Positions 1-64,000 of a stretch of DNA of 64,000 nucleotides are shown one piece after another. Both the position numbers and the translations under genes were made by a program. The stretch spans positions 122,000-185,999 of the forward strand of contig CAZIVL010000001.1 in assembly GCA_964543035.1 (NCBI GenBank), read 5' to 3'. The notes beneath the pieces were generated by a model. The model was not told where the DNA came from and made no database searches. It was given only the letters and a program-made list of their open reading frames with translations. Positions within the stretch are counted from its first letter, which is position 1, and every line of letters starts with the position of its first letter. This stretch comes from an uncultured Gammaproteobacteria bacterium (GTDB lineage: Bacteria > Patescibacteriota > Microgenomatia > CAZETR01 > Amesbacteraceae).

Positions 1-1266
1 GGCTGGGTAGACACGCGTCGTGATCACGGCAAGATTGTGTTTATCGATCTGCGTGATCGCACGGGCAAGATCCAGACAGTTCTCACGTCAGAACTAGCTG
101 CCGATCTTCACAGCGAAGATGTGGTGAGTTTTACGGGCCTTGTAAAGGCCAGACCGGAAAAGCTGATTAACCCCAAGATGGCCACGGGTACAGTAGAGCT
201 AGAAGTCAAAAATATCGAAGTGTTATCAAAATCAGACACTCTACCGTTTGATCTAAATCAAGAAACCCTGGAGCTGCAGCTACCCACATTGTTAGATTTT
301 AGAGCTCTTACTTTGAGACATCCAAAACTCCAGGCTATTTTCAAAGTCCAAGAAGTAATCATCGACAGTTTTCGAAAAAGTTTGCAAGAAAGAGATTTCC
401 GAGAATTTCAGGCTCCTAACATCATTTCTTCTATTCCCGAAGGGGGATCCGAAGTTTTCGAAGTAAAATATTTCGATCACAAGGCTTATCTGTCCCAGAG
501 TCCTCAGCTATACAAGTCCCTGTTGGTGGGAGATTTTGAAAGAGTATTTAGTGTAAACAAAGTTTTCCGCGCCGAGCCCAGTGTTACGACTCGTCATTTG
601 ACTGAAGTGGTCAGTCTCGATGCAGAGTTTGGATTCATCGAGTCTTGGCTCGATGTCTTGGAGATGCAAGAATACGTGGTCAGATATATATTTTCCGAAT
701 TGGAAAAAAAGTGTCAGGCCGAGCTGGATCTGTTTGGGGCCACCTTGCCCAAGTTGTCAGACAAGATCCCCTTGATCAAGCTCAGAGATGCCCAAGAAGT
801 GATCTTAAAAAGGACAGGCCGTGACAATCGTCACGAAAAAGATCTGTCTCCCGAAGACGAGCGGGAGATATGCAAATGGTCACTCGAGGAACACGGCTCG
901 GATCTAGTTTTCGTGTCTCATTTCTTGACCAAGAAAAAGCCATTTTATATCCAGCCAGACCCCGAAGATCCAGAGTTTGTTCTCAGTGTGGATCTGCTCG
1001 GCAGAGGAGTCGAGTGGTCCAGTGGTGGCCAAAGACTAAACGATTACGAACATATCAGAAAAAATGTAAAAGAATGGGGATTGAAAGAAGAAGATGTGGC
1101 CATGTATCTTCAGTCCTTTAGATACGGTGTCCCGCCTTTGGGTGGGTTTGCTCTAGGAGCCGAGAGAATGACTATGCACATTTTGGGATTACAAAACGTC
1201 CGCGAGGCCTCACTATTTCCCAGAGATATGGAGCGTGTAGATTTCCGCTTAGCGAGCTCCAGATGA
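1..1266 (+). CDS. aspS: Aspartyl-tRNA synthetase, archaeal/eukaryal-type (no GAD insertion), 5' partial (reading frame open from base 1)
   Basis: Frame 1 is open from position 1 (GWVDTRRDHGKIVFIDLRDR...), so the gene starts upstream of the window. Class II aaRS motifs (FRAE, GxGxER-like GAERM) are present; total length of about 440 aa fits the non-bacterial-type AspRS. Confidence 0.85.
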   Translation, partial: GWVDTRRDHGKIVFIDLRDRTGKIQTVLTSELAADLHSEDVVSFTGLVKARPEKLINPKMATGTVELEVKNIEVLSKSDTLPFDLNQETLELQLPTLLDFRALTLRHPKLQAIFKVQEVIIDSFRKSLQERDFREFQAPNIISSIPEGGSEVFEVKYFDHKAYLSQSPQLYKSLLVGDFERVFSVNKVFRAEPSVTTRHLTEVVSLDAEFGFIESWLDVLEMQEYVVRYIFSELEKKCQAELDLFGATLPKLSDKIPLIKLRDAQEVILKRTGRDNRHEKDLSPEDEREICKWSLEEHGSDLVFVSHFLTKKKPFYIQPDPEDPEFVLSVDLLGRGVEWSSGGQRLNDYEHIRKNVKEWGLKEEDVAMYLQSFRYGVPPLGGFALGAERMTMHILGLQNVREASLFPRDMERVDFRLASSR

Positions 1267-2153
1267 AAACTCTTCTTAGACTAGCAATCCTGCTCGTCTT
1301 AGTTTTACTTATTCTTTTTGCAGTTAGGTACATCGCCATCTCTCTCCTGGATTCTCCCATTACCAGATTTACACAAGTCGCACCAGTTACTCAGGGCCTT
1401 CCAGTTCCTGACGTTGTCGCAAAAAGTATTTTTATCATTGACCCAGATTCGCAGACCGTTTTGTACCAGCACAATGCCGACGAGAGATTGTATCCGGCAT
1501 CCACGACCAAGATGTTGACGGCTCTTGTGGCCAATGAATCATTTCCTCATGATCAAAAAATTACCGTTACAGTTTCGTATCCTGAGGGTCAGGATGCCGG
1601 CTTCATGCCAGGCGAAGTGGTAGATGTCGAAAATCTTCTCTACGCGCTACTCGTAAACAGTGCCAATGATGCAGCAGAGATCTTTGCCGAAAATTTCCCC
1701 GGAGGAAGACCCGCTTTCGTAGAAGCGATGAATCAAAAAGTAATAAGTTTAGGGTTGCAAAATACATATTTCAAAAATCCAACAGGTCTGGATGAAGACG
1801 GTCACTTCAGTTCAGCCGCCGATCTGGCCCGTATTGCCCAGGAGCTTATCCGCCATCCGTATTTGAGTAAGATTGTCTCCACCGAAGCCGCAGTTATCAA
1901 TACCGTAGATCGCACCATCTATCACCCAGTGACCAACATCAACGAGTTGTTAGGCCACGTCGAGGGAGTCGTAGGTATCAAAACCGGTTTTACCGATCTG
2001 GCCGGTCAGTCGCTAGTGACACTAGTGGATCGCAACCATCACCGGGTTCTGGTGGTACTTCTGGGTAGCACCGACCGCTTTGCAGATACAAAATCCCTCA
2101 TCGACTGGTCCTACTCAAACTTCGACTGGGAAACTGAGAAACTGGACAACTGA
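1263..2153 (+). CDS. D-alanyl-D-alanine carboxypeptidase (S11, PBP5-like)
   Basis: SxxK (ASTTKM), SxN (SAND) and KTG (KTGFT) motifs; N-terminal hydrophobic anchor; start overlaps the aspS stop (ATGA). Confidence 0.8.
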   Translation: MKTLLRLAILLVLVLLILFAVRYIAISLLDSPITRFTQVAPVTQGLPVPDVVAKSIFIIDPDSQTVLYQHNADERLYPASTTKMLTALVANESFPHDQKITVTVSYPEGQDAGFMPGEVVDVENLLYALLVNSANDAAEIFAENFPGGRPAFVEAMNQKVISLGLQNTYFKNPTGLDEDGHFSSAADLARIAQELIRHPYLSKIVSTEAAVINTVDRTIYHPVTNINELLGHVEGVVGIKTGFTDLAGQSLVTLVDRNHHRVLVVLLGSTDRFADTKSLIDWSYSNFDWETEKLDN

Positions 2154-2157
2154 TCAA

Positions 2158-3192
2158 CTACTCTACCAAATCAGATCTAATTGCCTGCACGTATCCCATA
2201 AATCCTCCATCGCCCTCAAACACATATACAGGTTGCAAAAAGTTTTGCGGCTCATTGGCCTCATAATATCCCAGAGTTACTTTTCGAACGACAGCAGTCT
2301 GCCCCACTGGTTTGGCGACAAATCCTCCAGCGCCAGTGGACAATTCAGTCCAAGCCTCTTGCACACCTTTCAGAGGATATGTAGCAAAGTCGTCATCGAG
2401 TACCCGTGAGTATTGGTATCCCATTTGCGTCAGCCTCTTGTTTCCTGGCAGTGGTGAAAGTATTGCATATACAGGTGACGCGTCACCTCCGGTTGTCACA
2501 ATTCTCATTTTATCTTTGTCAGCGCGAAACAGATCCACTTTTACAAAATTAGCATCTCGTATCGAGGTCGTCGGCACCATGGCCGATCCCGTGGCCACAA
2601 GGTATGTAAACTTGGCTTGACCTGTCGCCAGATCCGCTTCCAAGACTCCCAGATTTTGCATCAGAGATCTTACTTCTCCGATCGCTTGATTCCCCAGCGG
2701 CACATTGTGTTGGCCATATATAGAGGACTCATCAGTCCAATCAAAATTAAAAGCCATCCGGTCCGACACCACATTTACTTTTAGAGTAGCAGGGATAAGC
2801 GTGTGTTCAAACATATATTCCACTTCATTCAATTGAACTGGCTGATTAGTAAATCCCAGCACCTTTGCCTTTTCTCGGTATCTGTCCAATGACACGAGTC
2901 GCGATTTGTTGATACCTACCACATACGCTTTGGCCACATTTGTCAGATTTGGCAGTCCGCCCTCTATTGTTTCCAGTTTGTATTCCACGCCAGCAGCCGG
3001 GGGATCGACAAACAGCTTAGGGAGTTTTCCATATCTTACAGTCGGCGGAGGTGGCGGTGGAGGATTGAGACGTAAGTAAGTTTGTTTGGCAAAAGCCCAT
3101 ACAAACGGGATGATAGACAGGATCACTATTCCAATCAGCCCAAACTTGATCGTATTCCTCGCAATTCCGCTTACTTCAGTGAGGGTCGCCAT
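2158..3192 (-). CDS. Hypothetical membrane-anchored protein with a poly-proline (P8) linker
   Basis: N-terminal TM helix followed by PPPPPPPP and a roughly 280-aa extracytoplasmic domain; no recognisable catalytic motif. Confidence 0.5.
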   Translation of the reverse strand: MATLTEVSGIARNTIKFGLIGIVILSIIPFVWAFAKQTYLRLNPPPPPPPTVRYGKLPKLFVDPPAAGVEYKLETIEGGLPNLTNVAKAYVVGINKSRLVSLDRYREKAKVLGFTNQPVQLNEVEYMFEHTLIPATLKVNVVSDRMAFNFDWTDESSIYGQHNVPLGNQAIGEVRSLMQNLGVLEADLATGQAKFTYLVATGSAMVPTTSIRDANFVKVDLFRADKDKMRIVTTGGDASPVYAILSPLPGNKRLTQMGYQYSRVLDDDFATYPLKGVQEAWTELSTGAGGFVAKPVGQTAVVRKVTLGYYEANEPQNFLQPVYVFEGDGGFMGYVQAIRSDLVE

Positions 3193-3212
3193 AATGGTAA
3201 AATTATAGCATC

Positions 3213-4634
3213 ATGAGCTCCATTCGCACCCGTTTTGCCCCTTCACCTACAGGCACCCCCGACAGTGTTCATCTGGGCTTTGTCATCAGGGCGTTGTGGA
3301 ACTACGCATATGCCAAAAAAAATACTGGCCAATTTTTGCTACGTATCGAAGACACTGATCAAAAAAGATCCCGCCCCGACACCGAAGAAGCCATCTTCGA
3401 CACTTTACACAAATTTGGTATCACATGGGATGAGGGACCAGACGTCGGCGGTCCTTTTGGACCATATCGCCAGTCCGAGAGACTACCGTTATACAAAGAA
3501 GCCGCCATCAAATTAGTCGAAAAAGGTTATGCCTACTATGATTTTGATGCCGTCAAACGCGAAAAAGAAGAGATCAAGGCCGCCTACGAATCAGAAGAGC
3601 AGCTAGCCCAGCTCCAGGTCAGACCCGCCGCGCGTGACCTGGATCCCAAAGTGGCCCAAGAGAGAGTTGATGCTGGAGAGCCATATGTCATTCGTGTAAA
3701 GATTCCTGAAGACCGAGTTTTTGAATTTACCGATTGGATTCTAAAAAAGAAAATCAGTGTGTTAGGAAAGCATGTTTCTGATCTGATCATTCTCAAGTCA
3801 GATGGATTCCCGACGTATCATCTGGCCGTGGCAGTAGACGACATTGCTATGCAAATCAGCCATATTTTTAGAGGCCAAGAGTGGATCTCCACGACTCCTA
3901 TTCATCTATATATGTTCGAGGGTTTGGGTCACCCCGTTCCCCAGATCGGTCACTTCACCGTGATTTTGGACAAGGCTACAAACAAAAAATTTAGCAAAAG
4001 AGATCTCGAGGGCAAGTTCGGGGTCAAGCATTGGCTGGACCGAGGATATCTTCCCGAGGCAATCCTAAATTACCTGATGCTTTTGGGTTGGGCCCCCAAG
4101 GACAATCGCGAGATTTTTTCACTAGGTGAGTTTGTAGAAGCTTTTGACCAAGATGGTGTCCAAAAATCAAATCCCATTTTTGACGAAAGAAAGCTCGATT
4201 GGTTCAATGGACATTATATTAGAAGTACTGATGACACAAAGTTAGCTCAGCTGGTCAGACCATTTTTGTCTCGTGATATTTCAGACGGATTACTCCAAAA
4301 GATTATCCCCTTGGTCAAAGATAGAATGACTACTCTTGCTGATTTTCCATCTTTAACCGAGTTCTTTTTTGTCGCCCCCAGTGCTGTTTCAGATCCAGCC
4401 ATCAACCCTGACCATATCCGCTACGCGGTAGATCAGTTTGATAATTTGATAAAACCCGATTTTGTAGAAAGTGTAAAAGCCAAAGGGTACAAAGTCGGAG
4501 ACTTCTTTATGAGTCTACGTATTGCCATCACAGGCCAGCGCCAGACTCCCCCCATTACCGAAACCATGTTAGTCTTAGGTAAAGAAGAGAGCCTTTCTCG
4601 TCTTAACTTAGCGCTAAAAAATCTGTCATCCTGA
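3213..4634 (+). CDS. gltX: Glutamyl-tRNA synthetase
   Basis: Class I HIGH-like (SVHLGF) and KMSKS-like (KFSKR) motifs; N-terminal RFAPSPTG. Confidence 0.85.
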   Translation: MSSIRTRFAPSPTGTPDSVHLGFVIRALWNYAYAKKNTGQFLLRIEDTDQKRSRPDTEEAIFDTLHKFGITWDEGPDVGGPFGPYRQSERLPLYKEAAIKLVEKGYAYYDFDAVKREKEEIKAAYESEEQLAQLQVRPAARDLDPKVAQERVDAGEPYVIRVKIPEDRVFEFTDWILKKKISVLGKHVSDLIILKSDGFPTYHLAVAVDDIAMQISHIFRGQEWISTTPIHLYMFEGLGHPVPQIGHFTVILDKATNKKFSKRDLEGKFGVKHWLDRGYLPEAILNYLMLLGWAPKDNREIFSLGEFVEAFDQDGVQKSNPIFDERKLDWFNGHYIRSTDDTKLAQLVRPFLSRDISDGLLQKIIPLVKDRMTTLADFPSLTEFFFVAPSAVSDPAINPDHIRYAVDQFDNLIKPDFVESVKAKGYKVGDFFMSLRIAITGQRQTPPITETMLVLGKEESLSRLNLALKNLSS

Positions 4635-4653
4635 GCCGCGCGAAGGATCCAGG
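4626..4653 (+). promoter_or_regulatory. Conserved 28-nt intergenic motif GTCATCYTGARC-N9-10-AAGGATCCAG (copy 1 of 4); candidate promoter or short hairpin
   Basis: Near-identical motif at 5989, 20699 and 59918, each just 3' of a plus-strand stop codon and 5' of the next plus-strand gene; contains an ATCCT/AGGAT inverted repeat and a -35-like TGARC. Confidence 0.4.
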
Positions 4654-4691
4654 CTTTACTGGATTCTTCATTTCATTCAGAATGACTATAT

Positions 4692-5621
4692 ATGTTGAAA
4701 CCTGCCATAAATACGGATCTCTTGCGAAACAAGCTCAAGCTCAAATCTCTCCAGTCCGAAAATCTTCTCACCGCCCATCATGGCCCAGCCGTCAAGCTTC
4801 TCCAGTCTGTTGGTATTAGACCCGGAAAATTGCGCGATCATGCCAGAAAATTACTCACCGCCGGGGCTGCCACGGCCACCATCATGCTCACTCCAGGAAC
4901 TGCGCCTATGAGCCACCCCCTTCTTCCGGGATCCACTATTCAGGAATCAGCAACCACGTCGGTAGATCTTCACACCCAATTGGTCTCAGACATGCGAGAT
5001 ATTTTGCCAGAGCAAGTTAAGCCTTTGACCGAAGACCAAGAGATCAAGATTAGCGAAGTCTTGCAAAAGCGTTACGGTCTCCACGCTTATGCCAGGCTGG
5101 AGGGCAACCATCTCAACACAAGTTACGGCCTTATTGGCGCCGAGCAGCATCTGCCCCGTTTTCCAGGCGACACGGTCGAACAGCATGATGCGATTCAGAA
5201 AGCCGGCATCACTCCCGGTCGAGGAGCCTGGGGATATTTTGCATATTCCAAAGAGGATTTGACTCCAGATCTTATTGCCATTGAGCGCTACTACGCTGTC
5301 GTCCAGACTTTGTATTTACCCGACTGGACCACCCGACTTGCTTACTTGCGCGACTGGTACAAATACCGAAAAGTTGCCATCGTAAATCCTGTCAATGGAA
5401 AAGTCATGATCTCAGCTATCGCCGACGCTGGACCTGCGGCTTGGACGGGCAAGCACTTTGGTGGGTCTCCCGAAGTCATGGCCTATCTGGGTCTAAATGT
5501 TGGCAAGCAAAAAGGTCCAGTAGTATTATTCTTTGTAGACGATCCAGAAGACAAAGTGCCATTAGGACCACTTGAAGGAAATCTTGAAGCAAACAAAGTT
5601 TTATTAAGCACTAAATATTAG
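4692..5621 (+). CDS. Hypothetical protein; C-terminal region weakly RlpA-like (double-psi beta-barrel)
   Basis: C-terminal KVAIVNPVNGKVMISAIADAGP...GGSPEVMAYLGL loosely resembles the RlpA DPBB signature; this is a weak pattern-level call. Confidence 0.4.
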   Translation: MLKPAINTDLLRNKLKLKSLQSENLLTAHHGPAVKLLQSVGIRPGKLRDHARKLLTAGAATATIMLTPGTAPMSHPLLPGSTIQESATTSVDLHTQLVSDMRDILPEQVKPLTEDQEIKISEVLQKRYGLHAYARLEGNHLNTSYGLIGAEQHLPRFPGDTVEQHDAIQKAGITPGRGAWGYFAYSKEDLTPDLIAIERYYAVVQTLYLPDWTTRLAYLRDWYKYRKVAIVNPVNGKVMISAIADAGPAAWTGKHFGGSPEVMAYLGLNVGKQKGPVVLFFVDDPEDKVPLGPLEGNLEANKVLLSTKY

Positions 5622-5635
5622 GCATTAAACATTTT

Positions 5636-5968
5636 ATGTCAAAACTTTTTTACGATTCATTGACCGAGCACCAGGATCTTATCGATTCACTTGACCTCCC
5701 CATTGTTTCAGAAGATGAGCGAGTCGAGTTGAGTCAGCTAGTTGACGAGATCATGAGTCACAATATTCTCAACGTCATTCTCAATCATTTGCCAAAAGCC
5801 CATCACGAGGAATTTATCACCAAGTTGCATACCACTCCTCACGACCCAGAATTGTTGGTTTATCTACAAGAGCGTACTGAGGTGGATATCGTAGTCGAGA
5901 TAAAAAATCACGCTGACCGTATAAAAAAAGACATCGTCACAGATATTCACAAATCCCGCCAAAAGTAG
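5636..5968 (+). CDS. Hypothetical small acidic protein
   Basis: ORF in a gene-dense plus-strand run; no recognisable motif. Confidence 0.4.
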   Translation: MSKLFYDSLTEHQDLIDSLDLPIVSEDERVELSQLVDEIMSHNILNVILNHLPKAHHEEFITKLHTTPHDPELLVYLQERTEVDIVVEIKNHADRIKKDIVTDIHKSRQK

Positions 5969-5988
5969 TAGCGTCCAAGGTTAAGCCT

Positions 5989-6016
5989 GTCATCTTGAAC
6001 GAAGTGAAGGATCCAG
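5989..6016 (+). promoter_or_regulatory. Conserved 28-nt motif (copy 2); followed by TATAAT at 6020-6025, 6 nt before the ATG at 6032
   Basis: GTCATCTTGAACGAAGTGAAGGATCCAG, then TACTATAAT and an ATG six bases later, suggesting a leaderless transcript. Confidence 0.45.
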
Positions 6017-6031
6017 TACTATAATACGCAC

Positions 6032-6637
6032 ATGATTTATGAGGTAGTCTTCGACCTAGAAACCAAATCTTGGTTCACAGAGACCGGGACCAGTGACCCC
6101 AAAGATTTAGGAGCGTCCATAGTATCTCTCTACAAGCGCCAGCTTGATGACAATCACCAGGAGATAGCAGGAGAGATGCTGTCATTTTGGGAAAAAGATC
6201 TAGACCAAATGTGGAAGCATTTTTTTGAAGCCGATCGCATTATCGGTTTCAACTCTATCGATTTTGATGTCCGTGTATTGGAAGCCTACGCTCCTCGTGA
6301 TTTTGCCAAGTTGCCTCACTTTGACATCATCCAGCATGTAAAAAATTCGTTTGGTCACAGGGTATCCCTGAATGCGATAGCAAAAGACACTTTAGGAGAT
6401 ACCAAGATTGATTCCGGTGCCAACGCGGTCATGTATTGGCAATCCGGTGATCCAGATAAGCTCGCTCTCCTAAAAAAATATTGCGAAGCCGACGTCGATA
6501 TAACGAGGCGCATATATGACTACGGCCTCACGACAAAAAAACTAAAATTTACTGACAAGTGGAATACACCCCGCGTCATCGACATTGATTTTTCCTATCC
6601 CGAAACCACCTCCTCCGTCCAAACTAGTTTGTTTTAG
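6032..6637 (+). CDS. DEDDy-type 3'-5' exonuclease (RNase H-like fold)
   Basis: ExoI FDLET, ExoII GFNSIDFD and ExoIII YCEAD(V)D motifs. Confidence 0.6.
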   Translation: MIYEVVFDLETKSWFTETGTSDPKDLGASIVSLYKRQLDDNHQEIAGEMLSFWEKDLDQMWKHFFEADRIIGFNSIDFDVRVLEAYAPRDFAKLPHFDIIQHVKNSFGHRVSLNAIAKDTLGDTKIDSGANAVMYWQSGDPDKLALLKKYCEADVDITRRIYDYGLTTKKLKFTDKWNTPRVIDIDFSYPETTSSVQTSLF

Positions 6638-6660
6638 TCGTCTCATGCTAGAATAAAAAT

Positions 6661-7422
6661 ATGCCTCTCCTTTTTCTTATTATTCCCACAGTTATTCTTC
6701 TTCTAGTTTCAATAAAACAAATCAATCAGTACGAAAGAGGAGTTCTTTTCACTTTTGGAAAATTTACAGGACTCATGCAGCCAGGCTGGAATTTGGTCCT
6801 GCCAGTTATTCAAGGATATGAAAAAGTCGACATTCGTACCAAAGCCGTCGATGTCCCAAACCAAGAAGCCATTACCAAAGACAATGTCTCCACCCAGATC
6901 TCAGCCGTCATCTACTACAAAGTGGTTGATGCTTCCAAAGCCATTTTAGAAGTTGAAAATTTTTACATCGCCATCGATCAGCTCGCTCAGACTACCATGC
7001 GAAATATCGTGGGAGAAGTTGAGCTCAATGAATTACTGGCAAACCGTGATTCCATTGCCAATCGTATTCGCGACATAGTCGAAGGCACAACTGCTCAGTG
7101 GGGTCTTGAGGTTCTAGCAGTCGAGCTCAAAGATATATTGCTCCCCGCAGACATGAAGCGCACCATGGCCAAGCAAGCAGAAGCCATGCGCGAAAAGCAG
7201 GCCACAATTATCAACTCAGAGGGAGAAGTAGCAGCAGCCCAAAATCTAGCCAAAGCAGCGACTCTCATGGCCCAGACCCCCGGAGCACTCCATTTGAGAA
7301 CCCTAAATTCCATCAACGATATTTCCTCAGATCAGTCCAACACTGTAGTCTTCGTCACTCCCATTGAGGTATTAGAAGCCATCAAAGGCGTGTCAAACTT
7401 TTTGGCCAGCAAGACAAAGTAG
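6661..7422 (+). CDS. SPFH/band-7 (stomatin-like) membrane protein
   Basis: N-terminal TM helix and a canonical stomatin core (GKFTGLMQPGW...EAMREKQA). Confidence 0.8.
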   Translation: MPLLFLIIPTVILLLVSIKQINQYERGVLFTFGKFTGLMQPGWNLVLPVIQGYEKVDIRTKAVDVPNQEAITKDNVSTQISAVIYYKVVDASKAILEVENFYIAIDQLAQTTMRNIVGEVELNELLANRDSIANRIRDIVEGTTAQWGLEVLAVELKDILLPADMKRTMAKQAEAMREKQATIINSEGEVAAAQNLAKAATLMAQTPGALHLRTLNSINDISSDQSNTVVFVTPIEVLEAIKGVSNFLASKTK

Positions 7423-7431
7423 TACCAGCTC

Positions 7432-8004
7432 CTACTTGATGTGGCGCAATATATCCAAGAACTTTCCGTAATTGTTATAGATGATATAGCCGTTTAGGAT
7501 TAGTAGTCCGGGAAACACCAGCGCTTTTTCCATCATCTCTCCTGTCGTGATTCGTAGGGCCTTAAATGGGGGAAAACCAAATTTGATAGGAATGGGAAAC
7601 AGCCACGGCACCCCCTCTTTAGTAATAGTATCGGAGACTAGATGAGACACGTAACCGATCATAAAAGCCCACCACACGATATCCATATCGACAATCAAAA
7701 CTCCGCTAATTTTTGCCAAAAGCCATTTCAGTCCGATTCCGATTAGCCAGACTCCCAAGAGCGAATGTGATATCAGTCGGTGCCCACCCAGCAGCGGCGA
7801 CACAATTCTTGATATTATCGATCCCCCTCGCATCTTACGCCAGATATCCGCCGTCGCCTCATCCAGATCCGGTCCCAGTCCGCCCAGCATATTTGCCCCA
7901 AAAGAGACAACTGCTGTTGCCAGACTCATTTCAAATACAGGTTGATATGCGAGGACCGCCACCATCGCCGTAAATGCCGCCAGATCATGCGTCCTTCCTG
8001 TCAT
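7432..8004 (-). CDS. YdjM-like membrane-bound metal-dependent hydrolase (DUF457 family)
   Basis: Polytopic protein with conserved His clusters (GHRLISHS, SHLVSD) typical of the YdjM family. Confidence 0.55.
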   Translation of the reverse strand: MTGRTHDLAAFTAMVAVLAYQPVFEMSLATAVVSFGANMLGGLGPDLDEATADIWRKMRGGSIISRIVSPLLGGHRLISHSLLGVWLIGIGLKWLLAKISGVLIVDMDIVWWAFMIGYVSHLVSDTITKEGVPWLFPIPIKFGFPPFKALRITTGEMMEKALVFPGLLILNGYIIYNNYGKFLDILRHIK

Positions 8005-8036
8005 GTTTTCAATTTATCAAGTTAATTTTTATAAAT

Positions 8037-8297
8037 CTACCTTGGGGGCCATTTTTTGACAGGTTGCCCTGTCTCTCTATTTATCAGTGTGCATTTTTTG
8101 GGCTTTTCTCCAACAGCCAGACCCATTCTCTTTCCCACTCCCATGAGACACCACGCTTGTCCTCCCACCACTTTCATCGCGAGACAGTTCGGGCAATCCA
8201 GAGTTTCTGATTTCCACGTTCCAAACCATTCACTCCCAGGTTTTGCTTCGAGCACGTACCATTCATCAGGCGTCAGTCCAAACAAGACTTCGCTCAT
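8037..8297 (-). CDS. Small hypothetical protein (start taken at internal Met; ATGA overlap with the upstream NUDIX stop)
   Basis: The Met codon at 8295-8297 overlaps the NUDIX stop at 8294-8296, which suggests translational coupling. C-terminal DCPNC...C motif; weak support. Confidence 0.3.
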   Translation of the reverse strand: MSEVLFGLTPDEWYVLEAKPGSEWFGTWKSETLDCPNCLAMKVVGGQAWCLMGVGKRMGLAVGEKPKKCTLINRETGQPVKKWPPR

Positions 8298-8725
8298 AGA
8301 TTCACCATTTCTTCTATTTTTCCACCATCTATCTTCAACACTTTTCCAGCCAATACCAGTGGCAGCCATTCATCATTCCCTTTGTGCATTTGTGAGTAGG
8401 GGATTTCGTTTATTGAGAACCATCGCAATTCTTTGATGGTGTCTTCTCTTATTTTCATTTCACCAGACCACGTATCCGTTAGAAACACATTTAGTTTAAA
8501 TGACCCATTTAGTTCGGCCACTTTTGTAAGCCTTGTTTTATCAAATTCCAGATACGTTTCTTCCTGTACTTCTCGCACCACCGCTTCTTCCAGAGTTTCT
8601 CCTGCTTCTGCAAATCCACCCAATCCATTCCACTTCTCCTCACCGTTGTTGTAATGGATCAATGCCAAAAGTATTTTGTCCCCATTTCTTAGAAAACACA
8701 CCGTCCCCTGTCTATCTGAACTCAT
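8294..8725 (-). CDS. NUDIX hydrolase
   Basis: Nudix box GGFAEAGETLEEAVVREVQEETYL. Confidence 0.8.
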   Translation of the reverse strand: MSSDRQGTVCFLRNGDKILLALIHYNNGEEKWNGLGGFAEAGETLEEAVVREVQEETYLEFDKTRLTKVAELNGSFKLNVFLTDTWSGEMKIREDTIKELRWFSINEIPYSQMHKGNDEWLPLVLAGKVLKIDGGKIEEMVNL

Positions 8726-8729
8726 GGTT

Positions 8730-9071
8730 TTATTTTACTACCTCCACCTCAATCGCTACCATGCCAAATTCCGCTTCTTGTTCCGGTGTATAGAATCTTC
8801 TATACACCTCTATTCCCTGTTCTACAGTTTCCACATCGGGTAACAATTGTTTCAGAGATTCTCTTTCTAGCATACTTCTTATCGAGTCATATTTTGCGAC
8901 TCTTGTTACCACCACCTGCACACTTTCTGTCTCTTCGTTATTTCTGACTTCAATCTCATCGCCCGGTTTCACCTCTGCATACCAGCCCTTTCGCACTCTG
9001 CCCTCGATAGTTTTCTGACCATTTTTCAGAAAAGTAAAATACGGCTCAGCTCTGTGGTTATGATATTTCAT
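8730..9071 (-). CDS. ASCH (PUA-like) domain protein
   Basis: Size and a GRVRKGW...PGDEI pattern consistent with the ASCH fold; moderate support. Confidence 0.45.
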   Translation of the reverse strand: MKYHNHRAEPYFTFLKNGQKTIEGRVRKGWYAEVKPGDEIEVRNNEETESVQVVVTRVAKYDSIRSMLERESLKQLLPDVETVEQGIEVYRRFYTPEQEAEFGMVAIEVEVVK

Positions 9072-9087
9072 ATCTATTGCCTGCTTT

Positions 9088-9516
9088 TTAAAACCCAGTA
9101 GACCCTATTCCTCCTCTATCTTTATTTCCCAGTTTATCCACTTCTTCAATAATTACCTTCTCAAATTTTAAAACCATTATTTGTCCTACCCTCATACCCT
9201 TTTCTACTACCACCCGCTTTTTTGTAAAGTTTAAAGCCACAAACTTGTATTCATCGCTGTCACCTCTAAAGTCCCAATCACCAATCCCAATTCCAGCTGC
9301 ATTAATAAGACCCAGTTTATGAGTGGAGCTTCGAGCCGCCAGCATCACCCAACTCCCCTTTGGTACTTCAAGCGCAATGTTTAATGGGATATAGCCGATT
9401 GCGCCAGGAGCAATGGTCACCTTCTCACGAGCATAGACATCCATGCAAGCCGCCCCCTCAGTCTTATAACTGGGTAGTGGTATCGTTTTATCAAATCTTT
9501 TAACCTTTATTTTCAT
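9088..9516 (-). CDS. dut: dUTP diphosphatase
   Basis: Motifs GAACMD, RSS, GIGDWDFRGD and C-terminal RGGIGSTGF. Confidence 0.8.
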   Translation of the reverse strand: MKIKVKRFDKTIPLPSYKTEGAACMDVYAREKVTIAPGAIGYIPLNIALEVPKGSWVMLAARSSTHKLGLINAAGIGIGDWDFRGDSDEYKFVALNFTKKRVVVEKGMRVGQIMVLKFEKVIIEEVDKLGNKDRGGIGSTGF

Positions 9517-9519
9517 ACT

Positions 9520-10317
9520 TCACTTCAACTTTCCAAACTGAACTATTTCTAGCAACTTATCATGCAAAATTCCATTAGAAACAATACAACCAACACCATT
9601 TTGGTCATATCTTCTTTCGTTCCCATTCAAATCAGTAACTTTCCCACCAGCCTCTTCTGTAATAATTTTTAAAGCTGCAACATCATGACCATCTTTTTTA
9701 TAAAACACTCCAGCTGCAAACTTTCCATTTGCTACTTGAATAGCCCCGTAAATAAAAGAAGGAAACTTCATCACTCTAGATTTTTCATTGCCTAACAGTT
9801 CATGAACCGGTAAGTTTGAAAAACCTACGTCTTTTCCCGATGCGCCCGTAAGTGTATATGTATTTAAGAATGTTTTACTATCTGAGACAAATATCTGTTT
9901 TCCGTTTCTGTATGCTCCTCCATTTTTGACTGCCCAATACATGGTCTTCATAACTGGATCATTAACTAGACCCAAAATTGGTAACCCTTTTGATTGGTCA
10001 ACCAAGGCGATGGAAAAAACAAACAGGGGTAAACCACAGGAAAAAGCCATTGTTCCATCTATTGGATCACATACCCATATATATCTTGAATTTTTTTTCT
10101 TATAACTTTTTTCTTCTCCATAGACACTATGTTCAGGGTAGGTCTCCTTTATTCTTTTTATGACTAAGTCATTTATCTCTGTATCAGCTTTCGTAAGCGG
10201 TGTATCATCTTCTTTCCAGGTGCTGTCGATCTCAAAACTGAAATATTTTAAAGCAATCTCCTCTGCCTCATTAGCTAAACCTTTTGCAAATTCTAAATAA
10301 TTTTCCATCATTGTCAT
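9520..10317 (-). CDS. Inositol monophosphatase/SuhB family phosphatase
   Basis: WVCDPIDGT and related IMPase motifs. Confidence 0.75.
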   Translation of the reverse strand: MTMMENYLEFAKGLANEAEEIALKYFSFEIDSTWKEDDTPLTKADTEINDLVIKRIKETYPEHSVYGEEKSYKKKNSRYIWVCDPIDGTMAFSCGLPLFVFSIALVDQSKGLPILGLVNDPVMKTMYWAVKNGGAYRNGKQIFVSDSKTFLNTYTLTGASGKDVGFSNLPVHELLGNEKSRVMKFPSFIYGAIQVANGKFAAGVFYKKDGHDVAALKIITEEAGGKVTDLNGNERRYDQNGVGCIVSNGILHDKLLEIVQFGKLK

Positions 10318-10321
10318 TTCT

Positions 10322-10395
10322 TGGCTGCGGGGCAGGGACTCGAACCCCGATTAATAGATCCAGATTCTATTGGCCTGCCATTAGCCGACCCCGCA
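10322..10395 (-). tRNA. tRNA-Gln (anticodon CUG)
   Basis: Manual fold of the reverse complement: U1-A72 acceptor pair with G73 discriminator (a Gln identity feature), anticodon stem ATAGA/TCTAT, loop AUCUGGA, T-loop TTCGAGT, and an encoded 3' CCA. Confidence 0.7.
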
Positions 10396-10420
10396 GTATG
10401 GGCTAATTTTACCACTTCAG

Positions 10421-10930
10421 CTATATCAGCTCGTATATCTGTCTACTCACATCAGCCACTACTTCCAATGGCAAGTGCACACCATCTGCCATCCATGGGA
10501 GCCCCAGCTTGATCTTCGTCTCAGTCTTGTCCTTCATCACCTTGACTCTAAAGAACAAAGATTTATTTATTTGCATGAGAAACTCCCGGTATTTATCACT
10601 ATCTATTAGTTGCACGTCTATCTCATGGACGTTTACTCCTTCTACTTTGATTAGTTGTTTGTCGCGGGAGAGAGTCCGCCAGTCAAAATTAAAAGTCTTA
10701 GATGAATTGTCTCCAATTTTGTCGAGCTCTGACACAGTAAGAGCCGTCACACTGTCGTTCAGAAATATCTGATTCTCAAATATTATCTGGTTTTTTGTAG
10801 GCAGTCTTTTTTCTTTCTCCAGTCCAAAGCCCAGTTTTTCAAATATTTTTACAAAAGTTTGAAATATTTCTTGGACGATTTGCACCCTCCCCGCATCTTT
10901 ATGCACGTCCAGTGTATTTACATCGTCCAT
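10421..10930 (-). CDS. Hypothetical protein
   Basis: ORF only; no motif recognised. Confidence 0.35.
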   Translation of the reverse strand: MDDVNTLDVHKDAGRVQIVQEIFQTFVKIFEKLGFGLEKEKRLPTKNQIIFENQIFLNDSVTALTVSELDKIGDNSSKTFNFDWRTLSRDKQLIKVEGVNVHEIDVQLIDSDKYREFLMQINKSLFFRVKVMKDKTETKIKLGLPWMADGVHLPLEVVADVSRQIYELI

Positions 10931-10966
10931 ATTTGATCAATTTTACTCCCAATGTATACTTTATGA

Positions 10967-11254
10967 ATGGGTTCTATAGTAGATGCTCTTTTTTACACAA
11001 TTAACCGGGTCGAGGATGCGGTTCAGGTTGGAGCAATTACGACCGAGATTGAGATAGATCTAGGTGTCGCAGACAGATTGATTCGAAGATCTCAATCAGA
11101 CAAAAATCCTCAAACAAGAAGAGTCGCGGGTCTGGCAGCAGTAGATCTGATTGACATAATCACGGAAAATGCACAAAAGAAGCATGAACTACAAAGAGGT
11201 CTTTCGCTATCAGTCTTGGCGACAGGTTTTATCGAGGCTCTAAAAAGAGAGTAG
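10967..11254 (+). CDS. Hypothetical small protein
   Basis: ORF only. Confidence 0.3.
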   Translation: MGSIVDALFYTINRVEDAVQVGAITTEIEIDLGVADRLIRRSQSDKNPQTRRVAGLAAVDLIDIITENAQKKHELQRGLSLSVLATGFIEALKRE

Positions 11255-11257
11255 CAG

Positions 11258-11800
11258 CTACTCCTCTGGTGGCTCGCCGCCGACCATTTCTCCCGGTTTC
11301 AGCCATTGGATATAGTCACACCCAGTCGCCTTCTTGGCCGCACTATCCCAGCCCGAAGTACTACACTTGATCATTCGTTTTCCCGCCGCAGTCGTGTACA
11401 GGACCAGTTTGTTTTGACACTTGGGGCAGCTCTCAGACAGTTCTTCAGTGGTTCCATTTATCCACTCCACATAGTCACACCCAGTCGCCTTCTTGGCCGC
11501 ACTGTCCCATCCCCCCGTGCTACATTTTTTCATTTTTTTACCAAACCTGGTGACGGCCAACATCAGAGGATTTCCGCACTTGGGACATTTTTCATCCAGT
11601 TCTTGAGGTTCGACAGCCAGCCACTTTACATAGTCACAGCCAGTTGGTTTATTTTTTGGATCCCAGGGACCAGCTGTACTACAGCGCTGCAACTTGCGAC
11701 CAGAGTTTGTTTCAGTAACAGGAGCCAGTGGCGCCCCACACTTCGGACACATTTCATCTGCCATAGAAATAAATGATAACATAATATTATGCTTTCGCAT
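11258..11800 (-). CDS. YrdD-like protein made of three topoisomerase-IA-type C4 zinc-ribbon repeats
   Basis: Three repeats of CPKC(G/Q)..L...-N20-C(S/D). Confidence 0.6.
   Translation of the reverse strand: MRKHNIMLSFISMADEMCPKCGAPLAPVTETNSGRKLQRCSTAGPWDPKNKPTGCDYVKWLAVEPQELDEKCPKCGNPLMLAVTRFGKKMKKCSTGGWDSAAKKATGCDYVEWINGTTEELSESCPKCQNKLVLYTTAAGKRMIKCSTSGWDSAAKKATGCDYIQWLKPGEMVGGEPPEE
11312..11788. repeat. Three tandem 159-bp coding repeats (units start about 11312, 11471, 11630)
   Basis: The first roughly 40 nt of units 1 and 2 are nearly identical (atagtcacacccagtcgccttcttggccgcact); they encode the three zinc-ribbon modules of the YrdD-like gene. Confidence 0.6.
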
Positions 11801-12730
11801 CTTGCCCTATATGCAGCAGCTTTTGTGGGGATCTGGATTGGATCTGGTTTGACCATCAAAGCAGTAGAGCATCTGTCTCGCAAGCTAAAGCTATCCTCAT
11901 TTGCCGTTTCTTTCTTACTGTTGGGCTTCTTCACCTCAGCCAGCGAGATCTCAGTGGGTATCAATTCTGTTTTGACAAATAACCCCGAGATCTATGTAGG
12001 TAATCTCATCGGTGCTTCTCTGGTTCTCTTTGTTCTCGTGGTGCCTCTTTTGGCCATCGTGACTGGCAAGGTGGTAATAAACAAGCAGTTCCAGGGCTCT
12101 ACACTTTTTTACTCTCTAATAGTCATTGCAGCCCCGGTCGTTCTAGCAGCCGACGGCCGAATAGGAAAAATCGATAGCATTATTTGTATCGTTTTATACG
12201 TGATCCTGGCCGTCGCCATCGAGTCCAAGAGGGGACTACTGGCAGCAGCCAGTCAAAAAAATCCGATATCGACCATCCACATGGGCAAGATTGCGCTTGC
12301 CATGCTCGGAGGTCTCGCTTTGGTATTTTTCAGCAGCAAGATAGTTGTGAGCCAGACTCTGTATCTATCCGAGACCTTGGGTATATCCTCATTTCTTTTG
12401 AGTCTTTTACTTATCTCTATTGGTACAAATGTCCCCGAGCTTTCATTTGTCTTCAGATCCCTGTTTTCCAAGTCCAATCAAGTCGCCTTTGGTGACTATG
12501 TAGGCTCAGCCGCCTTCAATACTTTTTTGATAGGCATCCTTACTCTGTATTATGGCCAGACCGTGCAGCTGACAAACAGTTACCTTGTCAGTTTGTCTTT
12601 TTTGGTTGTCTCTCTCGTAGTCTTCTATATCTACGCCAGGACCAAAGGCTCACTTTCTAGGTTGGAAGGTTTTTGTCTCTTAGTCTTCTATCTTCTGTTT
12701 CTGGGCACCGAGATTCTTATTCATTCGTAG
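11789..12730 (+). CDS. CaCA-family (YrbG-like) sodium/calcium exchanger membrane protein
   Basis: Two alpha-repeat regions including GTNVPELS; about 10 TM helices. Confidence 0.65.
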   Translation: MLSHLALYAAAFVGIWIGSGLTIKAVEHLSRKLKLSSFAVSFLLLGFFTSASEISVGINSVLTNNPEIYVGNLIGASLVLFVLVVPLLAIVTGKVVINKQFQGSTLFYSLIVIAAPVVLAADGRIGKIDSIICIVLYVILAVAIESKRGLLAAASQKNPISTIHMGKIALAMLGGLALVFFSSKIVVSQTLYLSETLGISSFLLSLLLISIGTNVPELSFVFRSLFSKSNQVAFGDYVGSAAFNTFLIGILTLYYGQTVQLTNSYLVSLSFLVVSLVVFYIYARTKGSLSRLEGFCLLVFYLLFLGTEILIHS

Positions 12731-13801
12731 TCCAGAGCTTTTTCGATTTAGGTACCAGGCAGTCAATACGGCAGTCAGTGGCACTGCGGCAATGAGCCCC
12801 ACACTTCCTACTATCGTACGTATTATCTCTTCCATAATTATTTCGCTATTCAATATCGACCACAACGGATATCCGTTTGGATTCAAGACCAAAGTCAAAA
12901 ATATTGGCAACGAGGCTCCGGCGTATGCCAGAACTAGAGTATTTACCAGTGATGCGATATGTTCCCGGCCAATATTCATACCCATTTCAAATAATCTTGC
13001 AAACTTCAGTCTGGTATTAGCACTTGATATCTCAAACAATGAAGCCGAAAGACTTGTCGTCACGTCATCAAGTACGCCCAAGGTTCCGATCATCATACCT
13101 CCCAAAAGCAATCCTTTAAAATTGATAATCGATGCCGCACCAAATCGGAGCATATATGCCTCTTCACTTCCAAGACCTGTCAGTTGGGTAAAGTGTGTAA
13201 ACAAAACAGACAATAGGCCAGTACCCACTAGAGTCAAAAAAGTGGCCACCAACGCGATGGTCGTTTTTCGGGACAGTCCATGGGCCAGATAGATCGTCGT
13301 TATCATAATAAAAAAACATCCGGCTATGCTTATAATCAGTGGATCTCGCCCTGCCAATATTTGAGGAACTACAAATTTTACTATTACAATCAGGCTCAAT
13401 ATCATTCCCATGATTGATCCCACTCCTTTCCATCCAGCCAGTATCATGATTGCTCCAAAAAACCCAGCGATCACCCATCCGACTTTGTCCAATCTATATT
13501 TGTCTATAATTTGATATATTGGCGCATCATCCAGCCCTGAAGTTTTTACCACAACTACAATTTCACCCTCCGAGGCCATTTGACCAGCACTCAAGGTGTA
13601 CCCCTTTCCATGTTCAATCGAAAGACCTCTACCTTTCATATCACCCTCAAGAAACGTGACATCTATTATTTGATACCCATCTGCCTCATTTACTTTCTCC
13701 ACTCGTGCTCTATAAAAACTTTCTTGCGAACTTACCAGACTAGAAGCGTTCAAAAAAAACAAAAAAAAGACAAAAATACTTTTCGATAAAAACTTAATCA
13801 C
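12680..13801 (-). CDS. YibE/F-family membrane protein
   Basis: Signal/anchor, an extracytoplasmic domain, then a polytopic YibE/F-like core. Confidence 0.6.
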   Translation of the reverse strand: MIKFLSKSIFVFFLFFLNASSLVSSQESFYRARVEKVNEADGYQIIDVTFLEGDMKGRGLSIEHGKGYTLSAGQMASEGEIVVVVKTSGLDDAPIYQIIDKYRLDKVGWVIAGFFGAIMILAGWKGVGSIMGMILSLIVIVKFVVPQILAGRDPLIISIAGCFFIMITTIYLAHGLSRKTTIALVATFLTLVGTGLLSVLFTHFTQLTGLGSEEAYMLRFGAASIINFKGLLLGGMMIGTLGVLDDVTTSLSASLFEISSANTRLKFARLFEMGMNIGREHIASLVNTLVLAYAGASLPIFLTLVLNPNGYPLWSILNSEIIMEEIIRTIVGSVGLIAAVPLTAVLTAWYLNRKSSGLRMNKNLGAQKQKIED

Positions 13802-14598
13802 TTTACCCTGGTTGTCAAATAGGTGACAAAAAATATCGCCATTGTGTTCAATACGATCACTCCTCCCGGGGCCAGATTCAGATAAAATGACATAAATACT
13901 CCGCCAACCACCGAAACCACAGAGATAATCTGTGCAATTATGACTGTCGGGATAAATGTCTTTCTAAATTGCAAAGCAGATATGGCAGGTACAATAAGTA
14001 GTGCCGAAATCAGCATAATACCTACTATCGGAATTGACAGCGATATTGTGACTGCAGACAGTGCAATAAAAACTGTGTTTATAATTTTTGTTTTCAATCC
14101 AGCCACAAACGCCGAATCCTCGTCAAACGAAACATACAGGAGAGACTTATAAATTACGGCCATAATTACCATTACACAAAGTCCAAGTATGACGACAGTC
14201 CACACATCACCCGCAGTGACAGTCGCAATGCTTCCAAACAAGTAGGAAAAAAGGCTGGTGTTAAATCCGTTTGATAGGCTGATGAGGACAACTGCCAGAG
14301 CCAGGCTGCCAGACAAAAACAATGCCAGTGCAGACTCCCCATATACTTTTTTGGAATTTCTCAATTTTTCGATCACCACAGATGACCCCACAGTGGCAAG
14401 AGTTGCCGTGATCAGAGGATTTATCTTAAGCAGGAGCCCCAAGGCAATCCCAGCCAATGACACGTGTGCGAGTGTATCAGCAATCAGCGAGTACCTTCGC
14501 AAGACCAAAAAGATTCCGATGATTGGGGCAATGACGGCTATACAGACTCCAGCGATCAAGCCTCGGACTATAAAATCATATTGTAGTAGCTCGAGCAT
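13798..14598 (-). CDS. znuB: Metal ABC transporter permease (ABC-3 family)
   Basis: Typical ZnuB/MntB TM pattern; its start overlaps znuC. Confidence 0.8.
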   Translation of the reverse strand: MLELLQYDFIVRGLIAGVCIAVIAPIIGIFLVLRRYSLIADTLAHVSLAGIALGLLLKINPLITATLATVGSSVVIEKLRNSKKVYGESALALFLSGSLALAVVLISLSNGFNTSLFSYLFGSIATVTAGDVWTVVILGLCVMVIMAVIYKSLLYVSFDEDSAFVAGLKTKIINTVFIALSAVTISLSIPIVGIMLISALLIVPAISALQFRKTFIPTVIIAQIISVVSVVGGVFMSFYLNLAPGGVIVLNTMAIFFVTYLTTRVK

Positions 14599-14603
14599 GA
14601 GTA

Positions 14604-15269
14604 TTAGTGATGATGATGAATAACTTTACTGTCATTTAGAAATTCTTTGGGGGAACCGTGATATGTCATTGTCTGATTAATGCAGGCCAGTTCAGTGACT
14701 TCCTCAGTTATCACCTCAATATCGTGAGAGATGAGGATTAAGGTAATTCCCAAATCGTGGTTCAACTTAGAGAGCAAGTTGTAAAACTGTTCCTGCGATT
14801 CGAGATCCACCCCGCTCGTCGGTTCATCCAAAAATATGACTTCAGCTTCTTGGGCTAGGGCTCTGGCAATAAATACTCTTTGTTGCTGTCCCCCAGACAG
14901 ATCACCAATCAACCTGTCCGAAAGATCCAGAAGACCCACCTCATCCAGCGCTTTATTGGCTCTTTCTTCGTTATTCCCCATTGCCACCACCTCCCGAGCA
15001 GTCACCGGAAACAGTGAGTCAATATTTGTCGCCTTCTGAGCCACATATCCTACTGATTTAGTGTTCACCCGGATCTCCCCCGATTGAGATGGAATAAGTC
15101 CCAAAATAAGTTTGACCAAGGTTGTTTTTCCACCACCATTTGGTCCTACCAACCCAAGGTAATCTCCTCTATGGATATTCAGGTTAATGTCTTTCAAGAC
15201 CAATCGGTCGCCATATCCAAAGGACAGATTGTTTACCTCAACTATGTTCTCGTCGTGATTTACTTGCAT
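14604..15269 (-). CDS. znuC: Metal ABC transporter ATPase with C-terminal His tail
   Basis: Walker A GPNGGGKTT, signature LSGGQQQR, Walker B IFLDEP; C-terminal HHHH. Confidence 0.85.
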   Translation of the reverse strand: MQVNHDENIVEVNNLSFGYGDRLVLKDINLNIHRGDYLGLVGPNGGGKTTLVKLILGLIPSQSGEIRVNTKSVGYVAQKATNIDSLFPVTAREVVAMGNNEERANKALDEVGLLDLSDRLIGDLSGGQQQRVFIARALAQEAEVIFLDEPTSGVDLESQEQFYNLLSKLNHDLGITLILISHDIEVITEEVTELACINQTMTYHGSPKEFLNDSKVIHHHH

Positions 15270-16132
15270 GATAAAGCGAGTTCTAAGTTACTTAGATTAT
15301 CTCTCATTACTTCAAAATAATCCCGGCCCAGATAACCCTCTATCGGATCCAACACCAAAATCTTTGCTCCTACTTCATCTGCAAGAGTCTGTGCGAGTTT
15401 GGGACTGACTAGAGTTTCAAAAAAAATATAATTCACTTCATTTTCTTTTACAAAATTAGTGAGTTCTGCCAGTCCTTTTAGCGAGGGTTCCGCCTCAGGA
15501 GACAGGCCAGTGATTGGTACCTGTTTTAGACCATAGGCAGAAGCCAAATAGCCAAAAGCAGCGTGCGAGGTTACTATTTCCCGCCTGACACATTCAGCCA
15601 AACCCGACTCAAAGTCCCGGTCTAGCTCACTAAGTCTCGCAGATATATTGTCCATACGACTCACATAGTAGTCTTTATTGTCAGGATCAAGAGCTATTAG
15701 TTCGGCTCCTATTAGTCTGACCATTTCTTGGGCGAGTCCTGGGTCCAGCCAGATATGCGGATCCTTCATACTTTCTCCATCTTCGTCAATTTCAATCAAT
15801 TGTCCCAAGTCTCTATTCAGCTCCAAAACCTTTGTTTGGACATCACCAGCCCAAGGTTCCACCCCCCCGATTATGACCAGCAGTTTACTGCTTTGGATAT
15901 TGGCAATGTCTCTTGCGGTGGGTTCGTAATCATGTGGTTCTACGCCGGAAGGTGTGATATTTATCACCTTCATTTTGTCACCCGCAATTTGTGAGACAAA
16001 AAAATAAACCGGATAAAAAGACGTCGTCACCATTTCTGACTTGTTTGTCTTGTTTGACTTATAAGACATAAGTCCAGTTATTAGGATTACTGCGATTCCC
16101 AGTATCGTCAGAATTACAAACAGTTTTCGCAT
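15260..16132 (-). CDS. znuA: Metal ABC transporter substrate-binding protein (TroA/ZnuA family)
   Basis: HDYEPT and DPHIWLDP motifs; signal anchor. Confidence 0.8.
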   Translation of the reverse strand: MRKLFVILTILGIAVILITGLMSYKSNKTNKSEMVTTSFYPVYFFVSQIAGDKMKVINITPSGVEPHDYEPTARDIANIQSSKLLVIIGGVEPWAGDVQTKVLELNRDLGQLIEIDEDGESMKDPHIWLDPGLAQEMVRLIGAELIALDPDNKDYYVSRMDNISARLSELDRDFESGLAECVRREIVTSHAAFGYLASAYGLKQVPITGLSPEAEPSLKGLAELTNFVKENEVNYIFFETLVSPKLAQTLADEVGAKILVLDPIEGYLGRDYFEVMRDNLSNLELALSCK

Positions 16133-16473
16133 AAGCCAAAAAACTCCACACTGTGCCTTATTAGACTAAACCCTTTCACTTTTGGAAACAAATAACGCTC
16201 ATCCACTTTTACATCTTTTACCAAATTACATTTAGTGCAGATCGCGTGGTGATGATGATCTGATTTTGCCAGCTCATATCTTTTCTTACCATCCCCAAAA
16301 TCTACTTCCACGACACTTCCATCGGCAATCATCTTCGGCAGCTCTCTATATATAGTAGTCTTGTTTACGTGGATCTTCTCCACTAGGTCGGGTACAGCCA
16401 TTAGTCCTGATTCCAAAAGTTTTTGTATCTCGTTGCGGGTCTTTGAAATTCTCATGTGTCTATTATAATGCAA
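16114..16473 (-). CDS. zur: Fur-family regulator, probably Zur (start uncertain: TTG at 16473 or ATG at 16455)
   Basis: HHHHAICTKC and a C-terminal CENC motif; first gene of the znuACB operon. Confidence 0.7.
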   Translation of the reverse strand: MHYNRHMRISKTRNEIQKLLESGLMAVPDLVEKIHVNKTTIYRELPKMIADGSVVEVDFGDGKKRYELAKSDHHHHAICTKCNLVKDVKVDERYLFPKVKGFSLIRHSVEFFGLCENCL

Positions 16474-16484
16474 CTAAGTTGCAT
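16468..16484. promoter_or_regulatory. Perfect 7-3-7 palindrome ATGCAACTAAGTTGCAT at the zur start
   Basis: Read directly from the sequence; lies in the divergent zur/ORF16518 intergenic region. Confidence 0.4.
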
Positions 16485-16500
16485 GAGTCAATAGGTCTTG

Positions 16501-16518
16501 TGATTAATCAATTAATCA
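16501..16518. promoter_or_regulatory. Perfect 18-bp AT-rich palindrome TGATTAATCAATTAATCA (Fur/Zur-box-like)
   Basis: Read directly; about 30 bp upstream of the zur start, adjacent to the first palindrome. Confidence 0.45.
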
Positions 16519-16985
16519 TGTACATTAGTTCAGCCATGCAAGACGACTTAACAAAAGACCCCGAAGTGATCGAAGGCGAGGTAGTCGATGAAACTCCCAA
16601 CGTGGCAGTTTCCCAGACCCTAGATCTCACCAGTCTCATAAATGAGCATGTGGGCAGGATAGAAAAGCTCAAGATCGAGATGGGTAAATACAAAGAGATG
16701 TTGGATGACATTTTTCAAAATGATCCCACATATCAACAGCACGACAAGTTAGTCAAAGAAGCCCAAAAGGTGCGCAATGGGACGAAGAAACAGCTGATGA
16801 AGATGCCCCAGGCAGCAGATCTGGTGAGTAGGATCCAAGAATTCAAAAATATGATTAAGGAATCCAACGAGTCTCTGTCTGGATATTTGCAGGAGTATCA
16901 GAGATCCACCGGTTTGTTTCAGATCGAGACCTCAGACGGTTCAGTTCGAGAGATCATCTACACCGCCCGCCTCATAAAAGCGTAG
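16518..16985 (+). CDS. Hypothetical coiled-coil protein (start set at first non-overlapping ATG)
   Basis: The track ORF begins at 16443 inside zur; ATGs at 16518 and 16536 are more plausible starts. Confidence 0.4.
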   Translation: MYISSAMQDDLTKDPEVIEGEVVDETPNVAVSQTLDLTSLINEHVGRIEKLKIEMGKYKEMLDDIFQNDPTYQQHDKLVKEAQKVRNGTKKQLMKMPQAADLVSRIQEFKNMIKESNESLSGYLQEYQRSTGLFQIETSDGSVREIIYTARLIKA

Positions 16986-17049
16986 TAGATACACCACGTT
17001 TGTATATTGCTTTCGGTCAATTCGCATTGTACATTTAGATATCAATCAC

Positions 17050-17709
17050 ATGCAGCTTGCCAGACCCCTTTTTCTTGTAGTATTTGGCGGTACTCTTGCC
17101 CTCACTATTCTCCAGCTTACCCTGACGTCCGTGACCCAAGCGGCCATTCCTGCCGGTTGTGTGCCGGCGACAGCAGATGGCGTCTATGATTCTAGTCAGA
17201 CCGTGGCTTTCTGGAATAACAGGGAACTCAATGTCTCGCCCACGATTCTTGCAAACCTACCAGAGGATCAAGCAGTTCTAGGTGAAAACTCCGGGGACAA
17301 ATGGATTGAGATCGATTTGTCAGAACAAAAATTGACCGCCCACCAAGGCGACTCAATATTTCTGACTACCCTTATTTCCAGTGGTCTGACGAACAAGACT
17401 CCCGTAGGTGACTACCAGATCTGGTACAAGATTGCTTCGACCAAGATGGAAGGGGGCAACAAGCTCAATAGTAGTTACTACTATTTGCCAAATGTTCCCT
17501 TCACCATGTTCTTCAAGGGCGATTACGGTATTCACGGCACCTACTGGCACAACAATTTTGGCAATCCCATGTCCCATGGTTGTGTAAATACTCCGACCGA
17601 TATGGCCAGACGTCTTTTCTACTGGGCAGATCCAAAATTACCAGAGGGTAAGATGTTAGTTCGCGCTACTCCCGACAACCCCGGCACCCGCGTGGTTATC
17701 CACGAGTAA
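17050..17709 (+). CDS. L,D-transpeptidase (YkuD domain)
   Basis: Signal peptide; catalytic HG...SHGC(V)N motif. Confidence 0.8.
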   Translation: MQLARPLFLVVFGGTLALTILQLTLTSVTQAAIPAGCVPATADGVYDSSQTVAFWNNRELNVSPTILANLPEDQAVLGENSGDKWIEIDLSEQKLTAHQGDSIFLTTLISSGLTNKTPVGDYQIWYKIASTKMEGGNKLNSSYYYLPNVPFTMFFKGDYGIHGTYWHNNFGNPMSHGCVNTPTDMARRLFYWADPKLPEGKMLVRATPDNPGTRVVIHE

Positions 17710-17726
17710 TCCTGTAGTATAATCTG

Positions 17727-18167
17727 TTGATGACGGATAAAAGGGTAAAATATGCATATGTGCACGAGGGTTGCGTCTATAACCAGTTAGATCGAACAGA
17801 CCTGGAAACACACGCTCTGGCAAAAGCTCAATCCGCAGCTCAATTTTTAGACCGAATAAGACAAACAGATGGAATACGAATTGCAACAATTGACGAATCA
17901 AACAAATCCTGTTTTGACCCTGTCGAAATAGCCGAAGCTGACGTACTCATCGATAACGTTTCGGGTGCTGACTTAGAACAATGCGGGGCTGCGTGGGCAT
18001 TTGGCAGAAACGCCTCAATCGTATTAGCTTGTGGAGGTTTTGAAGAAGTATGTACAGAAGGAGCCAGGGATGTATTTAGAAGAGTTGGTGTGGATAGCGA
18101 TATAGAGCTTAGAGGTACGGTAAGATTATTCGATAAAGAAAATAAAAAATTATACCCTCCTCGATGA
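17727..18167 (+). CDS. Hypothetical protein (weak nucleoside 2-deoxyribosyltransferase-like pattern)
   Basis: EADVLIDNVSGADLEQCGAAWAFG loosely resembles the NDT-family core; low confidence. Confidence 0.3.
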   Translation: MMTDKRVKYAYVHEGCVYNQLDRTDLETHALAKAQSAAQFLDRIRQTDGIRIATIDESNKSCFDPVEIAEADVLIDNVSGADLEQCGAAWAFGRNASIVLACGGFEEVCTEGARDVFRRVGVDSDIELRGTVRLFDKENKKLYPPR

Positions 18168-18278
18168 TTAAACAACTGACACTCTTTGATACATTGACAG
18201 TTATCACTCGATGTTATAGACTGCCAATCGTAGATGATCATTTTATTAGTCGATCATCGGAGATATAGTTATTGAGTT

Positions 18279-20693
18279 ATGGCATTTTCGCTGACCAAAA
18301 CAGAAAACTTAGAAACCCGCGCTTATCCAGTCGTCGCCCTTCGTGAAGGAGTCGTCTTTCCCCATACCGAGGCCCACCTGACCTTTGGTAGGCCCAAGAG
18401 CAATTCTGCGATAGAAGCCGCCCTCAAAGTCGACAAACAGATTGTCTTTGTCGCCCAAAAGACTTCCACTTCCACTCCCGCCCCAGACGATCTGTATGAG
18501 ATCGGTACCTTGTGCACCGTCGAGCAAGTCGCTCCCTACGGCAATGAGTTACTGGCCCTCGTCAAAGGAATCTCAAGGGTCAGAATAGAAAAGTACGAAT
18601 CAGTCGATCCCTATTTCACAGCCACAGTCGAGACACTTCCCGAGACAGTGCACGAGAGTGACAAGTTGATTGCGATTGCCAGACAAGTCGTGTCTGAGTT
18701 CAAAAATGCTTTCAATCTGGGCAAATCGGTCGAGTTCCCTGTTTTCATGCGTCTCATGAGCGGAGTGGCAGCCACTGAGCTGGCTGACCAAGTGGCTAAC
18801 TCCATGGAGATCAATACCGAAGCCAAACAGGTTTTGTTGGAAGAATTGTCGGTCGAAAAAAGATTAGAGGCCGTGCTGCAGCACTTAGTCCATGAGATCA
18901 AAGTCTTGGAGCTCGAAAAATCGATTTCCAAAAAGACCCACGCCAAATTCGAAAAAAACATGCGCGAGCAGGTCTTGCGAGAGCGCAAGCGCACCATCCA
19001 AGAGGAGTTGGAAAAAATGGGCGCCGATGGTTTTGACGGTGAAGAAGGGGATGACGATATCGGTATTTTGAAAAAAAAGATCAAAGCCGCGGGTATGCCA
19101 CCGGATGTCAAGAAAAAAGCCGAAAAAGAGCTGAGTAGGCTTGCTCAAATGAGTTTCCAAAATCCCGAGTCCACATATGTGCGAAATTATCTGGATTGGT
19201 TAACCGATGTCCCTTGGTCAAAAGTCTCCAAAGGTAACGTTTCTCTAGGCAATGCCCAAAAGCATCTCGATCTCGACCATTATGGTCTAAAAAAAGCCAA
19301 GGAACGAATTCTCGAGTATCTAGCTGTTATGAAACTTAAGTCCAAGCAAGAAAACGGTGGCGACCCCTCATCGACTACCATTCTTTGTTTTGCCGGTCCT
19401 CCGGGCGTGGGCAAGACATCCATTGGCAAGTCTATTGCCAAGGCCTTGGGCCGCAAGTTTGTCCGTGTGTCACTAGGCGGCATCCGTGACGAAGCCGAAG
19501 TCCGCGGTCACCGAAGGACTTATGTGGGAGCCCTTCCCGGACGCATCATCCAAGGTATAAAAAATGCTGGGACCAAAAATCCAGTCTTCATGCTCGATGA
19601 AATCGACAAACTAGCCTCTGATTACCGCGGTGATCCTTCATCTGCACTTTTGGAAGCCCTAGATCCCGAGCAAAACAAAGAGTTTTCAGATCACTACCTG
19701 GAAGTTCCGTTTGATCTGTCCCAAGTCATGTTTATAACGACCGCCAATATGCTAGAAAACATTCCTCCAGCTCTCAGAGACCGCCTCGAGATCATCAATT
19801 TTGCTGGCTACACCGTAGACGAAAAAGTAAAAATTGGCAGTGAGTATCTCTGGCCCAAGCAATTGTCAGCCACCGGGTTGCCCAAAGATCTCAAGATTGA
19901 GGATGAGGCCCTAAAAGAGATCGCTACCCGCTACACGCGTGAGGCGGGAGTTCGCGACCTCGAGCGCCAGATTGCCAAGGTTTGTCGAAAAATCGCCAGG
20001 TCTCTGGCCGAGAAAAAACTAGCCCCCAAGTCTGTGACAGCCGAAGATGTCAAAAAGTTTTTGGGTGCCCACAGATACCCCGAGACTCTAGCCGAGAAAA
20101 AAGATCAGATTGGAGTCAGTACCGGTATGGCCTGGACCGAGGCCGGGGGTGACATCATGTTTATCGAAGTGGCGCTCATGCCAGGCAAAGGCGAGCTCAA
20201 GCTTACAGGCCAGTTGGGTGACGTTATGAAAGAGTCGGGCCAGGCGGCCATGTCCTTTATTAGGTCTCGCTGGAAGCAGCTGGGACTCAAAGAAGAGTTT
20301 TACAAAAAGATGGACATCCACGTCCACGTCCCCGAAGGCGCCACTCCCAAAGATGGTCCATCCGCAGGTCTGGCAATTGCTACTGCCATCGTGTCTGCCC
20401 TTACCAACACTCCCGTCCGGACCGACATTTCCATGACCGGAGAGATCACTCTTCGCGGTCGGGCTCTAGAGATTGGTGGGGTAAAAGAAAAAGTCATCGC
20501 CGCTCACAGATCAGGCATCAAAGAGATCATCTTGCCAAAAGAAAACAAAAAAGATGTTTTGGAGGATGTTCCAGCTGCAGTGAGGGATGATCTCAAGTTC
20601 CACTTTGCCGAAAATCTGGATGACGTTCTCCAAGTCGTCCTTCGCCCAAAGCCATCCGCCACTCCCCGCAAATTCCTCACCGCAACCGCATAG
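18279..20693 (+). CDS. lon: ATP-dependent Lon protease
   Basis: N-terminal LON domain, Walker A GPPGVGKTS and the Ser-Lys dyad region PKDGPSAG. Confidence 0.9.
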   Translation: MAFSLTKTENLETRAYPVVALREGVVFPHTEAHLTFGRPKSNSAIEAALKVDKQIVFVAQKTSTSTPAPDDLYEIGTLCTVEQVAPYGNELLALVKGISRVRIEKYESVDPYFTATVETLPETVHESDKLIAIARQVVSEFKNAFNLGKSVEFPVFMRLMSGVAATELADQVANSMEINTEAKQVLLEELSVEKRLEAVLQHLVHEIKVLELEKSISKKTHAKFEKNMREQVLRERKRTIQEELEKMGADGFDGEEGDDDIGILKKKIKAAGMPPDVKKKAEKELSRLAQMSFQNPESTYVRNYLDWLTDVPWSKVSKGNVSLGNAQKHLDLDHYGLKKAKERILEYLAVMKLKSKQENGGDPSSTTILCFAGPPGVGKTSIGKSIAKALGRKFVRVSLGGIRDEAEVRGHRRTYVGALPGRIIQGIKNAGTKNPVFMLDEIDKLASDYRGDPSSALLEALDPEQNKEFSDHYLEVPFDLSQVMFITTANMLENIPPALRDRLEIINFAGYTVDEKVKIGSEYLWPKQLSATGLPKDLKIEDEALKEIATRYTREAGVRDLERQIAKVCRKIARSLAEKKLAPKSVTAEDVKKFLGAHRYPETLAEKKDQIGVSTGMAWTEAGGDIMFIEVALMPGKGELKLTGQLGDVMKESGQAAMSFIRSRWKQLGLKEEFYKKMDIHVHVPEGATPKDGPSAGLAIATAIVSALTNTPVRTDISMTGEITLRGRALEIGGVKEKVIAAHRSGIKEIILPKENKKDVLEDVPAAVRDDLKFHFAENLDDVLQVVLRPKPSATPRKFLTATA

Positions 20694-20698
20694 CTTCT

Positions 20699-20726
20699 GT
20701 CATCCTGAGCCTGCGCAGGATCCAGT
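20699..20726 (+). promoter_or_regulatory. Conserved 28-nt motif (copy 3); TATACT at 20726-20731, ATG at 20738
   Basis: GTCATCCTGAGCCTGCGCAGGATCCAG with a 6-bp perfect stem ATCCTG/CAGGAT. Confidence 0.45.
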
Positions 20727-20737
20727 ATACTAACCTT

Positions 20738-22201
20738 ATGAAAAACTTGGTGGCATTGGCACTGTTTACTCTCCTCATGCTCGCTCCCTACTACCATTTT
20801 GGTGATGAAAATCATATCGAGCAATTGCCCTTCTTGTATTCCCAGACAGATCCTACGTATTTAAAAAACGATTTCTTCGTTTCATATACCAAAGAGTTGG
20901 GACCCAGGTATTACTACGCCAAGCTGATTTCAACATTCACCAGATTTATTCCACCAAAGCAAACATATTTTATATTGACCTATCTATCTCACTTTTTTAT
21001 ATATCTAGTTTCTCTCTCCTTGATCAAATTATTTGTAAAAGACAAATACTTTCCCTACTTTATTATTTATGTCCTCGCCCGGTTTCAACACGACACCATA
21101 GGTGATGCCGCAGTTTTAAATGACAATTATTTGACCCCCCAGCTTCTTGCCATGCCCATAATATTGGGTGGTTTGTACGCCTCGATTCGCGGGAGTTATG
21201 TATATTCGTTTTTAGCTACTCTTATCGCATTACCCATTCAGCCATCACTGACTCTTTTGGCTTCAGTTCCTATTGCTGGCAATTTGATACTGAATCACAA
21301 GTTTCCCAAGAAATTTTTAGTCACGGGCCTGTTTTTTGTAATCCTTATATTCTCCACATACTTTCTGTTTATCAGAGGCAGAGAGGCGTCGGTTCTAAGT
21401 AGTGAATCTTACATTCATATTTTGGCCTACTTCCGCCACCCGCATCATTACGTTCCATCAAGCTTTGCTATCAGTAAATATTTGTTCTTTTTTGCGGAAA
21501 CGGGCATTTTGATCGGATCATTCGTCTACTTACTAAAGAAAAAAAATAATCCCAAAGGTCTTTTGTCCATATTGACCATTTATATCCTTACAATACTCAT
21601 GTTGCCAGCAGCCTACCTCTTTGTCGAGGTGCTCCCCATAAAACAGATAGTCGAACTTCAGATATTTCGAGTTATTTTTATCCACCGCTGGCTTTTTATC
21701 ACGATGTCGCTCATCGCATTATTCCTGATTGTCTCAAAGAAAATCAATTCTAAGCTGATTACAGCTATTTGTTTTGTGTTCAGTCTGGGAGTACTGGTTC
21801 TCTGGCCTTCCCCGATTCGGCCCACCTGGCCATCACTTGCAATCAAATACGAACAAGATAGAGCTGGGCTTTACAGATTTTTAGAAAACCACACAAACAA
21901 GGATGCATTATTTTTGACGCCACCCGACTTTGGTAGTATGCGCATTATTCCCAAGAGAGCCATTGTTGTTGATTGGAAATCATTTCCTTTCAATCAGAGG
22001 CCTATGGCAATCTGGTACGAAAGGATCCAAAGCGTCTATGGACAGGGAGACTTGGACTCAAATTATCGCCAGATTACAGACGAGAAACTACTGTCTCTCA
22101 AAGACAAGTATGCATTTGATTATGCAGTTCTATATGTAAGCACCGATACCAATTTCGAAATCATATATACGGATGATATGTACAAAATAATAAGGATGTA
22201 G
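20738..22201 (+). CDS. Hypothetical polytopic membrane protein (glycosyltransferase-C-like topology, soluble C-terminal domain)
   Basis: About 12 predicted TM helices and a roughly 120-aa C-terminal tail; no catalytic motif recognised. Confidence 0.45.
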   Translation: MKNLVALALFTLLMLAPYYHFGDENHIEQLPFLYSQTDPTYLKNDFFVSYTKELGPRYYYAKLISTFTRFIPPKQTYFILTYLSHFFIYLVSLSLIKLFVKDKYFPYFIIYVLARFQHDTIGDAAVLNDNYLTPQLLAMPIILGGLYASIRGSYVYSFLATLIALPIQPSLTLLASVPIAGNLILNHKFPKKFLVTGLFFVILIFSTYFLFIRGREASVLSSESYIHILAYFRHPHHYVPSSFAISKYLFFFAETGILIGSFVYLLKKKNNPKGLLSILTIYILTILMLPAAYLFVEVLPIKQIVELQIFRVIFIHRWLFITMSLIALFLIVSKKINSKLITAICFVFSLGVLVLWPSPIRPTWPSLAIKYEQDRAGLYRFLENHTNKDALFLTPPDFGSMRIIPKRAIVVDWKSFPFNQRPMAIWYERIQSVYGQGDLDSNYRQITDEKLLSLKDKYAFDYAVLYVSTDTNFEIIYTDDMYKIIRM

Positions 22202-22767
22202 CACTGGAATCGGCTAATAAATTAGGTCATACTGACTACTAGCGGCCAAGATTAAGGAAAAATCTCGTGTTTCGTTAGCAGTTTTGACGACTGGGACAGT
22301 GCTGGCGGGTGGCTGGATTGTCACTCGGACGATTTAGTCACAGATGTAATGGACAGTAACTTTTTCAAAATTGCCAACAAGCAGGCCATCCGGCTGGCGA
22401 GCCTCGATGCACTTGAAGATAGTCTTTGTTACAGCCGTGAGTCCAACAATCACGGCTAACATTTATGCCAGGGAGCACAATTTAAGGATATATAGCAAAA
22501 GAAACCTCTCCAAATTCGAAATGTGTTATCAAAGCCAATTACGGCGCCCTCTCCAATGACTACAATTATTTCACTCCCGGTTGTAGGCATTATTAAAAAG
22601 CAATTGCCCCGCCTTTTTAAGACGACAGCAATTGACATGTACCTGGGCTTTATCCGCGACTTGAACCTGAATTAACTCCATTTTCTATCTCCTTTTTTAT
22701 ATTTTGTCCAAGTTGTTTTTGAGATCCCATATGGATATATTGTACAACTTTTATGGATAGCTCAAAG

Positions 22768-25700
22768 CTAATTCATCGCCTGAACTTTGAAGTCTTCCCA
22801 AACAAAGTGCAGGTTATCTATGGTTGTTTTAGTCTCGGGCAAGATTCTTGAAACGATAACATCGTTGCCAAATAGGTCGTTAATGACATCCCCTTCTTTG
22901 GTGAATATTTTTTCGGCAATCATTTCTTTGGCTTCAGCTGCGCCAATATAAACTGGTACATATTTTTTGCCACCGATATAGACTGGGTTAAAGCCATCAA
23001 CTGGGATCATTTCTTTGACTTCGGTAGGATAGCGTTTATCCATTAGGTAAAATTGTTTGACTACGCCTTCGGGTGTAGTGATTTTAACTATCTCACCTGC
23101 TTTTGGTGCAGCTTGTACTTGTTGGGTTTTATCCATAGGGTTTTCACTGGCCATAGTCGAGCTAAATCGAGCAAATTCAATAAATATGAAGGTAAATACA
23201 ACCATCATAACAGCGGGCGCAAACATGGAAACATAGTTCTTCTTGCCCGGAACAAATTGGCGCAATAGAAGTGAATTTCCAACAACGGAAATTGAACTCA
23301 GAGCCATAGCCAGCCCTGCGAGTTCCGGTTTGAGAACGAGTCCAGCAAATGCAAAGACACGGGCAGCCACGGGAATACCGATCACGTTATAAAACAGGGC
23401 AAAGAACATGTTTTGCTTTACTTTTTGCATGGTGGATTTGGAAAGGTCGATAGCGTGTACCACATCACGTAAGTCGTTCTTAATAATGACGATGCCTCCC
23501 GCTTCCATGGCCACATCAGTCCCTGAACCCATGGCAATGCCTAAATCAGCTTGAGCTAAAGCTGGCGCGTCATTAATACCATCTCCGACCATGGCTACCT
23601 TTTTTCCGGCATCCTGAAGCTTTTTCACTTCATTGGCTTTATCTTGTGGTAGGACTTCCGACAAGACATTGGTAATTCCAACTTGAGATGCAATGGCTTT
23701 AGCAGTTCGAGCGTTATCTCCCGTGATCATCCACACTTCAATACCAAGTTTTTGTAGCTTTTCTACTGCCTCTCGTGACGTTTCTTTGACTGTGTCGGCA
23801 ACTCCAATGATGCCCAAGATTCCGTCTTTAGTAGCCAGAGTCATCACCGTTTTACCTTGTTCTTCGAGTCGATTAATCTTTCGATCATACTTACCTACTT
23901 CTAGGCCAAGGGTGTCGGTCATGAGCTTTCTGTTACCAAAGTAGTAAACGGTGTCACCAATTTGACCTTTAACGCCGTGACCCGGAATGGCACTAAAGTT
24001 TTCGACACTACTTAAGGACACATTTTCTTCCTGAGCATAACTATAAATGGCTTCAGCCAATGGATGCTCGGATTGCTTCTCTAAGCTAGCTGAGATTTGC
24101 AGCACTTCATCTTCAGTAAAGCTGCCAAAGTCTTCAATATCTGTTACCTCGGGTTTGCCTTTTGTAATGGTTCCGGTTTTATCAAAAATAATGGCATTTA
24201 CTTTACAAGCCGATTCTAATGGTTCTCCACCTTTGACCAGTATTCCATGTTCAGCACCCTTGCCAGTTCCCACCATAATGGCCGTGGGTGTAGCCAAACC
24301 TAGAGCACAAGGACAGGCAATGACAATAACTGCTGTAAATGCCATTAAAGCAAAAGACAAAGTGGACCCAAGCAGGAAGTACCAGACACCAAAGGTAAGT
24401 AGAGCCACGATAATAACCGCTGGAACAAACCAAGATGAAATGCGGTCAGCAAAGGCTTGAATTGGCGCTTTTGAGCCTTGAGCGTCTTCGACTAATCGAA
24501 TAATTTGTGACAAAGTGGTTTCTGAGCCTATACGAGTGGCTTTGAATTCAAAACTTCCGGTTTTATTAATAGTACCTCCAATGACATTGTCGCCGGAATT
24601 CTTCTCAACGGGTAGACTTTCACCAGTAATCATTGACTCATCTATGGCTGACATACCTTTGAGAATGACACCATCAACCGGAACTTTTTCTCCCGGACGA
24701 ACGACAACAATGTCATCTTTCACGACCTGATCAACTGGAATATCAAGGGTACTGCCATTACGAACCACGCGCGCGGTCTTGGCCTGAAGCCCCATGAGTT
24801 TTTTAATTGCTTCAGACGTTCGACCTTTAGCTTTGGCTTCTAAAAACTTCCCTAATAGCACAAAGGTAATCAAGAATGCAGCAGTTTCAAAATACAGCTC
24901 AGGAATTTTGGCACCACCAAGTCCGATTAAAGAATCGTTTATGGCAAAGTATTTAATGAAATTGACGACACTGTAAAAGTAGGCTACAGAGGTGCCAATG
25001 GCGATTAAACTATCCATGTTAAAGGTACGCATACGAAGAGCCGACATCATGCCTTTATAGAATCCCGATCCGATGAAAAATTGCACCGGTGTTGCTAAAA
25101 CAAAAGAGATAACTCCCACCCATGGAAGTAGCAGCTTTGCGCCGGGAATAAAGTTGAAGAAATCAAACAACATAAAGTAAATCATGGGTAGTGACAAGAT
25201 AAAGCTAACTAGAAACCGTTTGTATTGGGACCTAATTTCGTTTTGTTGGCGAAGGGATTGTTCCTTTGTATCGGCTGTATCGGCAACCTCTGCTTTGTAT
25301 CCGGCTTTTACAACGGCTTGCAATAAATCCTGGTTTGATGCCTGAGACGGATCAAATACGACTGCAGCTTTTTCTGCCGCAAAATTAACCCGGGCTTCGG
25401 TAACTCCTGAAACCTTTTTTAATTGACGTTCAATTATTTGAGCGCAAGAAGAGCAGTGCATACCGAATATTGCTAAATTAGCCCGACCTGTTTTTTCGCT
25501 TTTAACAGCGGCGGATACAACTTCAGAAGCTGTACTTATGGGTTGTTGTTCTGTATCAGTCGTTGTATTTCCAAAGCGCAATTTGCCTTTAATGCTAAAT
25601 TGCCCATCGGCATCACGGCCAATTTTTCCATCAATTTCAACTTCCTGTGGAAATGATATTTGCGAAACATAAAGGGGGGTATTAGGAGCGAGTACTCCGT

Positions 25701-25956
25701 TAACTTGCCCATTTGCATGTCCGTTTGAGTGGACAGTGTCGCCCATAACTCTACCTTTATAGCCTGCAGTTTGAATTGCAGACAGAATTTTATCGCTAGT
25801 TACCTGTTGATTTCCGGCAACTAGAGTCCCAAGGCCTGATTTAAATTCCAAGTTCACATCCTTTACACCCGGAATTGAACTTAATTCGTCTTTGATTAAC
25901 AGCTCGCAGGAAGCACAGTGCATACCATCTACTTGAAATTGAATTTTTTGGTTCAT
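22768..25956 (-). CDS. copA: Cu(I)-translocating P1B-type ATPase with two N-terminal HMA domains and a roughly 200-aa C-terminal extension
   Basis: Two MHCxSC HMA motifs, TGES, CPC ([12 protein letters not shown]), DKTGTIT and [10 protein letters not shown]. An extra TM helix plus soluble tail follows the last canonical helix. Confidence 0.85.
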
Positions 25957-26186
25957 AGTGTCTCCTTTTGAGTCGCCTCATACGGCGTGCCGGTCAAACT
26001 TGCTTGAATTTGATCCAGGCTCAAATTTGAATTCGATTCGACCGTAGCCTTACTGGTTTTTAAATCAACGCTGACTGTTTGGACCCCATTTATGGCGCCA
26101 ATTCGTTTTTCTGAAACTTTTTTGCAAGCAGTGCAAGTAAGACCTGATAATGTAAATAGTTGTGTATACATGAGTATTCCTTTCAT
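25953..26186 (-). CDS. HMA-domain copper-chaperone-like protein
   Basis: A single CTAC metal-binding motif in an HMA-sized ORF; start overlaps the upstream gene. Confidence 0.6.
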
Positions 26187-27928
26187 TAAATAACCTTTAT
26201 TTGACCCCTAGGTGCTCCCATAGCACACGTAATGCTGTAAGTACCTTTCTTGGTTGGGGTAAAGTCAAAAGCTGTAACTTTACCCTTAGTGAAGACTTCA
26301 ATTTTGGACGTCAATCCAGGAAGAGCCACACTGCCCATGCAACCCTGGCCGTCTTCTTTGGCATCGATTTCAAAACGAACCGGCTCATTGACTTTAACGG
26401 TAAATTGAGTCGGCGAAATATCCCCCCGAACGGTGTAACTTGCTGTTATAACTTGAGCATTTGCAGAACTAACCTGAGATGTTTGTGACTGATTTATAGT
26501 GTTGGTCAAAGCTGGTTGAGTATTGAAGTTGGCGGGTATTGTCGTACTTTGGTTGCTAGTTCCTTCAACAACCGTAAATGAACCGGTATACATGCCCATG
26601 ATGCAAGAGAAATTGATAGTTCCAGTCTGGGTTGGCGTAAATTCAATGATGTTTTCACCCTTTTGTAATCCTTGACGGATACCGAGTTTTTGGGAAATGA
26701 TACTGGCTGCACAGGTGTATGAATCTTCGGAGGTGATGACCCAGCGAGTTGGCAGACCCTTTCGAATCGTAAACTTATTTGGTACATAGCCTCCAGAAAC
26801 TTGTCTCATCCGCACAACTTGGACACCCTCTATGATTGATACATTAGTGTCTTTAGTACCTTCAGCACTGGCCTTACTAGTAAATGCTCCTAACACAGAC
26901 ACTGCTGGGTTTAACCCCAGTAAATTCAAACCGTTCGAAATGTTAAATATAGCCAAAAGTATGACCACTACACCTACTGTTTTGAAAAAGAGACGAGCGA
27001 CAGAGCCCTTAATTGCCGAGGTTAAACCACCAACACCCAAAAGCCCTGGCGCTGTGCCGAGAGCAAAGACGCCCATGGTTAAGGCCCCGGCCAAGGCACT
27101 GCCCGAACTAATAGCGTAAAGTTGCATGGCTTGAGTAAAGCCACAGGGTAAAAAGAAAGTTAAGGCTCCCATGATGACGGCATTCTTATTGCTGTATTCA
27201 ACTTCTGCTCGATTTTTAACACCAAAGAATCGGCTGATTCCGGTAGGAAGCGTAAAGGATATCTTTTTTAAGAATGGGAATATTTCTATGAGCTGGCTGC
27301 CCAAAAGCAACATCACGATGCCAACCGCGACAGTCATAATACCCAAGGCAGAAGAAGATAACTGGAATAATGTACCGGCATAGCCAATTACTCCACCTAA
27401 AATAAAATAGGAAACAACTCTCCCCAAATTAAAGTACAAATGTGGTGTAAATTTCTCCATACCTGTAGCGTTTGGATGTTTCTCGGCAAAGCGTGCTGCC
27501 GCTCCTAAAACCAAGCCACCGACTAATGCCATACAGGTAGAAATTCCAGCGGTAAGCCCTACAAGAAATACGGTGGGTAAACTGGAATAATTATTGGAGA
27601 CATTGCTGACTAGGTTAAACAAACCCAAGCTTCGGGCAACCAAATACAAAACAATGGCTACAAAAAAAGCAATACCAAGTTCCTTGTAATCATATGGTTT
27701 TTTGGAGAAAAGTTCACGTTTTTCAACTCCAAGCATGTATCCTGCACGCTCCACTGCTCTTTGAACTGCTTGGTCATCAAGTACATTCTCGTAATGAATA
27801 AAGGCGTGGCCTTTGTGGTGATTAACTACCGCCTTGGTTACACCAGGAACTTTTTTGAGTTCGTCTTCAATTAAGATTTCGCAAGATCGGCAGTGCATGC
27901 CTTTGATAAGAATTTTGCAGTTTTGCAT
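26186..27928 (-). CDS. Fusion protein: HMA domain, DsbD_2/CcdA-like Cys-bearing TM domain and two cupredoxin-like beta-sandwich repeats ending C-x-MGM / C-AMG
   Basis: MHCRSCE HMA; TM core with paired Cys (ISTCMA, LPCGFTQAM); C-terminal repeats FSCIMGMYTGSF and ITCAMGAPRGQ. Paralog of 54512-55779. Confidence 0.55.
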   Translation of the reverse strand: MQNCKILIKGMHCRSCEILIEDELKKVPGVTKAVVNHHKGHAFIHYENVLDDQAVQRAVERAGYMLGVEKRELFSKKPYDYKELGIAFFVAIVLYLVARSLGLFNLVSNVSNNYSSLPTVFLVGLTAGISTCMALVGGLVLGAAARFAEKHPNATGMEKFTPHLYFNLGRVVSYFILGGVIGYAGTLFQLSSSALGIMTVAVGIVMLLLGSQLIEIFPFLKKISFTLPTGISRFFGVKNRAEVEYSNKNAVIMGALTFFLPCGFTQAMQLYAISSGSALAGALTMGVFALGTAPGLLGVGGLTSAIKGSVARLFFKTVGVVVILLAIFNISNGLNLLGLNPAVSVLGAFTSKASAEGTKDTNVSIIEGVQVVRMRQVSGGYVPNKFTIRKGLPTRWVITSEDSYTCAASIISQKLGIRQGLQKGENIIEFTPTQTGTINFSCIMGMYTGSFTVVEGTSNQSTTIPANFNTQPALTNTINQSQTSQVSSANAQVITASYTVRGDISPTQFTVKVNEPVRFEIDAKEDGQGCMGSVALPGLTSKIEVFTKGKVTAFDFTPTKKGTYSITCAMGAPRGQIKVI

Positions 27929-27948
27929 ATAAAATAAAGATAACCACC

Positions 27949-28131
27949 CTAATGCTTGTGGTTACCACCTTTCATCATAAGAATATGGAGAAGCGGACAG
28001 GCAAGGATGAATCCATAGGTGAGGACCGATCCTACTGGCAGCTTAAAAACAAATAATGCCAAGCCTCCAGCAACTAGTCCCAAGAGGCAGATAATCAAAA
28101 CAGGGTGAGCCTTGAGTATATTCATACTCAT
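27949..28131 (-). CDS. Small two-TM protein with C-terminal LACPLLHILM...HKH motif (DUF2933-like)
   Basis: Paralog of 37469-37675; both lie immediately downstream of a histidine kinase. Confidence 0.5.
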   Translation of the reverse strand: MSMNILKAHPVLIICLLGLVAGGLALFVFKLPVGSVLTYGFILACPLLHILMMKGGNHKH

Positions 28132-28149
28132 TACTGTAACGTCTGAGGA

Positions 28150-28166
28150 ATTAAGATTTTATGAAG
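28150..28166 (-). promoter_or_regulatory. Conserved island motif (minus-strand sense CTTCATAAAATCTTAAT), copy A
   Basis: The identical 16-nt core occurs at 32850 and 36179, each 23-33 nt upstream of a minus-strand start codon. Confidence 0.4.
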
Positions 28167-28170
28167 ATGT

Positions 28171-29559
28171 TTAACGGGGAAAGTTCACCATAATGGTAGT
28201 AACCTTTTTAGGAGTACTTTCAATAGTAATTGTGCCCCTATGGGCTTCAATAATAGATTTACAAATAGCCAGTCCTAATCCTGATCCAAAAGTTGTCACT
28301 TTTTTGCCACCCCGGTAGAAGCGGTCAAAGACATGGGGTAAGTCGGCTTTTGAAATACCTGGTCCAGTGTTGGTAATTTCAATTAAGTCTGACGATTTGG
28401 TTCTTGATAAGGTCACAGAGATTCTGCCCTTTTCAGGTGTATATTTGACAGCATTCTCTAAAAGATTAAAAAATGCCCGAAATAGCTTTTGGCGTTTTCC
28501 GGCAATCTCAATATGCTGTTTGATTTCCTCAATTACATAGATCTGTTTCGCCTCTGCCATTTTCTTGGTGATATCGACAAGTTCTCCTAGCATTTCCGAC
28601 AGGTCAACCCTTTCAGTGTTTAAAAGTGGCTTGTCTGATTCCGACCAGGCCAAATCCAAAACATCATTAACAGTTCCGGATAAATGATCTACATCAACCA
28701 ACGTTTCGTTTAGTGTGTGCTGGTACTCTTTGGCGGTTCTGTCTTTTGAAAGTGTTACTTCAATTGAGTTTTTTAACGTTGATAAGGGTGTGCGTAGTTC
28801 ATGAGCTACATCGCCAATAAATTGCCGTTCTCGAGTAAACGAATCTGAAAGTCTAGTGAGCAGTGAGTTAAACGACGTAGATAATTCTTCTAGTTCATCG
28901 CCTGTTTTGAATATATGAATCGGTTGAGATAAATTTGACAGCGAAATCTCTTTGAGCTTTAAAGACAGTTGGGTTACGGGTTGCAACGCTTTTTTTGAAA
29001 TAATAAGGCCTCCGATAAGAGACAGTACGCTGGCTATACCAAAGATTAAGACAAGTTCTGAGGACAGCTTATTTAGCGAGTCAGTAATGACATCTGTCGG
29101 GTGACCGACTAAAACGAGGTTGTCTGTATTTTCATTTGTTGAAACCGGAAAGATTCCCACACGCATGTGAGTAGTTCCGATCGTTAGTTCAATAAATGAA
29201 GAATTGATTAGATTAGCCGATTTTTCAAAAACGTCTTTAAGTGTTTTTGTACTCGACTCAACTATTTGAGAAGAGCTTAGAATTTCCCCGTTTCTGTTGG
29301 CAATGACAATAAGCATTCCCGGCATTTCCGAAAACTCCCTACTTAGTTGTTCTTGGGGGAAAGAAGTATGCATGCCTACACTTTGTTGTGCAATTAGATC
29401 GACTATTTGCTCACCATGTTGAGTAATTTCTTGATCGGTTTGGGCTAGTAACGTTTGCTTAGTCACGACATAAAATATGCTAAATACTACTGCCGCGCTA
29501 ACAAAGAAGGTTACAAAATACCACAGTGATAATCTGAATCGAACGCTTTTCAGGTTCAT
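28171..29559 (-). CDS. Sensor histidine kinase (CusS/CopS-like)
   Basis: Two TM helices, HAMP, HisKA (AHELRTP) and HATPase (GSGLGLAI). Confidence 0.8.
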   Translation of the reverse strand: MNLKSVRFRLSLWYFVTFFVSAAVVFSIFYVVTKQTLLAQTDQEITQHGEQIVDLIAQQSVGMHTSFPQEQLSREFSEMPGMLIVIANRNGEILSSSQIVESSTKTLKDVFEKSANLINSSFIELTIGTTHMRVGIFPVSTNENTDNLVLVGHPTDVITDSLNKLSSELVLIFGIASVLSLIGGLIISKKALQPVTQLSLKLKEISLSNLSQPIHIFKTGDELEELSTSFNSLLTRLSDSFTRERQFIGDVAHELRTPLSTLKNSIEVTLSKDRTAKEYQHTLNETLVDVDHLSGTVNDVLDLAWSESDKPLLNTERVDLSEMLGELVDITKKMAEAKQIYVIEEIKQHIEIAGKRQKLFRAFFNLLENAVKYTPEKGRISVTLSRTKSSDLIEITNTGPGISKADLPHVFDRFYRGGKKVTTFGSGLGLAICKSIIEAHRGTITIESTPKKVTTIMVNFPR

Positions 29560-30233
29560 GATTTTTGCTCCGAAACTTTAAACCCTACACCATGGACTGT
29601 TTGAATTAATTTCACTTTGTCACCTCCGTCAATTTTTTTGCGCAAAGTGGTGACAAACACATCAACGACATTGCTCATACTGTCAAAGTTATAGTCCCAA
29701 ACATGTTCGGTAATCATGGTTCGGGTCACGACTTCATTTGGGTGACTCATTAATAGTTCCAGAATGGCAAATTCTTTGGGAGTGAGAGAAAGGTCTTTTC
29801 CACTTCTGACTACGGTGTGTTTAATGGGGTCAAGTTCCAAGTCAGCAACTTTTAGTGTAGGAGATGCGCTGTTGTGCGTTCTCCTAATCAAGGCCTGCAA
29901 ACGTGACTTTAATTCGATAAAAGAAAAAGGTTTGGACAAATAATCATCTGCGCCACTATCAAGTCCTTGAGATATGTTTTCAACAGTCCCCTTTGCAGTC
30001 AGCATCAATATGGGAGATTTATTCTTTTTGTTGCGCAAAGTTTTACATACCTGAATGCCGTCGACTTTTGGCAGCATGATATCTAAAATTATGCAGTCGT
30101 AGGTTTCCGATTCGGCCAAATACAGCCCTTCTTCACCATCAAAAGCTTGATCGACAGCAAATCCAGACTCCATCAGACCTTTTTTAAGAGAATCGGAAAG
30201 GCGCTTCTCGTCCTCAATAACTAGTATTCTCAT
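29556..30233 (-). CDS. OmpR-family response regulator (CusR/CopR-like)
   Basis: Receiver domain (DCIILDIMLP, LMLTAKG) plus a winged-helix domain. Confidence 0.85.
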   Translation of the reverse strand: MRILVIEDEKRLSDSLKKGLMESGFAVDQAFDGEEGLYLAESETYDCIILDIMLPKVDGIQVCKTLRNKKNKSPILMLTAKGTVENISQGLDSGADDYLSKPFSFIELKSRLQALIRRTHNSASPTLKVADLELDPIKHTVVRSGKDLSLTPKEFAILELLMSHPNEVVTRTMITEHVWDYNFDSMSNVVDVFVTTLRKKIDGGDKVKLIQTVHGVGFKVSEQKS

Positions 30234-30284
30234 AGGTATATTGTATAACTTTTGCGGTTTTTCGGCTTAAATCAGCAAATTTTC

Positions 30285-31247
30285 TTATACTCCACATCCA
30301 CCATTTCGTTTTGGCGGCTCAGCCACTATTCCTTGGTCTATTAACCAACGCTTTGCTTGTTGAGAACCAGATGCCGATGAGAAGTCTTTAGACAACAGGG
30401 TTCTGGCATCAATCTGATCAAAGCTTTTACCTTCTTTGTTTTTGAAGTAAACGGCCAGATCATAGTAATTGCCGGGGAACCAGTAAGCATTAATATATTT
30501 GGAAGTATTGTACATATCCTCTTCTGAAGCACCATTTGCAGCCATTATCTCCAATATTCCCAACAGAGCCATTCCGTGATTACAATCAGGAAAAGCTGTC
30601 GAATTGTTACAGCAAGGCCTAAAAATGCTGGCAGCAACCTTTTCGACTAATTCTTCTTGAGCGGCAGTCAAAGGTATCAAGTTTCCTTTGGAGTAGTATT
30701 TCATAGCATCGCTTTTTCCAAGCGTCCAGCCACCGGTTGAAGCAAAGTTTTTTACTCCCTCAATGCCACCGTACTGAGTCATTTCCCCTTCAGTTAATAG
30801 CTTAGTTTTATTGGAAAGCCCCACTGCCCAAAAAAAGTTCAAAAGAAAATACGAATTTTCCTGATTGATAACAATGGTTTCATCCGAACCGTCAGTGAGG
30901 ATTCGCTCAAGATCTTCATAGAACGGCTTTCCAGACTTAAGGTACGCATCTTTAAACTTTTGTAAATCAATCACACCTTGATCAACCATTTTAGGACCCA
31001 ACTGGCCGTAAGAAACATTAAGGGAAATGCCCCTAGAAGGATTAATCTCCTCAAATATCGCTTGTGATTCTTGAGAAGAAGCTTGTGAACCTGTTACAAC
31101 TGTGGCTTGTGTCAATTTATCTTTCCTAAACACCGCCTTTATATCGGTAGCCTTTTTAGTTAGGGCCGGGAGGATCTGAAATAAATTAAGACCCACACTT
31201 ACAAACAAAAGCAACACAATTTTGTTTTTTAGAATTTTATTCTTCAT
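30285..31247 (-). CDS. Hypothetical secreted protein with Cys cluster PCCNNS-x7-DCNHG
   Basis: Signal anchor; a single conserved-looking Cys/His cluster that could bind metal. Confidence 0.4.
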   Translation of the reverse strand: MKNKILKNKIVLLLFVSVGLNLFQILPALTKKATDIKAVFRKDKLTQATVVTGSQASSQESQAIFEEINPSRGISLNVSYGQLGPKMVDQGVIDLQKFKDAYLKSGKPFYEDLERILTDGSDETIVINQENSYFLLNFFWAVGLSNKTKLLTEGEMTQYGGIEGVKNFASTGGWTLGKSDAMKYYSKGNLIPLTAAQEELVEKVAASIFRPCCNNSTAFPDCNHGMALLGILEIMAANGASEEDMYNTSKYINAYWFPGNYYDLAVYFKNKEGKSFDQIDARTLLSKDFSSASGSQQAKRWLIDQGIVAEPPKRNGGCGV

Positions 31248-32061
31248 GAGATTTTCCTTTGTATTTAAGTAACTTGTAGAAAATAAAAATAACTATGGCG
31301 AAAACTACTAAATCCACAATTGGGTTTTTAAAGTACTTGGCAATTTCAAAGACAACCAAACGAATTGTTTGACTGTATCCTTCCATCTGATCCATTTGAA
31401 TTTTTCCTTGATAGTTAAAATAGGCAATCAAAATTCCAGTCAAGAAGAAGATTCCTGCTGCCAACCACTTGAAAACGTCGTAAATCTTTTTGCGGTTTTT
31501 GCCGAACTTGTGTGATGCCTTGTCGTAAAAAAGAGACAGGACAAAGAGCGGCATCACGATACCTAAAACATAGGCGAATGAAACAATGGCTGCTTGTAAT
31601 AGTGTGGGTGATAGTGACGTTAAAGTCACAGCGGCAAACAATACAGGAGCACAACATGCTGAAGTCAGTCCGGACATTAGCCCTAACCCAAAGACACTTG
31701 CGGTATTAACCCTGGGATTTGCTTCCCCACCCACATGGAAGATTTGGGGAAGGTGAAATATAGGCTTGATGGTCGAAATACCCATGAGTACCATTACTAA
31801 GGCGCCCAGGTAATAAATCTGAGTATGGTACGCATCAAGTAAATAAATGGCTGAGCGAATGCCTAAAGAAATGGGTACTAAAATAAAAGCCAAACCTAAG
31901 GCAAAAATCAGAGTGTAGTACATAACTCGTTTATGGTTTTTAAAGATTGATCCCAGGTAAGATGGAAATAGAAACGTGATGCAACAGGGTGCAAATAGTG
32001 CCATAACCCCTGCTAAAAATGAGGCTGTGAGAGAGATGCCGAATAAAAAGCCTGTGTCCAT
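31237..32061 (-). CDS. CcdA/DsbD-like polytopic membrane protein with two intramembrane Cys-Cys pairs
   Basis: APCC in TM1 and SACCAP in a later helix (MerT/CcdA-like); six or more TM helices. Confidence 0.5.
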   Translation of the reverse strand: MDTGFLFGISLTASFLAGVMALFAPCCITFLFPSYLGSIFKNHKRVMYYTLIFALGLAFILVPISLGIRSAIYLLDAYHTQIYYLGALVMVLMGISTIKPIFHLPQIFHVGGEANPRVNTASVFGLGLMSGLTSACCAPVLFAAVTLTSLSPTLLQAAIVSFAYVLGIVMPLFVLSLFYDKASHKFGKNRKKIYDVFKWLAAGIFFLTGILIAYFNYQGKIQMDQMEGYSQTIRLVVFEIAKYFKNPIVDLVVFAIVIFIFYKLLKYKGKSHEE

Positions 32062-32558
32062 TAGTTTACCCTCGCTTGAATTGAAAACGATAATTTAGAA
32101 TTTTGCGGATCATTGGTAGTTACATAGACTTCACGGGTGACAAGTCCGTTAACTGGCATTGTGGCTGGTCGGTAAGTCAGGCGTACGGTGGCTGAATCGC
32201 CCGGGGCAATTTCGGTCACAAAACCGCTTTGCTTGTGCATGCCGAATTCTTTACTGGTTTCGCCTTTATAAATTATTTGTCCGGCGGTGCAACCACAGCT
32301 GGTATTGACGTTTAATATTTGTAGAGGCTTAGTGCCACCATTGGTGAGAGTAAAGTCTTGCACCTTAACATCTGAAAGCTTAAGGTCACCGACATCAAAA
32401 AATCGCTCAGAGACTTGGGCTATCGGACGGTCAGAGTCTGTTGCTGAGTAAGCTGCATTTGTAGGAGTGGGTTTTTGATTACCGCTAAACAGAAAAGCCG
32501 CTCCTACCACCATGATTATCAGAATAAATATATAAATAAGAACAGTTTTGGTTGACAT
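32061..32558 (-). CDS. DUF1573-like secreted protein (SCGCT motif)
   Basis: N-terminal anchor and a TSCGCTAG motif as in DUF1573. Confidence 0.5.
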   Translation of the reverse strand: MSTKTVLIYIFILIIMVVGAAFLFSGNQKPTPTNAAYSATDSDRPIAQVSERFFDVGDLKLSDVKVQDFTLTNGGTKPLQILNVNTSCGCTAGQIIYKGETSKEFGMHKQSGFVTEIAPGDSATVRLTYRPATMPVNGLVTREVYVTTNDPQNSKLSFSIQARVN

Positions 32559-32559
32559 A

Positions 32560-32826
32560 TTAATTCAAATACCTAAAGCTTTTGACTATTTCTTGAACGT
32601 AATAGGCACTATTGTCTCCTTTTAAGCCTAAGCTGCACTCAACAACATAATTGCGAATTAACAAATCGGATCCGTCTTTAATTTCTTGGCGAACTAGTCT
32701 AGTTAATCGAAGAGCCTCGTTACAGTTATTATCTTTCTCAATAAGTGACATGACTATGTTTAAGCCACTTTGTGCGTGTTCTAGTTTCTCTATAACCTTT
32801 TTGGTACTCGCATTTTTCAATCTCAT
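32560..32826 (-). CDS. CsoR/RcnR/CstR-family (DUF156) metal- or persulfide-sensing repressor
   Basis: Helical roughly 88-aa protein with Cys at the positions of the CsoR family's Cys ligands and Tyr/Asn in place of the usual His ligand (CstR-like). Confidence 0.55.
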   Translation of the reverse strand: MRLKNASTKKVIEKLEHAQSGLNIVMSLIEKDNNCNEALRLTRLVRQEIKDGSDLLIRNYVVECSLGLKGDNSAYYVQEIVKSFRYLN

Positions 32827-32849
32827 GAGCTAATGCTACAAAGGCAGGT

Positions 32850-32866
32850 ATTAAGATTTTATGAAG
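32850..32866 (-). promoter_or_regulatory. Conserved island motif, copy B (upstream of the CsoR-like gene)
   Basis: The 16-nt core ATTAAGATTTTATGAA shared with copies A and C; 23 nt upstream of the start at 32826. Confidence 0.4.
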
Positions 32867-32946
32867 GGGACCTTGCTTTAAACTAGGAGGAAGAGAACAA
32901 AAACAGCAACCTATTAAGTCGGGTGCGTGTACATATCTTTCAGAAA

Positions 32947-33213
32947 TCAAGTCTTAATTTTGCTAAAGTAGTTGTAAACTACCGCAAAAATGTATCCTAT
33001 AAGCCATGCGCTAGCAACAGATGTTACTAGACCAAGAACAAAAGAACCTGGGGAAAGGCTCCATTGTGAACTTAATTGCAACCCATGGAACCATGATTGT
33101 GCAATGGACATGGACAAATCTGGAAAAAAGGTAAGGGCAAGCCTACATACTACATAAAATATGCCAACTGTTACTGCAGCGGCATTAGCTGTAGCGTTTG
33201 GTAAATGTTTCAC
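32947..33213 (-). CDS. Small two-TM hypothetical membrane protein
   Basis: ORF with two hydrophobic helices. Confidence 0.35.
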   Translation of the reverse strand: MKHLPNATANAAAVTVGIFYVVCRLALTFFPDLSMSIAQSWFHGLQLSSQWSLSPGSFVLGLVTSVASAWLIGYIFAVVYNYFSKIKT

Positions 33214-33572
33214 TAATACTCACCTCCCTTGCTAAAATACTGATATGAGCCTTGGATCATCTGCTTCACACACCAACGAGCATACATATTTCCAAATAGT
33301 TTTCCAAGCCAAGTGTGTTTCTGAGGCATTTTGTAATCGATAAAGACCCGCAAACGGGATTCATTCCCTTGCGGTGTAATTTCAATGCCCATCTGATACC
33401 GACCAATAACTATCAGCTTTGGATTGCCAACTGTTTGCCAGGTCTTGGCAAGAGACGGTTCATAGCGAGTGACTACTTCATCAAGAGATAACCTTATCCC
33501 AAAGGCAGTTCCCGACATACGAATATGCGATCCCACCTTTTGGCCGTTATCCTGGTCTACCCAGGTCTCCAT
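33213..33572 (-). CDS. SRPBCC (Bet v1-like) fold protein, possibly N-terminally truncated
   Basis: Short for this fold; a C8 homopolymer sits immediately upstream of the start. Confidence 0.3.
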   Translation of the reverse strand: METWVDQDNGQKVGSHIRMSGTAFGIRLSLDEVVTRYEPSLAKTWQTVGNPKLIVIGRYQMGIEITPQGNESRLRVFIDYKMPQKHTWLGKLFGNMYARWCVKQMIQGSYQYFSKGGEY

Positions 33573-33701
33573 TTTTCCCCCCCCATCATCAATGAAGTCT
33601 TAGCCATATGCGAGGAAAAAAGTTTATGATTATCTACAAAAGCAAATAATTGTTGTGGAGAAGTTGGTATTAGTCGGTTGTCTTCGTAAAACATACTTAA
33701 G

Positions 33702-35957
33702 TTAAACCGTTACAAGATCCTGCTCTGCCCGGTTTAATAACACTGCATTCGTAGCTACTATGATTGATGAAATACTCATCAGAAGAGCTGCGAATTCAGG
33801 TCGAAGCTCAATTCCATATTTGGGGTATAGCACTCCAGCAGCAACTGGAATAGCTAATAAGTTATAAATTGACGCCCAAAAAAGATTTTGCTTCATTTTT
33901 ACAACTGTTGCTTTTGATAATCTGATGGCACGTAAAATGTCGGCCGGGTCTGAACGCATTAGTACGACTTTGGCCGTTTCTATAGCCACATCAGTTCCAG
34001 CTCCAATTGCTATGCCTATATCAGCTTGGGCTAACGCCGGGGCATCATTTACACCATCGCCAACCATGGCTACAAACTTGCCCTCCTGTTGAAGCTTTTT
34101 AACATATGAAGCTTTATCTTCTGGTAAAACTTCAGAAAATATTCTATCGATATCTAACTGCTTCCCGATCGCCTCAGCAGTCTTTTTGTTATCACCAGTA
34201 ATCATAGCTACTTCGAGTCCTAGTTCCTTCATACGAGAGATTGCTACCTTGGCATTTTCTTTTATTGGGTCGGTGGCCGCAGCAACTCCTGCAACTTTTT
34301 TGTCCACAGCGAGTATCATGATTGTCTTTCCCTCAGAAAGAAGTTTATCAATATCCTGTTGTAGCGGAGAAATATCAACGCCTGAATCATTCATTAGTTT
34401 TAATGTGCCAACGAGGATATGTTTACCGTCTACAAGTGCCTCCACGCCGTGGCCAGCTAAATTGTTAAATTTTTCAACTTTAGTGGAGATTGTTAACTCT
34501 CTAGTCTTTGCCTCTTCTAAAATGGCCAGGCTCAATGGGTGAGATGACTTTACTTCAGCTGCAGCATCAAGCTCAATTATTTGGTTCTCGTTAAATCCTT
34601 TAGCGGCTATAATGTCGGTTATCTTTGGTTTGCCTTCCGTAAGAGTCCCGGTTTTATCAAGGACAATAGCCTGTATTTTTGAAACCTGTTCAAGTGTCGG
34701 CGCATCCTTAATCAAAATATTATGCTTGGCCCCAAGACCAGTCCCCACGGCAACCGCAGTAGGCGTAGCCAACCCAAGAGCATCAGGACAGGCGATAACC
34801 ACGGTAGAAATGGCAAAGGTCAGTGCCACCATAAGCGGCTGACCCAATACAAAAAACCATATTACAAACGTCAATAGACCCCCACCCACCGCAACAATAA
34901 CTAAATACTTGGCAAATCTATCGGCAATCTTTTGTCCAGGAGCTTTAGAATTTTGGGCCGTTTCTACCATTTTGACAATTTGTGCGAGCGCCGTATCCTC
35001 ACCAACCTTTGTAGCCTTAAACTTTACCGATCCGGAGGTATTGATTGACCCACCAATTACCCTATCTCCAACGCTTTTAGAAACAGGCAGTGATTCTCCG
35101 GTCACCAACGATTCATCAATGGCTGTTTCACCCTCAATAATCTCTCCGTCAACAGGAACCTTGTCTCCAGGCTTTAAAATGAGAATATAGTCAAGTTTTA
35201 CGTCTGAGGTCGAAATTAAAGTCTCTTTATGATCTTTCCAAAGCCTGGCTTGAGGTGGGACAAGATCAAAAAGGGCTTGAAGTGCATCTGTCGTTCCACG
35301 TCTAGATTTCATTTCCATCCAGTGTCCAAAAAGTACAAAAGTGGTAAGCATGGCTGCTGCTTCATAAAACGACTCCTCACTCCCAAGGAGTGTTAAAACA
35401 ACACTAAATACGTAGGCTGCAGTAATGCCAACGGCGATTAACACCGCCATATTGAGCGTTTTCGCTTGCAGAGCTTTGTATGTGGAGAAGAGAAATATCC
35501 ATCCCGAGTAAAAATACACAGGGGTAGTTAAAAGAAACATGATCCAATTAGCCGGAATGGGAGTAGGGAGGCTTAGTCCTAGGATGTTAGTCCCCAGCGG
35601 GGAATAGGCAATAATTGGCAGTGTCAGTATAAGTGCCACAAAAAACTTATTACGGATGTCTTCCTCCATCAGTTTTGCCATTTCTCGCCCCGCCAAGCCT
35701 CCATGCTCCATGCCCATTGCCATGGTCATACTCATTTTGAATTTTTCCCAAAATGACATTTGAGCTACAGGCTTCATCACATGGTCTTTATGATCCATGG
35801 CAGCATGATCCGTCGGATTTCCTGTAGCACCTTTTACTGGGACTAATGTCATTCCACACTTAGGGCAGGTTCCAGGAGCGTCTTTTACCACGTCCGGATG
35901 CATTGGACAGGTGTATCTTGAAGCCAATTTCAAATGGGTGTGTTGTGCATGATTCAT
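33702..35957 (-). CDS. P1B-type heavy-metal ATPase with atypical CPD TM motif, His-rich N-terminus and a CPMHP...CPKCGM metal-binding domain
   Basis: TGES, IACPDALGLATP (the gat codon was checked in the DNA), DKTGTLT, GDGVNDAPAL, YN in TM7 and MSISS in TM8. N-terminal HTH...DHAAMDHKDH and YTCPMHPDV...GTCPKCGM. Confidence 0.85.
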   Translation of the reverse strand: MNHAQHTHLKLASRYTCPMHPDVVKDAPGTCPKCGMTLVPVKGATGNPTDHAAMDHKDHVMKPVAQMSFWEKFKMSMTMAMGMEHGGLAGREMAKLMEEDIRNKFFVALILTLPIIAYSPLGTNILGLSLPTPIPANWIMFLLTTPVYFYSGWIFLFSTYKALQAKTLNMAVLIAVGITAAYVFSVVLTLLGSEESFYEAAAMLTTFVLFGHWMEMKSRRGTTDALQALFDLVPPQARLWKDHKETLISTSDVKLDYILILKPGDKVPVDGEIIEGETAIDESLVTGESLPVSKSVGDRVIGGSINTSGSVKFKATKVGEDTALAQIVKMVETAQNSKAPGQKIADRFAKYLVIVAVGGGLLTFVIWFFVLGQPLMVALTFAISTVVIACPDALGLATPTAVAVGTGLGAKHNILIKDAPTLEQVSKIQAIVLDKTGTLTEGKPKITDIIAAKGFNENQIIELDAAAEVKSSHPLSLAILEEAKTRELTISTKVEKFNNLAGHGVEALVDGKHILVGTLKLMNDSGVDISPLQQDIDKLLSEGKTIMILAVDKKVAGVAAATDPIKENAKVAISRMKELGLEVAMITGDNKKTAEAIGKQLDIDRIFSEVLPEDKASYVKKLQQEGKFVAMVGDGVNDAPALAQADIGIAIGAGTDVAIETAKVVLMRSDPADILRAIRLSKATVVKMKQNLFWASIYNLLAIPVAAGVLYPKYGIELRPEFAALLMSISSIIVATNAVLLNRAEQDLVTV

Positions 35958-35969
35958 ATAAATTTAGTT

Positions 35970-36145
35970 TACTCCTCTTTTCTTTCATCTCTGGGAATCC
36001 AGTGTTCAGGATGAGCGTCAAATATTTCTTTGTCTTGGGTAGTGCAAAAATAATAATTTTTCCCCAAATAGGTTGAAACCGCTTTCATTTCATTCTTGGG
36101 TTTTTTCATCCCACAGACGATATCTTGGACAATTTCATCTTGCAT
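35970..36145 (-). CDS. YHS-domain small metal-binding protein (58 aa; below the ORF-track cutoff)
   Basis: Translated by hand: MQDEIVQDIVCGMKKPKNEMKAVSTYLGKNYYFCTTQDKEIFDAHPEHWIPRDERKEE. The CGM...YYFC YHS signature is present; a GGAGGG RBS precedes it; it lies 12 nt upstream of the ATPase start. Confidence 0.6.
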
Positions 36146-36178
36146 ATTAATCCCTCCGCTTAATGATACTAATTCTTC

Positions 36179-36194
36179 ATTAAGATTTTATGAA
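36179..36194 (-). promoter_or_regulatory. Conserved island motif, copy C (upstream of the YHS-ATPase operon)
   Basis: The same 16-nt core, 33 nt upstream of the YHS start codon. Confidence 0.4.
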
Positions 36195-36260
36195 AAACGT
36201 AACCAATGCTGAACCTACTACAATCAATAGTAGCAATATCATGTTGGAAAGGAAAGATTG

Positions 36261-36929
36261 TCACTGACTTCGAAGAGCTTTTCCGTGTTTTAGCGGCTCT
36301 GGAGTACTCACTAAGCGACTTAACGAAGGAACAAATCCAGGGACTACTTTCTTATACATACCGTATTCGTTTCCGAATCTCTCTTGTAACTCTTTCTCTT
36401 CAGCTCTGGCGAGTCCTACATATCGAAAAACGAGGATTGGAGCCATGGCTAAAGTAATCAAAGTTGGCCACTGAAGGAGAAAACCAAAAATAATCAGCAC
36501 AAAGGCTAGGTACTGAGGGTGTCTTATATATCTGTAGACACCTTTAACCGCGAGTTTCTGTTTCTTTTGCGACTCGTAGAGGACTTCCCATGCCTTACCT
36601 AGAAGCATAAGCCCGCCGATAATTAAAGTATAGCTTATAATATGAAGGAGGCTGAAATGTGGGTCACTTTTTATACCTAAAAGCGTATTGAGCAAGTGAC
36701 CATTGTTATGAGTAAAATCTAGCCCTAAACGATTACCAAAGAAAGAAGTCAGCAGGTAAATAGTTAACGGAAATCCATACATCTCTGCAAAGAGTGCGAC
36801 AATAAACGCTCCAAAGATTTTATAAGTTTTCCAATCAGTTTTCGTTCTTGGTTTAAATGCGCTTTTTATGAAATAGAGGAAAAGCACAATATTAAACAGT
36901 ACTAGAAACCAGTTACCGTAATCATTCAT
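36261..36929 (-). CDS. Isoprenylcysteine carboxyl methyltransferase / phospholipid methyltransferase family membrane protein
   Basis: GVYRYIRHPQY...EE..L...FG.EY motif pattern. Confidence 0.65.
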   Translation of the reverse strand: MNDYGNWFLVLFNIVLFLYFIKSAFKPRTKTDWKTYKIFGAFIVALFAEMYGFPLTIYLLTSFFGNRLGLDFTHNNGHLLNTLLGIKSDPHFSLLHIISYTLIIGGLMLLGKAWEVLYESQKKQKLAVKGVYRYIRHPQYLAFVLIIFGFLLQWPTLITLAMAPILVFRYVGLARAEEKELQERFGNEYGMYKKVVPGFVPSLSRLVSTPEPLKHGKALRSQ

Positions 36930-36994
36930 ATACGTGTAGTGTAACAGGGGATAGGTTAAGAAATTATGAGTTTCATCCTAGGTAAATATTAAAA

Positions 36995-37020
36995 ATCACC
37001 CTCGTGGTTTTGAGGGTGAT
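36995..37020 (-). terminator. Rho-independent terminator hairpin (9-bp stem ATCACCCTC/GAGGGTGAT, 8-nt loop) with flanking T-runs
   Basis: Read directly; lies downstream of the minus-strand gene 37106-37381 and is followed on the minus strand by TTTTTAATA. Confidence 0.45.
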
Positions 37021-37105
37021 TTTCATTGAAGTGCTACTCGTGAGTATTATGTTGTAGGACTTCTGCAGCGACTTTGACAGCAGGTCATATGGTTTCCTCC
37101 TTTCA

Positions 37106-37381
37106 TTAAGTTTCCTTACTCACCGTGTCATTTAAATGGCTACATTCCTGTATATCATTTCCATGATGTTGTTTCATCATCGTATTTATTTGTTGTTTCG
37201 TATCCAATGAAAGACTGTTCATATGATCAGCAGGACTTTTCGAGTCGTGCATCTGCGTCATATGTACCGAAGCTTCTTGTGCACTCACGGACTGCGTTTT
37301 AAGACTTACAGTTAATATTGCCACTGCAAAGAGGACTATTGCCATAATGCTGCCACTTTTTATTATTTGTTTGAGATTCAT
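37106..37381 (-). CDS. Small secreted Met/His-rich protein (candidate periplasmic Cu-binding)
   Basis: Signal peptide; HMTQMHD, ADHM and MMKQHHG clusters. Confidence 0.4.
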   Translation of the reverse strand: MNLKQIIKSGSIMAIVLFAVAILTVSLKTQSVSAQEASVHMTQMHDSKSPADHMNSLSLDTKQQINTMMKQHHGNDIQECSHLNDTVSKET

Positions 37382-37468
37382 TTTTATTCTTTCTTCTTCA
37401 GTTTTAACAACTAACTTAAGTATACTTTTAGACCTATTAAGTCTTTGTGAGTAAAAGATGAACTTTTA

Positions 37469-37675
37469 TTAATGTTTATGTTTTTCATCCTTTATCATCC
37501 AAATATGTAGCAGTGGGCAAGCAAGAACTAAACCAAGTAACACAATACTTTCCAGGGACACTTTAAAGATAACACCTGCAATTAATGCTATTGCCAGTAA
37601 TGCAACCCACATTAATAGATTATTTCTGCTGCTTAAATGAACTTTTAACTGCTCCATATAATTTGCCTGGTTCAT
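37469..37675 (-). CDS. Small two-TM protein with LACPLLHIWM...HKH motif (paralog of 27949-28131)
   Basis: Same architecture and C-terminal motif as the other copy; immediately follows the second histidine kinase. Confidence 0.5.
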   Translation of the reverse strand: MNQANYMEQLKVHLSSRNNLLMWVALLAIALIAGVIFKVSLESIVLLGLVLACPLLHIWMIKDEKHKH

Positions 37676-37736
37676 AAGATTTTTCTTTATAAAACTACTT
37701 TACTAATCATGGGCTTTAGAAATGATGAAGGAGACG

Positions 37737-38744
37737 TTAAGATATATTAATCTTTGGCAAAGATACCGCTACGAAAGTGCCTTTACCCACTTTACTCGTA
37801 ATATCAATAGTACCCTGATGGGCTTTTACGACTGCTTGAACTATAGCCAGTCCTAAACCAGAACCAAAAATTTTATCAGTTCTGGAGCCTCGGTAGAAAC
37901 GCTCAAATACGTATGGAAGATCTTCCTTGTGTATTCCCAAGCCATTATCCTTAACCTGAAATACTGCTAGGTTATTTTTAGTACGAAGGTCAATAGTAAT
38001 ACTGGCGTTATTTGGAGAAAACTTCACTGCATTATCGACAATATTCAAAAACGCTCGAAACAATTTATCTTTACGACCGGAAATTATCACATCCTTATCG
38101 ATTGAACCATTAATAATCAGATTTTTATCGAATGCTAATTTAGTGGCAACTTCTTTTACTTCTGTCACCACCTCAGATATATTAATCGTGGTCGCTCCTT
38201 TTTGGGCATCCTCAGTGTTGGACCAAGCTAAATCCAGAATGTTTTTTATAGTAGTTGAGATCCTGTTGGAGTCAGACAGGGCTTCCTCAATTGCAATTTT
38301 ATAGTCTTCTTTTGATCGATCCTTTGAGAGTGTTAACTCAAGCGATGCCCGCTGAACGGATAACGGAGTTTTAAGTTCATGAGCCACATCTCCAATGAAT
38401 TGACCTTCTCGCCTAAATGCTTCATCAAGGCGACTCAGTAGTTGATTAAATGCATGTGCCATCTCACCAATTTCGTCGTCTCGATTTATCTCGGTAATCT
38501 TCTCATTAAGGTTTTTGCTGGTTATTGTTTGTATTTTTGACGACAAATAGGTTAACCCGTCAGTCAATTTTCGAATAATAAAAAGACCCTGCAATGCCAG
38601 AACAAATACCAACAAAAAGTAGACAATATCCCCATTGGGTAGTCGTAATATATGAATACCTATATAAAAAAATGCAGTAATCGTTAATAATGAAGTTGCA
38701 TACCAAAGAATAAGTCTATTTCGAAAAGTGTTAAATCGTTTCAT
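37737..38744 (-). CDS. Sensor histidine kinase (second CusS-like paralog, short sensor loop)
   Basis: HisKA AHELKTP; HATPase GSGLGLAIV. Confidence 0.8.
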   Translation of the reverse strand: MKRFNTFRNRLILWYATSLLTITAFFYIGIHILRLPNGDIVYFLLVFVLALQGLFIIRKLTDGLTYLSSKIQTITSKNLNEKITEINRDDEIGEMAHAFNQLLSRLDEAFRREGQFIGDVAHELKTPLSVQRASLELTLSKDRSKEDYKIAIEEALSDSNRISTTIKNILDLAWSNTEDAQKGATTINISEVVTEVKEVATKLAFDKNLIINGSIDKDVIISGRKDKLFRAFLNIVDNAVKFSPNNASITIDLRTKNNLAVFQVKDNGLGIHKEDLPYVFERFYRGSRTDKIFGSGLGLAIVQAVVKAHQGTIDITSKVGKGTFVAVSLPKINIS

Positions 38745-38750
38745 GTGTAG

Positions 38751-39431
38751 TTAGGCAGACTCGCTAATCTTGTAACCTACTCCATGAACAGTATGGATGA
38801 GAGAACTACTTTTTTTCTTATCAATCTTTCGCCTAAGAGCTGAAACAAATACATCTACCACATTGCTCATACTGTCGAAGTTGTAGTCCCAGACCTGTTC
38901 GGTAATCATGGTTCTGGTAATCACCTCGTCTTTATGCCGAAGAAGTAACTCCAAAACTGAAAATTCCTTTTGGGTTAAATTGATTGGTTTTCCACCCTTA
39001 GAGACCTTATGTTTCAAAGGGTCTACTTCAAGATCGGCAACCTTTAGTACGATTGAAGTGTCTGACTTGCTGCGCCTGATTAATGCGTGCACTCGAGAAT
39101 GTAACTCAATATAAGCAAACGGTTTTGCAAGGTAGTCATCAGCTCCGCTATCCAGACCAGCCACTCTATCTTCTACCGTAGTTTTTGCTGTAAGCATTAG
39201 AACTGGAGTTTTTATGCGTTTTGCTCGAAGCTCTTTACAAATAGTTAATCCATCAATTTTGGGAAGCATGATATCAAGGATAATAAGATCGTAGTTCTCC
39301 GACTCTGCAAGGTATTGTCCCTCCTCCCCGTCATAAGCAGCATCTACTGCAAACCCATCCTCAGCAAACCCCTTTTTAATTACATTGGAAATTCGTCGAT
39401 CATCCTCAATGGCCAGTATTCTCATGACCAC
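38751..39431 (-). CDS. OmpR-family response regulator (second paralog)
   Basis: Collinear with 29556-30233 (same LDIMLPK.DG and LMLTAK motifs). Confidence 0.85.
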   Translation of the reverse strand: MVMRILAIEDDRRISNVIKKGFAEDGFAVDAAYDGEEGQYLAESENYDLIILDIMLPKIDGLTICKELRAKRIKTPVLMLTAKTTVEDRVAGLDSGADDYLAKPFAYIELHSRVHALIRRSKSDTSIVLKVADLEVDPLKHKVSKGGKPINLTQKEFSVLELLLRHKDEVITRTMITEQVWDYNFDSMSNVVDVFVSALRRKIDKKKSSSLIHTVHGVGYKISESA

Positions 39432-39566
39432 ATGGTATACCTTGAGAGATGAAGATATTATTAAGAAATCGTTTGGGGTTGATTAAGAGGATACCATCGA
39501 AACACAAAACCAATTAAGATAATTCCAAGAATTCAGACGAGAAAAACTCTTAATTTTCTTTATAAA

Positions 39567-41783
39567 TTATCTTTCTGAACCTTTAAAATCAGATAGCGTG
39601 GTAACCCTCTTGAGAGTTCTGGTATAAATCACAACTTTGGCGTCCTTCATGAGTTTTGTAGATAATTGTTCTGAAAGCTGGGTGTGTTTTTCTTGCGTTA
39701 GACGTTCTCGAATAAACTCTTTAGCATCTTCAAACGCAAGTTGTTTTGGCTCAGAACGGCCAAGCACTTCGACGATATAAATATACCCATTGGCTTCAAA
39801 TGGTGGCCCAATTTGTCCTTTGGGAATAACCTGCACTTGTTCGTGATATTGATGTTTTACGATTTCACCGACCACATTCATTTCTTCTTCAACCCACTCA
39901 GATACTTCACCACCTTTATCCTTTGTTTGCTCATCTTCAGAATACTGCTTAGCTACACTGGCAAAATCTTCACCTTTCTTAAGAGGTCCCGGCACAAGTT
40001 TTTTATACGCCTCATTTGCCTTTTCGAATGCTTTTTTGTGCTCGTCGTCTGTTTGGCTGTCAGAACTCCCAGCCCGAATAACAATTTGGCGAACTTTAGA
40101 TTTGGCCGGCATAACCAGCTCGGCTTTATTCCGATTGTAATAATCTTGCAAGTCCTTATCTTCGATTTTAATCTTTTCATCAACTTCTTCCTGTTCCAGC
40201 ATTTGGGCCAAGACTTTCAGTCGCATTTCATCTTTCCGCTCTTTCGTCTCGGTTTGCGACACCTGACTTAAACTGTCTTCATAGAGAAGCAGGCGCTCAA
40301 TGATTTTTTCAACCAGCGCCTGCTTACCCTCGGTGCCAGAATACGAAGTCAAGAAAGAAAGTGGCAGTTCCTGATATTCCTCCCAGAATTCACCTAGGGT
40401 AAACCTTTTACCGTTGACGGTAAAAAGCGTCCTGTCGGCATTGTCGGTATAGTATTTTTTTTCTGTTTCCGCCAACACTGCCGTTTGGACACTGGATTTG
40501 ACTTCTTCAAAACTCTGCTGCCTATCCGGTTGCTTGGAGATTAGCTTAACAATAGAGAAAGCATCTTTGTCAGTTATGACATCGCTTATCTGTTCTGGAT
40601 CTAACCGAAAAATGGCTTCTTCATAAGCAACATCCTGCTCTCCCTTGGTTTTGGTTTCCCCGGTCTGGGGAAGCGTTGAACTGCTTATTTCCTCATAGAC
40701 CTGACCAAAATCACTTCCCGAGCGGATTTTAGAAAGAGCTTGCTCGGCTTTTTCTTTAGCCTTTTTTTCGTCTGTGCCTTTTGGAATCCGGATCTCATGA
40801 ACCACTACCTGAGCTTTGACGAAATATTTATCCTTGTTGGCGTCATAGTAATTTCGTAGTTCCCAATCGGCTGGCACAGGAACAGCAAGTGTAGCTACGT
40901 CTTTGGTAATTGAAGCTCTGTTTTTGAGTCCAGTAATATAATTTTGAACAAACTGGTCTTCCTTCTCACTCTGAAGTTTAGTTTTTATTTCTTCACGGAC
41001 ATCAGTCAGGGTTTTATCGCCAAAATCTTTCTTGTTAGCCTCATAGTATGCACCTATATCGCCTTCGGTCACCCCAAGTTGGCCTTTGTGCATTTGGGCA
41101 TGTAATTCATCAAGATTTATTTCCTCTGTAATATGCTTCATCACGTGGGAAAATTCCTTGTCCTGGTCGGGTTTCCGGTTGGCTTGCCAGCGTTTGACGA
41201 TCTCATCGGTAATCATCTCCTGAACAATGAGTCCGTATCCTTGTGGACTCTTTAATTGTTTTCGATATTCCTCATCCTCAACAAGAGAAGCTAAGTGTTT
41301 CTCAACATCTTCGATGGTTATTCTGCCGCCGTCATAGGCAGCCACGACATTCGGTGCTGGTGGCCAGGGGGCAAAAATGTCCTCTCGGAATCTGAACACA
41401 AGAAATGCTGCGACTACTATTACACCCAAAATAATCTTCTTTTTTCGTGACAAATGAATGGTTGGTAGAGGAAAGCGGGACGGTTTGCTCTTCTCTGGCT
41501 GGTCTTCGCCCTCCATGGCATCAGGTGGCTGTACAGGATGAATTTCTTCTCGGAGAGTAACTGCTTCCGGCGGTTCAGTGACTTCTTTTTCTACAACCTT
41601 TTTCCTCGTTGGTGAAGGCTCCGGCTTTTTGGGAGCGGGTTTTTGTTTTTGGCTACCACCAGAAAAACCCAAAGATTGGCGTATATCGGTAAATATCTGG
41701 CCCCAGCCTTCGCTGGATTTGCCTTTATCGACCGTTTTCTGTTTGTGGTGGGAAGACATTGACTTTTGTTTCATTTCCTTCAA
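39567..41783 (-). CDS. PpiD/SurA-like membrane-anchored periplasmic chaperone with two parvulin-type PPIase domains and a K/P-rich disordered N-terminus
   Basis: One TM helix after a roughly 110-aa low-complexity region; two parvulin-like segments (KAQVVVHEIRI...; VRQIVIRAG...GGEVSEWV...NGYIYIVEV). Confidence 0.6.
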   Translation of the reverse strand: MKEMKQKSMSSHHKQKTVDKGKSSEGWGQIFTDIRQSLGFSGGSQKQKPAPKKPEPSPTRKKVVEKEVTEPPEAVTLREEIHPVQPPDAMEGEDQPEKSKPSRFPLPTIHLSRKKKIILGVIVVAAFLVFRFREDIFAPWPPAPNVVAAYDGGRITIEDVEKHLASLVEDEEYRKQLKSPQGYGLIVQEMITDEIVKRWQANRKPDQDKEFSHVMKHITEEINLDELHAQMHKGQLGVTEGDIGAYYEANKKDFGDKTLTDVREEIKTKLQSEKEDQFVQNYITGLKNRASITKDVATLAVPVPADWELRNYYDANKDKYFVKAQVVVHEIRIPKGTDEKKAKEKAEQALSKIRSGSDFGQVYEEISSSTLPQTGETKTKGEQDVAYEEAIFRLDPEQISDVITDKDAFSIVKLISKQPDRQQSFEEVKSSVQTAVLAETEKKYYTDNADRTLFTVNGKRFTLGEFWEEYQELPLSFLTSYSGTEGKQALVEKIIERLLLYEDSLSQVSQTETKERKDEMRLKVLAQMLEQEEVDEKIKIEDKDLQDYYNRNKAELVMPAKSKVRQIVIRAGSSDSQTDDEHKKAFEKANEAYKKLVPGPLKKGEDFASVAKQYSEDEQTKDKGGEVSEWVEEEMNVVGEIVKHQYHEQVQVIPKGQIGPPFEANGYIYIVEVLGRSEPKQLAFEDAKEFIRERLTQEKHTQLSEQLSTKLMKDAKVVIYTRTLKRVTTLSDFKGSER

Positions 41784-42858
41784 GTAACTTTAGATTAACC
41801 CGTTCTCCTGGTTTGACGATATAAGCAATGACTCTGGGAAATATCTTTTCCATGCGCTCCAAATACAATCGGAAGCGAGTTACTTGTTCTCCATAAATAC
41901 TACTGTTTGTTTTATATTCCGCTAAAATGCCAGTAAAAGCTACCGCCGACCCGCTGGCTTCGTTAATCTGCGCCTGAGCCGAGCTGCTAGCCTCAGTAAT
42001 CAGTTTTTGTGCTTGTCCACGCGCTTCGGGAATGATGCTATTTTTGTACCCTTCTGCTTCATTCATTGTTTTACTCTTGTCTTCTCTGGCACTTGAGACA
42101 TCACGAAAGGCATCAGCCACTTCATCTGGTGGATAGGCTTTTTGAAAGTTGACACTAACAACGGCCAGCCCGCTGTTATATGAGTCCAACAATGTTTGTG
42201 TTTCTTTCTGTAGGCGATTTAGGACGCTCTGGCGCTCTGAAGTAAGAATATTATCAACTGCTGTTTCGGCACTGATTTTGGTTACCGCAGCCCGTACCGC
42301 GTCGCGGACTGTCTGATAGGCAGCATAATCGATGTTGAATAAGTAATCAGCGGGGTCTCGTACTTGGTATTGGACGATGACTTCGTAGTCAATAATATTG
42401 GTATCTCCACTTAGAACTTGGAGTTTCCCTGGTTGTTCCACATGTTTCGGGTGTTCTGGTTCGGGACTCGAAAGACCGACACTCTCCCGCCTCACTTCAG
42501 AAACATTAACAATTGTTTCGCGATCAACGGGCCAAGGTAGGCGATAATGAAGTCCTTCTGATACTTTTGGGCTCACGACTTTCCCAAAACGAGTAACTAC
42601 TGCCGCTTCTCCTGATTTGACGATGTAAATACCCGATAGAAAATAAATGACTATTACGATTTTGACAATATTTCCTGAAACATAACGGGCATTGACGTGT
42701 TTAAAAGCAAGGCGAATATCCGTCATAGAAGATGATCCGTCAGCCGAACGGATTTTTTTCGTAGCAATTTGAACTAATCGTATAAATAAGCCAACGACTA
42801 CAAGTACACGTTTAGTAACCTGCGCCAATAATTTTTTTATGTTGTTTGTTTGTTCCAT
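41725..42858 (-). CDS. HflK-like SPFH/band-7 protein
   Basis: N-terminal TM helix, GEAAVVTRFGKV and a long C-terminal coiled coil. Confidence 0.75.
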   Translation of the reverse strand: MEQTNNIKKLLAQVTKRVLVVVGLFIRLVQIATKKIRSADGSSSMTDIRLAFKHVNARYVSGNIVKIVIVIYFLSGIYIVKSGEAAVVTRFGKVVSPKVSEGLHYRLPWPVDRETIVNVSEVRRESVGLSSPEPEHPKHVEQPGKLQVLSGDTNIIDYEVIVQYQVRDPADYLFNIDYAAYQTVRDAVRAAVTKISAETAVDNILTSERQSVLNRLQKETQTLLDSYNSGLAVVSVNFQKAYPPDEVADAFRDVSSAREDKSKTMNEAEGYKNSIIPEARGQAQKLITEASSSAQAQINEASGSAVAFTGILAEYKTNSSIYGEQVTRFRLYLERMEKIFPRVIAYIVKPGERVNLKLLEGNETKVNVFPPQTENGR

Positions 42859-42926
42859 ATAAAGATACCGACACTTATTTTGCTTATCTTTACTCCTATG
42901 TTCAGTGCTTTAACTAAATCCGCTGT

Positions 42927-43856
42927 TTATGGATTGAGATACTTCAGCAATTCTGAATCAGAGGGAAGAATAAGCGTTGTGCCATTATTTATGACCTTGT
43001 CGTACGACTCAAGCGTACGCAAAAACTGGTAGAATGCTGGGTCACGACCAAAGGACTGAGCATAAATGCGGATTGCCTGTGCTTCTCCCTCTCCTTTAAT
43101 TCGGTTTGATTCTTCCTGAGCTTTAGATAAAAGGGTGGTTTTTTCAGCATCCGCCTCAGCTCGAATCTTGGTCGCTTCCTCAGTTCCTTCGGACCTGAGT
43201 TGTCTGGCGATTTGCTGGCGTTCGGCTCGCATCCGCTGGAATACACTTTGCCTGTTTGCTTCAGGAAAGTTAAGCTGCTTGAGTCTGACATCGGCCACCT
43301 TAAAACCGTAAGCTCTGGTGCGTTCATCAGTCTGTTTGGTAAGTCCGGAGAGCATCTCGTCAAGTTTCATCTGACTTTGATCAGTGGTGACTAAGTTGGT
43401 CAGTTCATACTGTGATAGTGCCACACCAAGCTCAGAAGTAAGAATATCTGAGAGTCGAGACGATGCTCCTTGGGCGTCTCTGACACTTTTGAAAAATTGC
43501 ACCGGATCGTCTATCTGCCAAGTAGCATACGCTTCAACTAAGACATTTTTCTTGTCTTTGGTCAGAAATTCTGTTTGAGCGACATTCTGAACTTGTACTC
43601 GTTTATCCAGACGAATCAGATTTTGTAATGGATCGGGAAGTTTGGCATACAACCCAGGTTCTTTGATCGCTCGAATTGGACTGCCAAACTGAGAAACAAT
43701 AGCGTATTGGGTGCTGTCGACTTGAAATGCAACCAGTGTGGATATGATAAGCAAAAGTCCAACTATAATGCCTACCATAAATTTAGGCTGGCGCAGTGTG
43801 GACCAGTTAACTCTGCTTTTTGCTTGATCTATAAATTGAGATTGCCGTGTTTTCAT
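42927..43856 (-). CDS. HflC-like SPFH/band-7 protein
   Basis: N-terminal TM helix, QYAIVSQFGSP and a C-terminal coiled coil. Confidence 0.75.
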   Translation of the reverse strand: MKTRQSQFIDQAKSRVNWSTLRQPKFMVGIIVGLLLIISTLVAFQVDSTQYAIVSQFGSPIRAIKEPGLYAKLPDPLQNLIRLDKRVQVQNVAQTEFLTKDKKNVLVEAYATWQIDDPVQFFKSVRDAQGASSRLSDILTSELGVALSQYELTNLVTTDQSQMKLDEMLSGLTKQTDERTRAYGFKVADVRLKQLNFPEANRQSVFQRMRAERQQIARQLRSEGTEEATKIRAEADAEKTTLLSKAQEESNRIKGEGEAQAIRIYAQSFGRDPAFYQFLRTLESYDKVINNGTTLILPSDSELLKYLNP

Positions 43857-43870
43857 AAATTCGCCTCCTT

Positions 43871-45397
43871 TTAGGGTTGAGCAGTTTTTCCATTAGTAAT
43901 CCACAAATCAGTGGAGTTTGTTTCCACTCGTGGGTCGAGAATGTATTTTCTAATGTTTGGTAATACTTTCTCCAATGATTCTAGATACAGTCGTGTCCGG
44001 GTAACTTGCGGGGCAGTTTGGTAAGCTGCAAGTTTTTTACTGAACCGCTCGGCTTCGCCGGTTGCCAAAGCAATCTTACTTGTTTTCTCTGCAGTTGCTG
44101 TGGTTACTTGTTTGCTCGCTTCCCCTCGAGCCACTGCTACAGTTTCATTTTTATATGCCAAAGCTTCATTCATATACGTATTTTTGTCTTCTCGAGCGCT
44201 TGATACATCCAAAAATGCGTCAGCTACTTCGCTGGGTGGAGTGACGGAAAGCAGCTGGATATTGGCGACTTTTATGCCAGTGTTATGTTCCTCAAGTAAG
44301 CTTTGCGTTTTCATTGAAGTCTCAGCAAGAATTGCACTTCTACTTGCGGTCAGAAGATCGTCAACTCCTTTTTGCGCCACAACTGCTCTAAAAGCAGTTT
44401 CTGTTTCTTTGGCAAGCAAGTTTTCTGGACTTTGAGTACTGAAAAGATAATCCGCAGGATTGGTGATCGTATATTGGACGGTCAATTTTGTATTAATGAG
44501 ATTGGTATCTCCGGTGAGCACTAATGTGGCTTCGGTTTCTACTTGACGAACTTGGTCTGTATTCACTCTTGATATGGAGTCAATAAGGGGTACACGTATA
44601 TGAAGTCCAGAACCAAAGGTGCCAGCTACTTTTCCAAATCGCTGTATCACCGCTTGCTCACCGGCTTGTACGGTATAAACGCCTGATAGCAAAATGAATA
44701 CTGCTGCGATCCCACCTAGATAACCCAGTATTCGTTTATTGTGAAAAAGGGCCAGATGATGATGTCCTTCAAGGTGCAAGGGCAGCGATTGATTTGTTTT
44801 GAGGGCATGAATCGCCGATTCAGCAATTTCCCAACCAGAGGTGACGATGAGCATGATCACGAAAATCGCTGCTAGCTTATCAATGGCTGGAAATCCCACG
44901 GCCGCCGCAATTAATCCGACGACGACAAGGACTGAAGCGTAGAGATCCATACGTGAGTGGTAGCCACTGGCAATAAGACTGAGAGAATTAGTAGCACGAC
45001 CGACAAATTCTTTATACCGGGCGGTAAAGTAGGTTATAACAATAGTCAGAAATGCACCAATGGTAACTGGCCAGATATTTCGAAGATCTGGTGCTTCGGC
45101 AGCACCTGTCACTTCTCTAAAAATCTCAAGAGCTGAGAAAAACATCAGCCCTGAAACGATTAATGCCACGACATTTTCAATCGTTCCGGCTTGTAGTCGC
45201 CGTTTGGCTTCCCAAGCTGCTGATAAAAGCCCTATAAGTACAAAGACCGAAACAAACACATCACCGACTGAGTGCCAGGCACTGGCTTTGAGGGACAAAC
45301 TGCCCGATGAGGAAGAAAGAAAAAATTTAAGAAGAACAAGTACGATATTAGCGACAATGGTAACAACAATAGTTTTTTCTTTTCTATTCATAGCCAA
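43871..45397 (-). CDS. Fusion of a cation-diffusion-facilitator (CDF) transmembrane domain with an HflK-like SPFH domain
   Basis: CDF TM2 and TM5 HxxxD motifs (AWHSVGDV, GYHSRMDL), His-rich linker HLEGHHH, an extra TM helix, then GEQAVIQRFGKV and an SPFH core with coiled coil. Confidence 0.7.
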   Translation of the reverse strand: MAMNRKEKTIVVTIVANIVLVLLKFFLSSSSGSLSLKASAWHSVGDVFVSVFVLIGLLSAAWEAKRRLQAGTIENVVALIVSGLMFFSALEIFREVTGAAEAPDLRNIWPVTIGAFLTIVITYFTARYKEFVGRATNSLSLIASGYHSRMDLYASVLVVVGLIAAAVGFPAIDKLAAIFVIMLIVTSGWEIAESAIHALKTNQSLPLHLEGHHHLALFHNKRILGYLGGIAAVFILLSGVYTVQAGEQAVIQRFGKVAGTFGSGLHIRVPLIDSISRVNTDQVRQVETEATLVLTGDTNLINTKLTVQYTITNPADYLFSTQSPENLLAKETETAFRAVVAQKGVDDLLTASRSAILAETSMKTQSLLEEHNTGIKVANIQLLSVTPPSEVADAFLDVSSAREDKNTYMNEALAYKNETVAVARGEASKQVTTATAEKTSKIALATGEAERFSKKLAAYQTAPQVTRTRLYLESLEKVLPNIRKYILDPRVETNSTDLWITNGKTAQP

Positions 45398-45477
45398 TTA
45401 GTTTAGTTCTTTGGGCAATATTAACAATAATGATATTACTACAAATTGTAGTAAATTGTTGAGATAAATGCAACAGT

Positions 45478-46263
45478 TTATCTTATTAACTTATCTTCAA
45501 AGTCATGAAGTAAAAAAAGGCTGACATCATCTCGAGAAAATTCGCCCTCCTGAAATGGTTGTTCGATTTTTGTTATCAATCTAACAATGTATAAAAACAT
45601 GTATGAGATAAATCCGAACAGTACGAATGATTCCGGAGATCCTTCAGATTTAATAAACAACAAAAGGAATATTATTAAACATACAATTGACTGCCCAAGA
45701 ATAAATGCTGATGGTATAAATTGTGTTCGTTGAATGTGTAAAACACGTAGCACCGATCGTCTGATATTTCCCTGCTCAGTCTTTAATCTGACAAGATAGT
45801 TTGGAGGCATACCAAGCTGTTCCATTTCATAAAAATGTTGAGATAATTCGTCAATGGATTGTAAACACGGCTTCAAATTTATATGGTTTTGCTCATGGCT
45901 AATACCAAGGAAAAAGTTACTGATCACTTTTTTGAGAGTTTCTTTTAACCGCAAAATCTTAAACGTAGTTTTACCTTTTTTAAACAACTGCCCTTCTTCA
46001 AAAATATTTTCCAAAGATGCTCGAAGCTCTGAAGGTATCTTTTCTGCTTCTTTGTAATCAGTGATTAATCCTGACAAAAGAAAACCACATATAAACGTAG
46101 CTCCAGCTATAGCGCTTCCTGTAAGGGTATTAATTTCCAAAAACTCCCATTTAAAAAAATGTACTAAATACTTTATCAGTATCAACAGGATTACCCAGCC
46201 GATAGTTGTAATAGCAATATTAAAATGCTTGATACGATGGTGATTTAAAATAGTTTTAATCAT
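45478..46263 (-). CDS. Hypothetical membrane protein, possibly bestrophin/UPF0187 family
   Basis: N-terminal TM pairs and a C-terminal E.PF..G..S.DD(V/L) pattern reminiscent of bestrophin homologs; weak. Confidence 0.35.
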   Translation of the reverse strand: MIKTILNHHRIKHFNIAITTIGWVILLILIKYLVHFFKWEFLEINTLTGSAIAGATFICGFLLSGLITDYKEAEKIPSELRASLENIFEEGQLFKKGKTTFKILRLKETLKKVISNFFLGISHEQNHINLKPCLQSIDELSQHFYEMEQLGMPPNYLVRLKTEQGNIRRSVLRVLHIQRTQFIPSAFILGQSIVCLIIFLLLFIKSEGSPESFVLFGFISYMFLYIVRLITKIEQPFQEGEFSRDDVSLFLLHDFEDKLIR

Positions 46264-46267
46264 AGTC

Positions 46268-47200
46268 TTACCAAAATTTAAAGCCTTTAAGGATTCTCTC
46301 GTAGACCCGATATGGTTTAGGGCCGACTAGACCCTTACCGTTGATAAAAACCAGAGGGGTGCCATAAATATTTGTTTTTTCAAGTTGTATCCGTCTTTCA
46401 ATAACCGCGCTTTGCGTCTCAGAAGATTGACTGCAGGTATTTATAGCTGCAACATCATACCCAACGTCTTCGAGAATCTCATCGACAAATTCCTTCTTAG
46501 CTATGTCTTCCTTGCTATTTTCGAACAATTTATCATTGAATTGCCAGTATCTTTCCTTATCCTGCTGATAGGCACAATAACCGATTGGCAAGAGATACAA
46601 TGTTTCTTCCTTTACTGGGTAGTGGGCAAAAGTGTAGTTAACTTGGTTTTCGGAAATAAACTGCTTTATCAATGGATACGCTTTTCTAGTGTAATCGCAA
46701 CTGTAGCAACCAATGAGTACTACAGAGTCTTTTGAACCTTTATCAATATTTGGAAAAAGACTCAAATCAACACCTTTAAGGGTAACTTTGCTTTCATCTC
46801 CTACTCCATCCGAACAACTACCGCCAGTTTGAGAAACTTTATTATTTTCACCTTTAGGGTCAAGGGCGCAAAATCCTGATTTATTTAGGCCATTACAACT
46901 TCCATACATGTAGTAGTTGTATAAACCTTTCCCTGTCCAGAAAATGCTGGCCACTGTGGTTAGGAATAATATCCAAGACAGAAGTTCAAAGTGTCTGTTG
47001 ACGACTCTGGCTGCCACCTGAGAACGGGAAAGGAGCGTTCCCACCATCCGAGCTTTCATCTTTTCTTTAAACCCCGTAGTACACGGACGTAGTGTTATTC
47101 GGCGAAAAACACAATCAAATGCCTCCTTGGCCAACTGCCTGTGTGAGGCACTAAATATGCTGATAATTGATAAGGCGATAAACGCTAAAATGCAAAACAT
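46268..47200 (-). CDS. Membrane-anchored DsbA-like thioredoxin-fold protein (CxxC = CYSC)
   Basis: Two N-terminal TM helices, Cys-rich juxtamembrane segment, thioredoxin domain with CYSC. Confidence 0.6.
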   Translation of the reverse strand: MFCILAFIALSIISIFSASHRQLAKEAFDCVFRRITLRPCTTGFKEKMKARMVGTLLSRSQVAARVVNRHFELLSWILFLTTVASIFWTGKGLYNYYMYGSCNGLNKSGFCALDPKGENNKVSQTGGSCSDGVGDESKVTLKGVDLSLFPNIDKGSKDSVVLIGCYSCDYTRKAYPLIKQFISENQVNYTFAHYPVKEETLYLLPIGYCAYQQDKERYWQFNDKLFENSKEDIAKKEFVDEILEDVGYDVAAINTCSQSSETQSAVIERRIQLEKTNIYGTPLVFINGKGLVGPKPYRVYERILKGFKFW

Positions 47201-47202
47201 AA

Positions 47203-48399
47203 TTAGAGAACGCTTAATACTTTATGTAATTCTTTAACAAAAACTTCTGCTTCATCAAGAGTGTTATAAAAATAGACCGATGCCCGCACCGATCCGGGGA
47301 TTTCCCTGTCCGCAAACCAGGAATGTACGCAGTGTTGACCGGAGCGAACCATAATCTGTGAGGAGGCGTCAAGCATGAGAGCGATCTGATGATGGTCTTT
47401 GTCCGGAATATAAAAAGACACAATTCCGCCTCTTTCTTTGAAATCAGCCGGACCGATAATAAACAGATTGGGAATTCTCCGAAGTTCCCCAGTTATATAT
47501 TCATTTAACACTTGCTCCTTCTTTTGTATTTCGGCAAATCCAATCTTTTCCAGATATGAAGCCGCCTCACCTAATCCGATAATTCCTGCATAATCCTGCA
47601 GTCCTGCCTCAAACTTTTCAGGCGAAGGGAGAAACTCGCACGATTCATAAGTGGATGAGGAAACGGTATCACCACCGACTAAAAATGGCGACAATTTCTC
47701 CAAGAGCCCATATTTTCCGTAAAGGACTCCTGTACCAGACGGACCAAGCATCTTGTGGCCCGAGAATGCCATAAAATCAACATCCAGCTTTTGGACGTCT
47801 ATTGCTTGATGCGGAACAGCCTGAGCACCATCAAGAAGCACTAAAGCACCATGTTGGTGTGCCAAATGGATAACTTCGGCAGCTGGAATGCTTACACCGT
47901 CCAGATTTGAGGTCATGCCAAGAGCAACCAGTTTTACTCCCTTCTCAAGAGCTTTCTTATACGCTTCCATATCAAACGTGTTATCTTCGAGTGAACGGAC
48001 AATCCGGTGAGCAGTCCCGATTTTGTTGCGCAGAATCTGCCAGGGAATAAGATTGGAGTTGTGTTCCTTATCAGAAGTTAAAACAATATCGCCTTCTTTG
48101 AAGGCTAAGCTATTAGCTACCAGATTAATACTCTCAGTAGTATTACGAGTAAATACTATTTCCTCTTTTCGTTTTGCGTGTAGGAATTTAGCTATCTGTG
48201 TGCGTGCTTCATCACATTTTTGAGTGACCTTTGCTGCCAGATGATGGTTACTCCTGCCCCCGCACGCAGAATAATCTCGGTAATATTCAGTTATCGCATC
48301 AATGACCGATTGGGGACGCAAACTCTGACAGGCATTGTCAAAATAAATTTCTTCTTTTGAAATTACCGGAAAATCCTGTCTGATTTTTGTAATATTCAT
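47203..48399 (-). CDS. Cysteine desulfurase (class V aminotransferase, SufS/CsdA-like)
   Basis: PLP lysine in FSGHKMLGPSG; catalytic Cys in RSGQHCVH. Confidence 0.8.
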   Translation of the reverse strand: MNITKIRQDFPVISKEEIYFDNACQSLRPQSVIDAITEYYRDYSACGGRSNHHLAAKVTQKCDEARTQIAKFLHAKRKEEIVFTRNTTESINLVANSLAFKEGDIVLTSDKEHNSNLIPWQILRNKIGTAHRIVRSLEDNTFDMEAYKKALEKGVKLVALGMTSNLDGVSIPAAEVIHLAHQHGALVLLDGAQAVPHQAIDVQKLDVDFMAFSGHKMLGPSGTGVLYGKYGLLEKLSPFLVGGDTVSSSTYESCEFLPSPEKFEAGLQDYAGIIGLGEAASYLEKIGFAEIQKKEQVLNEYITGELRRIPNLFIIGPADFKERGGIVSFYIPDKDHHQIALMLDASSQIMVRSGQHCVHSWFADREIPGSVRASVYFYNTLDEAEVFVKELHKVLSVL

Positions 48400-48401
48400 A
48401 A

Positions 48402-50306
48402 TTAGTTTTTCTGGTAACCAAAATTAAATAATCTCAGACTGTTGACGACTACTAGGACGGTAACTCCTACATCGGCAAAAATGGCTAAAGCAAGACTGCT
48501 CTTTCCCGCTAGGGCCAAAAATAGAAAGATGGCTTTAACCGCGATAGCCGCACCGGTATTTATCCTAATCGTACTGCCTGAAACTTTGCCTAATCTGACT
48601 AGAAAGGGTATTAGCCCCAAGTTGTTATTCATAAGAGCTATATCGGCATTCTCAACCGCCACCTCTGAACCGATCGCCCCCATGGCAATGCCGACAGAAG
48701 CCGTTGAAAGTGAAGGCGCATCATTGACCCCGTCACCCACCATCGCTACATCTTTGTATTTGGTGACCAGATTTTTAAGCTGGATTACTTTCTCATCCGG
48801 TAGGAGTCTGGCGTGGACTTCATCAATACCGACTTCCTTAGCAACATATGAGGCTGCTGAAGCATTATCTCCGGTAAGAATTGCTGTTTTGACTTTTAAT
48901 TGGTGCAACTCCTTAATGGTAGAGGAGCTCTCGGGCCGGATTTCATCAACAATCCCGAGAACTCCTTTAATTTTTTTGTCGTCAGTGATAATAATAGCGG
49001 TTTTGCCTTCTTTTTCGAACCGCTCAACAATATCAACTGTTCGTTTATCTACCTTATGTTCTTCCATCACAAACTGAAGGGTCCCGATACAATGATGCTT
49101 ATCCACACACACCAGACATTCGCCTGAAATACCTTTTCCCATAATCGCTTTAAAGTTGGCATACTCGTGGTCTTTGATATCAGGGAAATTTTTCGAGCTT
49201 TCAACAATGCTCCTAGCAATCGGGTGTTCGGAAAAAGCCTCGGCTCCAGCTACACAAGCCAGAAGTTCAGCCTTCGTGTAACCGTTTAGAGGAATGACAT
49301 CGGAAACTACGGGTTCACCCTTGGTGAGGGTTCTGGTCTTGTCGAAGGCAATTGCCTTGACTCTGCCCATCTCTTCTAAAAACTGACCGCCTTTGATAAG
49401 AATTCCACGCTTTGTGGCATTGCCGATGGCTGAAAAGATAGTTATAGGAGTGGATATAACCAGGGCACACGGACAAGCAATCAAGAGGATTGTTAAGCTC
49501 TGGGCAAACCAAGGAGTAAACGGTTGGCCAAAAAAAAGAACAGGTATAGCTGTCAGGAAGAGCGCAAGCACTAATACTCCAGGGGTATAGTAAGAAGCAA
49601 ATTTTTCAATGAATCTAGCAGCCTGTGACTTACGCTCAGCCGCCTGAAAAGTCAAATCAACAATTTTGGCCAGTGTCGTATCTTTGGATACTTTAGTAAC
49701 TTTGATTTCCAAGTAGCCTTGGCTATTGAGTGTTCCAGCAAATACCGGCTCTCCTTCATATTTATTTTTCGGCAATGGCTCCCCGGTAATCGAGCTTTCG
49801 TCTACCAATGATTCACCTTTAATGACAACTCCGTCCAAAGGGATGTAGTCACCCGGTTTGATCACAACAATATCGTTAATGGCAATTTTCTCAATAGGAG
49901 TTTTGTTTTCTTGTCCTTTCAAAAGTGCGGCTTTAGGAGCTTTTTCCACTAGCTCTTCTAAAGCACTCTGGCTTCTGGTAATGCCGAACTCCTCCAGAGC
50001 CTCACTGACCGCAAACAGGACAATAATAATGACTGCTTCTTCGAGTTCTCCCAGATAGACTGCACCAAAGGTGGCCACAGTCATGAGTAAATTGATATTT
50101 GAGAATTTGAGTCTTGCAAGACTTTGTAGCCCACCAATAATTACTTCCCGGCCGAAGAAAAAGATGATGGCGGCAAATAAGGGATATTCGATAAATGCGG
50201 GTAAGTGAATGGAAAAAAGGGACAGAATCTCAAGAGGTATGATCAGAAGCAAAGTGGCAGCTAGCCGCTTGAACTTGGTTTCTTTAAGAATTTCTGAAAT
50301 AAGCAT
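48402..50306 (-). CDS. P1B-2-type (Zn/Cd/Pb) P-type ATPase lacking an N-terminal metal-binding domain; DKTRT in place of DKTGT
   Basis: CPC, TGEP, GDGVNDAPSL, TM7 N-x7-K and TM8 ADVG features; DKTRT checked in the DNA (gacaagaccagaacc). Confidence 0.8.
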   Translation of the reverse strand: MLISEILKETKFKRLAATLLLIIPLEILSLFSIHLPAFIEYPLFAAIIFFFGREVIIGGLQSLARLKFSNINLLMTVATFGAVYLGELEEAVIIIVLFAVSEALEEFGITRSQSALEELVEKAPKAALLKGQENKTPIEKIAINDIVVIKPGDYIPLDGVVIKGESLVDESSITGEPLPKNKYEGEPVFAGTLNSQGYLEIKVTKVSKDTTLAKIVDLTFQAAERKSQAARFIEKFASYYTPGVLVLALFLTAIPVLFFGQPFTPWFAQSLTILLIACPCALVISTPITIFSAIGNATKRGILIKGGQFLEEMGRVKAIAFDKTRTLTKGEPVVSDVIPLNGYTKAELLACVAGAEAFSEHPIARSIVESSKNFPDIKDHEYANFKAIMGKGISGECLVCVDKHHCIGTLQFVMEEHKVDKRTVDIVERFEKEGKTAIIITDDKKIKGVLGIVDEIRPESSSTIKELHQLKVKTAILTGDNASAASYVAKEVGIDEVHARLLPDEKVIQLKNLVTKYKDVAMVGDGVNDAPSLSTASVGIAMGAIGSEVAVENADIALMNNNLGLIPFLVRLGKVSGSTIRINTGAAIAVKAIFLFLALAGKSSLALAIFADVGVTVLVVVNSLRLFNFGYQKN

Positions 50307-50347
50307 AGTTTAATTGTACCGCGTAATGGTTTCATAGATCGATACAT

Positions 50348-50812
50348 TTACTCTTGTCTGAGATCCCCAATAAAGAGCTTTTCCAGCTGTGTTATAGCTT
50401 GTGCAGGATGCGGCCCTTTATTATTTGTCGGTCTATCATTAAATAAGGTTGTGGCATCTTTTCCGCAACCAGCAAGAACAGCCTTCCCTCCCGGGTGATT
50501 GGGAATAAACTCAGTAACGTCGTAGACTTTTCCTTCAATTGCCAGCCAGCAATCTGTCTCTAAATTATGTGTGGCAATTTCTTCAAGCGTATATGTTTTT
50601 GTGGCTGGTGTGGGGCTGCTAGAAATTTGAGATTCAACTCGATTCTTAGTGGTATCTGTATTTTGTGAAGGAGATGATAGTACAGGTTTTCTATTTGAAA
50701 ATAATAAAAATCCTCCACCCACCAGCAGAATGCCAATTATTACGACACCCATAACTACGGAATTTTTTGATTGCTTAGATTGATTATTTTGTTCGGTCTT
50801 ATCTGGATCCAT
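50348..50812 (-). CDS. Membrane-anchored cytochrome b5-like heme-binding domain protein
   Basis: HPGG motif within a YTLEEIATHN...VYDVTEF...HPGGK b5 core; N-terminal TM helix. Confidence 0.6.
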   Translation of the reverse strand: MDPDKTEQNNQSKQSKNSVVMGVVIIGILLVGGGFLLFSNRKPVLSSPSQNTDTTKNRVESQISSSPTPATKTYTLEEIATHNLETDCWLAIEGKVYDVTEFIPNHPGGKAVLAGCGKDATTLFNDRPTNNKGPHPAQAITQLEKLFIGDLRQE

Positions 50813-50827
50813 TTATTTCGCCTCCAT

Positions 50828-51952
50828 TTAGCAATCAGTTCCTAAGCCACCCACACAATTTTCAGTAGGTGGTTTACCCCGTTCTGGGCATTTTTCTGAA
50901 TAAACACAGGCTCTGTCGGTTATTTCTGATAACTGCTTGTCAGTTATCTCGCTAGCTGTTGCGCCAAAACTCATAACAATCCTGTCCAGATCTTTAAATT
51001 CGAACGCTCTCCAATTTCCTGCTTGTTTTTTTCCGTTTACATACCAACTAACTTCAGACGGGAAGTTTGCTTTCCAGGAGTCAATGAGCTGACCTAATGT
51101 AACACCGGTCTTATGTTTATGAATTACTTCTTCGGTATCTTTGTGTGAATGAATGTCTGGGTCTTTCTCAAAATAATCCGGATTGTCCTGGAGTAACACT
51201 CTCTTTCCATTCACATACAAAGCGAAATCGGCATGCTCGTGCACTTTCTCACCTGTCGATTGACCAGAGGGCTTAGGAGCTTTAAGAATGGCTGCATTGA
51301 TAAAGGTCTTAAAGTCCTCCGGAGTTTTGGGATTAGGGATTTTATCACCATTGAGAAAAAACGTTGGCGTGCCGGACACTCCCAATTTGGTGCCGGAGTT
51401 TTTATCCCGCTCAACCCTGTCTTTCACCTCTTTTGAGGCAACGTCTTTTTTGAACTGGTCCATATTCAAGCCGATTTGCTGAGCATAACCTTCAAATATT
51501 TTTGGGTCTGCAGCCGGTTTTTCTCCCCAGTTCTTCTGCTCTGCAAAGAGCTTATCATGCATTTCCCAGTATTTGCCCTGTCTGGCAGATGCTTCAACCG
51601 CAAGAGCAGCAGGTAAACCGTTTTTATGTCCAGGAAGCGGGAAATAGCGGTTGACAAAGCGAACGTCAGTTTTGAACTCTTCTGCCAGTTGTTTTACGAG
51701 CGGGTAATATGCACCACAAGCTTCACACTCAAAATCAAGATACTCGATAAGTGTTACGGATGCCTCTTTGTTGCCTTTAATGTAGTCATCAGGAACAACC
51801 TCTAATAATTTTTTCTGATCATCGGAGACTGGAGCAGAAGCTGAAGTAGGAGAATTTGAGGAACCCATCTTACTAGCAAAAAATACTCCCCCAATGAGAA
51901 GAACTACTGTAGCAATGATAATGCCGATAATAAATTTTTTGTCGCCACTCAT
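50828..51952 (-). CDS. DsbA-like thioredoxin (CEAC) with His-rich and Cys4 C-terminal extension
   Basis: TM anchor, LDFECEAC thioredoxin motif, C-terminal HEH..HSHKD..HKHK and C-x5-C-x11-C-x7-C. Confidence 0.6.
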   Translation of the reverse strand: MSGDKKFIIGIIIATVVLLIGGVFFASKMGSSNSPTSASAPVSDDQKKLLEVVPDDYIKGNKEASVTLIEYLDFECEACGAYYPLVKQLAEEFKTDVRFVNRYFPLPGHKNGLPAALAVEASARQGKYWEMHDKLFAEQKNWGEKPAADPKIFEGYAQQIGLNMDQFKKDVASKEVKDRVERDKNSGTKLGVSGTPTFFLNGDKIPNPKTPEDFKTFINAAILKAPKPSGQSTGEKVHEHADFALYVNGKRVLLQDNPDYFEKDPDIHSHKDTEEVIHKHKTGVTLGQLIDSWKANFPSEVSWYVNGKKQAGNWRAFEFKDLDRIVMSFGATASEITDKQLSEITDRACVYSEKCPERGKPPTENCVGGLGTDC

Positions 51953-52005
51953 AAAATGTTATTTTACTATGTTTTGTAGTAATTAGGAAGCCATTGTATG
52001 AGCTT

Positions 52006-52209
52006 CTATTTATCCCCCTTTTTCTCACCGCGCATAAAAAACGCCATAGCACCGCACATAACAGTACACCCCAAAAGAGGTGCTGCTGCTATTAAACCGG
52101 CAATGCCAATAGCAGGAACGAAAATAAGTAATGAGACAATAATAACTCCCAAAATAAGAAGAACTTTTGGATTTAGACATCTCCTACATGAATGTAATAA
52201 TTTATTCAT
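52006..52209 (-). CDS. Small Cys-containing membrane protein (CRRC, GCTVMCG), start overlapping the copA stop (ATGA)
   Basis: Start ATG at 52207-52209 overlaps the ATPase stop at 52206-52208. Confidence 0.35.
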   Translation of the reverse strand: MNKLLHSCRRCLNPKVLLILGVIIVSLLIFVPAIGIAGLIAAAPLLGCTVMCGAMAFFMRGEKKGDK

Positions 52210-54497
52210 ATTCTCTGCGTCCTTAATCGTAACGAGTTTGTGACCACCGAAACACTACTAAATCCCATTGCAGCTCCAGCAATTGCGGGGTTTAAAAGAA
52301 TACCGAAAAATGGATACAATGCTCCAGCTGCAATTGGAATACCAATGACATTATAGAAGAATGCCCAAAAGAGGTTCTGCTTGATAATACTCATCGTTGC
52401 TCTAGCTAACTTTACCGCTTTTGGTAGTTTAGAAATATGTCCCCCTAAAAGCGTTATCCCTGCTGACTCAATTGCTACATCGGTTCCTGTCCCCATCGCA
52501 ATCCCCACATCAGCTGTAGCCAAAGCTGGCGCATCATTAATGCCGTCACCCACCATTGCCACTTTATAACCTTCTTTTTGGAGTTTCTGAATTTCACTGG
52601 CTTTGTCTCCTGGTAAGACTTCGGCGATGACTCGATCTATACCTACTTGTTTAGCGATGTGCTGAGCAGTTCTTTTGTTGTCTCCTGTAAGCATTGCGAC
52701 TTTAATACCTTGCTTGTGAAGCTCCGCCACTGCTTCTTTTGCATCGTCTTTGATGGTGTCAGCAATACCAATGTAAGCAATAACGTGCTTCCTGTTCATG
52801 AAGACTACTGGTGTTTTCCCTTGTGAAGCAAACTTTTTAATCATTTCTTCATCAATTTTTACTTTGAGATCATCAACCAACTTAAGATTACCAGCATAAT
52901 ACTCAGTATCATCAATACTTCCCTTTAGCCCTTTACCTTCAATTGCCTCAAAATCTTTTACTTTATGGAGGCTAATTTTTTCATCCTTAGCTTTTTCAAC
53001 GACTGCTTGGGCTAGTGGATGTTCAGAATGGCTTTCTAGTGAAGCGAGGAGTTGCAAAATATCTTTCTCTGAATGAGAGCCAATTGCCTGAATATCAGTC
53101 ACTTCCGGTGCCCCTTTAGTAATCGTTCCCGTTTTATCCATGACAACAAAGTTGACCCCATTAAACTTTTCTAGACTTTCAGCATTCTTAATCAAGATGC
53201 CATTCTGAGCAGCTTTGCCAACACCGACAATAATAGCGGTAGGCGTAGCGAGACCCATTGCACATGGACAGGCAATGACCAGAATTCCCACAAAACTCAA
53301 AATACCGAGCGTTAGTGCCTGGGAAAATGGCATGAATTGAACACCAATCACCAACCAAAGTATTAATGTAATAACTGCCAGGACCAACACCGCTGGGACA
53401 AAAATGGCTGACACTTGATCGGCCATCCGTTCAATCGGTGCTTTGGATCCCTGAGCCTCCTCAACCATTTTAATGATTTGCGAAAGCATGGTATCACTGC
53501 CAACTTTAGTAACTCTAATCTGCAATGAGCCTTGTTTGTTAATGGTCGCTCCGATAACAGTATCCTCTGGTCCTTTATCTACCGGAATAGGCTCACCGGT
53601 GATCATCGACTCATCAATAGAGGATTTGCCTTCGATAATGACTCCATCCAAGGGAATCTTGGTTCCAGGTTTCACGAGCATAATATCGCCAACTATAACT
53701 TGATCGATGGGTAATTCCACTTCCTTGCCATCTCGAAGAATGAGAGCATTTTTGGCCTGGAGTCCTAAGAGTTTTTCTATGGCTTCACCAGTCTTTAACT
53801 TCGAGCGAGCTTCGAGGAATTTCCCGAGGGTAATAAAACCAATAACAACAATAACGACGTCATAATAATTTTGCTGGGTATTAACATAAGGAGCCAGCAC
53901 TTTATCAAATGCAGTTACACTAAAGCTGTAAAGGAAAGCCACCAACGTTCCAATCCCTACAAGCGTGTCCATATTCGCCACACGATATTTTATAAAACGG
54001 ACGATTCCTTGAAGATATGGAACCCCAATGACAAACATTGTATAGGTGGCAAAAATCGGCAAAAGATGATGGAAAAACTCCATGATGGCTTCCGGCATCT
54101 CTGGCCATAACCGTAGAGGGTCAGCTCCTATTTCCCAGGTCATGACAAAAATGCTAAAGGCAACAAAAGGCATGGCAATCTGAACGTGCTTTTTTAGCTT
54201 TGAGAGTTCCTGGAGTTTTTGCTCTTTTGCAGTTTGGTCAGAGGAAACCGGCGACATATCATGGCCGGCATGAGGATTGGGTGGATTTTCTAAACTATAC
54301 CCAAGTTTTTGAACCTGGTCATTCATTTGGGAGAGGTTGACCTTGTCAGCGTCGAATGAAACTTCGGCTTTTTCTGTACCGTAATTAACGTTGCAAGAAA
54401 CTATACCATCCAGTTTTTCAAGTTTGCGCTTGATAATGCTGGCGCAAGATGCGCAGTGCATCCCTTTAACTGGAAATGTTTGTTTTATCTCTCCCAT
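52206..54497 (-). CDS. copA: Cu(I)-translocating P1B-type ATPase with a single N-terminal HMA domain
   Basis: [40 protein letters not shown]. Confidence 0.85.
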   Translation of the reverse strand: MGEIKQTFPVKGMHCASCASIIKRKLEKLDGIVSCNVNYGTEKAEVSFDADKVNLSQMNDQVQKLGYSLENPPNPHAGHDMSPVSSDQTAKEQKLQELSKLKKHVQIAMPFVAFSIFVMTWEIGADPLRLWPEMPEAIMEFFHHLLPIFATYTMFVIGVPYLQGIVRFIKYRVANMDTLVGIGTLVAFLYSFSVTAFDKVLAPYVNTQQNYYDVVIVVIGFITLGKFLEARSKLKTGEAIEKLLGLQAKNALILRDGKEVELPIDQVIVGDIMLVKPGTKIPLDGVIIEGKSSIDESMITGEPIPVDKGPEDTVIGATINKQGSLQIRVTKVGSDTMLSQIIKMVEEAQGSKAPIERMADQVSAIFVPAVLVLAVITLILWLVIGVQFMPFSQALTLGILSFVGILVIACPCAMGLATPTAIIVGVGKAAQNGILIKNAESLEKFNGVNFVVMDKTGTITKGAPEVTDIQAIGSHSEKDILQLLASLESHSEHPLAQAVVEKAKDEKISLHKVKDFEAIEGKGLKGSIDDTEYYAGNLKLVDDLKVKIDEEMIKKFASQGKTPVVFMNRKHVIAYIGIADTIKDDAKEAVAELHKQGIKVAMLTGDNKRTAQHIAKQVGIDRVIAEVLPGDKASEIQKLQKEGYKVAMVGDGINDAPALATADVGIAMGTGTDVAIESAGITLLGGHISKLPKAVKLARATMSIIKQNLFWAFFYNVIGIPIAAGALYPFFGILLNPAIAGAAMGFSSVSVVTNSLRLRTQRI

Positions 54498-54511
54498 ACA
54501 TATTTTTTACT

Positions 54512-54727
54512 TCAGGCCGCTATAACTACCTCGTATTCAAGTTTTTGTATAACAGCAATGATTTGGTCATGGTGGACTTTATCAGGATCGTATGTAACGA
54601 CCGAAATCTGTTTTGCATAGTGAGTTTTTGCCTCTTTTACACCATCCAAATCCCCCAACTCAAAGTCAATGTTGATGGCACAACTCGTACAGTGCATGCC
54701 CACGATTTCTAAAGTTATTGTTTTCAT
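54512..54727 (-). CDS. copZ: HMA-domain copper chaperone (CopZ-like)
   Basis: MHCTSCA motif in a 71-aa ORF. Confidence 0.7.
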   Translation of the reverse strand: MKTITLEIVGMHCTSCAINIDFELGDLDGVKEAKTHYAKQISVVTYDPDKVHHDQIIAVIQKLEYEVVIAA

Positions 54728-55779
54728 ACGCCTTTATCTTGAACGACATTTATCTCTCCACGAAACATACCCATGCTGCACATAAAGGCAAGTGGACCAG
54801 GAGTTGTGGGAGCAGTAAATTCAAGTGTGTCCGATTGACCAATCGCAACAACCCGCTGCAAACCAAGCTTGGGAACTGTTAGTGATTGCGTACATCCGCC
54901 TCCACCTTGATTGACAATGTTGAATTTGACCTTTGATCCAGCTCTAACATTAACAACAGCCGGTTCTGTCCGATAACCGTTTTGGGTGATAAAAATAGTC
55001 GCCTCCTTCACCGTAGCTGAATTAGTTGTAGCTCCAGCTACCCGACCTTCATCACAAAAACTAATCGTGCAAGTAATACTGGTTAAGACATTTTCAAAAG
55101 TGAAGTTACTGCCACTAAGTGCCAAAGCTCCATTAAAGTTATAGAGGGCTACCAAAATAATTGCTGCAGCTGCCACCTTGTTAAAGGTTCCACTGAGTGA
55201 ACTGCCTAGTTTCCGTGCCGCATACCCAAGAAGGAAAAATAACGGAGAAGTTCCTAGCATAAAAACAAACATGGTAGTTGCTCCGGCAAGAGGAGAGCCG
55301 GTTGAAATAGCATAAGCCATCATTGCTTGTGTTGCTCCACAGGGAATGAGAACCGTCATAGCTCCAAGGAGTGCCGGACCAAAGACAGCTTTACTCTTTG
55401 ATTGATTGCGTACTAATCGTGTTAAAAATTTGGGTGGCTGAATTACAAAGTAGCGAAAAATCGGGTGAACCTGAAGAAGATTAAGCGCAGTACCGACCAT
55501 AAACACTACTGCTGCAAATTGGAGGAGGACGCGGGCAGAAAGTGAAAGCTGAAATACTGAACCAAGAGATCCTAAGAGTAAACCAAGAATGGTATAAGCC
55601 ACCAATCGAGTAATTAAAAACGAAAGAATGGGGAGAAGATGTCCAAATCGTTTTGCGTCTTCTTCAAGCTTATTCTCTTCCTGCTGAGCAATTGAGCTGG
55701 CGAGAAGTCCACCCTGAACAGCTAGACACGTTAGTCCACCTGCAAATAATCCTGTGATGAAAATTGAGAGTATGTCCAT
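54724..55779 (-). CDS. DsbD_2/CcdA-like Cys-bearing TM domain fused to one cupredoxin-like C-terminal domain (C-SMGM)
   Basis: GGLTCLA and LIPCGATQAM TM cysteines; C-terminal FMCSMGMFRGEI. Paralog of 26186-27928 without the fused HMA. Confidence 0.55.
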   Translation of the reverse strand: MDILSIFITGLFAGGLTCLAVQGGLLASSIAQQEENKLEEDAKRFGHLLPILSFLITRLVAYTILGLLLGSLGSVFQLSLSARVLLQFAAVVFMVGTALNLLQVHPIFRYFVIQPPKFLTRLVRNQSKSKAVFGPALLGAMTVLIPCGATQAMMAYAISTGSPLAGATTMFVFMLGTSPLFFLLGYAARKLGSSLSGTFNKVAAAAIILVALYNFNGALALSGSNFTFENVLTSITCTISFCDEGRVAGATTNSATVKEATIFITQNGYRTEPAVVNVRAGSKVKFNIVNQGGGGCTQSLTVPKLGLQRVVAIGQSDTLEFTAPTTPGPLAFMCSMGMFRGEINVVQDKGV

Positions 55780-55801
55780 AGTTCATATTCCAAGTTAACC
55801 T

Positions 55802-56581
55802 TTATGATTGCAATGCCTTATCAATCATCGGCTTGACTTGTTCAAAAGGTAAGGCGCCTGGAACAAGCTGGGTATCACCTTTTGCGTTGATAATAATAGT
55901 TCCTGGTGTACCGGTTACACCCTCAGCTGTTCCCTTGGCCATCTGATCCTTGACTTTTTGAGCCATTTCTCCAGAGTCTAAACACTGTTTGAACGATGAT
56001 TCATTAAGTCCCAACTCTTTGGCCAACGGAGTTAATTTGTCCAAGGCAAATCCAGTCCCATTAGAGGTGGTGCGTTCAAAGATAGCATCTGTATATTTCC
56101 AGAATGCTTCATTTCCACCAATTTTTCCAGCACACTCTGATGCTTCAGCTTCTTTTTGTGCATTGGCATGGAAAGAAAGCGGATAATGGCGGTATACCCA
56201 TTTCACCTTATCCCCGTATTCTTTCATAACCTGTTGCATCGTCGGGTGAAAACTTTTGCAGAATGGACATTCTAAATCTGAATACTCTACCATTACAACT
56301 TTGGCATTTTTGTTACCTTTGTACCAATCCTTATCGGTTACTTCCGGTTTTTTGGTTGCCACCTGGGGTTGAGGTGCGCCTGCAGCAGCCGGAGCACCCG
56401 CAGCTTGATTAGTACCTGTCGTGGTTGTTCCAGCCACCGCAGCGCCCTTTTCGAGATACTTGACTTTGGTGTAGAGAGATCCAATAGCAAACGATGCACC
56501 AATAAGAACTAAAACGAGAATAATGCTGAAATTACCTGAAAGCATATTTTTAAGAGGAGATAAATTTTTTTCTTCAGTCAT
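55802..56581 (-). CDS. Membrane-anchored DsbA/BdbD-like thiol-disulfide oxidoreductase (CPFC)
   Basis: TM anchor, Gly/Ala/Pro-rich linker, LECPFCKSFHP. Confidence 0.75.
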   Translation of the reverse strand: MTEEKNLSPLKNMLSGNFSIILVLVLIGASFAIGSLYTKVKYLEKGAAVAGTTTTGTNQAAGAPAAAGAPQPQVATKKPEVTDKDWYKGNKNAKVVMVEYSDLECPFCKSFHPTMQQVMKEYGDKVKWVYRHYPLSFHANAQKEAEASECAGKIGGNEAFWKYTDAIFERTTSNGTGFALDKLTPLAKELGLNESSFKQCLDSGEMAQKVKDQMAKGTAEGVTGTPGTIIINAKGDTQLVPGALPFEQVKPMIDKALQS

Positions 56582-56636
56582 AATGATTATTATAAACTAA
56601 TATTACTACAAAGTGTAGTAACTCTATAAACCAATG

Positions 56637-57710
56637 TCAATAGGAAACTGACGTAAATTGTACTGGTGAATAAAGCCTTGAAGACTGAGGCGCCGAAATT
56701 GGAGGGGTCTGCATACAAGCATTAGTACATGCTCCACTTGGGTCAACACAAGCCATAACAGCATCTTCTCCCATGTCATGAAACTCGATAGCCTGTACTG
56801 GAGCTATTGTCAAACCACCCAAAATTGCCACGGACAGTATACTTATAACTACATTTCTTATTGAGAGGCACGGTGAAAATATTGTCTTTTTAGTAATGGT
56901 CCGGATACGAGTTTCTAATGTCTGAGCATCCATAAAACTTGGTACTATGGCTAAAGCCGGATAGAGATCATAATGCAGAAGTTTTGAAAGAACTGATCGG
57001 ACATGCTCCTTTCCATCATCCATAGCTGTAATTGCCGCATTATCAGCTTTAATTTCTCTTTGTGTTCTATACATTGCTATCAAATCCGTAAGAAGTGGGA
57101 AAAAAGGAAATAATGATTGAGTGAATACTGCAAATAGCATGATTAACGTATCATGATGCTCTAAATGATATTTTTCGTGTCGCAATACTGCTTCTATTTC
57201 ATCCGAAGTTGTAATTGCGAGCATTTGAGTAGAGATGTAGATTTTTGGCCTGGTAAATCCGAAACAAAAAGCGCCCACCTGTTCATCTTGTATAACCCGA
57301 ATTTTATTAACAAGGTGTAATTTTTTCGCAAGCGGCAGAATACTATCTTTCTCTACGATCTTTTCTTCAAGCGACTTATGTTGCTGAAAAACTCTCAGTA
57401 CTGTTAAAAAAACTTTTACTATTATATAGAGAGTCAAAGCAGCAAAACCCCACATCATAAAAAACTTAATATTCAAGCGTATTGGTTGCATCAAGACAGA
57501 CTGAAGCATTTCTCGGCAGTAATAGACAGTATTATGCAGAAGAAATGGAATGTATTTAGCACAAGCATTATATAGGAGTGTTCCTAACACAACAAAAATC
57601 CCTAAAAAAAACCACGCGTAGCTATTTATCTTTGTCATATATTTGTTCTTGTAAAAGTTTAAGAAAATACTCTTTTTTCTCTTTTGGCAAACGTTCGATG
57701 GATTGAGCAA
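56637..57710 (-). CDS. BlaR1/MecR1-type M56 zinc metallopeptidase with a Cys-rich C-terminal tail instead of a beta-lactam sensor (start probably the internal Met near 57638)
   Basis: Four TM helices, HEKYH(LEHHD) zincin motif, and a C-terminal TM helix plus ACVDPSGACTNACMQ. Confidence 0.65.
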   Translation of the reverse strand: MLNPSNVCQKRKKSIFLNFYKNKYMTKINSYAWFFLGIFVVLGTLLYNACAKYIPFLLHNTVYYCREMLQSVLMQPIRLNIKFFMMWGFAALTLYIIVKVFLTVLRVFQQHKSLEEKIVEKDSILPLAKKLHLVNKIRVIQDEQVGAFCFGFTRPKIYISTQMLAITTSDEIEAVLRHEKYHLEHHDTLIMLFAVFTQSLFPFFPLLTDLIAMYRTQREIKADNAAITAMDDGKEHVRSVLSKLLHYDLYPALAIVPSFMDAQTLETRIRTITKKTIFSPCLSIRNVVISILSVAILGGLTIAPVQAIEFHDMGEDAVMACVDPSGACTNACMQTPPISAPQSSRLYSPVQFTSVSY

Positions 57711-58044
57711 AAGAAGCTAGGGCAGCATCGCCAAATGTTCCGAAGAATTTATCTAAAAGATTCCTCGCCATTTTTTGGCTAAATTCCTCTTTAGTTTGTT
57801 TTGGGGCAAAGACGACGGTAAAAGCCGAGGCATCTTTTTCAACTAACCCTTTTTCATGCAACCTTTCTAAAATCGTGGCAATCGTCGTATACGCAAGAGT
57901 CTTTGTTTTATTCGTCTCATCGGCCACTTCCCTAATGGTGCATTCACCCAATGCCCAGACAACATTCATCGTTTCCTGCTCTAGGTCGCTCAAGTTTTTC
58001 TGTGCCATACTACGTATTGTAGAAGGTTGAATGAAAAAAGACAA
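57622..58044 (-). CDS. BlaI/MecI/CopY-family winged-helix repressor
   Basis: TIATILERLHEKGLV penicillinase-repressor signature; precedes the M56 peptidase. Confidence 0.7.
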   Translation of the reverse strand: MSFFIQPSTIRSMAQKNLSDLEQETMNVVWALGECTIREVADETNKTKTLAYTTIATILERLHEKGLVEKDASAFTVVFAPKQTKEEFSQKMARNLLDKFFGTFGDAALASFAQSIERLPKEKKEYFLKLLQEQIYDKDK

Positions 58045-58060
58045 CCCAACGCATTATTCT

Positions 58061-58970
58061 CCGTAGAAATCCGGCATTGGGCATACAATTATGGAAATGC
58101 TCAATGCTACAAAGATTGTTCTTGCCTGGGAGTTGTATGAGTCTGGTATTTGTAAGGTGGATGTAGCCAAAAGGTTGGAGGTAAATCGAGATACGGTTCG
58201 AGTTTGGATTCAGGGAGTCCAAAAACATAGCCTCAACACATTTCTTGATTTGTATGCCTCTGCAAAAAAGGGTTCAAGACCCAAACGCCAGATTGATCCA
58301 ATTCTCAAACGGTGGGTTTGGGATATTCGTGAACGGGAGTTGGACTGCTGTGGTCAAAAGATAAACTACTTTCTGGAAAAAGAACGTGGGGTAAGTGTGT
58401 CCATTCCCAAGATTTACGAGATACTCGCTGAAAAGTATCAAATAAAAAGTAAATGGAAAAAGAATCAGGCTCTAGGACCGGTACCAGAGGCCCAAAAGGC
58501 ACGTGAGGTCATCCAGATGGACTCCATAGACTTTGGCGGGATATTTGCATTTACTGCGGTGGATATATTTTCTCGCGAAGCTGATGTCTTGTTACGACCA
58601 TCGTTAACTAGTCATGACGGACTAGTTTTCTTGGAAACGTGTATGCCTCGGAGATTTGATGGCCACAGCAAGTTAATCCAATCTGATGGCGGACCCGAAT
58701 TCAAAGATGAATTCAAAGAAAACGTTGGACAATATACCGATAGATACCGAATTTCTGCTGCATACAAAAAGAACGAGCAGGCATATATTGAGTCGTTTAA
58801 TAGAACAGTTAGAAAAGAATGTTTAGGTTGGAGTAAATACCACCCTGATCAAATCACCCAGCTTAACTACCTGGTAAACACTTTCCTTGAGCGGTATCAT
58901 TACCACAGGCCACATTTAGGTCTAGGATTAAGACCACCGCTTACCAAGTCCTAGTGCCGGATATTTACGG
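58061..58970 (+). mobile_element. IS481-like insertion sequence (single transposase, imperfect roughly 17-bp terminal inverted repeats)
   Basis: Left end CCGTAGAAATCCGGCAT versus reverse complement of right end CCGTAAATATCCGGCAC (14/17 match), bracketing the transposase ORF. Confidence 0.55.
58091..58954 (+). CDS. DDE transposase (rve integrase core, IS481-like) with N-terminal HTH
   Basis: DDE residues in QMDSID, QSDGGPEF and IESFNRT contexts. Confidence 0.8.
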   Translation: MEMLNATKIVLAWELYESGICKVDVAKRLEVNRDTVRVWIQGVQKHSLNTFLDLYASAKKGSRPKRQIDPILKRWVWDIRERELDCCGQKINYFLEKERGVSVSIPKIYEILAEKYQIKSKWKKNQALGPVPEAQKAREVIQMDSIDFGGIFAFTAVDIFSREADVLLRPSLTSHDGLVFLETCMPRRFDGHSKLIQSDGGPEFKDEFKENVGQYTDRYRISAAYKKNEQAYIESFNRTVRKECLGWSKYHPDQITQLNYLVNTFLERYHYHRPHLGLGLRPPLTKS

Positions 58971-58985
58971 AAACATATCGTTTAA

Positions 58986-59222
58986 CTAAAATTCTACAGC
59001 GTATCTCGGACTAAAACTGAAATTGGTAAGGCTAGCTGATTCGATTTTGTCACAAATAAATTGTTTTATAGACTGTCTTCCAGATTTACCGCCACTGGTA
59101 TCATATCCCCAGAAGTACTCCATACCTACACCATTTTTTCTCACATAATATTTCATGGAGTAAGGTTCAACCAATCGATCATAACCATCGTATGACAATT
59201 CCAGCACCTTTTGTGACTCCAT
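58986..59222 (-). CDS. Doubtful small ORF (possible gene fragment); 5' end overlaps the tRNA-Glu
   Basis: ORF only; overlaps the tRNA 3' end by 9 nt. Confidence 0.2.
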   Translation of the reverse strand: MESQKVLELSYDGYDRLVEPYSMKYYVRKNGVGMEYFWGYDTSGGKSGRQSIKQFICDKIESASLTNFSFSPRYAVEF

Positions 59223-59286
59223 CCGGATTCGAACCGGAGTTCTCAGAATGAGAATCTGATGTCCTGGGCCTCTAGACGATGGAGCC
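59214..59286 (-). tRNA. tRNA-Glu (anticodon CUC)
   Basis: Manual fold: acceptor GGCTCCA/TGGAGTC, D-loop TCTAGAGGCCCAGGAC (a hallmark of tRNA-Glu), anticodon stem TCAGA/TCTGA with loop TTCTCAT, T-arm TCCGG-TTCGAAT-CCGGA. CCA is not encoded. The 3' end faces the island. Confidence 0.75.
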
Positions 59287-59451
59287 AGACCTAAATTCTG
59301 AGGCTAATTATACACTTTACTCACCCTCCCCACATTGACAAAATGGCCTCCAGAGAGTACAATCTACAGAGTTCAGTCACTCCGCAAGTGCGGAGTTTAT
59401 TTTTTCTTCAAGGGTGCTAAAACACCAGAAAACTAAAAAAATCACCAAAAT

Positions 59452-59913
59452 ATGATGAATAGTCCAGTTTTATTGACCCAGTCAGGCCTTGATCACCTCA
59501 AGGCCGAATTGACGGATCTCCAAGAGACAAAAAGACCCGCACTTGTCGCCCGTCTTTCTCTGGCTCGCTCCATGGGCGATCTGTCCGAAAACAGTGACTA
59601 TACTAGTGCAAAAGAAGAGCTGGCTTTTATGGACGGCAGGATCGAAGAGCTCGAGGATCTCACCCGTCATGCCCAGATCATGACCCCCAAAGGTGGCGAC
59701 TCCATAGATCTCGGTCACAAAGTCACAGTAAAAGTGGGAGAAAACCAAGCCACCTTTCATATAGTAGGCGAATGGGAAGCCAATCCAGCCGAAAAAAAGA
59801 TTTCCAACGAGTCTCCTTTGGGAGTAGCCCTCTTGGGCAAAAAAGTCGGGGAAAAAGTCGAAGTCGAGGCCCCAGCTGGAAAACTAGTTTACACAGTTGT
59901 TGGTATAGCTTAA
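59452..59913 (+). CDS. greA: Transcription elongation factor GreA
   Basis: N-terminal coiled-coil region with the conserved acidic tip (SENSDY) and a C-terminal FKBP-like domain. Confidence 0.85.
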   Translation: MMNSPVLLTQSGLDHLKAELTDLQETKRPALVARLSLARSMGDLSENSDYTSAKEELAFMDGRIEELEDLTRHAQIMTPKGGDSIDLGHKVTVKVGENQATFHIVGEWEANPAEKKISNESPLGVALLGKKVGEKVEVEAPAGKLVYTVVGIA

Positions 59914-59917
59914 TCCT

Positions 59918-59945
59918 GTCATCCTGAACGAAGTGAAGGATCCAG
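59918..59945 (+). promoter_or_regulatory. Conserved 28-nt motif (copy 4) followed by extended -10 TGATATAAT (59946-59954)
   Basis: GTCATCCTGAACGAAGTGAAGGATCCAG, nearly identical to copy 2. Confidence 0.45.
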
Positions 59946-60051
59946 TGATATAATATATTCATCATGCACAACTCAGTTAATTCCAAGAAGCACATCACTC
60001 TCTAACGCGGGAGCGATTTGTTTTGCTAACAACTCCCGCAAGGGAGTTTTT

Positions 60052-60882
60052 TTGTTGCATATGTCGCCAGAAAGGCATCTAGACCAAGAAAAAGTCGAAC
60101 GAGTCAAAAGAGCTCGGCGTTTATTATTGCCCAGGGATCTTGGACGTCTGGATTTGGATTACATGGCGGTTCAGATATCCAGACAAATCGCAGCCTACAA
60201 TTCCGATCATCCGTACGAAATGTTACCCAAAACCCCAGATATCATCACTCGTCAATTCCTTGATGGTAATTCAATTATTATTGCCGAACCCGATTCTACT
60301 GTTCTGTATCACGGAACTTATTACCCAAATTTTGAGAACGATGAGGATCAAATTTTGCGATTCCAAGTAGTCGAGCTCGGAACTGCCATCGCCCACCCCG
60401 AGTTCAGAAATGGCTACGGTCTAGGAGTGGAAGGTAGTGTTTTAAGGCTCAAAAAAGCTCGTCAGACCTGGCGCCACGTGATCGCTCTTTCTACCAACAA
60501 ACAAGTACTCACCACCCATGTACTGCATAGAGCCGGTATGCAAGCAGCTAGTTTCTGGGACTATCCCTATTTGTCATATCTGACCTGTACTTGTGAAAAT
60601 TCATCTGAAGCTTGTGGCTTCGAAAGCTGTATTTTTAGAAGATCTCCCCAAGAAAGCTCTCGCAGATCTCTGGATCTTATATACCGATCCCCACTCGGGA
60701 AAATGCCATGCACCTTGGTATTGTCAGATTTAAGAGCTGCCCGAGAATTTGAAAACATCTGTCGAGAAGTCGATAGTAAACTTGGTAACAAGCCGCTAGA
60801 AACAGGAAAAATCTCAAGAGAAAGTATGCAACATTCGGCCCAGTTCTTCTCTCGAGTTAAAATTTTATCTTCATTAAGATGA
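60052..60882 (+). CDS. Hypothetical protein, possibly GNAT-like acetyltransferase
   Basis: FRNGYGLG resembles the GNAT motif A; the rest is unrecognised. Confidence 0.35.
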   Translation: MLHMSPERHLDQEKVERVKRARRLLLPRDLGRLDLDYMAVQISRQIAAYNSDHPYEMLPKTPDIITRQFLDGNSIIIAEPDSTVLYHGTYYPNFENDEDQILRFQVVELGTAIAHPEFRNGYGLGVEGSVLRLKKARQTWRHVIALSTNKQVLTTHVLHRAGMQAASFWDYPYLSYLTCTCENSSEACGFESCIFRRSPQESSRRSLDLIYRSPLGKMPCTLVLSDLRAAREFENICREVDSKLGNKPLETGKISRESMQHSAQFFSRVKILSSLR

Positions 60883-61898
60883 GTACAACTCGCCTTATTA
60901 GTACATTTTGTGATTTAGTCCGGATCGACAGTCCATCGGGGCAAGAATCTGAAGTTGTCAAATTCATTTCAGAGGAGTTAAAAGAGTTAGGGATAAATTC
61001 AGAATCGGATGCGACTGGCAATTTGTTTGCTAGAGTTCCAGGAGTTGGTGACACAGTATTGTTATGTGCTCACATGGACACAGTAGAACCAGGAAAAAAC
61101 ATTCAGCCCAAAATCCATGACGACCATATAACCAGTTCAGGAGATACTATTCTTGGGGCAGACAACAAAGCCTGGATAGCAGCTATTATAGAAGCATTAA
61201 AGTCGACTCCGAAAAAAAAGACAAGGTCTTTGGAACTATTATTTACCACCCGCGAGGAGACCGATGGAGGAGTCAAAGAGTTTGACTGCCAGAAATTATC
61301 TGCAAAGACAGGCCTCATTGCCGACAGGGCAGCCCCAATTGGAACAATTGTCCTGTCATCGCCTTGGGTCACCGACCTTGTCTTTGAGTTTAGGGGAACG
61401 GCGACCCACGCGGCAGTTCCTGAAAAAGGGGTCAATGCTCTCACCAAATCGCTTTCAATATTATCGACCATTCCAGTAGGTCGCGTTGATTCAGATACGA
61501 CTATCAACATTGGGACAATCTCTGGTGGCACTGGAACAAATACTGTTCCAGATTTAGTAGTTGCCAGGGGTGAGATCCGTAGTTTTTCTAGAGAGTCTCA
61601 GGATACCTGGCTCAAAAAAATAAATCCCACTTCATCTCATCTCTATTGTCCAGGTTATACACATTTCACTTCCGATGCTTTTGTCAAAGATATTGTCAGA
61701 TTACATACACATCTCGGTATCAAGACCGATTTAGTCACTGCCCTCGGTGCCAGTGATGCCAATTTTCTAAATTCACAGGGGATTAAGGTCATAAACATAG
61801 GTTACGGTGCCGAAAACACTCATACAATCAGTGAGCGGATTGCAGTCAGTAGTTTAGAGAAACTATGCTCGCTTTTAGTTAAATATATTGTCTGTTAA
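60879..61898 (+). CDS. M20-family metallopeptidase (PepT/M42-like)
   Basis: LCAHMDTV and GADNKAW metal-ligand motifs. Confidence 0.65.
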   Translation: MSTTRLISTFCDLVRIDSPSGQESEVVKFISEELKELGINSESDATGNLFARVPGVGDTVLLCAHMDTVEPGKNIQPKIHDDHITSSGDTILGADNKAWIAAIIEALKSTPKKKTRSLELLFTTREETDGGVKEFDCQKLSAKTGLIADRAAPIGTIVLSSPWVTDLVFEFRGTATHAAVPEKGVNALTKSLSILSTIPVGRVDSDTTINIGTISGGTGTNTVPDLVVARGEIRSFSRESQDTWLKKINPTSSHLYCPGYTHFTSDAFVKDIVRLHTHLGIKTDLVTALGASDANFLNSQGIKVINIGYGAENTHTISERIAVSSLEKLCSLLVKYIVC

Positions 61899-63789
61899 AC
61901 TTATGGCCAATACTATGTCACAATCCCGGCTTTCAGAGATTAGGAATATCAGGTTGGATAGACTAAAAAAGCTTCGTGATCTGGGCATCGATCCATACCC
62001 TTCCAAACCATCTCAAGATTTCATCTCCACAGGAGGGGCCAGAAGACTCGAAGGTGAAAGTGTTTTTGTCGTCGGCCGGCTTAGATCATTTCGCGAGCAC
62101 GGCAATGTCATCTTTGCCGATCTAAGAGACGCCTCAGGTCAGATCCAACTCTTGTTCCAAAAGAAAACTCTCGAAGACAAATTTAAGGTTTTGAAACTCA
62201 TCGACTCAGGCGATTTCCTAGGTGCTGGAGGGACAGTCACGACGACTCAGTCGGGTGAGATCACCGTCGACGTCTCCCACTTTGAGCTGCTGGGCAAATC
62301 TCTTCGCCCTTTACCAGACGAGCTGTCAGACACCGAGGAGCGCTACCGTAAACGGTATCTAGATCTTCTTCTCGATCCCAGCGTTCGGACTCGTTTTGAT
62401 GCGAAGACAAAAATTTACAAAGAGACCAGAAATTATCTCGATTCTCTAGGTTTTTTTGAAGTCGAGACTCCCGTATTTCATCCATTATACGGCGGGGCCA
62501 ATGCCAAGCCATTTATTTCCCACATGAATGCCCTAGATCGTGACTACTATCTGCGCATTGCTTTTGAGCTGTATCTAAAAAGATTAGTAGTCGGCGGTTA
62601 CGACAAAGTGTATGAGATTGGAAGAGACTTTAGAAACGAAGGTATAGATCAAACTCACAATCCCGAGTTCACCATGCTTGAGTGGTACGAAGCCTATGCC
62701 GATTATCACCGGATCATGGATGTCACCGAAGGTTTGTTCAAGCATTTGGCTGGCGCCTTGTATGGTACGACCAAAATAAATGTTGGAGATCACGCCATCG
62801 ATATCGGCGTCAGCTGGCCCCGGATCCCCATGCAGACTCTGATCAAAGAAAAACTAGACTTGGATACAGATTCAAAAACCACAGAAGAGCTAGCTGCATA
62901 CTGCAAAAAAAATAATATTGCCTTAATTGGTGGGGAGACCAAGGGTCAGATTATTTTCCAGATTTTCGATGACCAGATCGCCGGGACTTTGATCCAGCCT
63001 ACTTTTGTCATCGATTATCCGGCGGATATCAGTCCCTTGTCCAAGCCACATTCAGATCGTCCTGACTGGGTCCAGAGGTTTGAAGGTTACATCGGAGGCA
63101 AAGAGATTGTCGATGGTTGGTCCGAGCTGACCGATCCCGAGATTCAAAGACAGCGCTTCGAGTTTGATGTCCAGGCGGTTCGAAAGGACAAAGAGGAGAT
63201 TCAGCAGACCGACGAAGACTTTTTGGAAGCTATGGAATATGGCATGCCTCCCATGGGCGGCATCGGCATTGGTATGGACAGGATTACCATGTTTTTTACC
63301 AATACCTGGACCTTCAAAGAGATATTACTATTCCCCACACTGAGGCCTGACAATGATGTGACTCCAAAGCAAGACTTCGATCGCAAATTAGTTGTGGTCA
63401 TTGATCCATCACTCCCCGCCTGGCAGATTATGAATACGTCCGCCCATATTTCCGCGTTTTTGGGCAACAAGATGACCACCAAATTTGATACTGGAAAGTA
63501 CTTTACGACCAAAGATGGTAAGAACCTGCCTCGCAATACTCAGTACCCGATAGTTACATTATCTGCGACTCAGTCTCAGCTGGCAGAATTGATATCGGAA
63601 GTCCGAAAGACAAATCTTTTGCACATAGGCTACGTCCCAGAGATGATGGAGACCACGGATGACAAAAAATTGGTCCAAATGTTGGGAGCCAAATCGAGTG
63701 ATGAAGTGACTTATGCCGGAGTTGGCATCTTTGGGCTGAAAAAAGAGGTGGATCTTCTGACCAAAAAATTCACTTTGTGGGGAAAATAA
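61888..63789 (+). CDS. lysS: Class II lysyl-tRNA synthetase with a roughly 135-aa C-terminal extension
   Basis: OB anticodon-binding domain, motif 2 (FRNEG) and motif 3 (GIGIGMDRITMFFT). The chain continues about 135 aa past the usual end (...FPTLRP). Confidence 0.85.
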   Translation: MSVKLMANTMSQSRLSEIRNIRLDRLKKLRDLGIDPYPSKPSQDFISTGGARRLEGESVFVVGRLRSFREHGNVIFADLRDASGQIQLLFQKKTLEDKFKVLKLIDSGDFLGAGGTVTTTQSGEITVDVSHFELLGKSLRPLPDELSDTEERYRKRYLDLLLDPSVRTRFDAKTKIYKETRNYLDSLGFFEVETPVFHPLYGGANAKPFISHMNALDRDYYLRIAFELYLKRLVVGGYDKVYEIGRDFRNEGIDQTHNPEFTMLEWYEAYADYHRIMDVTEGLFKHLAGALYGTTKINVGDHAIDIGVSWPRIPMQTLIKEKLDLDTDSKTTEELAAYCKKNNIALIGGETKGQIIFQIFDDQIAGTLIQPTFVIDYPADISPLSKPHSDRPDWVQRFEGYIGGKEIVDGWSELTDPEIQRQRFEFDVQAVRKDKEEIQQTDEDFLEAMEYGMPPMGGIGIGMDRITMFFTNTWTFKEILLFPTLRPDNDVTPKQDFDRKLVVVIDPSLPAWQIMNTSAHISAFLGNKMTTKFDTGKYFTTKDGKNLPRNTQYPIVTLSATQSQLAELISEVRKTNLLHIGYVPEMMETTDDKKLVQMLGAKSSDEVTYAGVGIFGLKKEVDLLTKKFTLWGK

Positions 63790-64000
63790 TCTCCTTGACT
63801 TCGGGTAATGCTGAGCAATGAACTTGTGACAAAATGTCACGCCATGGGTTGATTGACTAAATAATCAGTTGTCCGAAAAAATCGTACAACTGACCTATCT
63901 GTCCTAAAAGTCCTATCTGACTTATAATTCCCCCATGCTAACTCGCGATGCCGCTCTCGATCTTCTCAACACTCATATCCATAACCAAAATTTGCGCAGG

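Follow-up and report, generated by a model that had tools for sequence, protein, structure and literature searches.

Results

Gene content of the island and its regulators

The window, by which we mean the whole 64-kb stretch of DNA that was analysed, carries an island of metal-resistance genes that all lie on the minus strand (Table 1). The island encodes HMA, YHS and HMBD proteins, P1B ATPases, a cupredoxin and DsbD-type proteins, and the related loci described below also contain multicopper oxidase, YtkA and DUF305 genes; these are target genes of the kind found in heavy-metal (CopR/CusR/CzcR) regulons. Gene callers miss or miscall several of the DUF2933-like mini-proteins and start codons.

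RR1 and RR2 are OmpR-family response regulators that are closest to the heavy-metal subfamily. The best NCBIfam match of RR1 is TIGR01387 (heavy-metal RR; 258.9 bits), RR2 scores 266.2 bits against the same model (cut-off 279.2), and the partner kinase HK1 scores 274.3 bits against TIGR01386 (cut-off 292.55), so that these are the best-matching families with scores just below the curated cut-offs. The recognition helix is nearly identical in the two regulators (SNVVDVFV[T/S][T/A]LR). Reading the HK2 sequence by eye suggests two TM helices with hardly any external loop. The first gene of unit B encodes an 88-aa protein whose family profile finds CsoR (2hh7) in the PDB with E=2.6e-10; PF02583 matches this protein alone with E=0.012 and matches six of the six family members.

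Table 1. Transcription units, regulatory genes, boxes and predicted promoter elements in the window
Feature	Position	Strand	Content or sequence	Basis or remark
Unit A	22768-28131	-	DUF2933-like mini-protein / HMA-DsbD_2-cupredoxin / HMA / CPC P-type ATPase	
Unit B	28171-32826	-	CsoR-like / DUF1573 / DsbD_TM / 320-aa / RR1 / HK1	
Unit C	32947-36145	-	YHS / HMBD-CPD P-type ATPase / 119-aa / DUF5676	
CsoR-like gene	32560-32826	-	88-aa divergent CsoR/RcnR-family protein, first gene of unit B	Profile search
RR1	29556-30233	-	OmpR/PhoB-family response regulator, candidate binder	Pfam Response_reg + Trans_reg_C
HK1	28171-29559	-	Sensor histidine kinase paired with RR1, periplasmic domain	TIGR01386
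RR2	38751-39425	-	RR1 paralogue	67% identity
HK2	37737-38744	-	Short sensor kinase	Domain and family search
Box A	28150-28166	-	CTTCATAAAATCTTAAT	PWM 30.0, top match in window; starts 4 nt past HK1 stop codon
Predicted -10, promoter A	28133-28138	-	TACAGT	11 nt after box A
Box B	32850-32866	-	CTTCATAAAATCTTAAT	PWM 25.0
Predicted -10, promoter B	32833-32838	-	TAGCAT	11 nt after box B
Box C	36179-36195	-	TTTCATAAAATCTTAAT	PWM 18.9
Predicted -10, promoter C	36163-36168	-	TATCAT	10 nt after box C
Box D	39449-39465	-	CTTAATAATATCTTCAT	Half-site order swapped; PWM 23.9
Predicted -10, promoter D	39432-39437	-	TACCAT	11 nt after box D
Box E (tentative)	37714-37741 (17-bp site 37725-37741)	-	CTTAAC-gtctc-CTTCAT-cattt-CTAAAG	PWM 10.5
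TAnnnT hexamer, box E	37697-37702	-	TAAAGT	11 nt past third repeat
Box F (degenerate)	36955-36971	-	ACTCATAATTTCTTAAC	PWM 10.9
TAnnnT hexamer, box F	36938-36943	-	TACACT	11 nt after box F

A tandem direct repeat precedes the island units

The sequence ATTAAGATTTTATGAA occurs in three exact copies in the window, on the plus strand at 28150-28165, 32850-32865 and 36179-36194, which confirms the first-pass annotation that had placed it upstream of three operons. When up to three mismatches are allowed, the window contains seven matches against 1.9 expected, a number reached in none of 100 shuffles, and a repeat search independently recovers the same family (D3) together with a fourth member at 39445-39465. 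Similarity in the flanks of the copies ends at about 21 nt, and the motif is therefore not part of a longer repeat. The gap of 23-33 nt to the start codon that had been given for all three copies holds for ATG 32826 (23 nt) and ATG 36145 (33 nt), but ATG 28131 lies only 18 nt away; measured to the likelier start of the first unit, ATG 28125, the gap of the 16-mer is 24 nt.

Read on the minus strand, the motif becomes (C/T)TTCAT-AAAAT-CTTAAT and so forms a tandem direct repeat whose period is 11 bp. The coding-strand consensus of the box spans 17 bp (t-CTTCAT-AAwwT-CTTAAT), and its repeat unit consists of 7 bp (TCTTMAT) plus a 4-bp A/T-rich spacer, which together give the period. CTTCAT-N5-CTTAAT with this period is present in every strong site, and three repeats in phase are seen in some. 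The box is AT-rich and lacks dyad symmetry; with at least two half-sites of 6-7 bp placed 10-11 bp apart, it has the direct-repeat build of an OmpR/PhoB-family box. The relaxed pattern YTTMAT-N5-YTTMAT has only five sites in the 64 kb, and four of these fall in island promoters, in the orientation of the genes. The AAAAT spacer is identical in three window sites, an identity that the consensus alone would not demand.

At least four promoters, and probably six, most likely have the box immediately ahead of their -10 element. Box D lies upstream of RR2-HK2, a position that would amount to autoregulation. Box F is followed at 8 nt beyond its hexamer by ATG 36929 of an ICMT/PEMT-like membrane methyltransferase gene, and a terminator-like hairpin (36997-37018) lies just upstream of the box. 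Box E is the weakest site and is tentative. It comprises three 11-bp-phased repeats across the HK2 stop codon, ahead of the gene for the second DUF2933-like mini-protein (ATG 37675). The degenerate relative of the motif that had been proposed at that mini-protein does not qualify as a site, as its likeness is limited to AAAATCTTA, it runs into the start codon and it has no first half-site.

Promoter geometry

A TAnnnT hexamer stands 10-11 nt downstream of boxes A, B, C, D and F, and across the window and its relatives 30 of the 38 boxes have the same spacing, sharply peaked (24 at 11 nt and 6 at 10 nt). In 25 of the 42 non-redundant sites the hexamer is followed closely, and at a constant spacing, by an ATG (6-7 nt, with one at 8 nt), so that the transcript is probably leaderless. 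Thus, TAGCAT is 6 nt from ATG 32826 of unit B, and TACCAT is 6 nt from the RR2 ATG at 39425 (MRILAIEDD...). At promoter A, ATG 28125 lies 7 nt after TACAGT, as the leaderless reading predicts, and the annotated ATG 28131 only 1 nt after. Unit C has a leader with a Shine-Dalgarno sequence (GGAGGG, 36152-36157) ahead of its ATG. Many island mRNAs are therefore probably leaderless, judging from the distance between -10 and ATG. In relatives, the RR promoters carry TATAAT.

If the start site is set by the leaderless reading, the box would span about -40 to -24, which is the geometry of a pho box. With this predicted +1, the box would overlap the -35 region and lie about 10 bp upstream of the -10, as expected for a class II activator. 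Within the window, we found no island-specific lack of a -35 element: the mean match to TTGACA is 2.7/6 in island promoters and 2.9/6 in non-island promoters of leaderless type. The two groups are alike in this respect, and hence activator dependence cannot be read from the promoter alone. A scan for consensus sigma-70 promoters and terminators gave counts equal to the shuffle expectation and recovered none of the island promoters.

Conservation among Microgenomates

We assembled a comparison set of 245 kb that comprises the window and nine non-redundant Microgenomates loci picked by RR homology (63-78% identity). In this set the box occurs 38 times on the strand of the RR gene and twice on the other, whereas dinucleotide shuffles give 2.4 +/- 1.7 in total. 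The composite of box, N10-11 and TAnnnT has 30 matches against 0.10 expected, and the matches listed for the window and relatives all lie directly upstream of island genes or of the regulator gene. Random genome-wide placement without positional bias, which had been named as the observation that would speak against a regulatory element, is not what these 245 kb, with 64 kb of the source genome among them, show. Distant RR loci of other phyla served as negative controls and as the basis of the actinobacterial comparison; 79 such loci (1.3 Mb) had only 6 and 2 matches. The matches listed for RR1 in a search of a genome collection were mostly these distant RRs of other phyla, and the only close relative among them was L003 (Woesebacteria).

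The families downstream of the boxes are always those of the island: RR, CsoR-like, DUF2933, HMA-DsbD_2-cupredoxin, ICMT, DsbD_TM, YHS and DUF1573. The homologous CsoR-like gene is preceded by a box in L003 (6302), L083 (7423), L086 (7394) and L099 (1726), and in L088, which has no CsoR-like gene, the box at 7272 precedes DUF1573. The YHS gene of L101 has a box at 17820, ICMT homologues have clear boxes in L083 (13081) and L167 (1661), and a triple repeat like that of box E follows the HK gene in L003 (12075-12102). The swapped half-site order of box D recurs upstream of the RR gene in L003, L099 and L101 (9962 in each) and in L096 (9925). In total, the RR gene is preceded by its own box in at least eight loci, among them the relatives L003, L096, L099, L101, L106, L122 and L144, a co-occurrence that is partly built in, since most comparison loci were chosen through the RR. 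A nearby OmpR-family regulator gene standing behind a box, as RR1 does in unit B and RR2 behind box D, is the arrangement of an autoregulated system. Searching relatives for the motif had been suggested as a check, and the outcome is that uncultured Microgenomates (CPR) bacteria share this conserved arrangement.

A position weight matrix trained on 39 sites, all from relatives, was used to scan 128 kb, and its top four matches are the window sites A, B, D and C. The next ranks are a match at 52836 (12.7), box F and box E. The match at 52836 and another at 53783 are on the opposite strand of a 763-aa ORF and lack a suitably spaced -10, and we regard both as chance.

We also scanned metagenome contigs with the box plus -10 (17 specified bases) and obtained 80 exact matches, a result that is informative only after the matches are split by island proteins and leaderless ATG. 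Nine matches fall in island-type contigs, and the other 71 are chance matches in AT-rich DNA, so that the raw pattern is not specific globally. An ATG stands 6-7 nt after the -10 in all nine island-type contigs and in 5 of the 71 others (Fisher p=8.6e-9), and the RR is encoded on five of these nine short contigs.

Resemblance to characterised boxes

The PhoB pho box is built of 7-bp direct repeats with a 4-bp A/T spacer and lies 10 bp upstream of the -10. The island box shares with it the 7+4+7 layout, the 11-bp period, the A/T-rich spacer, the coding-strand orientation of the repeats (CTGTCAT in the pho box, CTTCAT here), the distance to the -10 and the -35 position of a class II activator. 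The two differ in half-site sequence and in regulon, phosphate as against metal resistance, and PhoB belongs to another OmpR subfamily (the island regulators score 193 bits against the PhoB model, cut-off 296).

Among boxes with tested binding, the closest relative is that of CopR from Corynebacterium glutamicum, which binds TGAAGATTTnnTGAAGATTT as established by EMSA and mutagenesis, and whose binding is raised by phosphorylation (PMC3140484). The plus strand of site A, TTAAGATTTTATGAAGATGT, is identical to TGAAGATTTGATGAAGATTT at 17 of 20 positions with the same 11-bp period (PMC3140484). Both boxes are tandem direct repeats of this period with a half-site T(G/T)AAG(A)TTT on one strand, and the actinobacterial pattern TGAAGATTT-N2-TGAAGATTT, with TGAAG(ATTT) at 11 bp, is found here with T for G in one half-site. 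CopR is also alike in type to our candidate binder, being the OmpR-family member of a copper two-component system, and its targets are its own operon and a cluster of copper-ATPase and oxidase genes (PMC3140484). In contrast, only one site is present in C. glutamicum; it lies in the intergenic region between divergent genes, 59-78 bp away from the start of copR and far removed from the second promoter, whereas each Microgenomates island has four to six sites, each at a fixed 10-11 bp from the -10. The half-sites here are unequal (CTTCAT / CTTAAT), and the hosts are CPR bacteria. At the protein level the comparison covered actinobacterial relatives of the RR at 45-50% identity, whose RR genes are preceded by tandem repeats of CTGAAG/CTGAAC-N5.

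[quoted passage not shown] The likeness to these systems lies in the regulator subfamily by best HMM match (TIGR01387, CusR, HprR), the location near -35, the copper/silver resistance targets and the positive autoregulation that we propose here. Their boxes are 6-4-6 inverted repeats with half-site TGTMAT (ATKACA-N4-TGTMAT; PMC7380067), whereas the island box is a direct repeat of CTTMAT with no dyad, and the recognition helix reads ..DVAVKRLR in a proteobacterial relative and ..DVFVTTLR here. In L096 and L101, half-sites CCTCAT/CCTAAT occur together with a regulator helix ..FIAQ(I/L)R; we did not accept this co-variation as evidence, as it concerns one lineage only and CCT half-sites occur elsewhere too.

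Discussion

We infer that the motif is the recognition box of RR1 and/or RR2, the CopR/CusR-like OmpR-family regulators of the island, an assignment by association that we consider likely. The 11-bp period corresponds to one helical turn and hence fits a head-to-tail dimer of winged-helix domains. In the model that we favour, copper or silver stress would activate the kinase or kinases, and the phosphorylated regulator would bind boxes A to F as a class II activator, in the position of PhoB on pho boxes. Six transcription units, which together cover the entire island (22768-39465), would thereby be switched on; as both regulator-kinase operons are among them, the system would be positively autoregulated. 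The mechanism is itself conventional: a predicted OmpR-family activator box of a metal-resistance two-component system.

The first-pass annotation had proposed that a shared cis-element places the island operons under one regulator, and the comparative data strongly support this. It had offered the CsoR-like repressor or a response regulator for the role, of which we favour the latter. Were the box the operator of the 88-aa protein, that protein would repress all units until it bound copper. It is a divergent CsoR/RcnR member with its own gene behind box B, and a CsoR-family gene within a regulated island of copper theme recalls known CsoR systems. CsoR-family tetramers bind GC-rich inverted repeats, and a true CsoR in the relative L096 has a canonical operator of this pseudo-palindromic kind (ATACCCCCCGGGGGTAT), the only place where one was seen; the box is instead an AT-rich direct repeat without a dyad, and thus not the GC-rich inverted repeat that would be expected beside a csoR-family gene. 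Boxes are also present where no 88-aa homologue is encoded, in L088, L095 and L101 (within ~20 kb each) and in L106 (~15 kb). Furthermore, not all Cu(I) ligands are in place: the window copy has Y for His, and the relatives lack the first Cys. The CsoR-like protein is for these reasons an unlikely binder, and its control of the whole island we judge very unlikely.

The TAAAAT within the motif had been noted as -10-like, and the motif could accordingly be the core promoter itself, with transcription beginning inside CTTAAT or immediately downstream of it. In 24 of 42 sites, box positions 5-10 conform to TAnnnT, and promoters of the source genome appear to be mainly -10-dependent. This TAAAAT is nonetheless probably not the conserved element: the spacer varies in relatives (AATTT, AATTC, AAATT and others), and with it the internal hexamer (TAATTC, TAATCC, CAAAAT, TGATTT, CGATTT). 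The two flanking half-sites, rather than the spacer, are most conserved, their C, TT and A being invariant by construction of the search pattern yet strongly enriched over shuffles. A -10 inside the box would also leave unexplained the second TAnnnT at its fixed distance with an ATG mostly 6-7 nt on, and we find this proposal distinctly unlikely. It is unlikely, too, that the response regulator binds the box as a repressor, blocking RNA polymerase at about -40 to -24 until a signal releases it. The box does overlap the polymerase footprint, and local promoters seemingly need no -35, so that an activator is not obviously required. However, characterised regulators of the CopR/CusR/PhoB type bind when phosphorylated and activate from such a position (PMC3140484; PMC7380067), and resistance genes have to be induced when metal stress sets in. 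The -10s of the six window promoters (TACAGT, TAGCAT, TATCAT, TACCAT, TACACT and TAAAGT) are all non-consensus, which fits activator dependence, an argument weakened by the TATAAT at RR promoters of relatives. Finally, a short AT-rich motif could recur by chance, as its exact pattern does in AT-rich metagenomic DNA, or be what is left of a small mobile repeat, without any role in regulation. The shuffles never reproduced the count in the window, the shared flanks are too short for a mobile repeat, the strand bias is 38 to 2, and the element is kept at orthologous promoter positions although the RR proteins are only ~70% identical; this explanation is effectively refuted.

Beyond activation by RR1 and/or RR2 within the window, we lean, with some reserve, towards a lineage-wide copper-stress regulon in Microgenomates (CPR/Patescibacteria). 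In such a regulon, one CopR-like system would drive every island unit from regulator-dependent, largely leaderless promoters through a TGAAG/CTTCA half-site in common with actinobacterial CopR. CPR/Patescibacteria are uncultured, and the regulation of transcription in them is almost wholly uncharted; our literature search found no paper on a regulator binding site or regulon for these bacteria, and nothing usable on leaderless mRNAs in Patescibacteria or on the cyanobacterial CopR site. What is gained is a testable cis-element with a 17-bp consensus, a fixed promoter geometry, defined target families and a candidate regulator open to expression and in vitro work. The box also helps in the annotation of Microgenomates MAGs, where it can point to promoters, true start codons and small genes. 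If the regulon is real, it would, as far as the literature searched shows, give CPR bacteria their first defined cis-regulatory code and regulon; it would also mean that leaderless initiation is common among them (about 30% of genes in the window), and the TGAAG/CTTCA half-site shared with actinobacterial CopR would imply an ancient recognition code.

A repeated element ahead of the island genes

All genes between 22768 and 39465 lie on the minus strand, and their Pfam and NCBIfam annotation is that of a metal-resistance island (table). The first-pass annotation had reported identical 16-nt cores at three sites, and we indeed found exact copies of ATTAAGATTTTATGAA at 28150, 32850 and 36179 (+ strand). 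Allowing up to three mismatches raises the count in the 64-kb window to seven (1.9 expected), a number reached by none of 100 dinucleotide shuffles. A separate repeat search recovered this family with a fourth member at 39445–39465. The surrounding sequence diverges past ~21 nt, so conservation is confined to a short element and the 16-mer is no piece of a longer repeat. Its coding-strand reading, (C/T)TTCAT-AAAAT-CTTAAT, comprises a pair of directly repeated hexamers with an 11-bp period. The degenerate form YTTMAT-N5-YTTMAT has five matches in the 64 kb: the three exact sites (boxes A, B and C), site D, and a chance match lying antisense within a 763-aa ORF. A scan with a weight matrix (PWM) of the box added boxes E and F, and the six units behind boxes A–F jointly span the whole island. 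Past the box, the match between sites A and B continues for four bases, CTTAAT-(t/a)CCT, and tyCC or cttcc stands at the same position in several relatives; these bases may extend the recognition site.

Features of the island and its boxes (window coordinates)
Feature	Position	Strand	Description	Basis
RR1/HK1	28171–30233	-	Two-component system	Pfam/NCBIfam
RR2/HK2	37737–39425	-	Two-component system, paralogous to RR1/HK1	Pfam/NCBIfam
Two P1B ATPases	751-aa protein, 33702–35957	-	The island also has HMA, YHS and HMBD domains	Pfam/NCBIfam
Other island proteins			DsbD_2-cupredoxin protein, DsbD_TM, DUF1573, DUF5676, ICMT-like methyltransferase	Pfam/NCBIfam
Two DUF2933-like mini-proteins	27949–28131; 37469–37675	-		Pfam/NCBIfam
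88-aa CsoR-like protein	32560–32826	-	First gene of unit B	
Site D	39449–39465		CTTAAT-aatat-CTTCAT, directly upstream of RR2	YTTMAT-N5-YTTMAT match
Box F	36955–36971		ACTCATAATTTCTTAAC, then 11 nt, TACACT, 8 nt, ATG of ICMT-like gene	PWM scan
Box E (tentative)	37714–37741		Weak triple repeat at HK2 stop codon	PWM scan
Extra bases after boxes A, B	28146–28149; 32846–32849			
Internal RR1 promoter (putative)	30233–30245	-	TACAAT + 6 nt + ATG, without box, in a 52-nt gap inside unit B	
Terminator-like hairpin	36997–37018	-	CACCCTC-N8-GAGGGTG + T-run, after 91-aa gene, just upstream of box F	

Proteins of the island

The response regulators RR1 and RR2 are 67% identical and match best the heavy-metal family TIGR01387, with scores slightly below its cut-off. 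The window belongs to a CPR genome assembled from a metagenome, and among the names borne by RR1 homologues at 68–74% identity are Woesebacteria, Roizmanbacteria, Amesbacteria, Daviesbacteria, Gottesmanbacteria and Microgenomates group. In the 751-aa ATPase an HMBD (CPMHP) domain stands at the N-terminus, and the transmembrane metal-binding motif (VVIACPDALGLATP) reads CPD instead of CPC or CPH; the 1062-aa ATPase, which has CPC, carries two HMA domains and a long additional stretch of ~150 aa at its C-terminus. The DUF2933-like mini-proteins end in a CPL(L/M)H...HKH tail and are encoded directly after the sensor kinase, both in the two systems of the window and in relatives (comparison loci L003, 12149–12367; L083, 12124–12312; L095, 13573–13752); gene callers often miss them or miscall their start. 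Because the sensor kinase HK2 is nearly devoid of an extracytoplasmic loop, one may speculate that the mini-protein senses metal as an accessory.

The earlier description of the 88-aa protein as CsoR-like holds: its family profile matches M. tuberculosis CsoR (2hh7; E=2.6e-10) and PF02583 is matched by 6/6 aligned family members, making it a divergent member of the CsoR/RcnR family. Its relatives in the alignment keep H-x3-C and lack the first Cys, whereas in the window copy the first Cys is present and Tyr takes the place of the His; the predicted Cu(I) ligand set is not canonical.

Promoter geometry

A TAnnnT hexamer lies 10–11 nt past each island box (A, TACAGT; B, TAGCAT; C, TATCAT; D, TACCAT), and over the boxes compared in the window and relatives this offset is most often 11 nt (24 cases), then 10 nt (6 cases). 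At sites A, B and D the ATG follows 6–7 nt after the hexamer, and site C has a short leader with GGAGGG. An ATG stands at a short fixed distance past the -10 in 25 of 42 non-redundant sites, 6–7 nt in all but one case. The window has 61 ORFs of 90 aa or more; TAnnnT, 6–7 nt and ATG stand at the start of 18 of them (examples are the ATGs at 6032, 6661, 16455, 17730, 20738, 50306 and 56581), as against 3.5% of all ATGs in the window, and only 15 of the 61 have an SD-like motif. Leaderless mRNAs appear common in this Microgenomates genome. The box-free TACAAT ahead of RR1 may be a constitutive internal promoter for basal RR1–HK1 expression. The hairpin upstream of box F was overlooked by a simple terminator scan.

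Conservation of the element

For comparison we took the surroundings of RR homologues in nine more Microgenomates genomes or contigs, across which island synteny is kept. Such a motif search in relatives had been proposed in the first-pass annotation, and it revealed a strand bias: over 245 kb (window and nine relatives) the box occurs 38 times on the RR strand and twice on the other, against 2.4 ± 1.7 on both strands in shuffles, and the composite of box, N10-11 and TAnnnT occurs 30 times against 0.10 expected. The composite matches in relatives are all on the RR strand, directly upstream of island genes. In other phyla, 79 RR loci among the matches listed (1.3 Mb) contain six boxes and two composites. 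A PWM built from the relatives alone fills its first four ranks, both strands considered, with window sites A, B, D and C. Behind the 42 non-redundant sites are genes for the RR itself, CsoR-like, DUF2933, HMA-DsbD_2-cupredoxin, ICMT, DsbD_TM, YHS and DUF1573 proteins. The consensus, t-CTTCAT-AAwwT-CTTAAT, amounts to 7-bp repeats (TCTTMAT) with a 4-bp A/T spacer, and before the RR genes of five lineages, site D of the window among them, the half-sites are swapped (CTTAAT...CTTCAT). At L095 (Roizmanbacteria) a hairpin-rich, repeat-like insert of ~200 nt (9806–10000) separates box and -10 (9773–9806) from the RR start codon; possible identities of this insert are a small mobile element and a structured leader.

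Public metagenome contigs scanned for CTTCATAANNNCTTAAT-N10-11-TANNNT yielded 80 loci, of which 71 are chance matches in AT-rich DNA and nine lie in contigs encoding island proteins (≥55% identity), five of these short contigs also encoding the RR. An ATG follows the -10 by 6–7 nt in 9/9 island-type loci versus 5/71 others (Fisher p=8.6e-9). This split indicates that the bare pattern is not unique in nature and that the full architecture is specific to the island type.

Discussion

The box is a direct repeat with half-sites one helical turn apart that ends 10–11 bp before the -10 and, with +1 placed at the ATG, would extend over about -40 to -24, a geometry shared with PhoB at pho boxes and with other class II activators of the OmpR family. 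Among sites defined by experiment, the nearest is the CopR box of C. glutamicum, TGAAGATTTnnTGAAGATTT, established by EMSA and mutagenesis, where phosphorylation enhances binding (PMC3140484); the + strand of site A agrees with it at 17/20 positions and has an equal period. Actinobacterial RR relatives in our control set have tandem CTGAAG/CTGAAC-N5 repeats ahead of the RR gene, which resemble the CopR box but in the opposite orientation relative to that gene. At five such loci (L041, L074, L033, L070, L024; RR 45–50% identity) two to three repeats with 11-bp spacing lie 100–200 nt upstream. Proteobacterial cop/cus/agr boxes are inverted repeats with a different half-site (PMC7380067), in contrast to the direct repeat of the island, and the recognition helices of these actinobacterial relatives are more like the Microgenomates helix than a proteobacterial one is. 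The helices of RR1 and RR2 are near-identical. From these likenesses we infer an OmpR-family, CopR-like box with RR1 and RR2 as candidate binders.

The first-pass annotation had left control of the shared element between the CsoR-like protein and the response regulators, and the latter are now favoured. That the box is the operator of the 88-aa protein is very unlikely: it has no dyad, a true CsoR in a Microgenomates relative has the canonical ATACCCCCCGGGGGTAT, and L088, L095, L101 and L106 carry boxes but no 88-aa homologue in the 15–20 kb examined. The canonical operator lies at L096 (9366–9382) before a true PF02583 gene, which is divergent from a MacB/FtsX-type ABC efflux operon; the ATPase of this operon carries a YHS domain. 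The internal TAAAAT, taken earlier as -10-like, is quite unlikely to be the -10, as the spacer of the box varies, TAnnnT is present there in only 24/42 sites, and the fixed downstream -10 and ATG would be left unexplained.

Chance recurrence or a mobile repeat can practically be dismissed, given the shuffle tests, the relatives-only PWM ranking and the unshared flanks in the repeat search. A regulator that binds the box and represses is unlikely, since both precedent and physiology point to activation. Poor matches to TTGACA are general among the promoters of this genome, so the missing -35 is no evidence for activator dependence.

For the CopR-like box we infer binding, direction of regulation, metal signal and leaderless initiation as follows: a metal signal would activate the regulator, and its phosphorylated form would bind the boxes and turn on the six units, both regulator operons among them, from probably leaderless starts. 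Such a mechanism is conventional and would not surprise a specialist. For CPR bacteria, our literature search turned up neither a described regulon nor a binding site of a regulator. The element is of value as a first testable cis-regulatory code for this uncultured radiation, and for improving the annotation of promoters, start codons and small genes in CPR bacteria.

Follow-up and report, generated by a model that had tools for sequence, protein, structure and literature searches.

The closest described relatives of the pump reported here are the CopB (P1B-3) ATPases of Enterococcus hirae, Archaeoglobus fulgidus and Sphaerobacter thermophilus, which carry a CPH motif. For years the CPH pumps were assigned Cu(II) on ligand-chemistry grounds; they have since been shown to move Cu(I) and have been merged into subclass P1B-1 (PMC7558416). 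A further variant, CPD, was reported as a "novel" P1B-3 subtype in a 2017 survey of the Rhizobiales, its hosts being Xanthobacter autotrophicus, Nitrobacter hamburgensis as well as Bradyrhizobium sp. (PMC5552934). This is the sole report of CPD that was found, a mention in Smith et al. 2014 or Purohit et al. 2018 not being excluded, and no biochemistry or assay of any CPD pump was found in the searchable literature. The "CPD" of PMC8832061 stands for critical point drying.

The pairing of a copper ATPase with a small TRASH/YHS gene is likewise a known arrangement. In the archaeal copM-copA loci of Sulfolobus solfataricus and S. metallicus the gene for a protein of 56–71 aa lies immediately 5' of the ATPase gene (PMC3595675, PMC7830388), and in Sulfolobus both genes are transcribed together and induced by copper (PMC3595675). 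TRASH domains also serve as sensor modules in the archaeal regulators CopR and CopT (PMC7830388).

The CPD pump and its relatives

The window, that is, the whole 64,000-nucleotide stretch of DNA analysed, contains the following pump gene and motifs:

33702..35957 (-), P1B-type ATPase of the CopB-like CPD subtype, 751 aa (ORF; Pfam, NCBIfam and PDB matches)
35835..35915 (-), N-terminal HMBD, residues 15–41, YTCPMHP...CPKCGM (Pfam PF19335, 54 bits)
35661..35834 (-), Met/His-rich cytosolic linker, residues 42–99, including MSFWEKFKMSMTMAMGMEH (composition)
34782..34790 (-), C390-P391-D392 (TGT CCT GAT), ion-site motif of M4/TM6 (codons read; alignment with Legionella CopA)
34644..34658 (-), DKTGT phosphorylation motif, residues 434–438 (read from the sequence)
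33861..33866 (-), Y698-N699, copper-class motif of TM7 (sequence and alignment with Legionella CopA)
33765..33779 (-), M727-S-I-S-S731, copper-class motif of TM8 (sequence and alignment with Legionella CopA)

Profile searches gave the E1-E2_ATPase, Hydrolase and HMBD domains of Pfam, and scores of 575 bits against TIGR01511 (ATPase-IB1_Cu, NCBIfam; cutoff 397) and 593 bits against TIGR01525 (cutoff 346). The best PDB match is CopA of Legionella (LpCopA, 3rfu; E=1e-167), to which residues 100–743 align with 543.9 bits. All P-type motifs were found (TGE286, DKTGT434, SSHP471, TGDN587 and GDGVND633), and the protein possesses the features of the P1B subclass, namely the catalytic motifs, the HP dipeptide of the N-domain (in SSHP471) and an xPx in M4.

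The CPD with a GAT codon that the initial annotation had read in TM6 is indeed present at C390-P391-D392 and aligns with C382-P-C384 of LpCopA; the description of YN in TM7 and MSISS in TM8 as copper-class-like was also borne out, both being matched to LpCopA residues. The pump thus carries the YN and MxxSS of P1B-1 with CPD in place of CPC, and, relative to the CPH of P1B-3/CopB, has its His replaced by Asp. CPD falls outside the classical CPC, CPH and SPC classes, as had been claimed, but it is neither undescribed, given the 2017 report, nor rare. It is kept in all 120 of the nearest homologues (79–100% identity) and in 79 of 79 full-length orthologues from GTDB species genomes, whose loci are mostly from Patescibacteria. 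Outside this group CPD pumps are plasmid-borne in Pseudomonas, Rhodococcus and Mycolicibacterium, where they combine CPD with MSGSS and show 47–52% identity to the window ATPase.

The chance that CPD stems from faulty sequencing or assembly, or that the pump is a decaying pseudogene, is negligible. A neighbouring gene, for an SRPBCC protein, does have a frameshift at a homopolymer (33577–33584), but the ATPase reading frame is intact with all catalytic motifs kept, passing from GAT to TGT or TGC needs two substitutions, and some 200 independent sequences all have CPD. This invariance refutes an error and marks CPD as a selected state.

At the N-terminus the CPMHP...CPKCGM metal-binding domain of the initial annotation was recovered as the HMBD, which aligns with residues 39–66 of LpCopA; the accompanying "His-rich" stretch was overstated, since His accounts for only 8 of the first 95 residues and Met for 12, alongside the Cys4 HMBD. 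The Met/His-rich linker that follows is nearly invariant across the homologues. LpCopA, a P1B-1 pump, has the same N-terminal YTCPMHP...CP.CGM segment; it differs in possessing an HMA domain after this segment and CPC where the window pump has CPD.

In a neighbour-joining tree of 159 sequences CPD and CPH pumps formed one clade in 98 of 100 bootstraps, the CPH pumps being nested among the CPD pumps and LpCopA lying outside, in the CPC group. Clustering at 50% identity placed only CPD clusters nearest to the window pump, with CPC and CPH clusters further off. Between 15 and 20 residues are common to the CPD and CPH clades and absent in the CPC group, among them H212, M216, L352, A356, G360, P671 and M688, and H85, M97 and D100 of the linker region show the same distribution. 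The window pump resembles CopB in its YN and its M-S-x-S-(S/T), and perhaps in its His/Met-rich N-terminal region; it differs in the last residue of the M4 motif (Asp for His), in TM8 (MSISS against MSxST) and in having a Cys4-type HMBD without a long poly-His tract. With the Rhizobiales CPD subtype (PMC5552934) it shares the CPD of TM6, the YN(X)4P of TM7 and the placement beside CPH. The Rhizobiales and plasmid CPD pumps are longer (about 810–825 aa against 751) and have MSGSS and an HMA-like fold at the N-terminus, whereas the window pump has the HMBD and MSISS.

The YHS gene and the copper island

Upstream of the pump gene lie:

35969..36145 (-), YHS/TRASH mini-protein, 58 aa, C11-X22-C34-X3-D38 ("D-type") (Pfam YHS)
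36152..36157 (-), GGAGGG ribosome-binding site, 6 nt before the YHS ATG (read from the sequence)

The 58-aa product scores 42.2 bits against Pfam YHS (PF04945; cutoff 30.3). The YHS assignment and the strong ribosome-binding site of the initial annotation therefore stand, with the correction that the gap from the YHS stop to the ATPase ATG, on the same strand, is 11 nt and not 12. The gene had also been called overlooked, but an identical protein (P0278) is recorded at NCBI and in Logan and already figures in public annotation. In fold, an AlphaFold2 model (pLDDT 87.6) matches both the TRASH domain 2das and the YHS domains found in monooxygenase hydroxylases. Of the TRASH triad C-X19-22-C-X3-C the third Cys is here Asp38, and this YYFCSxxD form is common to 73 related clusters.

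Its position, immediately 5' of a copper ATPase gene and in the same orientation, makes this small standalone TRASH/YHS gene a candidate of the CopM type. The locus differs from copM-copA in its host, which is bacterial (Patescibacteria), in the CPD of its pump, where archaeal CopA has CPCALGLA, in the Asp for the third TRASH Cys, and in its regulators, which are CsoR-like and two-component rather than CopT/CopR. Scans of 32400–39700 revealed 22 promoter-like sites (17.8 +/- 5 expected) and 3 terminator-like sites (5.6 expected), none above background, and we therefore infer the operon structure, with YHS and pump presumably cotranscribed, from spacing only. A CTACTA-N7-TAGTAG palindrome upstream of the YHS gene was considered as an operator and rejected; it occurs once in the window, but a match turned up in 6 of 100 shuffles.

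The genes surrounding this pair are:

36261..36929 (-), ICMT/PEMT-like membrane methyltransferase (Pfam ICMT)
33213..33694 (-), SRPBCC (Polyketide_cyc2-like) gene, frameshift-split in a homopolymer (ORFs and Pfam)
32947..33213 (-), DUF5676 protein with two TMs, a recurrent member of the module (Pfam PF18926, 72 bits)
32560..32826 (-), candidate CsoR-like metal-sensing repressor, 88 aa (weak PF02583 match, E=0.012)
37737..39431 (-), histidine kinase and OmpR-type response regulator, upstream of the module (Pfam)

Several of these recur at other loci. The ICMT/PEMT-like gene is found near CPD pumps in L081, L094, L096, L010 and L018 and on the Pseudomonas plasmid pG20 (L084); intact SRPBCC orthologues come after the pump in L095 and L096; the DUF5676 gene immediately precedes a D-type YHS gene in L087, L089, L091 and L092; and genes of equal size at the position of the CsoR candidate carry a PF02583 record in L087–L093. 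In L095 a multicopper oxidase gene stands directly before the YHS gene and the pump. As copper context the window holds a canonical CPC CopA with two HMA domains, 8 kb from the CPD pump, an HMA-DsbD-cupredoxin fusion, a CsoR-like gene and a DsbD_TM gene as well as two two-component systems, and a P1B-2-like pump is present in the same genome. Around CPD pumps about a dozen interchangeable accessory genes are shuffled, including ICMT, DUF2933-like, DUF305, DUF5676, SRPBCC, CsoR, DUF1573, DsbD and YHS. In this Microgenomates (Patescibacteria) genome the locus is a typical, mosaic island of copper and heavy-metal resistance and nothing beyond that.

Conservation of the YHS gene at homologous loci, whose absence the initial annotation had named as refuting its reading, holds for the closest sublineage and fails for most of the rest. 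Of the species-level loci, about 6 of 75 have a YHS gene directly upstream of, or fused to, the CPD pump, and about 17 of 79 have one within 4 kb of it; the directly upstream position is kept only in the closest sublineage (L009, L081, L087, L095 and L096). The notion of a conserved partner of the CPD clade was rejected, about 92% of species-level loci having no YHS gene upstream, and none is annotated beside the pump in three inspected plasmid examples (Pseudomonas, Rhodococcus and Mycolicibacterium). Most CPD pumps have no YHS gene beside them, so that YHS-mediated delivery cannot be a requirement. The YHS gene is an occasional accessory of the CPD pump and not a fixed partner.

Nor is the association specific to CPD. 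The same YHS subfamily precedes the CPH pumps of L089 and L092, Patescibacterial proteins with the same HMBD N-terminus as the window pump, and C-type YHS genes flank some CPD pumps; strict co-variation of the Cys-to-Asp change in YHS with CPD in the pump was rejected on both counts. In our sample D-type YHS occurred only with CPD or CPH pumps and never with CPC, but this sample was retrieved by similarity to the window YHS protein and is therefore phylogenetically confounded.

The YHS protein might buffer copper in the cytosol, or serve as a regulatory sensor acting on the pump or on a regulator, rather than being a delivery chaperone, its adjacency to the pump reflecting only a shared, shuffled island; we regard this as somewhat unlikely. 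Around orthologous pumps YHS genes may be upstream, downstream, in several copies or absent, and in L094 a foreign Mrr_cat gene is inserted between YHS and pump, both of which suit this reading, as does the sensor role of TRASH modules in archaeal CopR/CopT. Against it stand the tight spacing (11 nt in the window, a 4-nt overlap in L095), the directly 5' position kept in the closest relatives and fusions of YHS to the pump N-terminus (L058 and L064; also L045 and L047, whose pumps are CPC), which speak for a direct link in function between YHS and the ATPase.

Ion pathway and proposed function

The entry, binding and exit residues of LpCopA are all kept in the window ATPase (M170, E199, E215, D346, C390, Y698, N699, M727 and S731) except C384, which is D392. 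Since a carboxylate ligand is harder than a thiolate one, the Cu(I) selectivity of the CPD pump is an assumption. With a canonical CopA 8 kb away, the second pump could serve another ion or role.

It is accordingly conceivable, although unlikely, that the Cys-to-Asp change retunes the site, such that CPD pumps export an ion other than Cu(I), for instance Cu(II) or one of the borderline divalent metals (Zn, Cd, Pb, Co or Fe), with the D-type YHS as a matched donor bearing an oxygen ligand. The invariance of Asp392 over a large clade points to a functional role at the ion site; a genome that already has a CPC CopA and a P1B-2-like pump makes a third specificity plausible; and the upstream YHS protein also has Asp for Cys, of the type seen only with CPD and CPH pumps in the confounded sample. 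Yet the other copper-class residues are all present (YN, MxxSS and the Met, Glu and Asp of the entry site), the conserved linker is Met-rich in the manner typical of Cu(I)/Ag(I) binding, and the neighbouring genes are copper genes (multicopper oxidase, CsoR and cupredoxin). Moreover, the sister CPH pumps, once assumed to carry Cu(II) by like reasoning, proved to be Cu(I) pumps (PMC7558416). Apart from D392, no pathway residue of this pump, which sits in a copper island, favours the unusual substrate specificity suggested by the initial annotation. The broader proposal, that CPD pumps form a distinct copper-family class in which the M4 carboxylate alters ion, valence or stoichiometry and the Cys-Cys-Asp YHS is a co-adapted donor, appears very doubtful.

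CPD pumps are numerous: hundreds of Patescibacteria species have them, and so do resistance plasmids of Pseudomonas, Rhodococcus and Mycolicibacterium. Their "copper-translocating" annotation derives solely from homology, and they bear on whether the third CPx position matters for selectivity at all.

The window pump is probably a CopB-like, Cu(I)-exporting ATPase of the CPD subtype in a copper island, aided by an optional CopM-like YHS accessory. It is real and, as such, most likely a fairly ordinary copper-export pump of a candidate-phyla-radiation copper-resistance island. From homology we infer both its substrate and the direction of transport. Cytosolic Cu(I) would be captured by the zinc-ribbon-like HMBD and the Met/His-rich linker and would enter at a platform of M170, E215 and D346, flanked by H212 and M216 in the CPD/CPH clade. 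Within the membrane it would be held by C390, D392, Y698, N699, M727 and S731, D392 standing where CopA has its second Cys (and CopB a His), and it would be released outside past E199 in the usual E1P–E2P cycle starting at D434. The 58-aa YHS protein, with C11, C34 and D38, may act as a CopM-like cytosolic copper-binding accessory which, made from the pump transcript just ahead of the pump, would either buffer copper or hand it to the pump. The Cys-Cys-Asp YHS subfamily is a small and tractable candidate chaperone.

The CPD pump and its substrate

The 751-aa ATPase contains Pfam HMBD (residues 15-41), E1-E2_ATPase and Hydrolase domains; its NCBIfam matches (TIGR01511, 575 bits; TIGR01525, 593 bits) put it on the copper branch within the P1B family.

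33702-35957, minus strand: CPD pump, 751 aa

Its P-type motifs are complete (TGE286, DKTGT434, SSHP471, TGDN587 and GDGVND633). The TM6 motif was read correctly in the initial annotation as CPD with a gat codon: C390-P391-D392 is encoded by TGT CCT GAT. The YN and MSISS motifs, described there as copper-class-like, are present as Y698-N699 and M727-S-I-S-S731. A His-rich N-terminus with a CPMHP...CPKCGM domain had also been described; the HMBD segment is indeed there, the N-terminus being Met/His-rich rather than simply His-rich (12 Met and 8 His in 95 residues).

The best match among solved structures is Legionella CopA (LpCopA; 3rfu, E=1e-167), and it takes in the N-terminal YTCPMHP...CP.CGM segment. 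Residue equivalences were taken from the alignment of the two proteins.

Equivalent pathway residues (LpCopA, CPD pump)
M148, M170
E189, E199
E205, E215
D337, D346
C382, C390
C384, D392
Y688, Y698
N689, N699
M717, M727
S721, S731

Among these residues, the second cysteine alone is changed (C384 to D392). In a neighbour-joining tree (159 sequences, 663 columns, 100 bootstraps) the CPD and CPH pumps formed a single clade in 98/100 bootstraps, with CPH monophyletic (100/100) and nested among CPD lineages. Column analysis revealed many residues fixed in the CPD and CPH groups and rare in the CPC group, including H85, M97, D100, H212, M216, L352, A356, G360, P671, M688 and A702; position 392 is D in CPD, H in CPH and C in CPC pumps, each at 100%. 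Since clade and fixed residues are shared and position 392 differs, the 751-aa pump can be classed, from its sequence, as CopB-like, differing from CopB at essentially one ligand position.

CopB-type pumps were long assumed to transport Cu(II); Cu(I) was later shown and they were merged into P1B-1 (PMC7558416). This precedent, the intact pathway residues, a linker rich in Met and neighbouring copper genes lead us to infer Cu(I) export as the best-supported function. The reading that we consider likeliest, and probable overall, makes the pump a CopB-like exporter of Cu(I), aided by an optional YHS protein, CopM-like and copper-binding, which would be translated just ahead of the pump. Its main rival is that Asp392 alters the ion or valence handled. 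That the Asp is invariant, that the island also encodes a canonical CopA and that the adjoining YHS protein shows a parallel Cys-to-Asp change speak for such an effect, but with the copper signature otherwise intact and the CPH pumps as precedent it seems unlikely.

Distribution of the CPD motif

The motif, thought initially to lie outside the described classes, has been reported as a Rhizobiales P1B-3 subtype (PMC5552934); a literature search, with key classification papers out of reach, yielded no further mention of CPD and no CPD biochemistry. CPD is present in 120/120 nearest homologues (79–100% identity). Homologues with named sources come from Woesebacteria, Daviesbacteria, Gottesmanbacteria, Levybacteria and other Microgenomates/Patescibacteria. 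A species-level scan (one genome per GTDB species) gave at least 557 relatives; the 80 top-ranked loci contained 79 full-length orthologues (60–87% identity), every one with CPD, including those of MAGs labelled Bathyarchaeota, Micrarchaeota, Chloroflexota and Bacteroidota. When 50%-identity cluster representatives were searched exhaustively with the pump, the four best clusters were CPD, and the top 150, typed by motif, included 8 CPD, 128 CPC and 6 CPH. The best plasmid matches (tblastn, 47–52% identity) were pumps of Pseudomonas fluorescens pG20, Rhodococcus erythropolis/qingshengii and Mycolicibacterium gilvum; the three inspected have CPD and MSGSS. The motif is thus widespread and not unusual in sequence space, and its conservation rules out an artefact. 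The CPD subclass is already noted, widespread and uncharacterised.

The CPD pumps of archaeal MAGs (L045, L047 and L061, Bathyarchaeota; L051, Micrarchaeota) share 68–70% identity with the Patescibacterial pump, which points either to transfer of the module between domains or to mis-binning.

The YHS mini-protein

35969-36145, minus strand: YHS protein, 58 aa

This ORF has a Pfam YHS domain (42.2 bits; cutoff 30.3). It and its strong ribosome-binding site (GGAGGG, 6 nt before the ATG) were as first described; its end lies 11, not twelve, nt from the ATPase ATG. The gene had not been overlooked, an identical protein being on NCBI record (P0278). The AlphaFold2 model is confident (pLDDT 87.6), and its fold matches the YHS domains of methane/toluene monooxygenase hydroxylases and TRASH domain 2das. 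The ligand pattern is C11-X22-C34-X3-D38, with Asp in place of the third TRASH cysteine. A profile search listed 120 matches, 84 of them short (<100 aa), and 73 of these 84 have YYFC-xxx-D. This replacement defines a YHS subfamily (D-type). Standalone D-type proteins (YYFCSxxD) are of 53–84 aa and made up 73 clusters in one search (P0278-P0396; for example L009:3776-3991, L081:4001-4192 and L087:3501-3671).

All five D-type proteins whose genomic context was read lie upstream of an HMBD-type pump, CPD in three (L081, L087, L091) and CPH in two (L089, L092); none preceded a CPC pump in this small, phylogenetically biased sample. The pumps most closely related to that of the window (L094, L095, L096) retain a D-type YHS upstream, directly so in L095, where a multicopper oxidase precedes it, and in L096, whose order (ICMT ... 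YHS - pump - SRPBCC - DUF5676) is that of the window. In L094 a restriction-endonuclease-like Mrr_cat gene (285 aa; L094:2659-3516) is inserted between YHS and CPD pump, and a serine recombinase lies at the island end, as would fit a mobile module in both cases.

Of the 79 species-level loci, about 17 have a YHS ORF no more than 4 kb from the pump. In the 75 with enough upstream flank, the YHS directly precedes the pump or is fused to it in about 6; it is D-type in only two. Elsewhere CsoR, ICMT, DUF2933-like, SRPBCC or tiny membrane peptides precede the pump, and each accessory gene accompanies the CPD pumps in at most about 20% of the 79 species-level loci. Because of this low occupancy, YHS is a recurrent, lineage-restricted, optional module and not a signature partner; the co-occurrence that was initially put forward for testing is not conserved across homologous loci. 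The arrangement resembles Sulfolobus copM-copA, in which a small TRASH/YHS gene is cotranscribed with a copper ATPase (PMC3595675; PMC7830388), making YHS a partner of known kind. It may act as a deliverer, a copper buffer or a sensor. The early suggestion of unusual specificity or metal delivery holds only in part: CPD is uncharacterised, but the motif is already noted and widespread, and the YHS is not conserved across homologous loci. The residual value lies in CPD-site chemistry and the Cys-Cys-Asp YHS subfamily.

The metal-resistance island

The window is a metal-resistance island.

22768-25956, minus strand: classical CopA, two HMA domains and CPC
26186-27928: HMA-DsbD_2-cupredoxin fusion
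28171-30233: histidine kinase and response regulator
30285-31247, minus strand: Cys-rich membrane-anchored protein, 320 aa, CCNNSTAFPDCNHG motif
31237-32061: DsbD_TM
32061-32558: DUF1573
32560-32826, minus strand: CsoR-like protein, 88 aa (weak PF02583 match, E=0.012)
32947-33213: DUF5676
33213-33694, minus strand: SRPBCC/Polyketide_cyc2-like gene, frameshifted
36261-36929: ICMT-like methyltransferase
37106-37381, 37469-37675: small His/Met-rich and DUF2933-like proteins
37737-39431: second histidine kinase and response regulator
43871-45397: CDF-Band7 fusion
48402-50306, minus strand: P1B-2-like pump, 634 aa, CPC and ADVG in TM8

Three P1B ATPases thus lie within 28 kb, in the same stretch as two histidine kinase/response regulator pairs and both fusions; the ADVG TM8 of the 634-aa pump is the typical Zn/Cd-pump form. 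The 320-aa Cys-rich protein has no Pfam or NCBIfam match and recurs beside CPD pumps in 14/79 related loci. Same-size genes in the CsoR-like position are recorded with PF02583 in L087-L093, where they come first in a conserved order, CsoR - DUF1573 - x - (rhodanese) - (DUF305) - DUF5676 - YHS - pump. Downstream of the pump, the SRPBCC gene falls into two ORFs (45 and 119 aa) because an 8-base G/C run (33577-33584) contains a frameshift, which reflects either misassembly or recent pseudogene formation. L095 and L096 have an intact orthologue (164–168 aa) after the pump, and L014 has one before it.

A perfect palindrome, CTACTA-N7-TAGTAG (36215-36233), lies between the ICMT and YHS genes. This sole copy in the window could be an operator, a role unsupported by shuffling (matches in 6/100 shuffles).

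ICMT and DUF2933-like genes are common to the surroundings of CPD pumps across phyla, since they also stand beside the proteobacterial pump on pG20; in the few cases read, this association is steadier than that of YHS. The pG20 order (L084, 120321-127471) is DUF305 - DUF2933 - ICMT - ppk2 - CPD pump. Recurring directly beside these pumps are also tiny single-TM peptides of 46–77 aa that were assigned to no family, are Gly/Trp/Met-rich and have a 'WLWKKG'-like end (L011:3768-4001, L012:3746-3946, L015:3521-3661, L087:2189-2404, L089:3692-3874 and L091:3671-3877).

Follow-up and report, generated by a model that had tools for sequence, protein, structure and literature searches.

A putative metal exporter fused to HflK in a conserved gene cassette with SPFH partners and a tandem parvulin chaperone

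The window analyzed here, 64,000 nucleotides of a WWE3 (CPR) genome, carries a cassette of four genes, all of which were confirmed on the minus strand at the coordinates listed by a first-pass annotation. The CDF-HflK fusion gene (43871..45397, minus strand) is open from a TTG codon at 45397, but translation probably starts at ATG 45391, to judge from the family N-terminus, MNRKE, and from an independent gene call that likewise gives 506 amino acids (aa). The protein joins a CDF transmembrane domain of six helices (44795..45385, minus strand, residues 5-201) through a cytoplasmic His/acidic linker (44738..44794, minus strand, residues 202-220) to an HflK part (43931..44737, minus strand) with a seventh transmembrane helix (TM7, 221-238), an SPFH domain (240-386), and a long coiled-coil helix (389-478). 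Pfam Cation_efflux matches residues 11-199 (E 1.2e-25, profile positions 2-197 of 198) and Band_7 residues 242-417 (E 2.8e-25), while TIGR01297 (CDF) scores 90.9 bits (cutoff 82.35) and TIGR01933 (hflK) 237 bits over residues 240-489 (cutoff 159). This agrees with the annotated joining of a complete CDF transmembrane domain to an HflK-like band-7 domain, and the fact that both halves clear curated cutoffs lends support to the explanation favored below.

Both annotated HxxxD metal-site motifs are present (H42-S-V-G-D46 and H147-S-R-M-D151), and the ligands H42, D46, H147, and D151 of the HD-HD transport site (site A) are kept at 99, 100, 100, and 94%, respectively, among 119 family members. The normal cytoplasmic CDF dimerisation domain is missing, as had been noted; domain profiles detected no ZT_dimer in the fusion. 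The His-rich loop ascribed to the CDF part did not hold up, because the His-rich stretch (residues 208-219, LHLEGHHHLALFH) is not the TM4-5 loop but comes after TM6, within the linker that leads to the HflK transmembrane helix, at the spot where the CDF C-terminal domain usually starts. The linker is modeled with low confidence (pLDDT 62-66), and its histidines are semi-conserved in the family (H212 55%, H214 69%, H219 33%). The AF2 model of the fusion alone has a mean pLDDT of 86, with the CDF helices mostly at 85-96, and predicts seven transmembrane helices and an SPFH domain outside, as in Escherichia coli HflK. Its CDF half superposes on the YiiP transmembrane domain (rmsd 2.6-2.9 A, ~195 alignment columns) and the remainder matches HflK chains (Foldseek, 7vhq_E, E 2e-21). 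Measured against the WWE3 orthologue, selective constraint is equal on the CDF and SPFH halves (pN 0.049 versus 0.052). Identity within the family is 58 versus 57% for the two halves and 23% for the linker, where dN is raised.

The first-pass annotation had cautioned that the assembly might have joined two separate genes into one reading frame, or that its N-terminal half might fail to match CDF profiles. The Cation_efflux match disposes of the latter. An independent Logan assembly of run SRR16481186 agrees with the window, at 0 mismatches, across a stretch of 22,193 bases that includes the fusion, and yields the same uninterrupted 506-aa gene call, a comparison that tests the assembler rather than the sample, which the two may share. 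Beyond this, both domains occur together in 500-520 aa (42-91% identity) in over 120 protein clusters drawn from several phyla and unrelated samples, the CDF+SPFH architecture also occurs in 70 of the 148 representatives nearest to the CDF half, and genomes of isolates as well as a closed plasmid carry the fusion. These data refute a join, whether made by assembly or by annotation, for which no support was found and to which we attach practically no credence.

As had been annotated, the fusion is followed co-directionally by HflC-like and HflK-like paralogs. The HflC-like SPFH partner (42927..43856, minus strand, 309 aa; TIGR01932, 208 bits, cutoff 134) lies 14 nt from the fusion stop codon and has an AGGAGG ribosome-binding site 7 nt upstream; its orthologues elsewhere show 63-91% identity. 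HflK2 (41725..42858, minus strand, 377 aa; TIGR01933, 231 bits), an HflK paralog without a CDF domain, is ~40% identical to the HflK half of the fusion, compared with 53-61% to HflK2 orthologues of other phyla. The fourth gene encodes what domain profiles and structural relatives identify as a membrane-anchored tandem SurA/PrsA-like chaperone (39567..41759, minus strand, 730 aa). Its start is probably 41759, matching a 100% identical database protein; in the open reading frame 39567-41783, the parvulin domains lie at 306-429 and 553-675. A disordered cytoplasmic tail (1-98) and a transmembrane helix (105-128) precede two modules, each consisting of a beta-hairpin, a helical chaperone domain, and a parvulin domain, which represent a tandem duplication. 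Of the PpiD/SurA-like chaperone originally proposed, the fourth position, the membrane anchor, and the two parvulins stand, but PpiD orthology was rejected (PRK10788, 50.7 bits versus a cutoff of 493). The protein passed none of the NCBIfam equivalog cutoffs (PpiD, PrsA, and others), and its nearest solved relatives are SurA, PrsA, PEB4, and HP0175. Its family is sharply bounded, with about 75 clusters at E <= 1e-50 followed by generic PpiD-like proteins at ~1e-9, and for at least 19 members the length of the longest contig equals that of a fusion match, taken here as a proxy for lying on shared contigs.

The order fusion-HflC-HflK2-parvulin was kept in all full-length loci examined. A search for this synteny, proposed with the original annotation, recovered it across phyla, in WWE3, Saccharibacteria, Spirochaetae, Anderseniella, Kouleothrix, Caldilineaceae, and four more metagenomic contigs, as well as in two cultured alphaproteobacteria, Rhizobium sp. 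AN80A and, on a conjugative plasmid, Aquibium oceanicum B7. The cassette has spread between distant bacteria and is, in this sense, horizontally mobile. Divergent fusions come with a single SPFH partner or with two and with no chaperone gene, so that the four-gene unit is not universal. No locus examined has ftsH adjacent to the cassette. The fusion is annotated everywhere as plain "HflK," and, in keeping with the earlier remark that the architecture was not recognizable among characterized systems, neither a characterized CDF-HflK system nor a description of one was found in the literature searched.

The cassette usually lies among heavy-metal or envelope-redox genes, along with a two-component system. 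Its neighbors include P1B ATPases, PCu(A)C, SCO1, DsbA/B, cupredoxin, MerR, CsoR, and ArsR and, further, YHS, DUF305, NicO, and ZIP; one divergent fusion adjoins FeoAB/DtxR, and no metal genes were found near the Rhizobium locus. Most contexts are copper-related, and copper is an atypical CDF substrate. None of the substrate-specific NCBIfam CDF models passed on the fusion, the best being those for MamB/MamM, which are of the iron type (88 and 57 bits, far under the cutoffs); together with the copper contexts, this makes the substrate ambiguous. Of 12 distinct contexts, 8 have a two-component system next to the cassette, and the kinases of these systems belong to at least two unrelated lineages, which implies repeated recruitment. 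In the window, the adjoining gene encodes an OmpR-family response regulator (38751..39431, minus strand) closest to heavy-metal CztR/SilR/CopR (TIGR01387, 266 bits, under the cutoff of 279), whose membership in the unit is uncertain. The histidine kinase beside it (37737..38744, minus strand) has Pfam HAMP, HisKA, and HATPase_c domains and two transmembrane helices with a minimal outer loop, lacks a periplasmic sensor domain, and matches TIGR01386 at model positions 171-453 of 457 only (210 bits).

In this WWE3 genome, the cassette is predicted to have its own promoter, with a -35 hexamer TTGCAT (45468-45473) and a -10 hexamer TACAAT (45445-45450) separated by a 17-nt spacer. A 17-bp palindromic putative operator, TACTACAATTTGTAGTA (45437..45453, minus strand), overlaps this -10 hexamer, and its core, CTACAATTTGTAGTAA, does not change between two WWE3-type loci, although the flanks do. 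The window holds three sites of CTACANNNNGTAG (5 strand matches versus 0.19 expected). The second copy, TACTACACTTTGTAGTA (56604..56620, minus strand), overlaps the -10 hexamer of a TTGACA-17-TACACT promoter upstream of dsbA (55802-56581). A third, weaker box, CTACAATACGTAG (58010..58022, minus strand), lies 5 nt upstream of the ATG of a BlaI/MecI/CopY-family repressor (57622..58005, minus strand, 127 aa; PF03965, E 6e-24), a position that suggests autoregulation. By motif class and position, this BlaI-like protein is a candidate regulator of the TACTACAnTTTGTAGTA box at the cassette promoter. It scores 44.6 bits on CopY_TcrY, under the cutoff of 122. An M56 (BlaR1-type) membrane metalloprotease (56637..57710, minus strand; Peptidase_M56, E 2.7e-17), presumed to be its signal-transducing partner, scores 53.6 bits on blaR1_generic, covering positions 101-324 of 585. 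The pair resembles BlaI/BlaR1, MecI/MecR1, and CopY in that a Penicillinase_R repressor adjoins an M56 protease and palindromic TACA...TGTA-type putative operators overlap promoters, including that of the repressor itself. It differs from BlaR1/MecR1 in that the protease has no penicillin-binding sensor domain, and from CopY in that the CxCxxxxCxC motif is absent from the repressor and the half-sites are spaced by 3 nt (TACA-ATT-TGTA) instead of the 2 nt of the cop box. The first-pass annotation did not remark on the widespread and mobile nature of the architecture, on its presence in metal-resistance islands, or on this BlaI-type operator.

Comparison with E. coli HflK/HflC-FtsH (PDB 7vhp, 7wi3, 9cz2) shows how the fusion is built. 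Its C-terminal 277 residues align with HflK 89-344 (E 1e-51, ~35% identity), sharing the TM-SPFH-coiled-coil fold, the outward SPFH topology, and an HflC partner next door. E. coli HflK has been modeled over residues 79-355 (PMC12048511), and the join of the fusion coincides with the start of this resolved part; where E. coli HflK has an unresolved cytoplasmic N-tail (1-78), the fusion has a six-helix metal transporter domain. The E. coli system comprises two SPFH genes at a housekeeping locus and no dedicated chaperone gene, whereas the cassette comprises three SPFH genes and a chaperone gene and is located in metal islands and, in one case, on a plasmid. With the CDF antiporters (YiiP/FieF, CzcD/ZitB, ZnT), the fusion shares the Cation_efflux domain, at only ~20-22% identity to YiiP, and with ZnT-1 and ZnT-8 the HD-HD quartet, a ZnT-type Zn site (PMC8341793). 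It differs from them in having no ZT_dimer and no TM4-5 His-rich loop, and in a C-terminus that runs through a seventh transmembrane helix into an extracytoplasmic SPFH domain. CDFs without a C-terminal domain exist (PMC8341793); an example is Maricaulis maris MmCDF3, and one such protein is reported to bind Zn and Cd (attributed to Russell and Soulimane 2012). Like these, the fusion keeps the transmembrane domain of a CDF and lacks the cytoplasmic one, but they are stand-alone proteins of ~200 aa, reportedly with metal-chelating N-tails, whereas the fusion has a short conserved N-tail, MNRKEK, and continues into HflK. The cassette chaperone shares the helical chaperone and parvulin architecture of SurA, PrsA, PEB4, HP0175, and PpiD, and the N-terminal membrane anchor of PpiD, and differs from these chaperones in its tandem duplicated module and ~100-residue disordered cytoplasmic tail. 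Stomatin-ASIC/AQP1, QmcA-YbbJ/NfeD, and prohibitin-m-AAA, which are among the fold matches, follow the shared logic of an SPFH ring organizing a membrane protein; in these trans-acting systems the client is a separate polypeptide, whereas here the transporter is covalently part of a ring subunit.

On these grounds, we consider it about an even bet that the locus is a self-contained, mobile module against metal stress in the envelope, built around an SPFH cage with a Zn-type exporter of its own. The CDF-HflK fusion, HflC, and HflK2 would assemble into a cage of the HflK/C type that sits outside, on the cytoplasmic membrane. In the fusion subunit, the six-helix CDF domain takes the place of the disordered cytoplasmic N-tail of ordinary HflK, keeping the ZnT-type HD-HD site and having lost the cytoplasmic dimerisation/regulatory domain. 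The 19-residue His/acidic linker tethers it to the HflK transmembrane helix, so that the exporters would be held at the cage wall, and the cage would supply the oligomerisation otherwise given by the missing domain. The CDF domain would export a divalent metal against protons, most likely of the Zn2+/Cd2+/Co2+ type; site composition by itself is insufficient for selectivity (PMC8341793). Exported and membrane proteins damaged by metal would be handled by the chaperone and probably also by FtsH, which the cage would recruit. Expression of the cassette is likely under stress control, which in the WWE3 genome may be exerted by the BlaI-like repressor and M56 sensor protease via the operator over the -10 hexamer, and in most other hosts by the adjacent OmpR-type two-component system.

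The SPFH ring might instead act purely as a scaffold, standing in for the CDF C-terminal domain as a platform for oligomerisation and clustering many exporter domains into a high-capacity efflux patch with no role in FtsH-dependent or other proteolysis. ZT_dimer is absent from all CDF-SPFH fusions examined and kept in the nearest non-fusion CDFs, at least one SPFH partner always lies beside the fusion, and ftsH is never adjacent, all of which would suit such a patch. SPFH proteins bind channels directly, and a stomatin-aquaporin-1 structure (9zd2) is among the fold matches. However, the SPFH half passes the HflK equivalog specifically (237 versus 159 bits) and its partner the HflC model, HflK/C partners with FtsH in characterized systems (PMC12048511), and the conserved chaperone gene and DegP-like and M23 neighbors point to proteostasis. 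We regard a pure scaffold as unlikely.

Less likely still is a metalation chamber, in which CDF domains inside the ring would fill the cage-enclosed extracytoplasmic space with metal and the chaperone would fold and metalate exports, the purpose being supply and not detoxification. Supply of a lumen by CDFs has precedents in ZnT5/6/7 and MamB/MamM. The tight co-occurrence of the chaperone with the type-1 fusion, the short tether that would keep the exporter by the cage wall, and neighboring assembly factors of extracytoplasmic metalloproteins (SCO1, PCu(A)C, cupredoxins, multicopper oxidase, DsbA/B) agree with a chamber, but classical efflux ATPases and metal-sensing repressors, of the kind that detoxification islands typically hold, are found among the neighbors too, divergent fusions do without the chaperone, and the placement of the CDF domain inside the ring is an assumption of the model. 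Comparably improbable, in our judgment, is a CDF domain without net transport that would serve as a metal-binding switch, opening or closing the HflK/C cage for metal-dependent FtsH proteolysis. HflK/C has open and closed states that govern substrate access (PMC12048511, PMC13220708), and both the lost regulatory C-terminal domain and the direct coupling of the semi-conserved linker to the HflK transmembrane helix are consistent with such a sensor. Against it, constraint as strong as that on the SPFH half extends beyond the four ligands to the full six-helix domain, and the near-complete Cation_efflux match and YiiP fold are as expected of a working transporter.

A scaffolded or gated assembly for efflux and quality control, as envisaged by the first-pass annotation, is an interpretation compatible with all of these results. 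A metal exporter permanently fused to HflK, in a cassette whose annotation reads "HflK," would mean that an uncharacterized metal-handling membrane machine has been overlooked.

An ORF listing of the 36- to 49-kb region places four successive genes on the minus strand: a fusion of a cation diffusion facilitator (CDF) to an HflK-type SPFH (Band_7) domain (43871-45397), HflC (42927-43856), a second HflK, HflK2 (41725-42858), and a parvulin protein (39567-41759). The first-pass annotation had read the 508-codon fusion ORF as a CDF transmembrane domain joined to an HflK-like band-7 domain, and Pfam and NCBIfam models bear this out for both halves. Cation_efflux matches residues 11-199 (E 1.2e-25; PF01545 at 90.9 bits against a cutoff of 26.6, profile positions 2-197 of 198) and Band_7 matches residues 242-417 (E 2.8e-25). 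The fusion also passes TIGR01297 for the CDF superfamily (90.9 bits, cutoff 82.35) and, over residues 240-489, the HflK equivalog TIGR01933 (237.4 bits, cutoff 159.4). Against solved structures, residues 14-201 align with Shewanella YiiP 19-209 and residues 232-488 with E. coli HflK 89-344 (E 1e-51). An AlphaFold2 model of the fusion alone, with 87 family sequences as input (mean pLDDT 86.2), comprises six transmembrane (TM) helices at residues 5-201, a low-confidence linker (202-220), TM7 (221-238), the SPFH domain (240-386), and a long coiled-coil helix (389-478). Foldseek searches with this model recovered the HflK chain 7vhq_E (E 2e-21) and, with an rmsd of 2.6-2.9 Å across some 195 alignment columns, the transmembrane domain of YiiP. 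The CDF dimerisation domain, described as absent at the first pass, was indeed not detected, with no Pfam match to ZT_dimer (PF16916) in the window fusion or in five divergent fusions. This cytoplasmic C-terminal domain, which serves dimerisation and regulation, is typical of the CDF family, though not universal.

Lys/Arg clusters of the fusion are found at the N-terminus (NRKEK), in the TM2-3 turn (AKRR), in the TM4-5 turn (RYKEFVGR), and after TM6 (K...NKR), and the remaining loops of the TM region are almost without charge. Since the number of TM helices is odd and the N-terminus and even-numbered loops are rich in Lys and Arg, the SPFH domain is predicted to lie outside; the sequence fits an N-in, seven-TM topology with this domain placed as in E. 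coli HflK. A strict positive-inside tally with DSSP ends was uninformative, because the DSSP helices of the model run past the membrane. The family consensus opens with MNRKE and an independent gene call gives 506 aa; thus, the true start is probably ATG 45391, which lies two codons into the ORF that opens with TTG. The stretch LHLEGHHHLALFH (residues 208-219), taken at the first pass for a His-rich loop of the CDF part, is actually the semi-conserved inter-domain linker after TM6, which on the cytoplasmic side tethers the CDF part to the TM helix of HflK, at the spot where the CDF C-terminal domain would begin. Its histidines are partially conserved (H212 in 55%, H214 in 69%, and H219 in 33%), and the linker, with a family identity of 23%, is the sole freely evolving part of the fusion.

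The first-pass annotation had raised the possibility of an assembly join near 44700. In the independent Logan assembly of run SRR16481186, which may share the window's sample and so serves mainly as an assembler check, window positions 29567-51759 are matched without a mismatch across 22,193 bases, with the same genes and with the fusion uninterrupted and called as a single 506-aa gene. Among 5.8 billion proteins searched, at least 120 protein clusters have 42-91% identity to the fusion, all with both Pfam domains and all of 500-555 aa except one of 585 aa. When the CDF half alone served as query in an exhaustive HMMER scan, 484 representatives were found at E ≤ 1e-10; the best 150 of these include 148 new proteins, 70 of which have the SPFH half as well. 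The fusion is carried by the isolate genome of Rhizobium sp. AN80A and by a closed conjugative plasmid of Aquibium oceanicum B7. Identity to the Logan assembly together with the two-domain clusters rules out an assembly join or a frameshift of two genes, and we regard the architecture and its conservation as real with near certainty.

Both HxxxD metal-site motifs ascribed to the CDF part are present. The site A ligands H42 and D46 lie on TM2 and H147 and D151 on TM5, and they are conserved in 99%, 100%, 100%, and 94% of 119 proteins, respectively. Such an HD-HD quartet forms the metal site of ZnT-1 and ZnT-8 (PMC8341793). In comparison with the WWE3 orthologue, for which synonymous sites are almost saturated, non-synonymous divergence amounts to 0.049 for the CDF half and 0.052 for the HflK half, and family-wide identity is 58% and 57%, respectively. 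The whole transporter domain is therefore as constrained as the SPFH half, which is the pattern that a working transporter, unlike a decayed membrane anchor, should show. Among substrate-specific NCBIfam models, MamB, MamM, Cdf31, MntE, and FieF all score far under cutoff for the fusion. Membership in the magnetosome proteins was considered and rejected: MamB, MamM, and MamV are the best specific CDF models, yet all remain far below cutoff, and the sole Magnetococcus locus matched only the CDF half, at 31% identity.

The HflC-like and HflK-like paralogs reported downstream of the fusion hold as such, HflC passing the hflC equivalog TIGR01932 with 208.5 bits (cutoff 134.4) and HflK2 passing TIGR01933 with 231.5 bits. 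HflC is kept in every locus of the four-gene cassette subfamily (type-1) examined. HflK2 orthologues are 53-61% identical across phyla and 34-42% identical to the HflK half of the fusion; being closer to its own orthologues than to the fusion, HflK2 points to an old duplication of which both copies were kept. The fourth protein, starting at 41759 according to a 100% identical 730-aa database protein, contains two parvulin domains. Its AlphaFold2 model (overall mean pLDDT 81.6, confident from residue 105 on) has a disordered tail of about 100 residues and a single TM helix, after which come two modules in tandem, each made of a beta-hairpin, a helical chaperone domain, and a parvulin. In this model, the SurA/PrsA-type layout, a helical N/C chaperone domain around a parvulin, is thus present twice. 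The top fold matches are SurA 1m5y (E 5e-9), PEB4 3rfw, PrsA 6vj6, and HP0175, and PrsA and HP0175 are also matched at the sequence level. By eye, the parvulin domains (VHEIRI...FSIVKL and RQIVIR...YIYIVEV) seem to deviate from the dual-histidine motif. Of the earlier description as a PpiD/SurA-like two-parvulin membrane chaperone, the two parvulins, the TM anchor, and the likeness to SurA stand; orthology to PpiD does not, with PRK10788 at 50.7 bits against a cutoff of 493 and the PpiD-YfgM structure only 19th among the fold matches. The protein family is sharply bounded: about 75 clusters lie at E ≤ 1e-50, and the matches after them, at about 1e-9, are generic PpiD-like proteins. At least 19 of its members pair with a fusion match by equal longest-contig size, a proxy for a shared contig.

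Directly upstream of the fusion gene, 45478-46263 (minus strand) encodes a predicted multi-TM protein of 261 aa without a Pfam or NCBIfam match. A homologue with 49% identity is located directly after the parvulin gene in a Saccharibacteria locus (L004, 13798-14532), and tblastn at E < 1e-5 found none in the sequence flanking L001 and L002, which are the closest WWE3 relatives. This protein may be an accessory component of the cassette.

The order fusion-HflC-HflK2-two-parvulin, proposed for a synteny search at the first pass, proved widespread. It was found in two WWE3-type genomes (L001, the complete 878-kb CP006914.1, and L002), in Anderseniella (L003), in a Saccharibacteria MAG (L004) and a Spirochaetae MAG (L005), in Rhizobium sp. 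AN80A (L007), Kouleothrix (L009), and Caldilineaceae (L011), as well as on the Aquibium plasmid (L013) and on contigs L014, L015, L016, and L017. L002 (CAZXMM010000001.1) is a 950-kb contig labelled "uncultured Gammaproteobacteria", with the cassette at 88% identity and flanking genes as in the WWE3 genome. This label is probably wrong and the contig of CPR/WWE3 origin.

Divergent fusions are 550-620 aa long, and their extra length consists of a longer linker and a Band_7 insertion; retention of the CDF C-terminal domain was thereby excluded, ZT_dimer being missing here too in Pfam. One such fusion (L012) is accompanied by two Band_7 genes and no chaperone, and another (L019) has a Band_7 gene close by on the opposite strand. 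At L020 (7001-12120), a 611-aa fusion with a single Band_7 partner lies directly upstream of a DtxR-family repressor/FeoA fusion and FeoB, with stand-alone Nitro_FeMo-Co proteins upstream, an iron context as opposed to the copper/zinc context of the window subfamily. The varying partners of the divergent fusions imply that the ancient core consists of the fusion and one or more SPFH partners, the four-gene cassette being a single, well-conserved sub-lineage of CDF-SPFH fusions. The nearest non-fusion CDFs (P0153, P0184, and P0195; about 400 aa) combine Cation_efflux, ZT_dimer, and Nitro_FeMo-Co (NifB/NifX-like) domains, a further CDF architecture that has received little discussion.

In the window, the cassette is embedded in a metal/redox island of about 35 kb (22768-57710). 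Besides three Cu-type and one Zn/Cd-type P1B ATPases, the island encodes two fusions of DsbD_2 to cupredoxin, one of which carries an HMA domain, together with several DsbA-like proteins, a cytochrome b5 protein, and a class V aminotransferase. Two two-component systems (TCSs) of the OmpR type belong to it as well. An rve-type transposase/integrase gene (58091-58954, plus strand), adjoining a BlaI-like gene, and a tRNA-Glu gene (59213-59286, minus strand) mark its edge and render the island consistent with horizontal acquisition. GC content is slightly lower (0.37-0.41) at 28-40 kb. A full-length Lon protease is encoded about 2 kb outside the island (18279-20693, plus strand). The minus-strand genes at 46268-47200 and 47203-48399 encode a DsbA-like protein, whose membrane N-terminal region is Cys-rich, and the class V, cysteine-desulfurase-like aminotransferase; the two are also paired upstream of the cassette in L001 and L002 and, more distantly, in L004. 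Elsewhere, neighbours of the cassette include P1B ATPases, PCu(A)C, SCO1, DsbB/DsbA, cupredoxin, multicopper oxidase, ZIP, NicO, DUF305/DUF3105, MerR, CsoR, ArsR, and YHS proteins, and also a DegP-like protease, M23 peptidases, and IS/integrase genes.

A promoter-like TTGCAT-17 nt-TACAAT sequence directly precedes the fusion gene, and its -10 hexamer lies inside the perfect palindrome TACTACAATTTGTAGTA (45437-45453), whose 16-nt core is invariant in both WWE3-type loci, the flanks of which differ. This promoter was missed by a sigma-70 hexamer rule, in a scan that found fewer promoter-like sites than shuffled sequence. The region upstream of dsbA (56604-56620) has the same layout, TTGACA-17-TACACT within TACTACACTTTGTAGTA, and a weaker box (58010-58022) is located 5 nt upstream of the ATG of a repressor gene (57622-58005). 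The pattern CTACANNNNGTAG has exactly three sites in the window (5 strand matches, against 0.19 expected). Palindromic TACTACAnTTTGTAGTA operators are thus predicted over the -10 element of two identically laid-out promoters, and the third box abuts the repressor start codon. The repressor belongs to the BlaI/MecI/CopY family (Penicillinase_R, PF03965, 85 bits against a cutoff of 22.6, E 6e-24), and its gene is followed by one for an M56 BlaR1-type protease (56637-57710) without a penicillin-binding sensor domain. Copper sensing of the CopY type was rejected for this repressor, which has a single Cys in the whole protein and no CxCxxxxCxC motif and scores 44.6 bits against 121.95 with TIGR02698. 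These sites suggest a small envelope/metal-stress regulon of the BlaI-like/M56 pair in a CPR genome, and we infer from their layout that the cassette may belong to it, along with the dsbA-led envelope-redox/copper operon. A terminator scan gave no convincing terminator inside the cassette.

In 8 of 12 distinct contexts, including the window (38751-39431 and 37737-38744, both minus strand), the cassette lies next to genes for an OmpR-type regulator and a HAMP kinase. Four of the adjoining kinases are full-length orthologues (43-60% identity), and those of the plasmid and the window belong to other lineages, aligning in the kinase core only (26-35% identity). A single orthologous TCS travelling with the cassette therefore holds in part, for four loci only; the presence of distinct kinase lineages argues for repeated recruitment of TCSs by the cassette. 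The window pair scores best with models of the heavy-metal CztRS/SilRS/CopRS subfamilies, just under their cutoffs, and its kinase has no periplasmic sensor domain. When the TCS-linked loci were searched for a common operator ahead of the cassette, just a short motif emerged. In these loci, direct repeats spaced by about 11 bp occur upstream of the cassette at L016 (8840-8870 approximately; TTTGTTCAGAA twice in tandem) and L014 (about 8890-8912; GTTCAG-n5-GTTCAT) and upstream of the fusion gene at L013/L017 (TGTTGCAGAA/TGTGTCAGA). They resemble OmpR-type direct repeats and are suggestive candidates for OmpR-family binding sites.

The E. coli proteins HflK and HflC assemble into a cage of 24 subunits that covers the inner membrane on its outer face and holds FtsH hexamers, and residues 1-78 of HflK are cytoplasmic and unresolved (PMC12048511). 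Compared with E. coli HflK, the fusion has a CDF transmembrane domain in place of this cytoplasmic N-tail, and since only 19 residues join it to the HflK TM helix, the exporter must sit at the cage wall. In the model proposed here, the three SPFH paralogs CDF-HflK, HflC, and HflK2 would form an HflK/C-type cage acting as the oligomeric scaffold in place of the lost CDF C-terminal domain; the CDF domain would export a Zn-type divalent cation, and the tandem SurA/PrsA-like chaperone, probably also FtsH, would handle proteins damaged by metal stress. To this reading, an SPFH cage with its own Zn-type exporter and chaperone/FtsH proteostasis, we assign about an even chance.

The FtsH-contact residue of E. 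coli HflK is given as Arg191 (PMC12048511), a number that fits neither R185 nor R193 of the deposited chain; R337 of the fusion, invariant in the family, corresponds to R193, and HflK2 keeps the R185 equivalent. No ftsH was found among the ORFs scanned in the 64-kb window. The SPFH ring might simply cluster exporters, with no role for FtsH, which we consider unlikely. Alternatively, the CDF domain could be a metal sensor that gates FtsH; we find this rather improbable, with the domain constrained throughout as a transporter should be. We give similarly little credence to a metalation chamber, in which CDF domains would line the inside of a closed three-paralog SPFH cage, metal would be pumped from the cytoplasm into an extracytoplasmic chamber of about 20 nm, and the double chaperone, anchored in the membrane, would fold and metalate exported proteins. 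If true, bacteria would here possess a compartment that is bounded by protein and devoted to maturing metalloproteins, controlled by envelope-stress sensors and movable between phyla as one unit. The exporter-bearing cage with chaperone/FtsH proteostasis remains our preferred reading.

At the first pass, the architecture was not recognised from characterised systems, and no description of a CDF-SPFH fusion or of the cassette was found in the literature searched, outside which most subscription journals lie; neither a 2009 census of prokaryotic SPFH proteins nor a 2026 survey mentions a CDF fusion. Both halves are known families and the architecture is already in databases, so that it is no new category. 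In the annotated records examined, PGAP and IMG label the fusion just "FtsH protease activity modulator HflK", which makes the transporter invisible in metal-resistance surveys. SPFH cages, such as those of HflK/C, prohibitin, stomatin, and flotillin, are structurally well described, and their effect on client proteins is debated. In the present case, a cage subunit has become fused in evolution to a defined client, namely a metal exporter, and a fixed set of partners has been kept through transfer among CPR bacteria, Chloroflexi, Spirochaetes, and Alphaproteobacteria. The cassette is a conserved, mobile, and experimentally approachable system, in which the effect of an SPFH ring on a membrane protein has a measurable output, metal tolerance or transport, and for which there are two cultured hosts, Rhizobium sp. 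AN80A and Aquibium oceanicum B7. The models suggest that a CDF may do without its regulatory domain in the cytoplasm when it can use an oligomeric scaffold of other origin, and the retention of a metal island of about 35 kb, cassette included, in CPR genomes of less than 1 Mb tells of the environment of these bacteria.
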